DNA of 64,000 nucleotides from NCBI RefSeq assembly GCF_054482595.1, contig NZ_CM137008.1; one strand, given 5' to 3'. Within the stretch, counting starts at the first letter, position 1. Every line of letters starts with the position of its first letter. A model generated the notes under the pieces. That model saw nothing but the letters and a program-made list of their open reading frames with translations. It searched no databases and was not told where the DNA came from. This document shows positions 1-64,000 of this stretch, piece after piece. A program made the translations under genes and the position numbers.

Positions 1-328
1 CACGATGTGATTTCAGCGTCCACGGCAGGTTGCGGGCAAAACCGTGCGCAGGCAGGCCTCGTTGTGCCGCCGGACCAAACCACGGCCAGCAAACCGGTAC
101 GCCACCGCGAATAGCGACGCCATTTTTGAACGGTGTGTTGTTGCTCAACCACAGAACTTCTTCTTCACCCGCAGGTTTCCACGAGAGAAGGTGTGCGCCC
201 TGTAATGCAAAAGAGGCTTTTACCTGGGGATGATCGACCACAATGAGGTCCAGTTCATCCAGTTTACGACGGGAGAGGACAGGGGAGATTTGTTCGATGA
301 CCGGAAGGGCAAAAATTTTCTTAATCAT
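1..328 (-). CDS. yeaD: Glucose-6-phosphate 1-epimerase YeaD, N-terminal part (gene runs off the window start)
   Basis: Reverse-strand translation from ATG at 326-328 gives MIKKIFALPVIEQISPVLSRRKLDELDLIVVDHPQVKASFALQGAHLLSW..., recognised as YeaD; no stop within window so not in the ORF track. Confidence 0.8.
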   Translation of the reverse strand, partial: MIKKIFALPVIEQISPVLSRRKLDELDLIVVDHPQVKASFALQGAHLLSWKPAGEEEVLWLSNNTPFKNGVAIRGGVPVCWPWFGPAAQRGLPAHGFARNLPWTLKSHR

Positions 329-359
329 GACGCAGTCCTTTAACTTCATTTTATCAGGT

Positions 360-390
360 AAAAAAAAGAGCGACCGAAGTCGCTCTTTTT
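360..390 (-). terminator. Rho-independent terminator downstream of gapA (hairpin gagcgac/cgaa/gtcgctc flanked by A-run and T-run, so potentially bidirectional)
   Basis: Perfect 7-bp stem with 4-nt loop, followed by a U-tract on the minus-strand transcript, 22 bp after the gapA stop. Confidence 0.75.
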
Positions 391-411
391 AGATCACAGT
401 GTCATCTCAAC

Positions 412-1419
<1,008 letters not shown>

Positions 1420-1538
1420 CTATTTGTTAGTGAATAAAAGGTTGCCTGTAAAATTACAAAAACCTTACGCAGCGTCAAGCGGAATCGTGTCAATCATTGC
1501 GACAAATCAATCCTGTGCCTAAGCATAACGCGACTGAC

Positions 1539-1568
1539 TCGCCTCACTCTTCCTCGCCTCACTCTTCC
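1539..1568. repeat. Perfect 15-bp tandem direct repeat (tcgcctcactcttcc x2) in the gapA upstream region
   Basis: Two identical adjacent 15-mers read directly from the sequence, about 130-160 bp upstream of the gapA start codon. Confidence 0.8.
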
Positions 1569-1763
1569 TTTGGGCTTGAGACCACATGGGGTCGGCGCCC
1601 CGAATTTTAAAGGGCAATTAAGATAAAAATGTGATTTTCATCACGATTTAGGTGCAGCCATTTCGTCGAGATCAAGTTTAGGACAAAATTTTGCCAGTTG
1701 GTGTTAATGTTTTGTTAGAATCAGTCACGTAATGTGAGCACGATTAAAGTGAGATGTGAGCAA

Positions 1764-2177
1764 ATGGCTAATAAACCTTCGGCAGAAGAACTGAAAAAAA
1801 ATTTGTCCGAGATGCAGTTTTACGTGACGCAGAATCATGGGACAGAGCCGCCATTTACGGGTCGTTTACTGCATAACAAGCGTGACGGCGTATATCACTG
1901 TTTGATCTGCGATGCCCCGCTGTTTCATTCCCAAACCAAGTATGATTCCGGCTGTGGCTGGCCCAGTTTCTACGAACCGGTGAGTGAAGAATCCATTCGT
2001 TATATCAAAGACTTGTCACATGGAATGCAGCGCATAGAAATTCGTTGCGGTAACTGTGATGCCCATCTGGGGCATGTCTTCCCCGACGGGCCGCAGCCAA
2101 CGGGCGAACGTTATTGTGTTAACTCTGCTTCTTTACGCTTCACTGATGGCGAAAACGGCGAAGAAATCAATGGTTGA
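1764..2177 (+). CDS. msrB: Peptide methionine sulfoxide reductase MsrB
   Basis: Translation [21 protein letters not shown]... with two CxxC zinc motifs ([19 protein letters not shown]) and catalytic RYCVNSASL; start taken at MANKP (137 aa). Confidence 0.92.
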
Positions 2178-2218
2178 AAAAACGATTCAGCAACTTATTC
2201 CACAGGAGCGGAAAAATT

Positions 2219-2491
2219 ATGAATCTTGATGACATTATCAACAGCATGACGCCTGAGGTATACCAGCGTTTGTCGACCGCCGTTGAACTGGGGAAATGGC
2301 CTGATGGCGTTGCGTTGACCGAGGAACAAAAAGAGAACTGCCTGCAACTGGTGATGCTGTGGCAAGCCCGCAATAATACCGAAGCACAGCATATGACAAT
2401 TGACACAAATGGTCAGATGGTCATGAAGAGCAAACAACAGTTAAAAGAAGATTTTGGTATCTCAGCAAAGCCTATTGCCATGTTTAAGTAA
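2219..2491 (+). CDS. yeaC: DUF1315-family protein YeaC
   Basis: ORF 2174-2491; start placed at the internal MNLDDIINSMTPEVYQ to give 90 aa, matching recalled YeaC. Confidence 0.8.
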   Translation: MNLDDIINSMTPEVYQRLSTAVELGKWPDGVALTEEQKENCLQLVMLWQARNNTEAQHMTIDTNGQMVMKSKQQLKEDFGISAKPIAMFK

Positions 2492-2750
2492 GTGGTTTGT
2501 CCCCTTTTTGCCGCGGTTATAAAGGGGATAGCCAACAATAACCCCACGACTCATCTCAATTATCTCGTCACGACCAGGCAAAGCCCCAGCCCGGTCTCTT
2601 GCCGTCGCGTTCACGCCTGAATGACTTCTCCTGAACTTAAGTCTCAGACCTATTTGGCCGGTAATCCCTCTCAAATTTGCTCCTTTTGCGTTCAGCCTTC
2701 CATCAACCTGTAACAGAACCAGCCATTTTCTGCGTAATTGTGATCTGAGT

Positions 2751-2782
2751 TGTAAAACGCAGATCATTATCTGTGTTTTACA
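2751..2782. promoter_or_regulatory. 32-bp near-perfect palindrome (tgtaaaacgcagatca / ttatctgtgttttaca) about 80 bp upstream of ydjL; candidate operator
   Basis: 14 of 16 positions are self-complementary; outer 8-bp arms TGTAAAAC/GTTTTACA are perfect. No flanking T-run, so unlikely to be a terminator. Confidence 0.4.
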
Positions 2783-2860
2783 GATTTAATGTTGACCTCA
2801 AAAATCATGTGGGTAAGTATGATGACCATCTAAGCAAAACAAAACACAGAGGATGACGCA

Positions 2861-3937
2861 ATGAAAGCACTGGCTCGGTTTGGCAAAGCCTTTGGCGGCT
2901 ACAAGATGATTGATGTCCCACAACCCATGTGTGGCCCGGAAGATGTAGTGATTGAAATTAAAGCCGCGGCAATCTGCGGCGCAGACATGAAGCACTACAA
3001 TGTCGATAGCGGTTCTGATGAGTTTAACTCTATCCGCGGCCATGAGTTCGCAGGTTGTATTGCGCAGGTTGGTGAAAAAGTCAAAGACTGGAAAGTGGGG
3101 CAACGCGTCGTATCGGATAACAGCGGTCACGTTTGCGGCGTTTGTCCGGCCTGTGAACAAGGTGATTTTCTGTGTTGTACAGAAAAAGTAAACCTTGGTC
3201 TGGATAATAATACCTGGGGCGGTGGTTTTTCCAAATATTGTCTGGTTCCTGGTGAAATTCTCAAAATTCATCGTCATGCGTTGTGGGAAATCCCTGATGG
3301 TGTTGATTATGAGGACGCAGCCGTACTTGACCCTATCTGTAATGCCTACAAATCCATCGCGCAGCAATCGAAATTCCTTCCTGGTCAGGATGTGGTCGTC
3401 ATCGGCACTGGCCCACTCGGGCTGTTCTCCGTACAAATGGCGCGAATTATGGGGGCGGTAAATATCGTCGTCGTTGGTCTGCAAGAAGATGTGGCGGTCC
3501 GCTTCCCGGTTGCAAAAGAACTGGGTGCGACGGCAGTAGTAAATGGTTCTACCGAAGATGTGGTGGCGCGCTGCCAGCAAATTTGTGGCAAAGACAATCT
3601 GGGACTGGTGATTGAATGCTCCGGTGCCAATATCGCACTGAAACAAGCCATCGAAATGCTCCGCCCGAACGGGGAAGTTGTACGCGTTGGAATGGGCTTC
3701 AAACCTCTTGATTTCTCGATTAATGACATTACCGCCTGGAACAAAAGCATCATTGGGCATATGGCCTATGACTCCACCTCATGGCGTAACGCTATCAGGC
3801 TATTAGCCAGCGGCGCTATCAAAGTCAAACCGATGATCACGCATCGTATCGGCCTGTCGCAATGGCGCGAAGGGTTTGATGCGATGGTCGATAAAACCGC
3901 AATCAAAGTGATCATGACTTACGACTTTGATGAATAA
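2861..3937 (+). CDS. ydjL: Zn-dependent medium-chain alcohol/polyol dehydrogenase YdjL
   Basis: 358-aa ORF with GHEFAGCI zinc-ADH motif, Cys-rich structural zinc site (CGVCPACEQGDFLCC) and GTGPLG Rossmann motif. Confidence 0.9.
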   Translation: MKALARFGKAFGGYKMIDVPQPMCGPEDVVIEIKAAAICGADMKHYNVDSGSDEFNSIRGHEFAGCIAQVGEKVKDWKVGQRVVSDNSGHVCGVCPACEQGDFLCCTEKVNLGLDNNTWGGGFSKYCLVPGEILKIHRHALWEIPDGVDYEDAAVLDPICNAYKSIAQQSKFLPGQDVVVIGTGPLGLFSVQMARIMGAVNIVVVGLQEDVAVRFPVAKELGATAVVNGSTEDVVARCQQICGKDNLGLVIECSGANIALKQAIEMLRPNGEVVRVGMGFKPLDFSINDITAWNKSIIGHMAYDSTSWRNAIRLLASGAIKVKPMITHRIGLSQWREGFDAMVDKTAIKVIMTYDFDE

Positions 3938-3963
3938 CCACTCTCCTGAAGGAACGTTATCGC

Positions 3964-5343
3964 ATGGAACAGATAACAAAACCGCATTGTGGTGCACGGC
4001 TGGATCGCTTACCGGATTGCCGCTGGCATTCATCAATGTTTGCCATCGTCGCGTTTGGCTTGCTTGTCTGCTGGAGTAATGCCGTTGGTGGCTTGATCCT
4101 CGCGCAGCTGAAAGCGTTGGGCTGGACAGATAATTCCACCACAGCCACATTCTCAGCAATCACGACCGCCGGAATGTTTCTCGGTGCGCTGGTGGGCGGC
4201 ATCATTGGCGACAAAACCGGTCGCAGAAATGCGTTCATCCTCTATGAGGCCATTCATATTGCCTCGATGGTTGTCGGTGCTTTCTCACCGAATATGGATT
4301 TCCTTATTGCCTGCCGTTTTGTGATGGGAGTTGGGCTGGGAGCTTTACTGGTTACGCTGTTTGCTGGTTTCACCGAATATATGCCCGGTAGAAATCGTGG
4401 AACGTGGTCAAGTCGGGTTTCCTTTATTGGCAACTGGTCATATCCGCTCTGTTCATTGATAGCGATGGGACTCACGCCGCTGATTAGTGCAGAGTGGAAC
4501 TGGCGGGTACAACTGCTTATCCCTGCAATATTGTCGCTTATCGCTACGGCGCTGGCCTGGCGCTACTTTCCTGAATCCCCGCGCTGGCTGGAATCGCGCG
4601 GACGGTATCAGGAAGCCGAGAAAGTCATGCGGAGTATAGAAGAAGGCGTCATACGCCAGACAGGTAAACCTTTGCCGCCCGTGGTTATTGCTGATGACGG
4701 TAAAGCACCACAAGCGGTGCCATATTCAGCCTTACTGACAGGAGTATTACTGAAACGCGTGATATTAGGCTCTTGTGTGCTGATTGCCATGAACGTTGTG
4801 CAGTACACACTAATTAACTGGTTGCCAACGATATTCATGACCCAGGGGATTAATTTAAAAGACTCGATTGTTTTAAATACCATGAGTATGTTTGGCGCGC
4901 CATTTGGCATTTTTATTGCCATGCTGGTGATGGATAAAATTCCGCGTAAAACAATGGGTGTGGGGCTATTAATCCTGATTGCGGTGCTCGGATATATCTA
5001 TTCACTGCAAACCAGCATGTTGCTCATAACGTTGATTGGTTTCTTCCTGATTACTTTCGTCTATATGTACGTTTGCTATGCCTCGGCAGTGTATGTCCCT
5101 GAGATCTGGCCGACAGAGGCCAAACTCCGTGGCTCCGGTCTGGCGAATGCGGTAGGGCGAATCAGTGGTATTGCCGCACCTTATGCCGTTGCAGTGCTGC
5201 TCAGTAGTTATGGCGTTACGGGAGTCTTTATTCTTCTGGGGGCGGTTTCAATTATTGTCGCAATTGCTATCGCCACCATTGGAATCGAAACCAAAGGTGT
5301 CTCCGTTGAAAGTTTAAGTATTGATGCAGTAGCCAATAAATAA
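3964..5343 (+). CDS. ydjK: MFS-family transporter YdjK (sugar-porter-like)
   Basis: 459-aa hydrophobic ORF with MFS signature GDKTGRRNA after TM2 and a repeated 6+6 TM layout; starts 27 bp after ydjL. Confidence 0.88.
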   Translation: MEQITKPHCGARLDRLPDCRWHSSMFAIVAFGLLVCWSNAVGGLILAQLKALGWTDNSTTATFSAITTAGMFLGALVGGIIGDKTGRRNAFILYEAIHIASMVVGAFSPNMDFLIACRFVMGVGLGALLVTLFAGFTEYMPGRNRGTWSSRVSFIGNWSYPLCSLIAMGLTPLISAEWNWRVQLLIPAILSLIATALAWRYFPESPRWLESRGRYQEAEKVMRSIEEGVIRQTGKPLPPVVIADDGKAPQAVPYSALLTGVLLKRVILGSCVLIAMNVVQYTLINWLPTIFMTQGINLKDSIVLNTMSMFGAPFGIFIAMLVMDKIPRKTMGVGLLILIAVLGYIYSLQTSMLLITLIGFFLITFVYMYVCYASAVYVPEIWPTEAKLRGSGLANAVGRISGIAAPYAVAVLLSSYGVTGVFILLGAVSIIVAIAIATIGIETKGVSVESLSIDAVANK

Positions 5344-5359
5344 TACGGGTGGATTCAAA

Positions 5360-6403
5360 ATGAAAAATTCAAAAGCAATATTGCAGGTGCCGGGCACAAT
5401 GAAAATTATTTCAGCAGAAATACCAGTGCCTAAAGAAGATGAAGTTTTGATTAAAGTAGAATATGTCGGTATTTGTGGTTCAGATGTACATGGTTTTGAA
5501 TCAGGTCCGTTTATTCCGCCTAAAGACCCAAATCAAGAAATTGGCCTGGGTCATGAATGCGCCGGGACGGTTGTGGCTGTGGGAAGCCGCGTGCGCAAAT
5601 TTAAACCGGGGGATCGGGTAAATATCGAACCTGGCGTTCCTTGCGGTCACTGTCGTTACTGTCTGGAAGGCAAATATAACATCTGCCCGGACGTTGATTT
5701 TATGGCGACACAACCCAACTACCGCGGCGCATTAACGCACTATCTGTGTCATCCGGAGAGCTTTACTTACAAACTGCCCGACAATATGGACACGATGGAA
5801 GGGGCGCTGGTGGAGCCTGCCGCAGTCGGGATGCATGCCGCGATGCTGGCAGATGTTAAACCGGGTAAGAAGATAATTATTCTGGGAGCGGGTTGTATTG
5901 GTTTGATGACGTTGCAAGCGTGCAAATGCCTGGGAGCAACGGAAATTGCCGTCGTTGATGTGCTGGAAAAACGTCTGACAATGGCGGAACAGCTTGGTGC
6001 GACAGTGGTTATTAACGGCGCAAAAGAAGACACTATTGCACGCTGTCAGCAATTTACCGAAGACATGGGCGCAGATATTGTTTTCGAAACAGCGGGTTCT
6101 GCGGTCACCGTTAAACAGGCACCTTATCTGGTAATGCGCGGCGGTAAAATTATGATTGTTGGTACTGTACCCGGCGATTCGGCAATCAATTTCCTCAAAA
6201 TCAATCGCGAAGTCACTATCCAGACGGTATTCCGCTATGCCAATCGTTATCCGGTCACGATTGAAGCTATTTCTTCAGGGCGATTCGATGTGAAATCGAT
6301 GGTGACACATATTTACGATTACCGTGATGTACAACAGGCATTTGAAGAGTCGGTTAACAACAAACGCGACATTATTAAAGGCGTTATTAAGATTAGCGAT
6401 TAA
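5360..6403 (+). CDS. ydjJ: Zn-dependent alcohol/polyol dehydrogenase YdjJ
   Basis: 347-aa ORF; GHECAGTV zinc-ADH motif, CGHCRYCLEGKYNIC structural zinc site, GAGCIG Rossmann motif. Confidence 0.9.
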   Translation: MKNSKAILQVPGTMKIISAEIPVPKEDEVLIKVEYVGICGSDVHGFESGPFIPPKDPNQEIGLGHECAGTVVAVGSRVRKFKPGDRVNIEPGVPCGHCRYCLEGKYNICPDVDFMATQPNYRGALTHYLCHPESFTYKLPDNMDTMEGALVEPAAVGMHAAMLADVKPGKKIIILGAGCIGLMTLQACKCLGATEIAVVDVLEKRLTMAEQLGATVVINGAKEDTIARCQQFTEDMGADIVFETAGSAVTVKQAPYLVMRGGKIMIVGTVPGDSAINFLKINREVTIQTVFRYANRYPVTIEAISSGRFDVKSMVTHIYDYRDVQQAFEESVNNKRDIIKGVIKISD

Positions 6404-6423
6404 TTAATACGGGAGAACAGAAC

Positions 6424-7260
6424 ATGCTCGCAGATATCAGATATTGGGAAAACGATGCCACAAATAAACGTTATGCTATTGCCCATTTTAATGTATGGAA
6501 TGCAGAAATGTTGATGGGCGTTATCGACGCAGCCGAAGAAGCGAAATCACCGGTTATTATTTCTTTTGGCACAGGTTTTGTCGGCAACACCTCATTTGAA
6601 GATTTCTCTCACATGATGGTATCAATGGCACAAAAAGCAACGGTGCCGGTAATAACTCATTGGGATCATGGTCGGAGTATGGAGATTATTCATAACGCCT
6701 GGGCTCATGGTATGAATTCATTAATGCGTGATGCTTCCGCATTTGATTTCGAAGAAAATATTCGCTTAACCAAAGAGGCTGTCGATTTCTTCCATCCGCT
6801 GGGTATTCCGGTAGAGGCGGAATTAGGGCATGTCGGTAATGAAACCGTTTATGAGGAAGCGCTGGCGGGCTATCACTATACCGATCCTGACCAGGCGGCT
6901 GAATTTGTTGAACGTACGGGCTGTGACTCATTGGCTGTCGCCATCGGCAACCAGCATGGGGTTTATACGTCAGAGCCACAATTGAACTTTGAGGTCGTCA
7001 AACGCGTACGCGATGCCGTGTCTGTTCCGCTGGTTTTGCATGGCGCATCGGGGATCAGTGATGCCGACATTAAAACTGCAATTTCGTTGGGTATCGCGAA
7101 AATCAACATCCATACGGAGCTCTGTCAGGCCGCAATGGTCGCAGTGAAAGAAAACCAGGATCAGCCTTTCCTGCATTTAGAACGTGAAGTACGTAAAGCT
7201 GTAAAAGAACGGGCATTGGAAAAAATTAAACTGTTCGGTTCTGATGGCAAAGCGGAATAA
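6424..7260 (+). CDS. ydjI: Class II ketose-bisphosphate aldolase family protein YdjI
   Basis: 278-aa ORF recognised as a GatY/KbaY/FbaA-like class II aldolase (HxDH and His-rich metal site). Confidence 0.88.
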   Translation: MLADIRYWENDATNKRYAIAHFNVWNAEMLMGVIDAAEEAKSPVIISFGTGFVGNTSFEDFSHMMVSMAQKATVPVITHWDHGRSMEIIHNAWAHGMNSLMRDASAFDFEENIRLTKEAVDFFHPLGIPVEAELGHVGNETVYEEALAGYHYTDPDQAAEFVERTGCDSLAVAIGNQHGVYTSEPQLNFEVVKRVRDAVSVPLVLHGASGISDADIKTAISLGIAKINIHTELCQAAMVAVKENQDQPFLHLEREVRKAVKERALEKIKLFGSDGKAE

Positions 7261-7264
7261 TGAT

Positions 7265-8212
7265 ATGGATAATCTCGACGTTATTTGTATAGGTGCCGCT
7301 ATTGTTGATATTCCATTGCAACCGGTCAGTAAAAATATCTTTGATGTGGATTCTTATCCTCTTGAAAGAATCGCAATGACCACCGGGGGTGATGCAATAA
7401 ATGAAGCAACAATTATTTCTCGTCTGGGCCATCGTACAGCATTAATGAGGCGTGTTGGTAAAGATGCCGCAGGACAATTTATTCTCGACCATTGCCGCAA
7501 AGAGAATATTGATATTCAAAGCCTGAAACAGGACGTCAGCATAGATACCTCTATTAATGTTGGACTGGTGACGGAGGATGGCGAGCGGACGTTTGTCACA
7601 AACCGTAACGGCAGTCTGTGGAAATTGAATATTGACGATGTTGATTTTGCTCGGTTTTCCCAGGCAAAATTATTATCACTGGCCAGTATTTTCAACAGTC
7701 CACTATTGGATGGTAAAGCGCTAACAGAAATTTTTACGCAAGCTAAAGCCCGGCAGATGATTATCTGTGCCGATATGATCAAACCGCGGTTGAATGAAAC
7801 GCTGGATGATATTTGCGAAGCATTGAGTTATGTCGATTATCTGTTTCCTAATTATGCCGAGGCAAAATTACTCACCGGGAAAGAGACACTGGATGAAATT
7901 GCTGACTGCTTTCTTGCGTGCGGCGTAAAAACGGTGGTGATTAAAACGGGTAAAGACGGCTGCTTTATCAAGCGTGGTGACATGACGATGAAGGTGCCGG
8001 CGGTCGCAGGAATAACCGCCATCGACACCATTGGCGCGGGCGATAACTTTGCTTCAGGTTTTATTGCGGCACTGTTAGAAGGCAAAAATCTGCGTGAATG
8101 CGCACGCTTTGCCAATGCAACGGCGGCTATCTCGGTTCTAAGCGTCGGTGCCACCACCGGCGTAAAAAACAGAAAGCTGGTCGAACAATTGCTGGAAGAA
8201 TACGAAGGATAA
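7265..8212 (+). CDS. ydjH: PfkB-family carbohydrate kinase YdjH
   Basis: ORF 7244-8212; start placed at MDNLDVICIGAAIVD (315 aa); C-terminal GAGDNFASGF ribokinase/PfkB motif. Confidence 0.88.
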   Translation: MDNLDVICIGAAIVDIPLQPVSKNIFDVDSYPLERIAMTTGGDAINEATIISRLGHRTALMRRVGKDAAGQFILDHCRKENIDIQSLKQDVSIDTSINVGLVTEDGERTFVTNRNGSLWKLNIDDVDFARFSQAKLLSLASIFNSPLLDGKALTEIFTQAKARQMIICADMIKPRLNETLDDICEALSYVDYLFPNYAEAKLLTGKETLDEIADCFLACGVKTVVIKTGKDGCFIKRGDMTMKVPAVAGITAIDTIGAGDNFASGFIAALLEGKNLRECARFANATAAISVLSVGATTGVKNRKLVEQLLEEYEG

Positions 8213-8221
8213 TGAAGGCAA

Positions 8222-9202
8222 ATGAAAAAGATACCTTTAGGCACAACGGATATTACGCTTTCGCGAATGGGGTTGGGGACATGGGCCATTGGCGGCGGTC
8301 CTGCATGGAATGGCGATCTCGATCGGCAAATATGTATTGATACGATTCTTGAAGCCCATCGTTGCGGCATTAATCTGATTGATACTGCACCAGGATATAA
8401 TTTTGGCAATAGTGAAGTTATCGTCGGTCAGGCGTTAAAAAAACTGCCCCGTGAACAGGTTGTAGTAGAAACCAAATGCGGCATTGTCTGGGAACGAAAA
8501 GGAAGTTTATTCAACAAAGTTGGCGATCGGCAGTTGTATAAAAACCTTTCCCCGGAATCTATCCGCGAAGAGGTAGAAGCCAGCTTGCAACGTCTGGGTA
8601 TTGATTACATCGATATCTACATGACGCACTGGCAGTCGGTGCCGCCATTTTATACGCCGATCGCTGAAACTGTCGCAGTGCTTAATGAGTTAAAGGCTGA
8701 AGGGAAAATTCGCGCTATAGGCGCTGCTAACGTCGATGCCGACCATATCCGCGAGTATCTGCAATATGGTGAACTGGATATTATTCAGGCGAAATACAGT
8801 ATCCTCGACCGGGCAATGGAAAACGAACTGCTGCCGCTATGTCGTGATAATGGCATTGTGGTTCAGGTTTATTCCCCGCTAGAGCAGGGATTGTTGACCG
8901 GCACCATCACTCGTGATTACGTTCCGGGCGGCGCTCGGGCAAATAAAGTCTGGTTCCAGCGTGAAAACATGCTGAAAGTGATTGATATGCTTGAACAGTG
9001 GCAGCCACTTTGTGCTCGATATCAGTGCACAATTCCCACTCTGGCACTGGCGTGGATATTAAAACAGAGTGATTTAATCTCCATTCTTAGTGGGGCTACT
9101 GCACCGGAACAGGTACGCGAAAATGTCGCAGCACTGAATATCAACTTATCGGATGCAGACGCAACATTGATGAGGGAAATGGCAGAGGCCCTGGAGCGTT
9201 AA
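8222..9202 (+). CDS. ydjG: Aldo-keto reductase YdjG
   Basis: 326-aa ORF with AKR fold hallmarks (IDTAPGY, catalytic tetrad context); starts 10 bp after ydjH. Confidence 0.88.
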   Translation: MKKIPLGTTDITLSRMGLGTWAIGGGPAWNGDLDRQICIDTILEAHRCGINLIDTAPGYNFGNSEVIVGQALKKLPREQVVVETKCGIVWERKGSLFNKVGDRQLYKNLSPESIREEVEASLQRLGIDYIDIYMTHWQSVPPFYTPIAETVAVLNELKAEGKIRAIGAANVDADHIREYLQYGELDIIQAKYSILDRAMENELLPLCRDNGIVVQVYSPLEQGLLTGTITRDYVPGGARANKVWFQRENMLKVIDMLEQWQPLCARYQCTIPTLALAWILKQSDLISILSGATAPEQVRENVAALNINLSDADATLMREMAEALER

Positions 9203-9228
9203 ATACTCAACACGATTCACCTCTGTTT

Positions 9229-9256
9229 CTGTGAAAACTGTGATGAAAATCTGTGA
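9229..9256. promoter_or_regulatory. Three direct CTGTGA repeats (starts 9229, 9238, 9251) upstream of ydjF; candidate operator or CRP half-sites
   Basis: Read directly: ctgtgaaaa / ctgtgatgaaaat / ctgtgattcaaa, between the ydjG stop and the ydjF GTG start. Confidence 0.3.
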
Positions 9257-9338
9257 TTCAAACAGGTTATTTTGAAAGTAAACATCGGTTATGCGATAAT
9301 CGCGCTAATGTGATGTAAAAAGATACAGGGGTGTAATC

Positions 9339-10097
9339 GTGGCGGCAAAAGACAGGATTCAGGCAATTAAGCAAATGGTTGCCAACGATAAAAAGGTGAC
9401 AGTCTCAAATTTGAGTGGGATTTTTCAGGTAACCGAAGAAACCATTCGCCGCGATCTTGAGAAGCTGGAAGATGAAGGCTTTTTGACCAGAACCTATGGT
9501 GGTGCTGTTTTAAATACAGCGATGTTGACGGAGAATATCCATTTTTATAAGCGCGCTTCATCGTTTTATGAAGAGAAGCAGCTTATTGCACGCAAGGCAC
9601 TACCCTTTATCGACAATAAAACCACCATGGCAGCCGATTCCAGTAGTACCGTAATGGAATTGCTCAAATTGTTACAGGACCGTAGTGACCTGACGTTGCT
9701 AACCAACTCGGCGGAAGCGATTCATGTTCTGGCTCAGTCAGAAATTAAAGTCGTTTCAACGGGTGGGGAACTAAACAAAAATACACTTTCACTGCAAGGA
9801 AGAATTACTAAAGAGATCATCAGCCGCTACCATGTCGATATCATGGTAATGAGTTGTAAAGGTCTTGATATTAACAGCGGCGCGCTGGACTCTAATGAAG
9901 CGGAAGCTGAAATCAAAAAGACAATGATCCGTCAGGCGACAGAAGTTGCGTTATTGGTTGATCACTCTAAGTTTGATCGCAAAGCTTTTGTCCAGTTAGC
10001 TGACTTTAGTCATATTAATTACATAATAACTGATAAATCACCGGGTGCAGAGTGGATAGCATTTTGCAAAGACAATAATATCCAGCTGGTGTGGTAA
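9339..10097 (+). CDS. ydjF: DeoR-family transcriptional regulator YdjF (GTG start)
   Basis: 252-aa ORF; N-terminal HTH (TVSNLSGIFQVTEETIRRDLEKLE) and DeoR C-terminal sugar-phosphate-binding domain; initiation codon is GTG. Confidence 0.88.
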   Translation: MAAKDRIQAIKQMVANDKKVTVSNLSGIFQVTEETIRRDLEKLEDEGFLTRTYGGAVLNTAMLTENIHFYKRASSFYEEKQLIARKALPFIDNKTTMAADSSSTVMELLKLLQDRSDLTLLTNSAEAIHVLAQSEIKVVSTGGELNKNTLSLQGRITKEIISRYHVDIMVMSCKGLDINSGALDSNEAEAEIKKTMIRQATEVALLVDHSKFDRKAFVQLADFSHINYIITDKSPGAEWIAFCKDNNIQLVW

Positions 10098-10214
10098 TTT
10101 AAGCACACGTTGTCAATATTATTTGTTCCTGCGCCTGGAAATAAAATGATGATAAAGATGCGGCAAGTGAATTTGCCGCAATTGCTACCTTTTTTAGCAA
10201 ATCCGAGGCACCCA

Positions 10215-11573
10215 ATGGAACAATATGATCAAATTGGCGCAAGACTGGACCGCTTGCCTTTGGCCCGGTTTCATTATCGTATATTTGGTATTATAAGCTT
10301 TAGTCTGTTATTAACAGGGTTTTTGAGTTACTCCGGTAATGTCGTCTTAGCAAAGCTGGTAAGCAATGGATGGTCAAATAATTTCCTCAATGCCGCCTTT
10401 ACCTCGGCATTAATGTTTGGTTATTTCATCGGCTCTCTTACCGGTGGGTTCATCGGTGATTACTTTGGGCGGCGCAGGGCGTTTCGCATAAATCTTCTCA
10501 TCGTCGGTATTGCTGCAACAGGGGCCGCTTTTGTCCCTGATATGTACTGGCTCATCTTCTTTCGCTTCCTGATGGGAACAGGAATGGGGGCGCTGATTAT
10601 GGTTGGCTATGCCTCATTTACGGAGTTTATCCCCGCGACGGTGCGTGGAAAATGGTCCGCGCGGCTCTCATTTGTTGGTAACTGGTCGCCCATGCTGTCT
10701 GCGGCGATAGGTGTGGTGGTTATCGCTTTTTTTAGTTGGCGGATAATGTTTCTGCTGGGTGGTATTGGCATACTGTTAGCCTGGTTTCTTTCAGGTAAAT
10801 ACTTTATTGAGTCGCCACGATGGCTGGCAGGGAAAGGGCAAATCGCAGGTGCAGAAAGCCAACTTCGTGAAGTAGAGCAGCAAATTGAAAGAGAGAAGAG
10901 TATTCGTTTACCCCCGCTTACTTCGTATCAGAGCAACAGCAAGGTTAAAGTAATCAAGGGTACTTTCTGGCTCCTGTTTAAAGGTGAAATGTTACGACGT
11001 ACATTAGTCGCGATTACTGTTTTAATTGCAATGAACATTTCGCTTTATACCATCACCGTATGGATACCGACCATATTTGTTAACTCCGGCATTGATGTCG
11101 ATAAATCAATATTAATGACCGCTGTTATTATGATTGGCGCTCCGGTAGGAATATTTATTGCGGCATTAATTATTGATCATTTTCCTCGTCGGTTATTTGG
11201 CTCCACCTTACTTATTATTATTGCCGTGTTAGGCTATATCTATTCAATTCAGACTACAGAGTGGGCGATTTTAATCTATGGCCTGGTGATGATATTCTTT
11301 TTATACATGTATGTTTGCTTCGCGTCGGCGGTTTATATCCCGGAGCTTTGGCCAACGCATTTACGCCTGCGCGGTTCGGGTTTCGTTAATGCCGTCGGAC
11401 GGATCGTCGCAGTCTTCACGCCCTATGGCGTTGCGGCATTATTAACACATTATGGGTCGATCACGGTGTTTATGGTACTTGGTGTCATGTTATTGCTCTG
11501 TGCGCTGGTTCTCTCCATTTTTGGCATCGAAACGCGAAAGGTGTCGTTGGAAGAGATTTCTGAGGTGAATTAA
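10215..11573 (+). CDS. ydjE: MFS-family transporter YdjE
   Basis: ORF 10110-11573; start placed at MEQYDQIGARLDRL (452 aa); GDYFGRRRA MFS motif; paralogous in layout to YdjK. Confidence 0.85.
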   Translation: MEQYDQIGARLDRLPLARFHYRIFGIISFSLLLTGFLSYSGNVVLAKLVSNGWSNNFLNAAFTSALMFGYFIGSLTGGFIGDYFGRRRAFRINLLIVGIAATGAAFVPDMYWLIFFRFLMGTGMGALIMVGYASFTEFIPATVRGKWSARLSFVGNWSPMLSAAIGVVVIAFFSWRIMFLLGGIGILLAWFLSGKYFIESPRWLAGKGQIAGAESQLREVEQQIEREKSIRLPPLTSYQSNSKVKVIKGTFWLLFKGEMLRRTLVAITVLIAMNISLYTITVWIPTIFVNSGIDVDKSILMTAVIMIGAPVGIFIAALIIDHFPRRLFGSTLLIIIAVLGYIYSIQTTEWAILIYGLVMIFFLYMYVCFASAVYIPELWPTHLRLRGSGFVNAVGRIVAVFTPYGVAALLTHYGSITVFMVLGVMLLLCALVLSIFGIETRKVSLEEISEVN

Positions 11574-11665
11574 ATCTTTCGTTGATGGCATCAATTGCCA
11601 GATGTGCCACTGACGTGTTTTATTTGGCCTACAATGCCAGTACAGAATTGTAGGCCAGCGTAAAA

Positions 11666-12307
11666 TTACCCCTGCGTCTCTTCCCAGTCTGCCAGCGTAT
11701 ATAGCGTTGCCCCAGCTGCTGACATCTCCATAAACGCGTGCGCACTGTCCTGGGGCTGGATATTCACGCCACGACAACCATCGGTAATCACGTTTACCTT
11801 ATAACCTAACTGTAACGCGTCCAGCACGGTAAACTTCACGCAATAGTCAGTAGCCAGGCCCATAACGATCAATTCATCGATTTCATGATCGCGTAACCAG
11901 TCATCGAGAGAGGTTTTCTGCCGACGGCCGTTATCAAAAAAGGCACTGTAACTGTCAACTAAAGGATTTTCGCCTTTATGGAACACCGCTGCGATCGCTT
12001 TTTGGTTCAGTAACGGATGTAATTGTGCGCCTTCACTGTTCTGCACACAGTGATCTGGCCAGAAGGTTTGTGGCAAACCGTCGAGTTGGCCTGGCGTATA
12101 AGGCTCTACACCGTGCTGGCTGGCAAAACTGCCGTGATTCGCCGGGTGCCAGTCCTGACTGGCGATAACCGCTTCACCGCGCGACTGGCACCAGTCAATC
12201 AGGCGGTTAGCGACATCCACCGTACTGTCACCTTCCGGCACGGCGAGCGCGCCACCAGCACAGAAATCATTTTGTAAATCGACCAGTAACAGGGCGCGAG
12301 GGGGCAT
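11666..12307 (-). CDS. pncA: Nicotinamidase / pyrazinamidase
   Basis: Isochorismatase-fold ORF (LLLVDLQNDFC; catalytic Cys in DYCVKFT); start placed at MPPRALLL (213 aa). Confidence 0.9.
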   Translation of the reverse strand: MPPRALLLVDLQNDFCAGGALAVPEGDSTVDVANRLIDWCQSRGEAVIASQDWHPANHGSFASQHGVEPYTPGQLDGLPQTFWPDHCVQNSEGAQLHPLLNQKAIAAVFHKGENPLVDSYSAFFDNGRRQKTSLDDWLRDHEIDELIVMGLATDYCVKFTVLDALQLGYKVNVITDGCRGVNIQPQDSAHAFMEMSAAGATLYTLADWEETQG

Positions 12308-12317
12308 TGCAGTCTCC

Positions 12318-13334
12318 TTAATCATCTGGCGTCAGTTCGCCGCGCAGGTTTTGGCTCATGGCCTTGCGAATGGTTTCAGTATCCAGTTCCTGGCTAAGCA
12401 GGTAATGCAGTTTGGTTAGCGTGGCTTCTACAGTCATATCTGCACCGCCAATAACGCCAGCATGGGCGAGGGCGTTACCGGTGGCATAACCACCCATATT
12501 CACTTTACCGGACATACATTGTGTCAGGTTGACCACCACAATACCGCGATCGCTGGCTTCTTGTAATTCCTGCAGGAAGGCTTTGTTTTGTGGCGCATTA
12601 CCCACGCCATATGAGCGCAGAATCAATGCTTTCACCGGTTGGCGCAGAAAATTGCGCACGACGTCAGCAGAAATCCCTGGATAAATCGTCACTACGCCAA
12701 TTGGTTGTGGGGTGATTGGATGAACGATTAATTCCCCTTCACCGTGCGGGGCGGGTGGCGTATTCAAACGACGAATATGGATACCTGCTTCCAGTAACGG
12801 AGGAAGGTTTGGAGAGGCAAACGCATCAAAACCATCGGCATGGGCTTTGGTAGTGCGGTTGCCGCGATACAATCGGTTATTGAAAAAGAGCGTTACTTCG
12901 TTGATCGGATAATTCGCCGCAACGTACAACGCATTCAGCAGATTAATTTGTCCGTCAGAGCGTAACTCAGCCAGCGGGATTTGTGACCCTGTCACAATGA
13001 CCGGTTTACCGAGATTTTCGAGCATGAACGACAGCGCAGAGGCGGTATATGCCATCGTATCGGTGCCGTGCAGAATGACAAAACCATCATAGTCGTCATA
13101 GTGCGCTTTAATATCTTCAGCAATATGCTGCCAGTCTTCCGGCGTCATGTCTGAAGAATCCATCAGCGGCGTATATTCATGAATGGTGAAATCTGGCATC
13201 TCCGGACGATGGAATTCCGGCATCAGCGCCAGTTGGCGTTGTAGATGACCTGACACCGGTATATAACCCTGCTCGGAACGCTGCATCCCGATGGTCCCGC
13301 CCGTGTAGGCGACGTAAATTGATTTCTTTTGCAT
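12318..13334 (-). CDS. ansA: Cytoplasmic L-asparaginase I
   Basis: Asparaginase signature YTGGTIGM near the N-terminus; start placed at MQKKSIYVAYTGG (338 aa), not the upstream in-frame Met of the 385-aa ORF. Confidence 0.9.
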   Translation of the reverse strand: MQKKSIYVAYTGGTIGMQRSEQGYIPVSGHLQRQLALMPEFHRPEMPDFTIHEYTPLMDSSDMTPEDWQHIAEDIKAHYDDYDGFVILHGTDTMAYTASALSFMLENLGKPVIVTGSQIPLAELRSDGQINLLNALYVAANYPINEVTLFFNNRLYRGNRTTKAHADGFDAFASPNLPPLLEAGIHIRRLNTPPAPHGEGELIVHPITPQPIGVVTIYPGISADVVRNFLRQPVKALILRSYGVGNAPQNKAFLQELQEASDRGIVVVNLTQCMSGKVNMGGYATGNALAHAGVIGGADMTVEATLTKLHYLLSQELDTETIRKAMSQNLRGELTPDD

Positions 13335-13487
13335 GATATTGATATGAATGATATCGAAAGAGCAAAAGTATATACGTGAGGCAGGGGGAGCGCACCTGAT
13401 ACTATGCGGATAAGGAAATATGGGGCGAGACAGCGGGAAGAGGATTAAAAATATGGCCGACGATCTGTCGGCCACTCAGTACAAGAC

Positions 13488-15344
13488 TTAACGCACGTTG
13501 GCGCAGGTCAGGCAAAACGCATAACGGTTTTGTGGGTCGTTAAACGCCGCCAGCTTGTCGCTTTCACTTTTAACGGTAGAGGCTACCGAGGCCAGCGGTG
13601 CAGGTAACATGGCCTGGAACGCATCTGGCAACATTGCCCGGACAGAACCAGACATGTTGTCCATCACTTTGTCGAAGAAGGTCGGTTCATCAACGTAGTA
13701 TTCCAGATGCCACTGTTTCACTTTTGCCAGCTCTGCTGCTTTGGCAACCGCATCATCGAAATCCCCGAGACTATCGACCAGCCCGTTAGCTTTTGCGTCC
13801 TGACCGGTCCAGACGTGGCCCTGGGCGATTTTATCAATCTGCTCCGGCGTCGAATGACGCGCATCAGCAACCAGCGTGATAAAGCGTTTATAGCCATTCT
13901 CAATGCTTAACTGCATCATCTGCTGCGCTTCCGGCGGCAGTGCCTTGGTGATAGAAACATCCGCCAGCGGTGAAGTTGAGACACCATCAGTATGAACACC
14001 AATCGAATCCAGACTATTTTCTACGGTGGTGATCACGCCGAAGATACCGATAGAACCGGTCAGGGTGCTGGGGTTAGCCACAATGTAATTAGCTGGCGTG
14101 GAAATCCAGTAACCACCAGATGCCGCCATGCCGCCCATCGATACAACCACAGGCTTACCCGCTGCCCGGGCTGCTGCCAGTTCAGCGCGAATCACTTCAG
14201 ACGCGGTAACGCTGCCGCCTGGGCTATTAACACGCAGGACAATCGCTTTCACTTTCGGGTCAAGGCGAGCGTCGCGGATTTGTGCCGCAGTGGTATCACC
14301 GCCAACATTCCCCTGAGTTTCCTCGCCATCCATAATTGCGCCATTAGCGAAGACGACACCGATGCTGTCACCGGTATCTGCCGGCGTTTTCAATGCGTAA
14401 TCGTAATAACTGATGGCGCGATAATTTTTATCAGCCTTGCTCCAGCCAAACTCTTTGGTCAGGGCTTTTTCAATTTCGGCATTCGTTGCCAGCGCGTCGA
14501 CCAGTTTGTTTTCCAGCGCGTACTTCGCAGTATCGCCACCCGTTTTGGTTAAGCCAGCCAGTAGCCCTTGCGCCCCAGGGAATACCTGCTGAGCAGGGAT
14601 CTGCCGGTTAGCGGCAACAGTATTCAGATAGTTTTGCCACAGCTCACCAATCCAGCGGCTGTCAGCTTCGCGGGCTGCCGGTGACATATCATCACGAATA
14701 AATGGTTCAACGGCAGATTTATACGTACCCACACGGAACACATGGGTGGAAACTTTCAGCTTATCCAGCAACGATTTGTAGTACAGACCGTTGGTAGCAA
14801 AACCGTGCAGATCAACCACGCCTTGCGGTGACAGCCAAATTTTATTGGCGAAACTGGCGAGATAATATTGCCCCTGGCTGTAGTTCTCGCCAACGGCATA
14901 AACCGGTTTCCCGCTGTCACGAAACTCTTTCAGGGCTTTGCCGATGTACTGCATAGACGGCTGGTCGCCGCCTGCGAAGTTTTTCAGATCCATCACGATA
15001 CCGGTGATATTGCGGTCGTCCTTCGCCTGGCGAATGGTGTTGACGATATCAAACAGTGAGTTTTCCTGCAGACGATCGGAACTGGCACCAAGTAGTTGGC
15101 GGCTTAATTTACTAAACCGCTGAGAACTGTCGGGTTTATCGACGATCACACCAGAAATGTCCAGCAGCAGTGCACAACGACTGGCCGTTTCTTTCGAATC
15201 ACCACCACTGACCTGCATCCAGATCCCCACACCAACCAGCACGAGAAAAATAAAGAACAGGTTAAGTACCATTTCACGGACGAAATTCAGCAGACGCCAC
15301 GTCCATTTAAAAAATCCGGCAATAAATCGCCAAAGGGTTCGCAT
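13488..15344 (-). CDS. sppA: Signal peptide peptidase A (protease IV)
   Basis: Tandem S49 peptidase domains; start placed at [12 protein letters not shown] (618 aa) within the 666-aa ORF. Confidence 0.9.
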
Positions 15345-15504
15345 GTATTCTCCCAACTTAAGGTCACACCTGTCACAGGCGCAATAGATGTGGTTATCGT
15401 AATGACCCAACCGACACTTGTCAGCAGGAATTGCGGACTGTGCTGTAACAAAATCCACTCTCGTGTTAATTTTGTGAATAAATATCATGACAGGAGTTAA
15501 TCAA

Positions 15505-16056
15505 ATGGATGCACTCGAACTATTGATCAATCGCCGTAGCGCCTCCCGCCTGGCTGAACCCGCGCCAACGGGTGAACAACTGCAAAACATCCTGCGTGCG
15601 GGTATGCGTGCGCCGGACCATAAGTCCATGCAACCGTGGCATTTTTTTGTGATTGAAGGGGAAGGGCGCGAGCGTTTCAGCGCCGTACTGGAGCAGGGGG
15701 CGATTGCTGCCGGTAGTGATGACAAAGCCATCGACAAAGCGCGTAATGCGCCGTTCCGCGCACCGCTCATCATCACGGTGGTGGCGAAATGCGAAGAAAA
15801 TCATAAAGTCCCGCGCTGGGAACAGGAAATGTCTGCCGGATGCGCGGTCATGGCGATGCAAATGGCAGCCGTTGCCCAGGGTTTTGGCGGCATCTGGCGC
15901 AGTGGCGCATTAACTGAAAGCCCGGTAGTGCGTGAAGCATTCGGTTGCCGTGAGCAGGATAAAATTGTCGGTTTTCTCTACCTCGGTACGCCGCAGTTGA
16001 AAGCATCTACGTCGATAAACGTCCCGGACCCGACGCCGTTTGTGACTTATTTCTGA
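15505..16056 (+). CDS. ydjA: NAD(P)H nitroreductase-family protein YdjA
   Basis: Nitroreductase-fold ORF; start placed at [12 protein letters not shown] (183 aa). Confidence 0.88.
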
Positions 16057-16172
16057 TAATTGTCGCGAAACTGTCTGGATTGTGAGCAAAGGCGCAGGAA
16101 TTCAGACACTCTCACTTATCACTTCACGGAATGAGGGTTACCATACCCGGATTGCATTGACAGGAGATGTCC

Positions 16173-17216
16173 ATGAGCGAGAACTCGATTCGTTTGACCC
16201 AATACAGCCACGGAGCTGGTTGCGGCTGTAAAATTTCCCCAAAAGTGTTGGAAACCATCCTGCACAGTGAGCAGGCGAAGTTTGTTGATCCGAATTTGCT
16301 TGTGGGTAATGAAACCCGCGACGATGCGGCGGTGTACGATCTGGGCAATGGCACCAGCGTTATCAGTACTACCGACTTCTTTATGCCGATCGTTGATAAT
16401 CCTTTCGATTTTGGCCGCATTGCGGCGACTAACGCCATCAGCGATATCTTCGCGATGGGGGGCAAACCGATTATGGCGATTGCGATCCTCGGCTGGCCGA
16501 TTAACAAACTTTCCCCAGAAATTGCCCGCGAAGTAACCGAAGGTGGACGCTATGCATGCCGTCAGGCGGGTATTGCGCTGGCTGGCGGTCACTCCATCGA
16601 TGCGCCGGAGCCGATTTTTGGTCTGGCGGTAACGGGGATCGTACCGACCGAGCGGGTGAAGAAAAACAGTACCGCACAAGCCGGATGCAAACTGTTCCTG
16701 ACGAAACCGCTGGGGATCGGCGTTCTTACCACGGCTGAGAAAAAATCACTGCTGAAACCAGAACATCAGGGACTGGCGACGGAAGTGATGTGCCGGATGA
16801 ACATCGCAGGCGCGTCCTTTGCCAACATTGAAGGCGTAAAAGCGATGACCGACGTAACGGGCTTTGGCCTGCTGGGCCATTTGAGCGAAATGTGTCAGGG
16901 CGCAGGTGTGCAGGCGCGTGTTGACTATGACGCGATCCCGAAATTGCCGGGGGTTGAAGAGTACATTAAGTTGGGTGCAGTGCCTGGCGGCACCGAACGT
17001 AACTTTGCCAGCTACGGTCATCTGATGGGTGAAATGCCGCGTGAAGTGCGCGATTTGCTGTGCGATCCGCAAACTTCTGGCGGTTTGCTGCTGGCGGTCA
17101 TGCCGGAAGCAGAAAATGAGGTTAAAGCTACAGCCGCCGAGTTTGGCATTGAACTGACGGCGATTGGCGAACTGGTGCCAGCGCGCGGCGGTCGTGCCAT
17201 GGTTGAGATCCGTTAA
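16173..17216 (+). CDS. selD: Selenide, water dikinase (selenophosphate synthetase)
   Basis: [12 protein letters not shown]-terminal active-site loop and AIR-synthase-like fold; start at MSENSIRL (347 aa). Confidence 0.92.
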
Positions 17217-17220
17217 TTCA

Positions 17221-19182
17221 ATGCGGTTGTTTATTGCCGAAAAACCGAGTCTGGCGCGCGCCATTGCTGATGTCCTGCCCAAACCGCACCGTAAAGGCGA
17301 TGGCTTTATCGAGTGCGGTAATGGTCAGGTGGTGACCTGGTGTATCGGTCACCTGCTTGAGCAGGCGCAGCCAGACGCCTACGACAGCCGCTATGCGCGC
17401 TGGAATCTTGCGGATTTGCCGATTGTCCCGGAAAAGTGGCAATTACAGCCCCGACCCTCCGTGACCAAACAACTTAACGTCATCAAACGGTACCTGCATG
17501 AAGCCAGCGAAATCGTTCACGCCGGGGACCCGGATCGCGAAGGGCAACTGCTGGTGGATGAAGTGCTGGACTATCTACAACTGGCACCGGAAAAGCGCCA
17601 GCAGGTGCAGCGTTGCTTGATAAACGACCTGAACCCGCAGGCGGTTGAGCGGGCGATCGACCGTCTTCGTTCCAACAGTGAGTTTGTACCGCTGTGCGTT
17701 TCTGCGCTGGCGCGAGCGCGTGCCGACTGGCTGTACGGCATCAATATGACCCGTGCGTATACCATTCTCGGTCGCAATGCCGGTTATCAGGGCGTACTTT
17801 CTGTGGGACGCGTGCAGACGCCCGTGCTTGGGCTGGTGGTGCGCCGCGATGAAGAGATTGAAAACTTCGTGGCGAAAGACTTCTTTGAAGTCAAAGCACA
17901 TATCGTGACACCTGCCGATGAGCGGTTTACCGCTATCTGGCAACCGAGCGAAGCGTGTGAACCGTACCAGGATGAAGAAGGGCGCTTGTTACATCGTCCA
18001 CTGGCAGAACATGTGGTTAACCGCATTAGTGGTCAACCGGCTATTGTCACCAGCTATAACGATAAACGGGAATCAGAATCCGCGCCGCTGCCGTTTTCGC
18101 TTTCGGCGTTGCAGATTGAAGCGGCAAAACGTTTTGGTCTGAGTGCGCAGAACGTGCTTGATATCTGCCAGAAGCTGTACGAAACGCACAAGCTAATCAC
18201 TTATCCGCGTTCCGATTGTCGCTATTTGCCAGAAGAACATTTTGCCGGACGCCACGCGGTGATGAATGCCATCAGCGTTCATGCACCAGATCTGTTGCCG
18301 CAGCCAGTGGTAGATCCAGATATACGCAACCGCTGTTGGGATGACAAAATGGTCGATGCGCACCACGCCATCATCCCGACCGCACGGAGTTCTGCGATCA
18401 ACCTGACGGAGAACGAAGCGAAGGTCTATAACCTTATTGCCCGTCAGTACTTGATGCAGTTCTGCCCGGATGCGGTGTTCCGCAAGTGTGTTATCGAACT
18501 GGACATTGCCAAAGGCAAATTTGTCGCTAAAGCGCGTTTTCTTGCTGAAGCAGGTTGGCGCGCGCTGTTAGGCAGCAAAGAGCGCGATGAAGAAAACGAC
18601 GGCACGCCACTGCCTGTGGTGGCGAAAGGCGATGAGTTGCTGTGTGAAAAAGGTGAAGTGGTAGAGCGGCAAACCCAGCCGCCTCGCCATTTTACCGATG
18701 CAACACTGCTTTCGGCGATGACCGGGATCGCGCGCTTTGTGCAGGACAAAGATCTGAAAAAGATCCTTCGTGCGACCGATGGCCTGGGGACAGAAGCAAC
18801 GCGTGCCGGGATTATTGAACTGTTGTTCAAGCGTGGTTTCCTGACCAAAAAAGGGCGCTATATCCACTCTACCGACGCCGGAAAAGCGCTATTCCATTCG
18901 CTGCCGGAGATGGCTACGCGACCGGACATGACCGCGCACTGGGAATCAGTGCTGACGCAAATCAGCGAAAAGCAGTGTCGCTATCAGGACTTTATGCAGC
19001 CGCTGGTGGGGACGCTATATCAGCTTATTGATCAAGCCAAACGTACTCCGGTGCGGCAGTTTCGCGGCATTGTGGCTCCGGGCAGTGGTGGCAGTGCTGA
19101 TAAGAAAAAGGCTGCACCGCGTAAACGTAGTGCGAAAAAAAGTCCGCCAGCAGATGAAGCCGGAAGCGGGGCGATAGCGTAA
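17221..19182 (+). CDS. topB: DNA topoisomerase III
   Basis: Toprim N-terminus [14 protein letters not shown], type IA topoisomerase core, Lys/Arg-rich C-terminal tail; 653 aa from the internal Met. Confidence 0.92.
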
Positions 19183-19308
19183 GCGAGCGAATCTTTCGTG
19201 CTATTCGAGTCATATTCTGAAATATCCAGCGGATCAAGAAAATTCGTTGGATATTTTTTTGCATGGATAAAATTATCGCCTCTAAAGTATGTAATAACAG
19301 GGAATGTG

Positions 19309-20349
19309 ATGAAAAAAGTTTTATTACAAAACCATCCTGGGAGCGAGAAGTATTCTTTTAATGGCTGGGAAATATTTAATAGTAATTTTGAACGGATGAT
19401 TAAAGAAAATAAGGCCATGCTGCTTTGTAAGTGGGGAGGTTATTTAACATGTGTTGTCGCTGTAATGTTTGTATTCGCAGCGATAACATCCAACGGTTTG
19501 AATGAAAGAGGCCTGATTACTGCGGGATGCTCTTTTCTTTATCTATTAATTATGATGGGGCTTATTGTTCGGGCCGGTTTTAAAGCAAAAAAAGAACAAC
19601 TGCATTATTATCAGGCTAAAGGTATTGAGCCGCTCAGTATCGAGAAGTTACAGGCGCTACAATTGATCGCACCTTATCGATTCTATCATAAGCAATGGTC
19701 TGAAACGCTGGAGTTCTGGCCGCGAAAGCCTGAACCTGGCAAAGATACCTTCCAATATCATGTGCTTCCTTTTGACTCGATCAATATCATTAGTAAAAGA
19801 CGCGAGTCTTTAGAGGATCAATGGGGTATCGAAGATAGCGAAAGTTATTGTGCCTTAATGGAGCATTTTCTTTCTGGCGACCATGGAGCCAATACCTTTA
19901 AAGCAAACATGGAGGAAGCCCCAGAGCAGGTTATCGCCTTGTTGAATAAATTTGCTGTTTTTCCCTCAGATTATATCTCTGATTGCGCTAATAATCGCTC
20001 CGGTAAATCCTCGGCGAAGCTAATATGGGCGGCGGAATTATCATGGATGATCTCGATATCAAGCACAGCTTTTCAAAACGGGACAATTGAAGAAGAACTG
20101 GCCTGGCATTATATAATGCTTGCTTCTCGAAAGGCGCACGAGTTGTTCGAAAGCGAAGAAGATGATCAAAAAAATAGTCTAATGGGATTTCTTTACTGGC
20201 ATATCTGCTGCTATCGCAGAAAGTTAACGGATGCTGAACTTGAAGCGTGTTATCGTTACGACAAGCAGTTTTGGGAGCACTACAGTAAGAAATGCCGTTG
20301 GCCCATAAGAAATGTTCCCTGGGGAGCATCATCCGTTAAATACTCATAA
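19309..20349 (+). CDS. ynjI: Inner-membrane DUF1266-family protein YnjI
   Basis: ORF 19198-20349; start placed at MKKVLLQNHPG (346 aa); two predicted TM segments near the N-terminus. Confidence 0.8.
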   Translation: MKKVLLQNHPGSEKYSFNGWEIFNSNFERMIKENKAMLLCKWGGYLTCVVAVMFVFAAITSNGLNERGLITAGCSFLYLLIMMGLIVRAGFKAKKEQLHYYQAKGIEPLSIEKLQALQLIAPYRFYHKQWSETLEFWPRKPEPGKDTFQYHVLPFDSINIISKRRESLEDQWGIEDSESYCALMEHFLSGDHGANTFKANMEEAPEQVIALLNKFAVFPSDYISDCANNRSGKSSAKLIWAAELSWMISISSTAFQNGTIEEELAWHYIMLASRKAHELFESEEDDQKNSLMGFLYWHICCYRRKLTDAELEACYRYDKQFWEHYSKKCRWPIRNVPWGASSVKYS

Positions 20350-20361
20350 ACGCCTGAAATT

Positions 20362-20457
20362 TTGCCGGGGGCGCTGCGCTTGCCCGGCCTACATTAGAGC
20401 GTAACTGCAATGAATTGTGCCCATTTGTAGGCCTGATAAGCGTAGCGCCATCAGGCA
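20362..20457. repeat. Pair of REP (repetitive extragenic palindromic) units, BIME-like, between convergent ynjI and gdhA
   Basis: ttgccgggggcgctgcgcttgcccggcctaca and tgtaggcctgataagcgtagcgccatcaggca match the enterobacterial REP consensus (GCCTGATGCGACGCT.../CCGGCCTAC). Confidence 0.8.
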
Positions 20458-20465
20458 TTTACAAC

Positions 20466-21809
20466 TTAAATCACACCCTGCGCCAGCATCGCATCGGCAA
20501 CCTTCACAAAACCGGCAATGTTCGCGCCCTGCACGTAGTTGGTTTGCTCACCTTCACCACCATGCTCAACACAGGCATGGTGGATATCCAGCATGATGTG
20601 ATGCAAACGTGCGTCAACTTTCTCGGCTTTCCAGCCCAGGCGCGCAGCGTTTTGTGCCATTTCCAGGCCTGACGTTGCTACACCGCCAGCATTAGCCGCT
20701 TTACCCGGTGCAAACAGTACGCCTGCCTGCTGGAACAGTTCAGTCGCTTCGATGGTGGTCGGCATATTTGCCCCTTCGGCGACGGCTTTAACGCCATTGG
20801 CGATAAGCTGATGCGCGGCGTCAACATCCAGTTCGTTCTGGGTAGCGCAAGGCAGGGCGATATCAACCGGTACAGACCACGGCTGTTGGCCTTCGAGATA
20901 GACCAGACCAAATTCTTTGGCGTAATCTGCCACTCGACCATCGCGGCTGGCTTTGATTTCGATAAGACGTGCCAGTTTCTCTTTCGTGAATCCGCTTTCA
21001 TCAACTACAGTGCCGCTGGAGTCTGACGCAGTGATCACACGAGCACCAAATTCCATCGCTTTTTCGATAGCGTACTGGGCGACGTTGCCGGAGCCAGAAA
21101 CGGAAACGCGCATCCCTTCAAAACCCATACCGTGGCGTTTTAGCATTGCTTCTGTGAAATAAACCAGACCGTAGCCGGTAGCTTCCGGGCGAATAAGACT
21201 GCCGCCAAATGAAAGGCCCTTACCGGTGAAGACGCAGGCGGTATTGTTGGAGAGCTTTTTCATCATCCCCGCCATAAAGCCGACTTCACGACCACCAACC
21301 CCGATATCACCTGCCGGAACGTCGGTATCCGCGCCCAGGTGGCGATACAGTTCAGTCATCAGCGCCTGGCAAAAACGCATCACTTCACCTTCGCTTTTTC
21401 CTTTCGGATCGAAATCGCTGCCGCCTTTACCACCGCCCATCGGCAGAGTAGTCAGGGCATTTTTGAAGGTTTGTTCAAAGCCGAGGAATTTGAGAATGGA
21501 AAGGTTAACTGACGGATGGAAGCGCATACCGCCTTTGTACGGGCCGATGGCAGAGCTGAACTGCACACGCCATGCACGGTTGACCTGTACCTGATTGCGA
21601 TCATCAACCCATACCACGCGAAACTGGATCACGCGCTCCGGTTCAACCAGACGCTCCAGTAATGACATCTGGCGATATTTTGGATTTTGTTCAAGAAAAG
21701 GCCAGAGTGTGGTCATTACTTCACGAACGGCTTGCGCGAACTCGGTTTGATTCGGGTCGCGCTTTTGGACATGGTTGAGGAATGACTCCAGAGAATATGT
21801 CTGATCCAT
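20466..21809 (-). CDS. gdhA: NADP-specific glutamate dehydrogenase
   Basis: 447-aa ORF with GDH signature LPMGGGKGGSDFDPKGKS and C-terminal NAD(P) Rossmann domain. Confidence 0.95.
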   Translation of the reverse strand: MDQTYSLESFLNHVQKRDPNQTEFAQAVREVMTTLWPFLEQNPKYRQMSLLERLVEPERVIQFRVVWVDDRNQVQVNRAWRVQFSSAIGPYKGGMRFHPSVNLSILKFLGFEQTFKNALTTLPMGGGKGGSDFDPKGKSEGEVMRFCQALMTELYRHLGADTDVPAGDIGVGGREVGFMAGMMKKLSNNTACVFTGKGLSFGGSLIRPEATGYGLVYFTEAMLKRHGMGFEGMRVSVSGSGNVAQYAIEKAMEFGARVITASDSSGTVVDESGFTKEKLARLIEIKASRDGRVADYAKEFGLVYLEGQQPWSVPVDIALPCATQNELDVDAAHQLIANGVKAVAEGANMPTTIEATELFQQAGVLFAPGKAANAGGVATSGLEMAQNAARLGWKAEKVDARLHHIMLDIHHACVEHGGEGEQTNYVQGANIAGFVKVADAMLAQGVI

Positions 21810-22044
21810 AGATATAAAACCCTTATATATTAATACGATTGTGCTTATGTTGTTTATGTGATGTGCTTTTGCAGTTTTCGACTATACCATCAAGAATGTG
21901 ACGGTAAGCAAGAAAAAAATGACCCAGGAAAGCAAATTAATAACGAGAGTAATCTCATAACCAAATGCGATAACTCAGACGCTAAAGTTTTGCCACCCGG
22001 CTACCGTTATCAGTAGCAGAGACAATAACGTTAAGGAGTTCCCT

Positions 22045-22317
22045 GTGAGTCGAGCATTGTTCGCCGTAGTATTAGCATTTCCATTAATTGCACTGGCTAA
22101 CCCGCATTATCGTCCGGACGTGGAGGTAAACGTACCGCCAGAAGTGTTCAGTTCAGGCGGGCAGTCAGCGCAGCCCTGTACTCAGTGCTGCGTTTATCAG
22201 GATAAAAATTATTCTGAAGGGGCGGTAATTAAAGCCGAAGGAATACTGCTGCAATGCCAGCGGGATGACAAAACCCTTAGCACTAATCCGCTGGTCTGGC
22301 GGCGCGTAAAGCCATAA
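22045..22317 (+). CDS. ynjH: Small secreted DUF1496 protein YnjH
   Basis: 90-aa ORF with N-terminal signal peptide (MSRALFAVVLAFPLIALA) and four Cys; 3' end overlaps nudG by 35 bp. Confidence 0.75.
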   Translation: MSRALFAVVLAFPLIALANPHYRPDVEVNVPPEVFSSGGQSAQPCTQCCVYQDKNYSEGAVIKAEGILLQCQRDDKTLSTNPLVWRRVKP

Positions 22318-22690
22318 ACGCCTCTAATAATGGAATGTCAGCAGGAGCCAGCGGATATTGCAGCGCCTCTTCAGGTGAGCACCAGACCAGCGCCTGATGT
22401 TCATGTGCCTGTAACGTCCCGTGGAAGTCGGGTACGTGCCAGGCATGAAGATGGATAATCCGCCCCGAAACTTCTCGCTGATGGCTGGCAACATACTCAC
22501 CCACAGTTGCTTCGATGCCCAATTCTTCGTTTAACTCACGCACCAGCGCCTGCTGCTGGCTTTCATCCAGCTCGACTTTACCACCGGCAAACTCCCATAA
22601 TCCCGCCTGATCGCTCTGGGCGGGGCGTTGCGCGAGTAAAATTTTGCCATCACGTTCAATGATGGCGGCAACAACTTCAATCATTTTCAT
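22283..22690 (-). CDS. nudG: Nudix hydrolase NudG (CTP/5-methyl-dCTP pyrophosphohydrolase)
   Basis: 135-aa ORF with Nudix box GGKVELDESQQQALVRELNEELGI. Confidence 0.9.
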   Translation of the reverse strand: MKMIEVVAAIIERDGKILLAQRPAQSDQAGLWEFAGGKVELDESQQQALVRELNEELGIEATVGEYVASHQREVSGRIIHLHAWHVPDFHGTLQAHEHQALVWCSPEEALQYPLAPADIPLLEAFMALRAARPAD

Positions 22691-22770
22691 AAATTACACA
22701 CGGGCAGATAAGCGAAAAATGCCATAATATCCGCACTGTTGCTCAATTAGAAAGGCTTTATATTTAAGGA

Positions 22771-23397
22771 GTGCCTGTGCTAGACCGCCATCTTCATCCC
22801 CGGATTAAACCGTTGTTGCATCAGTGCGTGCGGGTTCTTGATAAACCGGGCATTACGCCAGATGGTTTAACATTAGTGGGATTTGCCATCGGCGTGCTGG
22901 CTCTGCCGTTTCTGGCTCTGGGCTGGTATCTGGCGGCGCTTGTCGTCATTTTGTTGAATCGTCTGCTTGATGGTCTGGATGGCGCACTGGCGCGGCGCAG
23001 AGGGCTTACCGACGCGGGCGGCTTTCTTGATATTTCTCTCGATTTTCTCTTTTACGCGCTGGTGCCGTTTGGTTTTATTCTTGCTGCACCGGAGCAAAAT
23101 GCGCTGGCAGGCGGCTGGTTGTTGTTTGCGTTTATCGGTACGGGCAGCAGTTTTCTCGCCTTTGCTGCGCTGGCGGCGAAACATCAGATTGATAATCCCG
23201 GTTATGCGCATAAATCGTTTTATTATCTGGGGGGATTAACCGAAGGCACAGAAACGATCTTACTGTTTGTGCTGGGATGTTTATTCCCTGCATGGTTTGC
23301 GTGGTTTGCGTGGATCTTCGGTGCGTTGTGCTGGATGACGACCTTTACGCGGGTGTGGAGTGGGTATCTGACGCTGAAGTCGCTCCAGCGTCAGTAA
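22771..23397 (+). CDS. ynjF: CDP-alcohol phosphatidyltransferase-family membrane protein YnjF (GTG start; the true start may be the second GTG at 22777)
   Basis: Polytopic membrane ORF with the CDP-OH phosphotransferase motif region DGxxAR (LDGLDGALARRRGLTDAGG); no ATG at the 5' end. Confidence 0.8.
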   Translation: MPVLDRHLHPRIKPLLHQCVRVLDKPGITPDGLTLVGFAIGVLALPFLALGWYLAALVVILLNRLLDGLDGALARRRGLTDAGGFLDISLDFLFYALVPFGFILAAPEQNALAGGWLLFAFIGTGSSFLAFAALAAKHQIDNPGYAHKSFYYLGGLTEGTETILLFVLGCLFPAWFAWFAWIFGALCWMTTFTRVWSGYLTLKSLQRQ

Positions 23398-23405
23398 TTG
23401 CAATG

Positions 23406-24713
23406 TTATTTGCTGCTGTCCGGGCCGCGTTCACCGGTTGCTACCGGATTTTTTGGATCGCTGCTCCATTCGTACCAGCCGCCGTCGTAAACGGAGACGT
23501 TATTCCAGCCCATTGCTCGTGCGTACATAAAGGTTTCGGACGCGCGCCAGCCGGTGCCGCAGTAGAATGAAACTTGCTGATCTGGTTTGATATTCCATGC
23601 TTTCCACATAGCGGTAATATCATCGGCGCTACGCATGGTGCCATCCGGGTTATGGAAATCTTCCATATGCGTCGAGTCGCTACCAGCGTGTCCCCAACGT
23701 GCTCCGGCTATTTCACCTTTTGGTTTAATATAGCTGTAACCGCTGGTCGTACCGATAAACTCCGGCCACGAACGAATGCTCACCAGCGATGCATCCTGGC
23801 GATGCAGCAGTCCACGGGCCTGTTCCATATCGAGCATCAACTGCGGTTGTGCCGGGATCTTCACGCCGAAATCCGGTTCCGCTTTCACTTTCGGTGGCGT
23901 TCCTCGCTCAACAGGCAGTCCCGCGTCGGACCAGGTTTGCCAGCCGCCATCCAGCAGGCGCACATCTTTCACGCCTGCATACAGCATAATCTGCGCCACA
24001 CGCGCTGCAGCGTATACGTCACGCCCGTACAGAATGACCGTGGTGTCATGGCGAATGCCGTGTTTTGCCAGCATCGCTTTTAGTTGTTCATCAGAAACTT
24101 TGTTCCACAGCGGTTCGCTTTCCACTTCGTTGGTATCGATGTAGTCAGCACCGGGAATATGGCTGATAAGGTAAAGCTTAGGAGCGCCCCAGGCCGCTTC
24201 AATGACTTTCCAGTCTCCGGCAGGTTTCGCCGTAACCTCTTTACCTTGTTGCAGGTCGTGCAGCCATTGCGGATAAACCAGCTGCTCAAAGTGCGGCAGT
24301 TTTTGTAGACGGGAAGGTTCGCTTAGCGCGTCACTCAGAATGGAGATATGCGTAAAACCTGCTTTTTGCAGTCGCGTTTTGACGGCGTCGACATCTTTGC
24401 CATTACCGTACAGCGCCACCGGGGCATCGGCTTTCAGGTTATGTTGCTTGATCCACGCGTTGAGCTGTTCGGTGCTCATTTTGTCAAGCCAGCTAGCAGA
24501 GAGGTTTAAGGCGGCAGGTTCATGACCAGAAGGGCCATTTAAGGTTTGTGGCCAGCCGTTATAAAACGCGCTGGGGCGAGTATCTATCGCTTTGCCATTT
24601 TGTTGTTGAAGCTGGTCAAGTGTAAGAGGCTTCGCCAGTTCAGCGGCCCACGAAGAAGCGCAAGCCAGCCCTAAAGCCATTGCCAGCGCGGTCATTTGAG
24701 AAACACGTTTCAT
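23406..24713 (-). CDS. ynjE: Periplasmic triple-rhodanese thiosulfate sulfurtransferase YnjE
   Basis: Signal peptide MKRVSQMTALAMALGLACASSWA and a C-terminal rhodanese active site CGTGWRAS; start at MKRVSQ (435 aa). Confidence 0.88.
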   Translation of the reverse strand: MKRVSQMTALAMALGLACASSWAAELAKPLTLDQLQQQNGKAIDTRPSAFYNGWPQTLNGPSGHEPAALNLSASWLDKMSTEQLNAWIKQHNLKADAPVALYGNGKDVDAVKTRLQKAGFTHISILSDALSEPSRLQKLPHFEQLVYPQWLHDLQQGKEVTAKPAGDWKVIEAAWGAPKLYLISHIPGADYIDTNEVESEPLWNKVSDEQLKAMLAKHGIRHDTTVILYGRDVYAAARVAQIMLYAGVKDVRLLDGGWQTWSDAGLPVERGTPPKVKAEPDFGVKIPAQPQLMLDMEQARGLLHRQDASLVSIRSWPEFIGTTSGYSYIKPKGEIAGARWGHAGSDSTHMEDFHNPDGTMRSADDITAMWKAWNIKPDQQVSFYCGTGWRASETFMYARAMGWNNVSVYDGGWYEWSSDPKNPVATGERGPDSSK

Positions 24714-24779
24714 CGAAAATCCCGACATTGTAGTTTTGAGTGCGCCATTCTGAACTGACGCATTGAGAAAAACTTTGCG

Positions 24780-25433
24780 TTATCGCAGTTTGTTGTAATT
24801 TTCTGACCACTGAGCCATATCCAGAACAGAACTATCAGCAGGAACATCCTGGAGATCGTGCGTTACCTGAACGACGGGGATCGCCAGGGCGCGAACTTCG
24901 CTGAACACCCACTGGCGAAAATTATCGCGCAGAGCCACATCAAGACGGCTGAATGGCTCATCCAGTAGCAACGCTTTTGGCTGAGCGAGAAGGGCGCGAA
25001 GCAGAGCAACGCGCGCTCGCTGACCGCCAGACAAAGTGGCAGGATCCTGATGGAAAGCTCCGTCAAGGCCTGAACGCTCAAGTGCATCATTCACGGCATT
25101 ACGTCGGGCATTCCCCTTAAGTGTCGCCGGTAGCGCCAGCAGTAAATTTTGCCCGACACTGAACTGGTCAAATAACAGTGCATCCTGAAAAAGAATGCCA
25201 ATCTGACGCTGTGCGGTGGGTAGCATGTCAATCCGTTGCTCATTGAGCCATAGCTCACCTGTACAAGAAAACTGTCCGGCCAGTGCACCAATCATCCATG
25301 AAAACAGAGTGGATTTTCCACAGCCAGACGGCCCCATTAACGTGACAATGTCACCTTTATCCACCGTAAAGTTAACGTTTGTCAGCAAGCGGCTTTCTGG
25401 TAAACGTAGCGAAACATTTTTCACGCAGAGCAT
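24780..25433 (-). CDS. ynjD: ABC transporter ATP-binding protein YnjD
   Basis: Walker A GPSGCGKST, ABC signature LSGGQRARVAL, Walker B LLLDEPFS; start at MLCVKNVSL (217 aa), overlapping the ynjC stop. Confidence 0.88.
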   Translation of the reverse strand: MLCVKNVSLRLPESRLLTNVNFTVDKGDIVTLMGPSGCGKSTLFSWMIGALAGQFSCTGELWLNEQRIDMLPTAQRQIGILFQDALLFDQFSVGQNLLLALPATLKGNARRNAVNDALERSGLDGAFHQDPATLSGGQRARVALLRALLAQPKALLLDEPFSRLDVALRDNFRQWVFSEVRALAIPVVQVTHDLQDVPADSSVLDMAQWSENYNKLR

Positions 25434-26968
25434 TAGCGGAGTCCTTGTCTGACATAACCTACCCATTTTGCGACTAACGCGGTCAGGGCAAAAATAATAA
25501 GCGGTAATAGCAGTTGCCATAAAGCCTGGGCGGCGAGAATACCGTTGCTGCCGCCGCTGCTTAATGCCACCGCCTCAGTGGTGAGCGTCGGAAAACGCCC
25601 CGCGCCCAGCCACAGCGTCGGCATATACTGCGCAATACTGACTGAAAATCCCACTGCGAAGGCAATCAGCGTAGGGCGTAGCATAAACGGACATTTCACG
25701 TAAAAGAAGATTTTGACACGCGACCAGCCCAGCGTTTGCGCAATCAAAATTAACCGTGAATCAATGCGCTGCCAGGCGGGTTGCAGGATAAACAGCATCC
25801 ACGGTATTACCCACAGCAGATGCCCCCAGACCACCGCCGTCCAGCTCCCATCCAGGTTCAGCCAGAGCGCCAGCGTGTACTGGCCCGCCACCAGCGGCAG
25901 TGCCGGTAATAAAATGGGCAACCATAACCACAACTGGCGACGCTGTGGCCCCCATTCCAGCCACAGCAGTAACAGGAGCAAAGCGATGAATGTCGCCACC
26001 AGCCCCATTGTCAGGCTGTTGATGAGCGCTTCACTATTGATCGTTGATTGATCCGCGAGGATCGCCAGCAGAACCACACACAGCACACCGGTCAAGGGTA
26101 AAAAACTCGCCAGCGTAATGCCTGGCAATAAAGGCGTGGCAAGCTTGCGAACGCCATCTACGCGGGGAATAGTACGCCGCCAGCTACGCCATAGCAGATA
26201 GCCCAGCAAAACGTAGGCGGCGAGTAACAGCATCAGCAGCAGGCTGGCGAGTGCGCCTTTAATCTGTTGATCGGTATCGCCCTGGGTTAACCACTGCCAG
26301 CTAATTACCGCAAGCGTCGGTGGATTACCTGGCCCAAGAATAATCGCCACATCCACGACCGACAGCGACCAGGCAACAATCGCCAGCATCGCCATTGCAA
26401 GTGCAGGAGCAACGGAGGGCAACAGCAGCCAGTTCAAACATTGCCAACGGCTGTAACCCAGCGAATCCAGCACAATGACCTGCTGCAACAGCCGTTTTTC
26501 ACTCAATACCGCTGCTAAGATCCACAGCAGAAATGCGCTTTCTTTCACCGCCAGCGTGAAGCCCAGCCCAATACCCAATTTGTCCATTGGCGGAGTGAAA
26601 TACGGGAAATAGTCATAAAGCAGCCCTCCGTCAGCAAAGAGCAGAAGGGCGCTGGTGGCAAAAGCCACATGGGGAATGGCGAGCAGCCACGGCAGACGGG
26701 TGCACATACGCTGCCATTTCGGCCCAGGCCACAGCGCCACAATCACCAGCAGGGCAATCAACAACGCCCCGACCGCCGCGATGGTTGTCGACACCAGCGT
26801 TGCCAGTAATGCCTGCGGTAACTGTGGATCGGCAAATAACGCCTGCCAGTGTGTCAACGACAAAGCAGGCGATATCAGCGTGAGAGCTGCCGGGATCAGC
26901 GGTGCATAAATCACCGCCACCATCGCCCACAGCAAAAAGATTAATGCGTACCGTAACGGTGTAGCCAT
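25433..26968 (-). CDS. ynjC: ABC transporter permease YnjC (duplicated six-TM permease, fused type)
   Basis: About 511 aa, highly hydrophobic, two permease repeats as in ThiP/FbpB-type importers; start overlaps the ynjB 3' end by 28 bp. Confidence 0.85.
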   Translation of the reverse strand: MATPLRYALIFLLWAMVAVIYAPLIPAALTLISPALSLTHWQALFADPQLPQALLATLVSTTIAAVGALLIALLVIVALWPGPKWQRMCTRLPWLLAIPHVAFATSALLLFADGGLLYDYFPYFTPPMDKLGIGLGFTLAVKESAFLLWILAAVLSEKRLLQQVIVLDSLGYSRWQCLNWLLLPSVAPALAMAMLAIVAWSLSVVDVAIILGPGNPPTLAVISWQWLTQGDTDQQIKGALASLLLMLLLAAYVLLGYLLWRSWRRTIPRVDGVRKLATPLLPGITLASFLPLTGVLCVVLLAILADQSTINSEALINSLTMGLVATFIALLLLLLWLEWGPQRRQLWLWLPILLPALPLVAGQYTLALWLNLDGSWTAVVWGHLLWVIPWMLFILQPAWQRIDSRLILIAQTLGWSRVKIFFYVKCPFMLRPTLIAFAVGFSVSIAQYMPTLWLGAGRFPTLTTEAVALSSGGSNGILAAQALWQLLLPLIIFALTALVAKWVGYVRQGLR

Positions 26969-28107
26969 TCTTGTTCCAGCGCATTTACCCAACCTGCGTG
27001 CGGTTCAGCCAGTACTGGCGGCAGATCTTGAGGCATTCTTGATTGCAATGTTTCGCGCTGCCCATCAGGCAGTTTTTGCGGATCGAGAACAGAAGGATCG
27101 CCCCAGACAGCGGGATCTGCTTTACGCAATTGCGCATCGGGTGAGAGCAAGAAATTGGCAACTACCTTCGCCGCAGCACTGGCATTCGCGTTGGCAGGAA
27201 TGGTGACGAAATGCACGTTGCCAATCATCCCCTCGCGAAAGCCAAAACTGTAACTGCTTGCAGGCAAATCGCCGCTGGCGATTTTTTGCTGCGCATGCGC
27301 GGGGTTAAAGGTCAGCGACAGGCGCAATGTGCCGGATTTCAGCAGAGCATCCATCCGCGCGGGCGAAGGCGGGAAATCCTTTCCTTCGCGCCACAAATAC
27401 GGATGCAGCGCATCAAGATATTGCCACAAGGGAGCAGTGACACGGGCGAAAGTCGCATCGTCCGGCGCTTCTTTTAATGCGGCGGGATCGGGCGTCAGCA
27501 TAATCAGCAACTGTTCAAGAAACGCCGTGCCGGTAAAGTCCGGTGGGCGCGGATAGGTAACCGTGCCGGGATTGGCTTTAGCAAACTCCAGTAAGGCTTG
27601 CGGCGTTTGTGGTGGCTGTGGCGTAACATCGCGGCGGGCGATAAATGTCAGTTGTGCGCCCCCCCAGGGCGATTCAGCCCCTTCTGTAGGCACTGAAAAA
27701 TCTTCCCGCACCGGCAGCTGTGTGTCGACATAGCGCCAGTTGGGCAGAGTCTCTGCCCAGTCGGTTTGCAGTAAATTGGCCTCTTTTAAGGTGCGGAAGT
27801 TTTCGCCGTTCACCCAGAGCAGATCCACCGAGCCGCCCGTTTTACGTCCGGCAGCAGCTTCGGTCTGAATGCGCTTCACCGCGTCTGCGGCATCCGCCAG
27901 ACGAACAATCTTCAGGTTTATAGCGTAATGGGTTTTCATCTCGCCGCTCACCCAGTCGAGATAGCGGTTAATTGCGGTATCGCCGCCCCAGGCGTTAAAC
28001 CAGACAGTTTGCCCTTTGGCCTCATTATTAATTTCTTGCCAGTCACTGGCATGTGTTGCCAGAGAAAACAGCGAGAACAATCCCAGCAACCACCCACAAT
28101 GGCGCAT
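26941..28107 (-). CDS. ynjB: ABC transporter periplasmic substrate-binding protein YnjB
   Basis: 388-aa ORF with an N-terminal signal peptide (MRHCGWLLGLFSLFSLATHA) and a thiamine/iron/sulfate-type binding-protein fold by recollection. Confidence 0.85.
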   Translation of the reverse strand: MRHCGWLLGLFSLFSLATHASDWQEINNEAKGQTVWFNAWGGDTAINRYLDWVSGEMKTHYAINLKIVRLADAADAVKRIQTEAAAGRKTGGSVDLLWVNGENFRTLKEANLLQTDWAETLPNWRYVDTQLPVREDFSVPTEGAESPWGGAQLTFIARRDVTPQPPQTPQALLEFAKANPGTVTYPRPPDFTGTAFLEQLLIMLTPDPAALKEAPDDATFARVTAPLWQYLDALHPYLWREGKDFPPSPARMDALLKSGTLRLSLTFNPAHAQQKIASGDLPASSYSFGFREGMIGNVHFVTIPANANASAAAKVVANFLLSPDAQLRKADPAVWGDPSVLDPQKLPDGQRETLQSRMPQDLPPVLAEPHAGWVNALEQEWLHRYGTH

Positions 28108-28116
28108 CATCTCTCC

Positions 28117-28665
28117 TTAAGAACGTTTTTCCGGAATACGGCACAGCCCCTGAGCGGGAATGTCCATGGCAGAATTAAAACGGGCTGACAGATTTTGCAG
28201 GCCGATCAATGCCGTCAGTTCGGTGAGCGCCTGAGCGTCAAAATGCGCAGCCAGTCGGGTGCGCAGGGCATCATCGACCGTTGGCGGTGTGACGCTTGCG
28301 GCTTCGGCGTACTCCAGCGCCAGCCGTTCTTCATCGCTGAAGAGCGGGCTTTGCCGCCAGTCAGCCACTGCCAGCAGTTTATCGCTGCTGCCGGTGCGCT
28401 CGGCGACTTTCATACTGGTGATATCCACGCAAAACTCACACAGGCACATTTGCGCAATGCGCGCGCTGACAAGCGATCGTACTACCGGATCGAGCGGTGA
28501 GCGTTTGCGCTCCAGCCAGCCAACAAACATCGACACCAGATAAAAGATAAACGGGATCCGCCCCCACCAGCGAATGGGGCTTAGCACCTCGCCGTAATGG
28601 CGACGATGCAGCCACGCCTGCGGACGTAAAATGAAAGGAATTTTGCTAAGCGGCGGTAAACCCAT
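28117..28665 (-). CDS. ynjA: AhpD-like / carboxymuconolactone decarboxylase-family protein YnjA
   Basis: 182-aa ORF containing the Cys-rich core MCLCEFCVDITS typical of the AhpD-like fold; its stop overlaps the ydjZ region (ATGA junction at 28665). Confidence 0.8.
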   Translation of the reverse strand: MGLPPLSKIPFILRPQAWLHRRHYGEVLSPIRWWGRIPFIFYLVSMFVGWLERKRSPLDPVVRSLVSARIAQMCLCEFCVDITSMKVAERTGSSDKLLAVADWRQSPLFSDEERLALEYAEAASVTPPTVDDALRTRLAAHFDAQALTELTALIGLQNLSARFNSAMDIPAQGLCRIPEKRS

Positions 28666-29372
28666 CAGGCATTCCTCTTCTGGCGCTCAAGCCATATTTT
28701 CTTCGCCATAAAAATCACCACGCTCAGGGCAAACAGAATAAACAGTCCGGTGACAAACCAGAAGGTACCGCCTGTTAACATGCTGCCCGCCCAGGAATAA
28801 ACAATAGTCGCCGGTAACTGACCAAGCCCGGTGGCGATAAAAAACGAGCGAAAACGGATTGAAGTCAAACCGGCAGCATAGCTGATTGGATCGAAAGGGA
28901 CAAAAGGCAATAACCGACAGACCAGGATAGTGTGTTTGCCGTAGCGAGTGAAAAAGCCGTCCATACTGTCAAGTACGGTTTTGCCGGTTAATTTTTCCAC
29001 CACTTCGCGGCCCATCACTCTGGCGATAAAAAAGCACAGCGCCGCGCCGGCCATCGAACTGGTCCACGACAGCAAGCCGCCCCAGAGCGCGCCAAACAGC
29101 GACGCATTGGCAAAGGTGATCAAAAACGCAGGTAGCGGTGCAGCAATGGCCTGCAAAATCATCAACAAGAACGAGACAACTGCCGCCAGTGCGCCGTAAG
29201 ACTGAATAAAGCGTTCTATACCCTGTTGGTCCACGGCGGCAAACGCCGCAACGCTGCGATTGATAAACTCATGGACGCTGGGAAGCAGCGCCCATGCCAG
29301 CAGCATAGCGAACAACAGGATGATGAGGGTTATACGGTAGTACCAGATTTTTCGCGATTGCATCTTCATCAT
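28665..29372 (-). CDS. ydjZ: DedA/TVP38-family inner-membrane protein YdjZ
   Basis: 235-aa polytopic ORF with the DedA-family core (…RLLPFVPFDPISYAAGLT…). Confidence 0.85.
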   Translation of the reverse strand: MMKMQSRKIWYYRITLIILLFAMLLAWALLPSVHEFINRSVAAFAAVDQQGIERFIQSYGALAAVVSFLLMILQAIAAPLPAFLITFANASLFGALWGGLLSWTSSMAGAALCFFIARVMGREVVEKLTGKTVLDSMDGFFTRYGKHTILVCRLLPFVPFDPISYAAGLTSIRFRSFFIATGLGQLPATIVYSWAGSMLTGGTFWFVTGLFILFALSVVIFMAKKIWLERQKRNA

Positions 29373-29386
29373 CCTTTATCCTGGCT

Positions 29387-30064
29387 TTATTCGGTGATTT
29401 TAAAGGTAACCGTTGCCAGCGTGTTATCCGCCGGGAGAACCGAGGCATTGCCTTTGAATTTAACTTCACCTCGTTTTTCAACCGCACCATAAGTGTATGT
29501 TGCATTGCTGACGATGCCGACCGGGCAGCTATCCAGACACACCAGGCAACCCGTTTTCTTCTCTTCTGCTGCCGTTAAATTACCGCCAAAGCGCATGTCC
29601 AGTTTCTTGCCATTACTGTCAACAATCACTTCATCGAAGGAATACGTTTTTGCCGCCCCTTGCCAGTTGACCGAAATATCCAGTTTGCTGCCCGTGACAT
29701 GAGTCGTTTCTTTATTATCCATCGTCATGTTTTCGCCCGGCGTACCACCTGCCTCTTTCAGGGCTTCATAAAATGCTTTCGGGGTCGCATAACCCATAAA
29801 CAGCGATTTATGTCCGTTGGAGCCATCTTTAAACACAATACCGTGACGAGTGTCGTCGGTGAGGAAACGACCATTAATTTGCACCAGCATGGTTACCGTA
29901 TGGTTATTGGCATCGACGCGCAGCGGTTGGCTGTTCGAAAGTCCGTCGTATTCCACTTTTGCCGCCGCATTCTCTTTTTGATCACAGCCGCTAAGCCCAG
30001 CAACAGCCAGTAAGCAGAGTGCAGTCAGTCCTTTTTTCCATGACACTGAATAATGTTGCAACAT
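29387..30064 (-). CDS. ydjY: Periplasmic lipoprotein YdjY with a C-terminal CxxCxxxC motif
   Basis: Start placed at MLQHYSVSWKKGLTALCLLAVAGLSGC (lipobox LSGC, 225 aa); C-terminal CLVCLDSC metal-binding-like motif. Confidence 0.8.
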   Translation of the reverse strand: MLQHYSVSWKKGLTALCLLAVAGLSGCDQKENAAAKVEYDGLSNSQPLRVDANNHTVTMLVQINGRFLTDDTRHGIVFKDGSNGHKSLFMGYATPKAFYEALKEAGGTPGENMTMDNKETTHVTGSKLDISVNWQGAAKTYSFDEVIVDSNGKKLDMRFGGNLTAAEEKKTGCLVCLDSCPVGIVSNATYTYGAVEKRGEVKFKGNASVLPADNTLATVTFKITE

Positions 30065-30068
30065 CGTT

Positions 30069-30779
30069 CTATCCTTCATTTTTTGGGTGAGTAAGTGGGT
30101 TGCGGCGCGAAGCAGACAGATCCACATGTTTGTGTCGGGCGTAGAGTTTGGCGAGCTGGACGAGAATAAACAGCGCCAGGCCCGCCAGACAGAGTTGTAA
30201 AATAAAGCGCAGCGTAATGCCTTCATTGGCGAGATCGCTTGCCATCACGGTATAAATAACAATACCGGGCAGGGTCGTGAGTGCCGAAATAAGGATATAA
30301 GGCCAGAAGGCGATTGTGGTTAATCCGTAAGCGTAATTTTGAATATTGTAAGGAAACAACGGGATTAAGCGGGTCAGAATAAGAAAATCAATACCGTTAC
30401 GCGCAATGCCTTTTTCAATGGCCTGGAAGGTATGGCTATGGCCAACGTATTTCAGCAGTAAATCACGTCCCAGCCAGCGCGCCAGCAGGAATGAGCACGA
30501 GGAGGCCAGCGTAGCGGCAATTAATGAGAGTAGTGTCCCTAAGAGCGGGCCAAAAACTATTCCTCCCGCGATCACCAGTATGCTTCCTGGTAACAGAAAG
30601 AGGGTGGCAATAATGAATAACAGAATATAGAGGCTATAACCGAACAATCCGCTCTGGCGAATGAGTGTCTGTAAGTGGGGTAAATCGGTGAGCAGATCGA
30701 ATAAACCGAAAGCGTGGATAGCGTAAATGACCAGCGCAAAAATAAGACAGGCAAAAAGAAATTTACGCTCAGCGTTCAT
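30069..30779 (-). CDS. ydjX: DedA/TVP38-family inner-membrane protein YdjX
   Basis: Start placed at MNAERKFLFA (236 aa); paralogous to YdjZ (…RLIPLFPYNIQNYAYGLT… versus …RLLPFVPFDPISYAAGLT…). Confidence 0.85.
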   Translation of the reverse strand: MNAERKFLFACLIFALVIYAIHAFGLFDLLTDLPHLQTLIRQSGLFGYSLYILLFIIATLFLLPGSILVIAGGIVFGPLLGTLLSLIAATLASSCSFLLARWLGRDLLLKYVGHSHTFQAIEKGIARNGIDFLILTRLIPLFPYNIQNYAYGLTTIAFWPYILISALTTLPGIVIYTVMASDLANEGITLRFILQLCLAGLALFILVQLAKLYARHKHVDLSASRRNPLTHPKNEG

Positions 30780-30945
30780 CGTGGAGTTTCCTATATCAAA
30801 CTTGATAATAGAGAAGTGGTCAGACAACTAAAAACGCAGAGACGGTATAACAAAGGACGGCAGGCAACAAATCATTACTGACAGTTTGTTGATTTTTCTC
30901 AAGGTTAATTCTCCTGGCCCAGTTTGAGCCAGGAGAGCTGCTAAA

Positions 30946-31752
30946 TTAGCGGCGGAAGGTCGCCCAGACGGGGGCGTGATCGGACGGTTTTTCCATGCTG
31001 CGAATTTCATAGTCGATGCCGGTTTCTACGCAACATTCTGCCAGCGGTTGGCTGGCGAGCAGCAGGTCGATGCGCAGACCACGGTTATCGTCAAAACCTT
31101 TTGAGCGGTAATCAAACCATGAGAAACGATCTGCTGTTTGCGGATTCGCATGGCGGAAGGTATCGACCAACCCCCAGCTCATCAGTCTCTCCATCCATTC
31201 GCGTTCCTCCGGAAGGAAAGAACATTTTCCGGTACGCAGCCAGCGCTTACGGTTCTCTTCGCCAATGCCAATATCCAGGTCGCCAGGACTGATATTCATA
31301 TCGCCCATAATCAGCACCGGATTTTCACGCTTGAGTTCGGTTTCCAGGTAGTTTTGCAGGTTCTGATAAAACTGCGCTTTTGCCGGGAATTTTATCGGAT
31401 GGTCGCGGCTTTCACCCTGCGGGAAGTAACCGTTGATCACGGTGACATTACCCAGCGGTGAGGGGATTTCCGCCATAATAATCCGCCGCTGCGCCTCTTC
31501 GTCGTCACCGGGAAAGCCGCGACGCACGGCAATCGGCGTCTCTTTGGTCAGCAGCGCCACGCCATAATGGCCTTTCTGCCCGTGATAAAACACGTTGTAG
31601 CCGAGCTTCGCCACCTCTTCGAGCGGAAACATATCGTCATGAACTTTTGTCTCCTGCAGGCCAATCACATCCGGTTGGTGCTTTTCGACGATGGCTTCAA
31701 GCTGGTGGGGCCTGGCGCGCAGGCCGTTGATATTAAAAGAGACAAATTTCAT
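30946..31752 (-). CDS. xthA: Exodeoxyribonuclease III (AP endonuclease VI)
   Basis: Start at [14 protein letters not shown] (268 aa); EEP-family nuclease motifs (GLQETK, GDMNISP, SDHAPV). Confidence 0.93.
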
Positions 31753-32109
31753 AGTCGCTGCCATTTATTCAGATAAAGAGTGCGTGGATGGTAGCAGAAT
31801 TTCGCTTTGCTTACCGCCTGTTGTTAAGTGATTTGATCGATGGTTGTTAATGATGTCAACGATGGCGCAAAAAATGCCCGCTTTTGGTGCGCGCTGCGTC
31901 AGAATGGCGCAGTAATTTCCAGTAAATTTCGTCAATGATCACAATTCCAGAATTATATTTTACTTCTGCATAACATTGCGTTTTTTATTCTTTTTATTCA
32001 CCCACATCGCAAACGTATTCACTTAATATGCACTTTAAATGCATATGGTTTGGTTATAACTCCTTGATTTCCAGTTAGCCTCCGCGGTTTATGCACTTTT
32101 ATCACTGGC

Positions 32110-32125
32110 TGGCACGAACCCTGCA
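32110..32125 (+). promoter_or_regulatory. Sigma-54 (-24/-12) promoter upstream of astC: TGGCAC-gaacc-CTGCA
   Basis: The sequence matches the TGGCAC-N5-TTGCA consensus with one mismatch and lies about 70 bp upstream of the astC ATG. Established knowledge: the ast operon has an NtrC/sigma-54 promoter. Confidence 0.7.
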
Positions 32126-32161
32126 ATCTACATTTACAGCGCAAACATTACTTATTATTAA

Positions 32162-33414
<1,253 letters not shown>

Positions 33415-33418
<4 letters not shown>

Positions 33419-34445
33419 TGGTCATCCGTCCCGTTGAACGCTCAGATGTCTCGGCGCTGATGCAGCTTGCCAGCAAAACGGGCGGCGGCCTGACGTCGCT
33501 TCCCGCCAATGAAGCCACGCTTTCGGCGCGTATCGAAAGGGCAATCAAAACCTGGCAAGGCGAACTGCCCAAAAGTGAGCAGGGCTATGTGTTCGTGCTG
33601 GAAGATAGCGAGACAGGCACCGTGGCGGGGATTTGTGCCATTGAGGTGGCAGTTGGGCTGAACGATCCCTGGTACAACTATCGCGTCGGCACGCTGGTTC
33701 ACGCTTCGAAAGAGCTGAATGTCTATAACGCGCTGCCGACGCTGTTTCTCAGTAACGATCACACCGGCAGCAGCGAGCTGTGCACGCTGTTTCTCGACCC
33801 GGACTGGCGCAAAGAGGGCAACGGCTATTTGCTGTCGAAATCGCGCTTTATGTTTATGGCGGCTTTTCGCGACAAGTTTAATGACAAAGTGGTTGCTGAA
33901 ATGCGCGGGGTGATTGACGAACACGGCTATTCACCGTTCTGGCAAAGCCTCGGTAAACGCTTCTTTTCGATGGATTTTAGCCGCGCCGATTTTCTCTGCG
34001 GCACCGGGCAAAAGGCATTTATTGCAGAACTGATGCCGAAACATCCGATCTATACGCACTTTTTATCCCAGGAAGCCCAGGACGTCATCGGTCAGGTACA
34101 TCCGCAAACCGCGCCTGCCCGCGCGGTGCTGGAGAAAGAAGGTTTTCGTTACCGCAACTATATCGACATCTTCGACGGTGGGCCGACGCTTGAGTGTGAC
34201 ATCGACCGCGTGCGCGCCATCCGTAAAAGTCGGCTGGTGGAAGTGGCAGAAGGGCAGCCTGCGCAGGGCGATTTTCCGGCCTGCCTGGTCGCCAATGAAA
34301 ATTATCACCATTTCCGCGTGGTGCTGGTGCGTACCGATCCGGCAACCGAGCGTTTGATTTTAACCGCCGCACAACTCGATGCCCTCAAATGCCACGCAGG
34401 GGATCGCGTTCGTCTGGTGCGCCTGTGCGCAGAGGAGAAAACAGT

Positions 34446-34449
<4 letters not shown>
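33415..34449 (+). CDS. astA: Arginine N-succinyltransferase
   Basis: 344-aa ORF ([19 protein letters not shown]...); ATGA overlap with the astC stop. Confidence 0.92.
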
Positions 34450-38259
<3,810 letters not shown>

Positions 38260-38263
38260 TACT

Positions 38264-38300
38264 TACCCGCAGAAATCATTCTGCGGGTATTAAGTTACTT
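38264..38300 (+). terminator. Hairpin terminator after astE (tacccgcagaa / ttctgcgggta)
   Basis: 11-bp perfect stem immediately after the astE stop, followed by a moderately T-rich tract. Confidence 0.5.
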
Positions 38301-38588
38301 TCTTATAAATTAATACAGATTAATCCTGGTTATTTGCTTTATTTATCACCAGTCATCCGGTATAGTTCTTCATAATCTCTGCAAAATCATCGTGTTGTAA
38401 TATTCTCTCATCACTCTCCATCAAATTTTCTTTTTTTCTCCATAATTGGCGCAAAAGTGTTTTTTACACTTTCATTGTTTTACCGTTGCTCTGATTAATT
38501 GACGCTAAAGTCAGTAAAGTTAATCTCGTCAACACGGCACGCTACTTAAGAAAGCCGTAATAAATAACTGAAAGGAAGGATATAGAAT

Positions 38589-39074
38589 ATGCGTAAATTA
38601 ACTGCACTGTTTGTTGCCTCTACCCTGGCTCTTGGCGCGGCTAACCTGGCCCATGCCGCAGACACCACTACCGCAGCACCGGCTGACGCGAAGCCGATGA
38701 TGCACCATAAAGGCAAGTTCGGTCCGCATCAGGACATGATGTTCAAAGACCTGAACCTGACCGACGCGCAAAAACAGCAGATCCGCGAAATCATGAAAGG
38801 CCAGCGTGACCAGATGAAACGTCCGCCGCTGGAAGAACGTCGCGCAATGCATGACATCATTGCCAGCGATACCTTCGATAAAGCAAAAGCTGAAGCGCAG
38901 ATCGCAAAAATGGAAGAACAGCGCAAAGCTAACATGCTGGCGCACATGGAAACCCAGAACAAAATTTACAACATCCTGACGCCGGAACAGAAAAAGCAAT
39001 TTAATGCTAATTTTGAGAAGCGTCTGACAGAACGTCCAGCGGCAAAAGGTAAAATGCCTGCAACTGCTGAATAA
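38589..39074 (+). CDS. spy: Periplasmic ATP-independent chaperone Spy
   Basis: 161-aa ORF with signal peptide and paired LTxxQ motifs (LNLTDAQKQQI, LTPEQKKQF). Confidence 0.93.
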   Translation: MRKLTALFVASTLALGAANLAHAADTTTAAPADAKPMMHHKGKFGPHQDMMFKDLNLTDAQKQQIREIMKGQRDQMKRPPLEERRAMHDIIASDTFDKAKAEAQIAKMEEQRKANMLAHMETQNKIYNILTPEQKKQFNANFEKRLTERPAAKGKMPATAE

Positions 39075-39096
39075 TCTTTCAGCCAAAAAACTTAAG

Positions 39097-39165
39097 ACCG
39101 CCGGTCTTGTCCACTACCTTGCAGTAATGCGGTGGACAGGATCGGCGGTTTTCTTTTCTCTTCTC
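39097..39165 (+). terminator. Rho-independent terminator of spy (long imperfect hairpin accgccggtcttgtcc…ggacaggatcggcggt followed by a T-rich run)
   Basis: Extended stem-loop plus tttcttttctcttc tract directly after the spy stop. Confidence 0.7.
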
Positions 39166-39198
39166 AAACAGTTGTAAAAAAAGCCTGATCACCACTAA

Positions 39199-40699
<1,501 letters not shown>

Positions 40700-40712
40700 T
40701 GTTGACTCCGAA

Positions 40713-40732
40713 TGCTGGTTATCTATCCAGTG
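40713..40732. promoter_or_regulatory. LexA (SOS) box variant upstream of cho: CTGG-ttatctat-CCAG
   Basis: 16-bp CTGx-N8-xCAG palindrome 14 bp upstream of the cho start. Established knowledge: cho is SOS-regulated with a non-canonical box. Confidence 0.65.
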
Positions 40733-40847
40733 TAACAGGCGGGAAGCGATTAAAAAAGAGGCGGGTCGATGACAAAGGTTACACCGTCTGACGTGCTACG
40801 CCTGTCAGGCCTATTCGACTCCTGCAATGTATTGAATTTGCATAGTT

Positions 40848-40891
40848 TTGTAGGTCGAACAAGGCGTTCACGCCGCATCCGGCGTGAACAA
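40848..40891. repeat. REP element between nadE and cho (…cacgccgcatccggcgtgaac… hairpin)
   Basis: The reverse strand reads GCCGGATGCGGCGTGAACGCCTTGTTCGACCTACA, close to the REP consensus GCCGGATGCGGCGTGAACGCCTTATCCGGCCTACA. Confidence 0.7.
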
Positions 40892-40928
40892 ATTACTCTT
40901 TTTCGCACAATCCAATAGGTGCAAATTA

Positions 40929-41756
40929 TTACTTTTTCCAGAAATCATCGAAAACGGTAATTGGCGGACGGCGTTTATGTTCGGTTTTCAGATACCAGTT
41001 CTCTATTGTTCTGGCGACCTGTTCAGGTACGTTTTTCCCTTCCAGATAGTCGTCGATATTGTCATAGGTCACGCCGAGTGCCACTTCATCTGGCAGAGAA
41101 GGGCGATCATCTTCCAGATCGGCCGTTGGCGCTTTCTTATAAAGGTGTTCCGGGCAACCTAATGCCGCCAGTAACTGTTTACCCTGACGTTTGTTGAGAC
41201 GATACAGCGGATTAATGTCCGTACCGCCGTCACCATATTTAGTGAAGAATCCGGTAATGGCTTCTGCTGCATGATCGGTGCCCACCACGACACCGCTGGT
41301 CATACCCGCAATGCTATATTGTGCTTTCATCCGCTCACGCGCTTTTTCATTGCCACGGACAAAATCGCTCAGTTCAATGCCTGCTTCCCGCAATGCCTGC
41401 TCGCTAGCCAATACCGCGCCCTTGATATTAACGGTTAATACGCGATCCGGTTGAATAAAGGCAATGGCATCCTGGCAATCTTGTTCGTCGGCCTGAACAC
41501 CATAGGGCAGGCGTACGGCAATAAATTGCAGTGATTCGTTGCCAGTTTCCTGGCGCAGCTCATTAATCGCCATCTGGCACAGCTTTCCGGCAAGCGTGGA
41601 GTCCTGACCGCCGCTGATCCCGAGCACCAGTGATTTAATGAACGGATAAGTTTGCAGGTAGCTTTTCAGAAAATCGACACTACGACGAATTTCCTCTTCA
41701 GCATTAATCTGCGGTTTTGCGCCCAGCGCCTTTATTATTTGTTGTTGCAATGTCAT
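40929..41756 (-). CDS. nadE: NH3-dependent NAD+ synthetase
   Basis: 275-aa ORF with PP-loop ATP pyrophosphatase motif SGGQDS. Confidence 0.93.
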
Positions 41757-41957
41757 TGAACCCCTCCAGACAGAAAAGACAAAACTTCCTTAAAGCTAAC
41801 CCGTTGCTACTGAAACGACAAGCGACAGCGGGCTGAATGGTGGTTAAAACATCATACAGGAATCCTCTGAAAGCGGAGCCGTTTCGTTCACGGGCTTGAA
41901 AAAGCGCCCAATGTATTCCAGGCTTATCTAACACGCTGATAAACAAGAGGACGGAAT

Positions 41958-42296
41958 ATGAACAAGAATATGGCAGGAATTCTGAGTGCAGCGGCGGTAT
42001 TAACCATGCTGGCGGGTTGTACGGCTTATGATCGTACTAAAGACCAGTTTGTACAGCCTGTGGTGAAAGACGTCAAAAAAGGCATGAGCCGGGCGCAGGT
42101 TGCACAAATTGCAGGTAAGCCTTCGTCTGAAGTGAGCATGATCCATGCTCGTGGTACTTGCCAGACCTACATCCTGGGTCAACGTGATGGTAAAGCAGAA
42201 ACCTACTTTGTCGCGTTAGATGATACCGGACATGTCATCAACTCCGGTTATCAGACCTGTGCTGAATACGACACTGATCCACAGGCTGCGAAGTAA
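41958..42296 (+). CDS. osmE: Osmotically inducible lipoprotein OsmE
   Basis: 112-aa ORF with lipoprotein signal peptide (…AVLTMLAGC). Confidence 0.88.
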
Positions 42297-42328
42297 TCAC
42301 TTCGCCTGAAAGCTTGAGTTACAACGGA

Positions 42329-42354
42329 AACCGGCCATTGCGCCGGTTTTTTTT
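42329..42354 (+). terminator. Rho-independent terminator of osmE (aaccggc / cattgc / gccggtt + T8)
   Basis: Perfect 7-bp stem, 6-nt loop, followed by tttttttt. Confidence 0.8.
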
Positions 42355-42396
42355 GGCCTGAGTTCTTAATTATCTTCGCGAATTATTTGCCCGAAA

Positions 42397-42412
42397 TGTG
42401 AAGAGGGTCATA
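42397..42412. promoter_or_regulatory. CRP-like site TGTGA-agaggg-TCATA in the chb operon promoter region
   Basis: Matches TGTGA-N6-TCACA with one mismatch, about 180 bp upstream of chbB. Established knowledge: chb is CRP/NagC/ChbR-regulated. Confidence 0.4.
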
Positions 42413-42594
42413 ACCGCAGGTCAAGGAGAGACAATTTATAAGGTCAAAGAAATACTATTGCTCAGGTCTATACCGTATACTCCTTTCAGCCACAAAAAAA
42501 GTCATGTTGGTTTCGCAAGTTACCCAGAGCATGGAAGCAGGTTAAGGCTTGCGGAGTGTCTGGCTGACAGATAATCGTCGATGAGGGCAGTTTT

Positions 42595-42915
42595 ATGGAA
42601 AAGAAACACATTTATCTGTTTTGTTCTGCGGGCATGTCTACCTCTTTACTGGTATCAAAAATGCGCGCACAGGCAGAAAAATATGAAGTTCCGGTCATTA
42701 TTGAAGCATTTCCGGAAACACTGGCTGGTGAAAAAGGTCAGAATGCCGATGTCGTGTTATTAGGGCCGCAGATTGCTTATATGTTGCCCGAAATCCAGCG
42801 TTTGTTACCCAACAAACCGGTTGAAGTAATTGACTCGCTGCTTTATGGCAAAGTCGATGGTTTAGGCGTGCTTAAGGCTGCGGTTGCAGCGATTAAAAAA
42901 GCCGCAGCAAATTAA
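42595..42915 (+). CDS. chbB: PTS chitobiose-specific EIIB component
   Basis: 106-aa ORF with phospho-Cys loop CSAGMSTS. Confidence 0.92.
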
Positions 42916-42999
42916 TTTATTTTAAATTTTCCCGTCAAAGAGTTATTTCATAAATCAATACCGCAATATTTAAATTGCGGTTTTTAAGGGTATTTTTCT

Positions 43000-44355
43000 A
43001 TGAGTAATGTTATTGCATCGCTTGAAAAGGTACTCCTCCCTTTTGCAGTTAAAATAGGAAAGCAGCCACACGTTAATGCAATCAAAAATGGCTTTATTCG
43101 CTTAATGCCGTTAACCCTTGCGGGGGCCATGTTTGTATTAATTAACAACGTTTTTCTAAGCTTTGGGGAGGGGTCGTTTTTTTATTCCTTAGGTATTCGC
43201 CTCGACGCCTCCATTGAAACACTTAATGGTCTGAAAGGTATTGGCGGCAACGTATATAACGGAACATTAGGGATAATGTCTTTAATGGCACCGTTCTTTA
43301 TTGGCATGGCGCTGGCAGAAGAGCGTAAAGTCGATGCGCTGGCGGCTGGGTTGTTATCCGTTGCAGCATTTATGACCGTCACCCCATATAGTGTCGGTGA
43401 GGCCTATGCGGTTGGCGCAAACTGGTTAGGTGGGGCGAATATCATCTCCGGGATTATTATTGGCCTGGTGGTGGCAGAAATGTTTACCTTTATTGTCCGC
43501 CGCAATTGGGTCATTAAACTGCCCGACAGCGTACCTGCTTCAGTATCGCGTTCCTTCTCGGCATTAATTCCCGGCTTTATTATTCTTTCCGTGATGGGGA
43601 TTATTGCCTGGGCGTTGAATACCTGGGGCACCAACTTCCATCAGATCATTATGGATACCATCTCAACCCCACTGGCATCGTTGGGTAGCGTGGTGGGCTG
43701 GGCCTATGTGATCTTTGTTCCACTGCTCTGGTTCTTCGGTATTCATGGCGCGCTGGCGCTGACCGCACTGGACAACGGCATTATGACGCCGTGGGCGCTG
43801 GAAAATATCGCGACCTATCAGCAATATGGTTCCGTCGAAGCGGCGCTGGCAGCCGGTAAGACCTTCCATATCTGGGCCAAGCCGATGCTGGACTCCTTTA
43901 TTTTCCTTGGGGGCAGTGGTGCGACTTTAGGCCTGATCCTGGCTATCTTTATCGCCTCTCGCCGTGCTGATTATCGTCAGGTGGCAAAACTGGCGCTGCC
44001 GTCCGGCATCTTCCAGATTAACGAACCGATTCTGTTTGGTCTGCCAATTATTATGAACCCGGTGATGTTTATCCCGTTTGTACTGGTACAACCGATTCTG
44101 GCGGCAATCACCCTGGCAGCGTACTACATGGGCATTATTCCTCCGGTGACCAATATTGCACCGTGGACCATGCCAACCGGTCTGGGAGCCTTCTTTAACA
44201 CCAACGGTAGCGTCGCCGCATTGCTGGTTGCACTCTTCAACCTTGGTATCGCAACGTTAATTTATCTGCCCTTTGTTGTGGTGGCTAACAAAGCACAAAA
44301 CGCGATTGATAAAGAAGAGAGCGAAGAAGATATCGCTAACGCCCTGAAATTTTAA
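43000..44355 (+). CDS. chbC: PTS chitobiose-specific EIIC permease
   Basis: 451-aa polytopic ORF of the lactose/cellobiose EIIC family. Confidence 0.92.
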
Positions 44356-44405
44356 TCGATGCCGGTACGGGTAATCGTGCCGGTAAGAATAGAGAGGAAC
44401 GATAT

Positions 44406-44756
44406 ATGATGGATCTCGATAATATTCCCGATACGCAAACGGAAGCTGAAGAGCTGGAAGAAGTGGTGATGGGGCTTATCATCAACTCCGGACAAGCGCG
44501 CAGCCTGGCGTATGCGGCACTGAAACAGGCGAAGCAGGGCGATTTTGCCGCAGCAAAAGCCATGATGGATCAGTCACGGATGGCATTGAATGAAGCGCAT
44601 CTGGTACAGACGAAACTGATTGAAGGCGATGCGGGCGAAGGTAAGATGAAAGTGAGTCTGGTGCTGGTCCACGCTCAGGATCATTTAATGACGTCCATGC
44701 TTGCGCGTGAACTGATTACAGAATTAATTGAGCTTCATGAAAAACTGAAGGCATAA
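44406..44756 (+). CDS. chbA: PTS chitobiose-specific EIIA component
   Basis: 116-aa helical EIIA of the Lac family. Confidence 0.9.
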
Positions 44757-44763
44757 GGAGTCG

Positions 44764-45606
44764 ATGATGCAGCCAGTGATTAACGCGCCGGAAATTGCCA
44801 CTGCCCGAGAACAGCAGTTGTTTAATGGCAAAAACTTCCATGTGTTTATCTATAACAAAACTGAGAGTATCAGCGGACTGCATCAGCACGACTATTATGA
44901 ATTTACTCTGGTATTAACCGGGCGTTATTTCCAGGAGATTAACGGTAAGCGCGTGTTACTGGAACGGGGCGATTTTGTTTTTATTCCGTTAGGTTCGCAC
45001 CATCAAAGTTTTTATGAGTTTGGTGCCACGCGTATATTGAACGTTGGGATCAGTAAACGCTTTTTTGAGCAGCATTACCTGCCGTTGTTGCCTTATTGCT
45101 TTGTAGCTTCGCAGGTATACCGGACCAATAACGCTTTTCTCACCTATGTGGAAACAGTGATTTCTTCATTGAATTTCCGCGAAACAGGGCTGGAAGAGTT
45201 TGTTGAGATGGTTACTTTTTATGTCATTAACCGTTTACGTCATTACCGCGAAGAACAGGTGATTGATGATGTACCGCAGTGGCTGAAAAGTACGGTAGAA
45301 AAGATGCATGATAAAGAGCAGTTTAGTGAATCGGCGCTGGAGAATATGGTGACGTTGTCAGCCAAATCACAGGAATATTTGACGCGGGCGACTCAACGAT
45401 ATTATGGCAAAACGCCAATGCAGATTATTAATGAAATCCGTATTAATTTTGCCAAAAAACAACTGGAAATGACCAACTATTCAGTGACGGATATTGCGTT
45501 TGAGGCCGGTTATAGTAGCCCGAGTTTGTTTATTAAAACGTTTAAGAAATTAACGTCCTTTACGCCTAAGAGCTATCGTAAGAAATTGACTGAATTTAAT
45601 CAGTAA
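44764..45606 (+). CDS. chbR: AraC-family dual regulator of the chb operon
   Basis: 280-aa ORF with cupin-like N-domain and C-terminal AraC HTH. Confidence 0.9.
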
Positions 45607-45710
45607 GTCGTTATACCTGACAATTCACATATCTGTCCTGTTGCTGGATTATTTATGTCCGGGGGGGCAGATATGCCAGATATCAGTATTCTGTACTGAA
45701 GGGAGAAATT

Positions 45711-47063
45711 ATGAGCCAGAAATTAAAAGTCGTCACTATTGGTGGCGGGAGCAGCTATACCCCGGAGTTACTGGAAGGATTTATTAAGCGTTATCACGAA
45801 TTGCCGGTCAGCGAATTATGGCTGGTGGATGTCGAAGGTGGCAAAGCTAAACTGGATATTATTTTCGATCTCTGCCAACGGATGATTGATAACGCTGGCG
45901 TCCCGATGAAGCTTTATAAAACGCTGGATCGCCGCGAAGCATTGAAAGATGCTGATTTCGTTACTACCCAACTGCGCGTAGGCCAATTACCGGCGCGCGA
46001 ACTGGATGAACGTATTCCATTAAGTCATGGTTATCTTGGTCAGGAAACCAACGGCGCGGGCGGTCTGTTTAAAGGTCTGCGTACCATTCCGGTGATTTTT
46101 GACATCGTAAAAGATGTCGAAGAACTTTGTCCGAATGCATGGGTGATTAACTTCACTAACCCGGCGGGAATGGTCACTGAAGCCGTTTATCGTCATACCG
46201 GATTTAAACGCTTTATCGGCGTGTGTAATATTCCGATCGGCATGAAGATGTTTATTCGCGATGTTCTGATGCTGAAAGACAGCGATGATTTATCTATCGA
46301 TCTGTTCGGCCTCAACCATATGGTGTTCATTAAGGATGTGCTGGTAAATGGCAAATCTCGCTTTGCCGAATTACTTGATGGTGTGGCATCCGGGCAGTTA
46401 AAAGCATCTGGCGTTAAAAATATTTTCGATCTGCCATTTAGCGAAGGCTTAATTCGTTCGCTGAATCTGTTGCCGTGTTCTTATTTGCTTTATTACTTCA
46501 AGCAAAAAGAGATGCTGGCTATTGAAATGGGCGAATACTACAAAGGCGGCGCACGAGCGCAGGTAGTACAGAAAGTCGAGAAACAACTTTTTGAGCTGTA
46601 TAAAAACCCGGAGTTGAAAGTTAAGCCGAAAGAACTGGAACAGCGCGGTGGGGCTTATTACTCTGATGCAGCGTGCGAAGTGATCAACGCTATCTACAAC
46701 GACAAGCAAGCAGAACATTACGTTAATATCCCGCATCATGGGCATATTGATAATATTCCGGCAGACTGGGCGGTAGAAATGACCTGTAAGCTGGGGCGCG
46801 ATGGCGCGACGCCACATCCGCGCATTACGCATTTCGATGATAAAGTGATGGGGCTGATTCACACCATTAAAGGCTTCGAGATTGCTGCCAGCAACGCCGC
46901 ACTTAGCGGAGAATTTAACGATGTGTTACTGGCGCTAAACCTTAGTCCGTTGGTGCATTCCGATCGCGATGCTGAGCTGCTGGCACGCGAGATGATTCTG
47001 GCGCACGAGAAATGGCTGCCAAATTTTGCCGACTGCATCGCAGAGCTTAAAAAAGCACATTAA
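45711..47063 (+). CDS. chbF: 6-phospho-beta-glucosidase (GH4, NAD/Mn-dependent)
   Basis: 450-aa ORF with N-terminal NAD-binding KVVTIGGGSSYTPEL and GH4 catalytic region. Confidence 0.92.
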   Translation: MSQKLKVVTIGGGSSYTPELLEGFIKRYHELPVSELWLVDVEGGKAKLDIIFDLCQRMIDNAGVPMKLYKTLDRREALKDADFVTTQLRVGQLPARELDERIPLSHGYLGQETNGAGGLFKGLRTIPVIFDIVKDVEELCPNAWVINFTNPAGMVTEAVYRHTGFKRFIGVCNIPIGMKMFIRDVLMLKDSDDLSIDLFGLNHMVFIKDVLVNGKSRFAELLDGVASGQLKASGVKNIFDLPFSEGLIRSLNLLPCSYLLYYFKQKEMLAIEMGEYYKGGARAQVVQKVEKQLFELYKNPELKVKPKELEQRGGAYYSDAACEVINAIYNDKQAEHYVNIPHHGHIDNIPADWAVEMTCKLGRDGATPHPRITHFDDKVMGLIHTIKGFEIAASNAALSGEFNDVLLALNLSPLVHSDRDAELLAREMILAHEKWLPNFADCIAELKKAH

Positions 47064-47834
<771 letters not shown>

Positions 47835-47844
47835 GTAAGGTGGT

Positions 47845-47872
47845 AAGGTCACTCCCCAGGGGACGTGACCTT
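47845..47872. terminator. Hairpin between convergent chbG and katE (aaggtcac…gtgacctt); possible terminator lacking a clear U-tract
   Basis: Perfect 8-bp outer stem with inner tcccc/gggga pairing; no adjacent T-run on either strand. Confidence 0.35.
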
Positions 47873-47880
47873 ATCCATAT

Positions 47881-50142
47881 TTACGCCGGAATTTTGTCAA
47901 TCTTAGGAATGCGTGACCACACGCGGTGTGCTGCCATCAGCGTTAACAGTTCATCCATAAAACTACCGTCGGCGCTGTCAGCTTCCACAATCCCTTCTTC
48001 ACCCTGGTCAGCGACCTTGATTGTTGCTTTGAACTTGCGCGCGTCTCCCGCCAGCGCAATCGGTTTAAGGTGTTTGTAGGCTTCCATCAGGTAGTAGTTG
48101 GCATCGCCGTTGTCAGCGATATCCGCGATATTGCCGCAAGGGACAATGACCGCATCGACCGTCAGCGAAGGCGCACCGGCAAAGGTAGCGGCTATAGGCA
48201 ACACCGTACCGTCATCCGCAGTCACTTCACCCATTCGGGAGTAGAGCAGTTTGGCATGAACGCCTTTGGCCTTCAGGGCCTTGAGAATGGCCAGAAGGTC
48301 TGCCGATCTCACTTCATCATTAAGTAAAATCGCTACCACGCGACCTTTCACATCACCGTCAGGAATGGCGTACAAACTTAAGGATGGATCCTTTTTCAGA
48401 CCGTTGACGTCCGGAGGTGGGGTGATATTCAGCTGGTCGTCAGTTAGTTCGATACCGAGATTTTTCGCCACCGCCTTGGCCAGAGTGAGATCAATATGCG
48501 CCAGCTGGTCAACAACGCGCTCACGAATATAGGGACGAACGACTTTGCTTAACTCAAAACTGAAACCATCGACAATATGACGCTGCTCGAATGGCGTCTG
48601 ACTTAGCCAGAACAGACGCGGATGGGAATAATATTCGCCAAACGATGGGCTGCGCTCGCGAACTTTATTGCCTTCCACGCGCTCCTGGTATGATTCAAAA
48701 CCGCCGCGTTTCGGCCCCGGTGGTGTTTCGCGCGGCCAGTTATCGTTGATCGAGTTCGGTTCATAATTCGCCGGGTTAGTGTCGATCCCCATACGATGCA
48801 TGCCGTCACGCTGGAAATTATGGTAAGGGCAGGTCGGGCGGTTAATCGGAATCTCATGGAAATTCGGCCCACCAAGACGACTGATTTGTGTATCGGTATA
48901 GGAGAACAAACGTCCCTGCAACAGGGGATCGTTGGTGAAGTCCAGACCAGGAACAATATGACCTGGATGGAATGCTGCTTGTTCGTTTTCGGCAAAGAAG
49001 TTATCCGGATTGCGATTGAGCACCATTTTGCCGACACGCTGAACGGGCACCAGTTCTTCCGGGATCAGTTTGGTTGGATCGAGAAGATCGAAGTCGAACT
49101 TGAATTCATCTTCTTCAGGAATCAACTGGAAGCCCAGTTCGTATTCCGGAAAATCGCCTGCTTCAATGGCTTCCCACAACTCGCGGCGGTGGAAGTCCGG
49201 GTCACGTCCGGTTAGTTTTTGTGCTTCATCCCAAACGAGTGAGGCTTTACCTGCCAGTGGTTTCCAGTGGAAACGTACAAACGTTGCCTTCCCTTCGGCA
49301 TTAATCAGGCGGAAGGTATGAATACCAAAGCCTTCCATGGTGCGGTAACTGCGGGGGATGCCGCGATCCGACATCGCCCACATCACGTTGTGCAGAGTTT
49401 CAGGTTGCAGAGAAACATAATCCCAGAAAGTATCGTGGGCGCTTTGCCCTTGTGGAATTGCCCAGTGTGGTTCTGGTTTTACCGCATGAACAAAATCGGG
49501 GAATTTATGCGCATCCTGGATAAAGAAGATTGGCGTGTTATTGCCAACGAGGTCAAAAATACCCTCTTCAGTATAGAACTTGGTGGCAAAGCCACGGATA
49601 TCACGCACGGTATCGGCAGAGCCAGCACCACCCTGAACGGTAGAGAAACGTACAAATACTGGGGTGATTTTGTTCGGATCTGAGAGGAAATCCGCTTTGG
49701 TGATATCGCTTAAGCTTTTATATGGCTGGAAATAACCGTGAGCTGCTGATCCACGTGCATGAACAATACGTTCCGGGATGCGCTCATGGTCAAAGTGGGT
49801 GATTTTCTCGCGCAGAATAAAATCTTCCAGCAGCGTTGGACCACGGCTACCGGCACGCAGTGAGTTTTGATCGTCGGCGATGCGCACGCCCTGATTAGTG
49901 GTCAGCGCATAATTTTCACTGCCTTTGCGTACGTCTTCCAGAGAATTAAGTTTTTCGTTACGCGTATCAGGGGCTTTCAGGCTCCCTGGGGCGGTAGGTT
50001 GTGCACCTGGCGGTGTTGGTTCAGCCGCTGGACGATGAGAGCCGTCCTCAGGTGCCAGTGAGTCCATCCCCGGTTTCGCTTCGCTGGAATCGTGTAGTGG
50101 TGACTGGTGCTGATGTGGGTTCTTTTCGTTTTGTTGCGACAT
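47881..50142 (-). CDS. katE: Catalase HPII (large-subunit monofunctional catalase)
   Basis: 753-aa ORF with catalase core and C-terminal flavodoxin-like extension. Confidence 0.95.
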
Positions 50143-50345
50143 TGAACTCGTCTCCTTAATTTATTACTGAAAGGGCCGCTGTTTTGGTCAAAAAACTCTC
50201 TAACTATAGACCACCAGCCAGACCCCGCTTCGGAGACTATTCTGGAAACGGTGTTATGAAATACACGCAAAGCGGGACGTACAGGGGCTAAATCGGCTAA
50301 ACTACAGTTTTTCTGATTTTTAATATGCGTTTAGTGAAGCCAGTA

Positions 50346-50588
50346 ATGAAGAAACCGCTCCGCCAGCAAAACCGCCAGATTATTAGCTATGTCCCACGCA
50401 CGGAACCCGCGCCGCCAGAACATGCGATAAAGATGGATTCGTTTCGTGATGTCTGGATGCTGCGTGGCAAATATGTTGCGTTTGTACTGATGGGAGAGTC
50501 ATTTCTGCGCTCACCGGCGTTTACTGTGCCTGAATCCGCCCAGCGTTGGGCAAATCAGATCCGCCAGGAAGGGGAAGTGACTGAGTAA
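50346..50588 (+). CDS. cedA: Cell-division modulator CedA
   Basis: Start placed at MKKPLRQQNRQIISYV (80 aa) within the 87-aa ORF. Confidence 0.8.
   Translation: MKKPLRQQNRQIISYVPRTEPAPPEHAIKMDSFRDVWMLRGKYVAFVLMGESFLRSPAFTVPESAQRWANQIRQEGEVTE

Positions 50589-64000: not shown

Follow-up and report, generated by a model that had tools for sequence, protein, structure and literature searches.

The ydjXYZ-ynjABCD genes, with ynjE and probably ynjF, as one conserved membrane-spanning module repeatedly located beside selenium-metabolism genes

The genes ydjXYZ-ynjABCD, together with ynjE and probably ynjF, form one conserved membrane-spanning module, which is repeatedly found beside genes of selenium metabolism. 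We propose it as a candidate system for the anaerobic acquisition and trafficking of selenium, or of chalcogens more widely, across the inner membrane, a reading to which we give just short of an even chance; the module is a testable candidate for the route by which bacteria obtain trace selenium. The operon, its activation by FNR and its grouping with ynjE and yedEF in one iModulon were already known from the literature. New are the larger unit with ynjE and ynjF, the partnership of YdjY with DedA proteins and reductases, and the linkage to selenium genes.

Gene arrangement and regulation

In the window (the whole analysed stretch of DNA, 64,000 nucleotides), seven tightly packed genes run from ydjX to ynjD at positions 24780-30779, all on the minus strand and exactly at the coordinates originally predicted. 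Two of them code for DedA/TVP38-TMEM64 proteins, namely ydjX (30069-30779; COG0398-type inner-membrane protein, 236 aa, RefSeq annotation) and ydjZ (28665-29372; 235 aa), and between them lies ydjY (29387-30064), coding for a lipoprotein of 225 aa with the YdjY domain (PF27149 / NF040466). The AhpD/CMD-fold protein YnjA (28117-28665, 182 aa) is followed by an ABC importer composed of the periplasmic solute-binding protein YnjB (26941-28107, 388 aa), the fused double permease YnjC (25433-26968, 511 aa) and the ATPase YnjD (24780-25433, 217 aa). These family assignments, made earlier from the sequence, hold. The genes are separated by gaps of 4 nt (ydjX/ydjY), 14 nt (ydjY/ydjZ) and 9 nt (ynjA/ynjB). 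The 28-nt overlap described for ynjB/ynjC is present. Two small points of the earlier description need correction: the ydjZ/ynjA junction is a 1-nt overlap with the letters TGATG and not a 4-nt ATGA, and the ynjC/ynjD junction, also a 1-nt overlap, has the letters TAATG. Of 5426 complete E. coli genomes, 5312 contain the seven-gene block with a coverage of ≥80%. The arrangement is thus real, conserved and of an ordinary operon type, and not a chance pattern.

The rhodanese gene ynjE (23406-24713, minus strand; periplasmic, three-domain, 435 aa, RefSeq annotation) starts 66 bp past ynjD on the same strand, and ynjF (22777-23397, plus strand), coding for a CDP-alcohol phosphatidyltransferase of 206 aa, is convergent with it.

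The single unit that had been predicted is published as the FNR-activated operon ydjXYZ-ynjABCD, with an FNR ChIP site at -60.5 (PMC3688515). An FNR-type box, TTGAGAAAAATCAA, lies on the coding (minus) strand at 30889-30902, with its proximal edge 110 nt upstream of the ydjX ATG; it matches TTGAT-N4-ATCAA at 9 of 10 positions and coincides with the ChIP site. The motif alone is weak, as 5 matches this good occur in the window and 3.2 are expected. One iModulon comprises ydjXYZ-ynjABCD, ynjE, yedEF and yjiLM; it is active in the absence of oxygen, its activity is reduced in mutants of fnr and arcA, and a link to molybdenum/selenium use was suggested for it (PMC7888660). The yedEF genes are putative selenium genes. 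Within the iModulon ynjE is listed as its own transcription unit (PMC7888660), and the 66 bp between ynjD and ynjE may, consistent with this, contain a promoter of its own for ynjE: the sigma-70-like hexamer pair TTCAGA-16-TACAAT (24727-24754, minus strand), a weak match from a consensus scan only, in a region where such pairs are fewer than in shuffles. In the literature searched for ydjXYZ-ynjABCD no published substrate or biochemical role was found, in line with the original prediction.

YdjY and the DedA proteins

YdjY, an extracytoplasmic protein, is rare and highly conserved, and three of its cysteines are invariant. It matches NF040466 with 146 bits (cut-off 50), and in an alignment of 20 homologues the invariant residues are R73-H74 and C173, C176 and C180. 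The cysteines form the motif C173-LV-C176-LDS-C180 near the C-terminal part, which, like the MCLCEFC motif of YnjA, had been predicted and is found in the translation; all three are kept in 82 of 82 motifs across 80 loci. The lipobox LSGC is also present and is followed by Asp-Gln. According to the Lol-avoidance rules, Asp-Gln after the lipobox cysteine directs inner-membrane retention, which means that YdjY is predicted to stay at the inner membrane. The AF2 model (pLDDT 90) has no relative among the solved structures. A scan with two YdjY peptide patterns, using one genome per species, gave 125 matched places in 100,044 species, and the loci were dereplicated to 49 groups (lineages) for the neighbour counts.

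A DedA protein of the YdjX/YdjZ type is encoded within 3 kb of YdjY in 43 of the 49 groups, and in 29 it adjoins YdjY on the same strand; X-like and Z-like copies are both present in 14. YdjX and YdjZ are DedA/TVP38 paralogues with 27% identity over 197 aa, and YdjX shows a weak match to UptA (27 bits, cut-off 250). The copies adjoining YdjY in Bacillota are YdjZ-like, and in Deltaproteobacteria YdjX-like copies carry fused Fer4/CCG domains. YdjZ serves as the representative of COG0398 in bioRxiv 10.1101/2023.01.04.522824, according to which the members of this group are similar to scramblases of eukaryotes and have no UndP-flippase residues. YdjY is missing from the Klebsiella and Edwardsiella versions of the module, and is thus dispensable for the enteric module.

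YnjA and its counterparts

YnjA matches Pfam CMD (5e-8), carries the motif M-C74-L-C76-EF-C79 and has relatives in the PDB (2ijc, 2o4d and AhpD). Its best NCBIfam match is the 'YciW-related (seleno)protein' family, with 101 bits, under the cut-off of 310. The AhpD-like assignment stands, but not a place for YnjA as a general member: only the two enteric groups among the 49 YdjY-anchored ones contain it, and its close relatives are found in Klebsiella, Raoultella, Citrobacter and Edwardsiella. In enterics ynjA occupies the position after ydjZ. CCG/Fer4 proteins are present in 19 of the 49 groups, fused to DedA in 10, and a cytoplasmic disulfide-reductase-like partner (CCG/Fer4 or enteric YnjA) is found in 21. 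YnjA appears to be a lineage-specific part, filling the slot held elsewhere by the CCG/Fer4 proteins. The membrane homeostasis originally suggested for the DedA pair is not indicated by this context, in which the pair has YdjY, disulfide-reductase-like proteins (often as fusions) and selenium-metabolism genes as its specific partners.

The ABC importer, YnjE and YnjF

YnjB matches PRK11622 with 562 bits and SBP_bac_8 (family-8 solute-binding protein); its nearest folds are binders of AEP, polyamines, Fe3+ and thiamine, at 12-17% identity. Its orthologues (1e-56 to 1e-75) are contiguous with YdjY-DedA in 7 Bacillota loci, where two separate permease genes are the counterpart of YnjC. Both halves of YnjC weakly match permease models of the CysT/ModB/PhnU type, and YnjD matches many ABC ATPase models (1e-30 to 1e-42), none over its cut-off.

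The seven-gene boundary drawn originally is too narrow, since ynjE and ynjF co-occur with the ydjX-ynjD genes in Klebsiella, Edwardsiella, a gammaproteobacterium, Campylobacter concisus and Bacillota. YnjE has a signal peptide and the active-site loop CGTGWR, and weakly matches the model of ExtH, a rhodanese of selenite/tellurite reduction. Its gene directly follows ynjA in locus L094 and is also found in Klebsiella, Edwardsiella, Catonella and Facklamia, with a C. concisus relative at 2e-78. YnjE acts poorly or not at all on thiosulfate and 3-mercaptopyruvate (PMC10215317); a published role in molybdenum cofactor sulfur transfer, as a molybdopterin sulfurtransferase, is cited in PMC7888660. 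The YnjF translation carries D-x2-DG-x2-AR-x7-G-x3-D-x3-D, and its best NCBIfam families, archaetidylinositol-phosphate synthase and PIP synthase (both below cut-off), are also those of the transferases adjoining YdjY-DedA in Bacillota. YnjF relatives are present in 7 of the 49 groups, and in Edwardsiella ynjF overlaps ynjA on the same strand. Functionally ynjE belongs to the ydjXYZ-ynjABCD module, and ynjF is a probable member.

Module composition and linkage to selenium genes

Gammaproteobacteria, Campylobacterota, Desulfobacterota and Bacillota have the same families regrouped in varying order. The order is X-Z-A-BCD-E|F in Klebsiella, X-Y-Z-A-E in L094 and A-F|E|DedA in Edwardsiella. Fusions (DedA-CCG, DedA with a small TM protein) and overlapping reading frames also occur, and such reassembly is the signature of functional coupling. 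The ynjBCD-type genes are missing in L094 and Edwardsiella, and YdjY-DedA stands without transferase or ABC genes in L094 as well as in many loci of Firmicutes and delta-proteobacteria.

SelD is encoded within 10 kb of YdjY in 6 of the 49 groups and YedF in 8; any of SelD, YedF, SelA and SelB is found in 9, with at most 0.5 expected (Poisson P≤3e-9), and the other 40 lineages have no selenium gene within this distance. The gene orders of the selenium-linked loci differ between lineages, e.g. ArsS-CcdA-TlpA-DedA-DedA-...-YdjY-rhodanese-...-SelD-YedF-SelB-SelA in Facklamia lactis and DedA(CCG fusion)-YdjY-SelD in a Syntrophaceae locus. All of these lineages belong either to Deltaproteobacteria/Desulfobacterota or to Facklamia, and with only two clades the linkage represents effectively fewer than 9 independent events. 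In the window selD lies 5.6 kb beyond ynjF, which weakly supports the selenium reading. Bacillota loci with a YnjB-type ABC importer and a YnjF-type transferase have neighbours of a lipid type (flippase-like protein, CofC/kinase, GT2) and not selenium genes, which counts against the selenium reading.

Possible function

As the favoured reading, an anaerobically induced system would catch a chalcogen, most likely trace selenium, in the periplasm and deliver it in reduced form to the cytoplasm. Periplasmic YnjE and the inner-membrane-anchored YdjY, with its Cys3 site, would bind the element in the form of a perselenide, selenotrisulfide or persulfide on the protein, and the YdjX/YdjZ pair, probably a heterodimer, would pass it across the inner membrane, by analogy to C. 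jejuni and C. metallidurans, whose selenium acquisition depends on DedA proteins. In the cytoplasm, a thiol/disulfide reductase module, which would be the CxxC protein YnjA in enterics and elsewhere a CCG/Fer4 HdrD-like protein (often DedA-fused), could then resolve the S-Se or S-S adduct and free selenide for SelD. The YnjBCD importer and YnjF would constitute a detachable sub-module, which may import or lipid-anchor a cofactor or carrier for chalcogen traffic; the need for a phosphatidyltransferase and an ABC importer is left unexplained by selenium.

Under anaerobic conditions the module could instead shift sulfane sulfur (persulfide, polysulfide, thiosulfate-derived S0) between the periplasm and the cytoplasm, e.g. 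for molybdenum-cofactor or Fe-S biosynthesis supply or polysulfide detoxification. YnjE would then carry the persulfide and YdjY accept it, the DedA pair would be the conduit, and YnjA or CCG proteins would act as persulfide reductases. We consider this unlikely. In its favour, the annotation of YnjE is thiosulfate sulfurtransferase and its published role that of a molybdopterin sulfurtransferase, domains of the CCG/HdrD type are classic parts of heterodisulfide reductases, YnjC and YnjD weakly match the sulfate/thiosulfate CysT and CysA models, and rhodanese, TusA-like YedF and cysteine-desulfurase-like neighbours serve sulfur trafficking too, which counts against selenium, as does the lack of selenium-specific genes at most YdjY loci. 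However, the only pathway-specific neighbours from unbiased clustering are selenium-specific (SelD, SelA, SelB), and the recurrent clusters include no cys, sox or dsr genes; the poor activity of YnjE with thiosulfate and 3-mercaptopyruvate counts for selenium, the co-regulated operon of E. coli is yedEF and not a cys operon (PMC7888660), and the rarity of YdjY is more in keeping with a trace-element trait than with sulfur metabolism in general. A lipid head-group module is rather improbable. Here YnjBCD would import an alcohol, from which YnjF, using CDP-diacylglycerol, would make an unusual phospholipid; the COG0398 DedAs would scramble or flip this lipid, like their eukaryotic relatives TMEM41B and VMP1 with phospholipids, and YdjY, YnjE and YnjA would modify or sense it, selenium genes being linked only in some lineages. 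The recurrence of the transferase with YdjY-DedA and its overlap with ynjA, an MprF-like flippase-domain protein in 6 of the 49 groups, CofC-like/kinase and GT2 transferases in 11, the contiguity of ABC and transferase genes in Bacillota and the scramblase-like DedA type fit this scheme, which leaves unexplained the invariant Cys3 protein, the rhodanese, the DedA-reductase fusions and the SelD/SelA/SelB linkage, as well as the YdjY-DedA loci devoid of transferase and ABC genes; no paper studying ynjF was found in the searchable literature, which therefore gives no sign of a novel phospholipid that YnjF would make in E. coli.

A cluster of three cysteines is a typical set of ligands for As(III). 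YdjY might accordingly bind As(III) or a like thiophilic metalloid (arsenic, tellurium) for uptake or sequestration, feeding organoarsenical (arsenosugar or arsenolipid) synthesis in ArsS-containing organisms, which we regard as quite improbable. ArsS-family radical-SAM genes do lie near YdjY in 7 of the 49 groups, with CofC-like, kinase, GT2 and phosphatidyltransferase genes whose products could build a sugar-phospholipid, and the weak ExtH match of YnjE points the same way. Yet arsM, arsR, arsB, acr3 and arsC are missing from the recurrent neighbour clusters, the E. coli, Klebsiella and Edwardsiella versions are without ArsS, and neither FNR control nor co-regulation with yedEF is a response to arsenic. 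The ArsS loci overlap with SelD/YedF loci (L055, L078, L079), and NCBIfam labels the ArsS family '(seleno)protein', so that the link to ArsS is no argument against selenium. That history alone accounts for the co-transcription of the seven genes, with two housekeeping DedAs, an orphan importer and an antioxidant AhpD-like protein acting independently, is disfavoured and has very little probability: the components are separable, as YdjY is missing in Klebsiella, the ABC genes in L094 and Edwardsiella, and YnjA outside enterics, but the families reassemble in varied orders, with fusions and overlaps, over wide taxonomic distances.

Comparison with known systems

The selenium reading has an experimental precedent in C. 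jejuni, where a DedA protein, Cj1168c/SelF, supports the acquisition of selenium: at nanomolar selenite, formate dehydrogenase reaches its full activity only with this protein (PMC11237541). SelF and YdjX/YdjZ are all DedA proteins, although SelF may belong to COG0586 and not to COG0398.

Organization and regulation of the seven-gene block

The block ydjX-ydjY-ydjZ-ynjA-ynjB-ynjC-ynjD comprises seven genes, all on the minus strand in the RefSeq annotation and in our own translation: ydjX (30069-30779), ydjY (29387-30064), ydjZ (28665-29372), ynjA (28117-28665), ynjB (26941-28107), ynjC (25433-26968) and ynjD (24780-25433). Both sources bear out the seven genes and the motifs given in the original prediction. 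Its protein assignments hold as well: YdjX and YdjZ are paralogous (27% identical), YnjA, called AhpD-like, matches the Pfam CMD domain, the fused double permease is YnjC, and YnjB falls into the PRK11622 subfamily of family-8 binding proteins. The ydjZ/ynjA junction, described there as of the ATGA type, reads TGATG and is a 1-nt overlap. The other junctions are gaps of 4 nt (ydjX/ydjY), 14 nt (ydjY/ydjZ) and 9 nt (ynjA/ynjB), and overlaps of 28 nt (ynjB/ynjC) and 1 nt (ynjC/ynjD, TAATG). The window derives from an E. coli chromosome. Of the species' 5426 complete genomes, 5312 carry the 6-kb block at a coverage of at least 80%, and several are 100% identical to it. Its GC content (47–57%) is ordinary for E. 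coli, with no compositional anomaly to indicate recent horizontal transfer.

The seven genes have been listed as a single operon that FNR activates from a site at -60.5 (PMC3688515). In the window, an FNR box with a 9/10 match is located at 30889-30902, upstream of ydjX; from its proximal edge to the ATG the distance is 110 nt. In E. coli transcriptomes, ydjXYZ-ynjABCD fall into an uncharacterised iModulon (a co-expressed gene set from independent-component analysis) together with ynjE, yedEF and yjiLM. Its activity rises under anaerobic conditions and falls in fnr and arcA mutants; a connection with molybdenum and selenium use was proposed by the authors (PMC7888660). Overexpression of BaeR raises ynjA and ynjB 1.4–1.6-fold (PMC2731931); the effect is small and was judged indirect by the authors, and therefore we give little weight to it as a pointer to envelope stress. 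No Rfam family reaches its gathering threshold between 22000 and 32200, thus no riboswitch or other RNA element was detected there. For none of the seven did the searchable literature yield a published substrate or biochemical role.

On the minus strand at 30911-30935, an 8-bp inverted repeat without mismatches, CTCCTGGC...GCCAGGAG, lies in the interval between the FNR box and the stop codon of xthA (30946). As it lacks a T tract, it is missing from the list of the terminator scan; it may be the 3' hairpin of xthA or an insulator of the ydjX promoter. Elsewhere in the window, astC (32198-33418, plus strand) carries an in-frame amber TAG at 32774-32776, where strain XH990 has CAG (Gln). The codon splits the gene into ORFs at 32198-32776 and 32789-33418, so this strain probably has a truncated succinylornithine transaminase or an astC pseudogene.

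YdjX and YdjZ

Both proteins are annotated in RefSeq as TVP38/TMEM64 family members, and their VTT/DedA membership is confirmed by the precomputed PF09335 domain of the Klebsiella orthologues and by weak but significant matches to DedA/UptA models. The UptA equivalog NF052604 (cut-off 250 bits) is far from reached (27.3 bits for YdjX, 37.5 bits for YdjZ). YdjZ is an exemplar of the COG0398 DedA subfamily, which has been argued not to flip undecaprenyl phosphate and to be closest to eukaryotic TMEM41B/VMP1; COG0398 proteins lack the UndP-transport residues (acidic in the first re-entrant helix, basic in the second) and their commonest fusion partners are pyridine-nucleotide-disulfide oxidoreductase domains (bioRxiv 10.1101/2023.01.04.522824). 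YdjX remains on a list of orphan transporters (PMC10971958).

YdjY and YnjA

YdjY belongs to the YdjY domain family (NF040466/PF27149; 146.4 bits against a cut-off of 50). The cysteines of its CxxCxxxC motif (C173, C176, C180) are invariant in an alignment of 20 homologues and in 82 of 82 motifs from 80 loci, and none of the 80 loci shows selenocysteine in their place. The fold is not that of thioredoxin, and it has no solved relative. Some databases name YdjY homologues 'ferredoxin'. A 4Fe-4S ferredoxin was considered and rejected: the Pfam Fer4 match extends over 14 residues with E 0.09–0.25, the PDB matches have E 0.27–0.34, the mature protein has three cysteines while a ferredoxin needs four (CxxCxxCxxxCP), the fold is not ferredoxin-like, and YdjY reads as a Sec-type lipoprotein with no twin-arginine signal.

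The CMD domain of YnjA (PF02627, 5.3e-8) is accompanied by matches to the PDB entries 2ijc, 2o4d and 6k40 (AhpD), at 3e-9 to 8e-6. The catalytic CxxC is present, with C76-E-F-C79 aligned to that of 2ijc, and the proton-relay histidine of the AhpD CxxCxxxH motif is replaced by threonine (CEFCVDIT in YnjA, CAYCVNMH in 2ijc); YnjA is thus AhpD-like in fold and not a canonical alkylhydroperoxidase. The YciW-related (seleno)protein family NF053654 is its nearest named family only (101 bits against a cut-off of 310).

YnjBCD

The three proteins have the architecture of a type I ABC importer, with an extracytoplasmic solute-binding protein (YnjB, whose translation begins with a signal sequence), two permease domains and an ATPase encoded together. 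YnjC and YnjD reach no equivalog cut-off for any substrate subfamily (sulfate/thiosulfate, thiamine, polyamine, phosphonate, Fe3+). For YnjB, a single-sequence search of the PDB gave no significant match, and the best profile matches, at the 1e-5 level only, are to PotD, 4edp and AEP binders. Its Foldseek neighbours, 12–17% identical, bind AEP, polyamines, Fe3+, metal-citrate, thiamine and sugars; no ligand class can be inferred from the sequence, profile or Foldseek searches.

Extension of the module to ynjE and ynjF

The original prediction took the seven genes as the full unit, which proved too narrow, as conserved neighbourhoods indicate that ynjE and probably ynjF belong too. The ynjE gene encodes a periplasmic three-domain rhodanese and lies on the same strand as ynjD, 66 bp downstream of it; the spacer holds no intrinsic terminator on the minus strand and a weak sigma-70-like match. 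The rhodanese assignment is given by the RefSeq annotation, the rhodanese models and the CGTGWR loop in the translation. A crystal structure of YnjE has been published (as cited in PMC10215317), and the protein shows poor sulfurtransferase activity with the common sulfur donors (PMC10215317).

The gene convergent with ynjE, ynjF, encodes a CDP-alcohol phosphatidyltransferase with the family motif D-x2-D-G-x2-A-R-x7,8-G-x3-D-x3-D in its translation (LDGLDGALARRRGLTDAGGFLDISLD); PF01066 is found on the Klebsiella and Edwardsiella orthologues. The PIP and archaetidylinositol-phosphate synthases (cut-offs 170–180 bits) are the nearest named families only (63 and 43 bits). Nothing relevant on ynjF was found in the searchable literature. 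In E. coli and Klebsiella, ynjF adjoins nudG (CTP pyrophosphohydrolase), an adjacency of uncertain meaning for CDP-linked substrates; in the window nudG (22283-22690, minus strand) overlaps the convergent ynjH (22045-22317, plus strand) by 35 bp.

Three gammaproteobacterial arrangements illustrate how the module varies. Klebsiella pneumoniae has, at the same chromosomal position, xthA / DedA-DedA-YnjA-YnjB-YnjC-YnjD-rhodanese / transferase / NUDIX without ydjY; locus L094 has DedA-YdjY-DedA-YnjA-rhodanese without the ABC genes; and in Edwardsiella hoshinae YnjA overlaps a YnjF-type transferase on one strand, followed by the rhodanese and a single DedA. From these orders the constants in Gammaproteobacteria are DedA, YnjA, YnjE and usually YnjF, and YdjY and the ABC importer are detachable. 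In the Klebsiella locus (L090, 6651-8004) the two DedA genes overlap directly, a natural 'deletion' of ydjY which could be used to ask what YdjY contributes.

YdjY loci across phyla

A scan with two peptide patterns over 100,044 species (one genome per species) gave 125 matching places, and the family accordingly looks rare and patchy. The best 80 loci were dereplicated at 80% YdjY identity into 49 groups. ORFs were called and searched with the E. coli proteins, the neighbours were clustered without prior assumptions and named with NCBIfam, and the counts were repeated over the full 10-kb flanks.

A YdjX/Z-type DedA gene lies within 3 kb of YdjY in 43 of the 49 groups, adjacent on the same strand in 29, and X-like and Z-like copies occur together in 14. 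CCG or Fer4-CCG proteins (HdrD-like, resembling disulfide reductases) are present in 19/49 groups and fused to DedA in 10/49. Among the 49 groups YnjA is restricted to the two enteric ones, where it occupies the position of the reductase-like protein of other lineages. Further neighbours are CofC-like/kinase and GT2 transferases (11/49 groups), ArsS-family radical-SAM proteins (7/49), YnjF-type transferases (7/49), an MprF-like flippase-domain protein (6/49) and rhodaneses (6/49). In seven Bacillota loci, YdjY-DedA directly adjoins genes for a YnjB orthologue (E 1e-56 to 1e-75), two permeases and an ATPase, as in locus L029 (YnjB-C-C-D-transferase-YdjY-YdjZ). In Campylobacter concisus the order is YdjY-small TM-CofC/kinase-YdjZ-YdjX-GT2-Fer4/CCG-ArsS, and a YnjE orthologue (2e-78) lies close by.

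Next to YdjY in 20/49 groups is a small membrane protein of ~130 aa with about four hydrophobic helices and a conserved W-L-x-M-R motif. By alignment it corresponds to the N-terminal extension of the long, 390-aa Bacillota DedA proteins; it has no E. coli counterpart. Examples are at 10735-11157 (L061), 4717-5097 (L054), 10793-11212 (L038), 8174-8578 (L029), 12745-13179 (L019) and 3311-3688 (L064); a form fused to DedA is at 10632-11801 (L045), and in the single-seed search only one group registered this fusion.

ArsS-family radical-SAM '(seleno)protein' genes and the CofC-like/kinase and GT2 transferases are interleaved with the YdjY and DedA genes in C. concisus (L064, L067, L070) and in L019, L032, L049, L055, L078 and L079. 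These transferases we take to be Haft's 'rSAM/selenodomain-associated' enzymes. A search of the literature found nothing on an ArsS-DedA connection. Locus L055, from a deltaproteobacterial MAG, has two tandem YdjY paralogues (9113-9859 and 9914-10558) after a Fer4/CCG-DedA fusion, with ArsS and YedF downstream.

Linkage to selenium genes

In the unbiased clustering of the 49 groups, selenium genes are the only pathway-specific recurrent neighbours of YdjY. Within 10 kb, SelD occurs in 6/49 groups, YedF in 8/49, SelB in two and SelA in one; at least one of the four lies within this distance of YdjY-DedA in 9/49. With about 20 genes per locus and 2000–3000 genes per genome, at most 0.3–0.5 co-locations are expected by chance (Poisson P 9e-11 to 3e-9).

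The gene order varies from lineage to lineage. A Syntrophaceae MAG has DedA(CCG fusion)-YdjY-SelD, a Desulfobacterales MAG has SelD-YedF-x-YdjY, and a Desulfocapsaceae MAG has YedF-cysteine-desulfurase-family gene-x-SelD...YdjY; the desulfurase of the last falls just under the TIGR01977 cut-off, the second-best family, selenocysteine lyase SclA, also being below its cut-off. Facklamia lactis has ArsS-CcdA-ResA/TlpA-like-DedA-DedA-...-YdjY-rhodanese and, two genes on, SelD-YedF-SelB-SelA, which is the complete selenocysteine trait. The best NCBIfam match of the C. concisus Fer4/CCG protein is 'diclust_near_Sec', below the cut-off. In the window, selD (selenide, water dikinase; 16167-17216, plus strand) is located 5.6 kb beyond ynjF, and by itself adds little weight to the selenium link. 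The interval holds topB, ynjI, gdhA, ynjH and nudG (the ydjA-selD-topB arrangement).

According to a 2022 review, prokaryotes have no identified high-affinity system for selenium transport (PMC9312934), and a 2015 paper on the comparative genomics of selenium makes no mention of DedA, ydj or ynj.

Proposed function and alternatives

The reading we favour, tentatively and with somewhat less than even confidence, is FNR-dependent acquisition and trafficking of selenium, or at least of a chalcogen, across the inner membrane. In the periplasm, cysteines of YnjE and of YdjY, the latter tethered to the inner membrane, would bind the element, the YdjX/YdjZ pair would provide the membrane step, and in the cytoplasm YnjA, or in other lineages the CCG/Fer4 proteins, would reductively resolve the adduct for SelD. 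This reading is based on anatomy, co-localisation statistics and regulation, each observed here or published; all the chemical steps we infer.

Selenium genes are absent from the neighbourhood in 40 of the 49 YdjY lineages, those linked to selenium being two clades, and the rhodanese, YedF-like and desulfurase-like proteins have sulfur roles too. Trafficking of sulfane sulfur is the explanation to which these roles point, and we regard it as unlikely beside the co-location with SelD, SelA and SelB. The selenium model explains no role of the YnjBCD importer and YnjF, and in Bacillota their sub-module stands beside lipid-type genes, not selenium genes; a lipid head-group module, which would draw on these neighbours and would not account for the selenium linkage, seems less likely still.

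Lipid flipping is a known activity of DedA-superfamily proteins. A further reading, to our mind improbable, is a lipid-carrier-based chalcogen shuttle, a mechanism not known to have been described for any element. YnjF would make a dedicated phospholipid from a head group that YnjBCD would import or that, in other lineages, the CofC/kinase/GT2/ArsS enzymes would make, and the COG0398 DedA pair would flip it. Periplasmic YnjE and YdjY would load selenium (or sulfur) onto the lipid, and once the lipid is flipped back, selenide for SelD would be freed by YnjA or the CCG reductase. If true, this would define a lipid substrate for COG0398 DedA, and by extension for the bacterial relatives of TMEM41B/VMP1, and identify the missing high-affinity selenium route. 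The interleaved genes suggest that the ArsS system in these anaerobes takes part in the same process as YdjY-DedA, and this process may be other than arsenosugar synthesis; metalloid handling, to which ArsS would otherwise point, is to be considered distinctly improbable. The absence of any common function deserves hardly any credence beside the conserved neighbourhoods.

The operon itself was already known, and expression data had already prompted the suggestion of a connection with molybdenum and selenium. Compared with what the searchable literature contains, four points appear new: the extension of the module to ynjE and ynjF; the cross-phylum core of YdjY, COG0398 DedA and a reductase-like protein, including fusions; the statistically supported linkage to SelD/YedF/SelA/SelB; and the putative, lineage-specific replacement of the CCG/Fer4 partner by YnjA. 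If the module is the high-affinity selenium route or part of it, this is directly testable in E. coli K-12, and it would give a first physiological role to COG0398 DedA (~27% of bacterial DedA and the closest bacterial relative of TMEM41B/VMP1), to the YdjY fold and to the E. coli orphans YnjE, YnjA and YnjF. Even without selenium, nine E. coli y-genes become one conserved, modular, membrane-spanning redox system with a core of DedA and reductase.

Comparison with known systems

YnjBCD shares architecture and fold with the PotD/PhnS/FbpA/TbpA/CysP group of type I ABC importers, and differs in that YnjB forms a subfamily of its own, 12–17% identical to binders of known ligand. YdjX and YdjZ share the PF09335 superfamily fold and the re-entrant helices with the COG0586 undecaprenyl-phosphate flippases (UptA, YghB/YqjA), whereas their partner genes encode redox and selenium proteins and not cell-wall functions. 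Among the eukaryotic VTT-domain phospholipid scramblases (TMEM41B/VMP1/TMEM64), to which COG0398 is the closest bacterial subfamily according to the literature, a three-cysteine partner, a rhodanese or a reductase fusion is not found, in contrast to the bacterial module; the YnjF-type transferase and flippase-like protein beside the module would be compatible with a lipid substrate.

YedE/YedF, a putative selenium transporter and a TusA/DsrE-like protein, are co-regulated with ydjXYZ-ynjABCD in E. coli (PMC7888660), and both systems are candidates for selenium delivery upstream of SelD. Their families are unrelated (YedE is YeeE/YedE sulfur-transporter-like), and YedE/YedF has no periplasmic component, unlike the module.

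At nanomolar selenite, C. jejuni reaches full formate dehydrogenase activity only with SelF (Cj1168c, listed in the supplements as '603 bp, DedA homolog'; PMC11237541). SelF and a DedA protein of Cupriavidus metallidurans are, like YdjX/YdjZ, DedA-family inner-membrane proteins, and both are implicated in selenite uptake. The selenium link of SelF, which may be of the COG0398 (YdjX/Z) type or a COG0586 DedA, is experimental (PMC11237541); that of the module is genomic and regulatory (9/49 groups and co-regulation with yedEF, PMC7888660). Both SelF and the module are relevant to the formate dehydrogenase selenoproteins of anaerobic or microaerobic growth. SelF and the C. metallidurans protein are each encoded by a single gene, for which no partner of the YdjY, rhodanese, reductase, ABC or transferase kind has been described.

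The DsbD/CcdA-TlpA/ResA relays have a comparable logic of cytoplasmic reductase, membrane conduit and extracytoplasmic cysteine protein, and the Facklamia cluster also encodes CcdA and a ResA/TlpA-like thioredoxin; DsbD/CcdA are, however, unrelated to the DedA proteins, and YdjY has no thioredoxin fold. In its proposed function the module is most like SelF-type selenium acquisition and in logic most like a DsbD-type relay, and it is a multi-component variant of neither.

Follow-up and report, generated by a model that had tools for sequence, protein, structure and literature searches.

YdjY of E. coli, whose gene lies between two genes for VTT/DedA membrane proteins, is a predicted lipoprotein with a conserved cysteine triad and a near-invariant companion histidine, which are retained across bacterial phyla, and may act in the periplasm as a thiol site that takes up sulfane sulfur or selenium and passes it to a VTT transporter. 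This reading, which draws on sequence and gene context, is plausible though short of probable. It follows from the combination of VTT/DedA neighbors with genes for sulfur and selenium handling, which suggests that YdjY may help to bring one of these elements into the cell. The motif and how widely it is conserved, the location outside the cytoplasm, the linkage of the genes, the fusions, the cysteine pair of YdjZ and the control by FNR are observations; how the site reacts, which way the cargo moves and what it is are what we infer. The features discussed below, all located in the 64,000-nt stretch of DNA analyzed here (the window), are collected in Table 1.

Table 1. Features of the window around ydjY
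Feature	Position	Strand	Basis or remark
FNR-like site TTGAGAAAAATCAA, upstream of ydjX	30889..30902	-	one mismatch to TTGAT-N4-ATCAA
ydjX, VTT/DedA membrane protein (TVP38/TMEM64, COG0398)	30069..30779	-	PF09335 93.5 bits; annotation
ydjY CDS, 225 aa	29387..30064	-	translation; YdjY domain NF040466 / PF27149; RefSeq ‘lipoprotein YdjY’
Sec-type lipoprotein signal peptide, ending in lipobox LSGC (Cys27)	29984..30064	-	sequence
His74 codon, near-invariant companion of the Cys triad	29843..29845	-	His in 91/95 homologues
Cys173-L-V-Cys176-L-D-S-Cys180-Pro181, signature TGCxxCLDSCPVG	29522..29548	-	sequence and homologue alignment
ydjZ, VTT/DedA membrane protein, YdjZ type	28665..29372	-	PF09335 87.2 bits
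ynjA, AhpD/CMD-like, CLCEFC at 28429-28446	28117..28665	-	PF02627 36.5 bits
ynjB-ynjC-ynjD, ABC transporter (binding protein, permease, ATPase)	24780..28110	-	profiles, annotation
ynjE, three-domain rhodanese (thiosulfate sulfurtransferase)	23406..24713	-	signal peptide in translation
ynjF, CDP-alcohol phosphatidyltransferase family	22777..23397	+	annotation; also linked to the module in Firmicutes
selD (selenophosphate synthetase)	16167..17216	+	ORF and annotation; 12 kb from ydjY, loose linkage only

Minus-strand translation confirmed the open reading frame and the lipobox reported by the initial annotation. The product, MLQHYSVSWKKGLTALCLLAVAGLSGCDQ...KKTGCLVCLDSCPVGIV...KITE, scores 146.4 bits (cutoff 50) against the NCBIfam ydjY_domain model over residues 49-223, and its homologues bear precomputed PF27149 assignments; the RefSeq label is that used in E. 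coli genomes, the region being matched in 5424 of 5426 genomes. The lipobox stands in the context AVAGLSGC (Cys27 codon, 29984-29986) and is followed at position +2 by Asp28 (29981-29983); by the +2 rule, Asp at this position is an inner-membrane retention signal in E. coli. YdjY is a putative lipoprotein substrate of Lgt/LspA with an extracytoplasmic location, and would be anchored to the inner membrane, facing the periplasm. The protein was detected in strain O157:H7 by proteomics and is included among lipoproteins, its lipobox being given as LSGC..D (PMC3210124). The E. coli signal has no twin-arginine motif. Sec or lipoprotein signals are found in 94 of 95 YdjY homologues, with a lipobox in 56 and an N-terminal hydrophobic signal-like run in 90. 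Twin-arginine signals occur in two proteins, P0206 (one of the 95) and a paralogue at 7113-7859 of locus L049; they hint at a cofactor loaded in the cytoplasm, which counts against a relay. Literature searches gave no functional study of ydjY, ydjX, ydjZ or ynjA-C, these genes appearing just in regulon tables, proteome lists and DedA surveys.

The triad seen by the initial annotation is present in the translation, with codons at 29546-29548 (Cys173), 29537-29539 (Cys176) and 29525-29527 (Cys180), giving the pattern C-x2-C-x3-C-P. Its description as C-terminal is acceptable in the loose sense that the motif belongs to the C-terminal part, but the protein does not end there, as 45 residues follow. 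By chance, a 225-aa protein would contain a triad of this kind with an expectation of about 3e-4, which amounts to about one per proteome, so the case for the motif rests on conservation, which was assessed in 95 diverse homologues collected with HMMER (26-77% identity). Absence of the cysteines from orthologues had been named as evidence against the original interpretation; they are retained, Cys173 in 90, Cys176 in 93 and Cys180 in 93 of the 95 proteins. Both His74 and the signature TGCxxCLDSCPVG are present in E. coli YdjY and near-invariant in the sample, losses of the histidine coincide with those of the cysteines (P0170, P0219 and P0208), and the domain contains exactly three cysteines in 60 of 95 homologues. 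Judged by this alignment, the motif is not a chance pattern. The strongest covariation in the family, ranking first among 21,115 pairs, links positions 73 and 178 and predicts that the His74 strand packs against the Cys176-Cys180 loop. In two homologues that retain the other site residues Cys173 is replaced by Asp or Glu, which is easier to reconcile with a metal ligand than with a thiol that relays cargo and so counts against a relay. Variants of YdjY with selenocysteine for cysteine were not found: odd or truncated homologues and two loci without a called ORF proved to be ordinary Cys forms or fragments.

No solved structure resembled the confident AF2 model of YdjY, and neither Foldseek against the PDB nor sequence and profile searches of the PDB gave a significant match. 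The best structural match, DUF371 protein 7y7n, is unsupported (10% identity, Foldseek E = 1.5), and, the function of DUF371 being unassigned, it is uninformative; a literature search on DUF371 gave only papers on unrelated DUF37xx families. An HMA domain was found neither by Pfam or NCBIfam nor by fold, and a ferredoxin-like fold was not recovered. The CxxxC of Sco-type proteins (residues 176-180) and His74 are present, but the thioredoxin fold was not matched by sequence or structure.

Both genes flanking ydjY score well above the PF09335 gathering cutoff of 33.9 bits (Table 1) and are assigned to the COG0398/TVP38 subfamily (annotation; PMC10127716); 4 nt separate the ydjX stop from the ydjY start. 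The arrangement of a lipoprotein between two DedA proteins, which the initial annotation called unusual, is real: among 82 YdjY loci from about 20 lineages, a VTT ORF lies near YdjY in 74, with a median gap of 64 bp, and the DedA “sandwich” is a conserved module. YdjZ-type partners (median 54% identity to E. coli YdjZ) share a pair of cysteines which in E. coli are encoded at 29034-29036 (Cys113) and 28917-28919 (Cys152). Cys113 is present in 58/58 YdjZ-type and 0/36 YdjX-type partners, and Cys152 in 54/58 and 4/36, respectively; some YdjZ-type proteins, that of locus L088 included, have Ala in place of Cys152. HdrD-like Fer4 and CCG domains also occur fused to VTT. Two apparent fusions, P0198 (VTT-YdjY) and P0234 (FA_hydroxylase), contain a lipoprotein-like signal internally, just ahead of the YdjY portion, so they may be merged neighboring genes and were counted as adjacency rather than proven fusion.

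The content of the loci varies. The majority (Gemella, Finegoldia, Sulfurospirillum) contain YdjY, a small membrane protein and VTT only, and no sulfur or selenium gene was found in them within 8 kb; this, like the lack of Sec-for-Cys forms, counts against a relay. E. coli has neither the small membrane protein nor the CCG protein, and a distant YdjY subfamily occurs without VTT; both observations point the same way. Of the distant homologues, one is an orphan without VTT on a 144-kb contig, and two are on contigs shorter than 1.5 kb. YnjB-type binding protein and ABC genes are present in 18 loci, YnjF-like genes in 10, a kinase/glycosyltransferase cluster in 18 and ArsS in 10, and a flippase-like protein is also recurrent. 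Some of these neighbors match NCBIfam arsenosugar-biosynthesis models (ArsS, 432.8 bits; TIGR04283 glycosyltransferase, 229.3 bits). Taken with YnjF, the kinase, glycosyltransferase, ArsS and flippase-like protein suggest a lipid or sugar pathway, which also counts against a relay, as does the fact that VTT/DedA proteins are otherwise tied to lipid flipping. Genes for P-type ATPases, CDF proteins and MerR/ArsR regulators were not recurrent in the 82 loci.

In E. coli, ydjXYZ-ynjABCD is a conserved operon lacking known function, in which YdjY gives a concrete and genetically tractable candidate for the import of sulfur or selenium; ChIP and expression data place it in the FNR-activated regulon (PMC3688515). 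YnjA, which partly matches a model of YciW-related (seleno)proteins (101 bits, cutoff 310), is a candidate cytoplasmic thiol partner. The genes ynjBCD are co-transcribed with ydjXYZ and, in several Firmicutes, conserved together with the module; YnjB, a possible clue to the ABC substrate, had no match among solved structures. YnjE, described as periplasmic (PMC10215317), shares a BLAST cluster with rhodaneses that adjoin YdjY in Firmicutes, and elsewhere its homologues adjoin YdjY or are fused to it.

Rhodanese genes occur in 19 of the 82 loci, YdjY-rhodanese fusions exist in both orders with the rhodanese cysteine kept (P0151, P0153 and P0181), and one rhodanese from a YdjY locus has as its best match a model of rhodanese/DsbD fusion selenoproteins. 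Moreover, SelD, YedF or the PF11823 Se/S carrier adjoin the module in six loci (L022, L049, L075, L078, L079 and L088), which span at least five lineages; in three of them the adjacency is direct and on the same strand. The operon of L088 has the order VTT, rhodanese-YdjY, small membrane protein, VTT, YedF (188.7 bits, cutoff 110), Se_S_carrier. In L022, SelD is directly downstream of YdjY, L079 has the order SelD-YedF-x-YdjY, and SelD/YedF/Se_S_carrier genes are present in L078 and L049. In L075 (Facklamia lactis) the module belongs to a block with SelD, YedF, SelB, SelA, CcdA and a ResA-like protein. The ORFs tested near YedF included no YedE/YeeE (PF04143).

In the proposed relay, a periplasmic rhodanese, YnjE in E. 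coli or the fused rhodanese domain elsewhere, would supply the cargo, most likely sulfane sulfur or selenium in the form of a persulfide or an S-Se-S selenotrisulfide. The conserved site, with Cys176-x3-Cys180 as its core, His74 and, as an accessory, Cys173, would trap the thiophilic chalcogen as a covalent cysteine adduct and pass it to the adjacent YdjZ-type VTT/DedA protein, which has a conserved cysteine pair of its own and would bring the cargo through the membrane. On the cytoplasmic side, a thiol carrier or reductase would take over, in E. coli YnjA, and elsewhere YedF, the Se/S carrier, an HdrD-like CCG protein or SelD. Such a scheme resembles the MerP-MerT-MerA system, in which a thiophilic cargo goes from a periplasmic protein with a short Cys motif to a membrane protein with a Cys pair and on to a thiol/disulfide oxidoreductase in the cytoplasm; for COG0398 VTT proteins, the commonest fusion partners reported are MerA-like pyridine-nucleotide disulfide oxidoreductases. 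However, YdjY lacks the HMA fold and GMTCxxC of MerP, its membrane partner is VTT/DedA and not MerT, none of the YdjY loci contains MerR or mer genes, and the neighboring genes speak for sulfur or selenium, not for mercury. The YeeE/YeeD (thiosulfate uptake) and YedE/YedF (proposed selenium transport) systems couple chalcogen import to a TusA-like cytoplasmic carrier, as proposed here, and YedF and the PF11823 carrier are themselves neighbors of the module; the YdjY system differs in its membrane family and in having an extracytoplasmic Cys protein, which neither of the two possesses. In DsbD/CcdA, too, a Cys pair lies in a membrane protein built of two halves (re-entrant or pseudo-symmetric), which works with a cytoplasmic reductant and with a Cys-motif partner in the periplasm. 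Homology was not detected, however, and the thioredoxin fold is missing from YdjY; that Facklamia has CcdA and a ResA-like protein alongside the module suggests separate roles.

The initial annotation compared the triad with metal and iron-sulfur sites, and the first half of this comparison is still a live rival. The three cysteines and His74 could form a Cys3His site for Zn2+, Cu+ or Fe, structural or concerned with binding or sensing for VTT, which we regard as rather unlikely. The joint conservation and joint loss of the four residues, the covariation that sets His74 beside the Cys loop and the Asp/Glu substitutions of Cys173 agree with such a site, as do the arsenosugar-named neighbors and the metal or metalloid phenotypes to which the literature ties DedA proteins; three thiolates are, furthermore, the canonical ligand set for As(III), Zn or Cu. 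However, what recurs in the 82 loci is not metal-transport or resistance genes but rhodaneses, TusA/DsrE-type carriers and disulfide reductase-like proteins, and no HMA or Sco-like match was obtained by sequence or fold. Were the site a plain structural metal site, the finding would shrink to an ordinary annotation detail. The iron-sulfur half of the comparison did not hold. The database name of ferredoxin type stems from the CxxCxxxCP of YdjY being spaced as Cys II-III-IV of 2x[4Fe-4S] ferredoxins; KTGCLVCLDSCPVG is locally similar to CxxCxxCxxxCP, ferredoxin-type subunits were the only sequence matches in the PDB (E = 0.27-0.34), and the twin-arginine signals of two homologues would suit a 4Fe-4S protein. 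Yet Fer4_3 and Fer4_21 scored 15.0 and 13.9 bits against gathering thresholds of 27 and 35, where the ferredoxin motif has Cys I, E. coli YdjY has Lys170 and the 95 homologues have N, K, G, Q or F, with Cys in none of them, and the half-motif occurs in a single copy within another fold. Export is by Sec or lipoprotein signals almost throughout the family, and we know of no route for assembling an Fe-S cluster after Sec export; a ferredoxin-type role is largely refuted and extremely improbable.

Two further readings start from the membrane partner. YdjY might be a periplasmic thiol:disulfide oxidoreductase that keeps the rhodanese or other thiols reduced, which seems quite unlikely; equally doubtful is the route that it would use, in which a cytoplasmic reductase (YnjA, HdrD-like CCG or MerA-like) would reduce Cys176-x3-Cys180 through Cys113/Cys152 of YdjZ in the manner of DsbD/CcdA. 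The two-Cys signature peculiar to YdjZ-type VTT, the disulfide-reductase-like domains fused to VTT together with the MerA-like fusions reported for COG0398, the rhodanese matching the rhodanese/DsbD model and the anaerobic expression of the operon are in line with it. Against it, the Facklamia cluster already has CcdA and a ResA-like protein, which would make it redundant, Cys152 is Ala in some YdjZ-type proteins, that of L088 among them, and the thioredoxin fold is missing; electron transfer by a VTT/DedA protein is, to our knowledge, without precedent. Alternatively, YdjY could act on a lipid or lipid-linked head group exposed by VTT scramblases, as part of the pathway to an atypical phospholipid or sugar-lipid that might contain S, Se or As. 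This is very unlikely in our view, and the same holds for the assignment to that pathway of the YnjBCD importer, the kinase, the nucleotidyl/glycosyltransferase, ArsS and the YnjF phosphatidyltransferase. The resemblance of VTT/COG0398 proteins to eukaryotic scramblases, the recurrence of these genes and of the flippase-like protein, and P0234, where YdjY is fused to or adjoins a fatty-acid hydroxylase family protein, speak for it. However, the pathway genes are missing from most YdjY-VTT loci, the rhodanese fusions and the adjacency to YedF, the Se carrier and SelD are left unexplained, and YdjY has no recognizable lipid-binding or transferase fold.

A narrower form of the proposed relay is that YdjY, YdjZ/YdjX and YnjE constitute the long-sought dedicated, high-affinity selenium route to SelD under anaerobiosis, selenium, and possibly sulfane sulfur as well, being caught on the YdjY cysteines and passed on via VTT/DedA. 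We consider it unlikely, but if true, it would be the first non-lipid, thiol-relay function in the VTT/DedA superfamily. According to a 2026 review (PMC13188914), prokaryotes have no known selenium transporter that is both specific and of high affinity, and the entry route of periplasmically generated sulfane sulfur into E. coli is unknown (PMC10215317); a 2022 preprint on new selenoprotein families makes no mention of YdjY, DedA or rhodanese. The COG0398 branch of DedA/VTT would also be assigned a partner, and perhaps a substrate other than a lipid. The residues to be mutated are His74, Cys173, Cys176 and Cys180 of YdjY, and Cys113 and Cys152 of YdjZ.

The ydjY gene of E. coli encodes a 225-aa product whose signal peptide closes with the lipobox L-S-G-C, Cys27 being followed by Asp28, and whose cysteine triad reads KKTG-C173-LV-C176-LDS-C180-PVG (codon positions verified). 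The coordinates, strand, lipobox and CxxCxxxC spacing of the initial annotation were confirmed; its term "C-terminal" is loose, as the motif lies 45 residues before the C-terminus. A longer ORF includes a further 54 codons before the annotated start and shares sequence with the 3' end of ydjX; since the signal peptide fits the annotated start, the latter is supported. The long form is that of the older O157:H7 annotation, and a proteome study that detected the protein shifted the start 54 residues downstream (PMC3210124). According to published expression data, ydjY mRNA goes up along with that of anaerobic genes such as ynjE. The literature searched yielded no functional study of YdjY.

A chance C-x2-C-x3-C in a protein of this size has a probability of ~3e-4, i.e., about one per proteome, so the reality of the triad is decided by conservation. 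YdjY scores 146 bits against the curated "YdjY domain" model NF040466 (Pfam PF27149; cutoff 50), and an exhaustive HMMER search yielded 314 cluster representatives of its homologues. Aligning 95 near-full-length homologues (26-77% identity) showed the triad to be kept, with Cys173 present in 90 sequences and Cys176 and Cys180 in 93 each; His74 is kept in 91. Site residues are lost together: the homologue P0170 lacks His74, Cys176 and Cys180, P0219 lacks all four, and P0208 lacks His74 and has Asp for Cys173, while in three further homologues Cys173 alone is replaced (by Thr, Ser or Glu). With exactly three cysteines in 60 of the 95 domains, these cannot all sit in structural disulfides. APC-corrected mutual information over 221 non-redundant sequences placed the pair 73-178 (R-D 152 times, W-Y 10, H-Q 9) first among 21,115 pairs, with 76-175, 73-182 and 72-178 also ranking high, which suggests that the strand beginning at His74 packs against the Cys176-Cys180 loop. 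The alignments point to one composite site with a His74/Cys176-x3-Cys180 core and Cys173 as an accessory residue.

The ferredoxin reading fails on each defining feature open to testing. Fer4 models score under threshold against YdjY, the ferredoxin Cys I position is never Cys among the 95 homologues, just one half-motif of the ferredoxin pattern is present, and fold searches gave no ferredoxin match; a true Fe-S protein is thus highly improbable. Sec or lipoprotein signals, not Tat, occur in 94 of the 95 homologues, the two Tat-type exceptions (SRRHFLRS and SRRGFLAG) being a copy at locus L049, in tandem with a Sec-type copy, and protein P0206.

The window is matched by 5424 of 5426 complete E. 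coli genomes, several strains being 100% identical. The minus strand carries, in order, ydjX, ydjY, ydjZ, ynjA, ynjB, ynjC, ynjD and ynjE, and the plus strand ynjF; YdjX and YdjZ are VTT/DedA proteins (PF09335, 93.5 and 87.2 bits). Genome-scale work assigned ydjXYZ-ynjABCD to the directly FNR-activated regulon (PMC3688515). The best partial match of YnjA is the NCBIfam model "YciW-related (seleno)protein" (101 bits, cutoff 310). YnjE has a signal peptide in translation and is reported as periplasmic (PMC10215317).

Gene context was compared at 82 YdjY loci, a sample context-biased by its retrieval route and in many cases redundant within genera: 80 were fetched from ~20 lineages (Escherichia/Citrobacter, Peptostreptococcaceae, Finegoldia, Gemella, Catonella, Facklamia, Clostridium, Bacillus, Thermincola, Sulfurospirillum, Campylobacter, Desulfarculus, Syntrophales and others), and L002 and L003 came from contig look-ups. 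The 80 loci test context, not Cys conservation, because they were found by patterns containing the Cys motif. The position of ydjY between two DedA genes, initially called unusual, belongs to a conserved module: a bona fide VTT ORF is present at 74 of the 82 loci (median gap 64 bp), and five of the other eight are contigs under 9 kb. A YdjZ-type VTT, found at 60 loci (median 54% identity to E. coli YdjZ), has two cysteines specific to its subfamily: Cys113 occurs in 58/58 and Cys152 in 54/58 proteins, versus 0/36 and 4/36 co-encoded YdjX-type paralogues. Directly after ydjY, 64 of the 82 loci encode a polytopic membrane protein of 125-150 aa, which has no counterpart in E. coli and forms one polypeptide with the VTT protein in Firmicutes. 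An HdrD/GlpC-like Fer4+CCG protein is encoded at 25 loci; in Deltaproteobacteria this module is joined to a VTT/DedA domain in single proteins of 548-618 aa (Pfam-confirmed at L046; from clustering and sequence at L022, L078 and L049). YnjB-type ABC transporters (18 loci), YnjF-like phosphatidyltransferases (10) and YnjE-like rhodaneses (19) tie most of the E. coli block to the module elsewhere too, at least in certain lineages of other phyla.

The small membrane protein family is unannotated, without Pfam or NCBIfam matches, and has a W-L-E-M-R motif.

Coordinates of features in the window and at YdjY loci of other genomes (L-numbers)
Feature	Sequence	Coordinates	Strand	Remark
ydjY	window	29387-30064	-	225 aa
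Longer ORF over ydjY	window	29387-30226	-	279 aa
ydjZ	window	28665-29372	-	
YdjZ Cys113	window	29034-29036	-	in GAALCF
YdjZ Cys152	window	28917-28919	-	in CRLLPF
YnjA CLCEFC motif	window	28429-28446	-	within ynjA; AhpD/CMD-like
FNR-like site	window	30889-30902		one mismatch
selD (selenophosphate synthetase)	window	16167-17216	+	12 kb from ydjY
astC	window	32198-33418	+	
Small membrane protein	L002	8649-9029		separate
Small membrane protein	L026	8641-9036		separate
Small membrane protein	L059	3311-3688		separate
Small membrane protein	L088	9097-9483		separate
Small membrane protein	L003	8893-10119		as N-terminus
Small membrane protein	L012	8694-9878		as N-terminus
Fer4+CCG-VTT protein	L046	9046-10896		
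Fer4+CCG-VTT protein	L022	128-1774		
Fer4+CCG-VTT protein	L078	6023-7879		
Fer4+CCG-VTT protein	L049	5148-7001		
Tat-type YdjY	L049	7113-7859		
PrdB/GrdB-like gene	L067	10995-11759		TGA ~11469-11471
PrdB/GrdB-like gene	L075	1693-2460		

Fusions of YdjY with a rhodanese domain exist in either order (rhodanese-YdjY in P0151 and P0153, YdjY-rhodanese in P0181), all three proteins retaining the rhodanese Cys together with the His and Cys triad of YdjY; both sites are retained in tandem YdjY-YdjY proteins. L088 has a compact run of six genes on one strand, which encode a YdjZ-type VTT, a rhodanese-YdjY, the small membrane protein, a YdjX-type VTT, YedF (TIGR03527, 188.7 bits, cutoff 110) and a PF11823 "Se/S carrier"; genes for a YnjB-type ABC system and a CCG protein, and also a YnjF-like gene, are convergent with this run. 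The gene order is CCG-VTT, YdjY, SelD at L022 and SelD, YedF, small ORF, YdjY at L079; CCG-VTT and YdjY are adjoined by SelD/YedF at L078 and by YedF/Se-carrier/ArsS at L049. Within 16 kb, L075 (Facklamia lactis) encodes a kinase, a TIGR04283 glycosyltransferase, a probable PrdB-like selenoprotein (in-frame TGA), ArsS, CcdA, a ResA-like protein, two VTT proteins, the small membrane protein, YdjY, a rhodanese, SelD, YedF, SelB and SelA. SelD was seen near YdjY four times versus ~0.1-0.4 expected by chance (P ~1e-3 or lower; Poisson estimate for a 16-kb window and a genome of ~3.5 Mb); most YdjY loci have no selenium/sulfur gene within 8 kb.

Asp at the lipoprotein +2 position causes inner-membrane retention (the +2 rule), so YdjY should stay in the inner membrane beside YdjX and YdjZ. 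Our tentative preference is for a general thiol relay, in which the His/Cys site would be loaded with sulfane sulfur or selenium by a periplasmic rhodanese, or react directly with selenite or polysulfide. The cargo could be kept on Cys176/Cys180 as a persulfide or S-Se-S bridge, Cys173 being a resolving residue or third ligand, and would be given to the YdjZ Cys pair for translocation; cytoplasmic carriers and reductases (YnjA with CLCEFC, YedF, Se/S carrier, CCG domains) might then free it for SelD or sulfur metabolism. A selenium-specific version of the relay is unlikely. The model follows the logic of MerP-MerT-MerA, is paralleled by YeeE/YeeD and YedE/YedF, and agrees with the report that MerA-like disulfide oxidoreductases are the commonest fusion partners of COG0398 VTT proteins (PMC10127716).

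A Cys3His site that simply binds a metal or metalloid, somewhat unlikely in our estimate, would suit both the Asp or Glu found in place of Cys173 and the arsenosugar-type neighbours. The competing explanations overlap, a covalently bound Se or As atom being in effect a "metalloid site". It is doubtful that YdjY takes part in a DsbD-like electron relay running through YdjZ to YdjY, and a role in a lipid head-group pathway is improbable.

The ydjY gene, its family models and the ferredoxin-like label are already known. What appears to be new is that the His+Cys3 site is conserved and that YdjY is paired with a VTT subfamily bearing cysteines, fused to rhodanese and linked to SelD/YedF/Se-carrier genes; none of these features was found in the literature searched. 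The thiol relay model speaks to two published questions, the import route of periplasmic sulfane sulfur (PMC10215317) and the existence of a specific selenium transporter (PMC13188914); as it stands, its interest is moderate, rising to high should the selenium role be true.

A distant YdjY subfamily (P0243, P0252, P0260, P0261, P0263; locus L085) has SGCxxCLxSCPGG, Trp at position 78 and an additional N-terminal domain (~190 aa) in which a CxC motif is conserved; at least one member, that at L085, has no VTT neighbour. Beside the YdjY module of Bacillus benzoevorans and Facklamia, a PrdB/GrdB-like gene has the conserved YICHQSVGLIQ after an in-frame TGA, so that a PG-U-YIC motif results, and its product at L067 and L075 is a probable selenoprotein. 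Finally, astC differs from the otherwise identical gene of strain XH990 by a single C-to-T change at 32774 (CAG Gln193 to TAG), which splits it into 192-aa and 209-aa ORFs, and is probably a pseudogene in the window strain.
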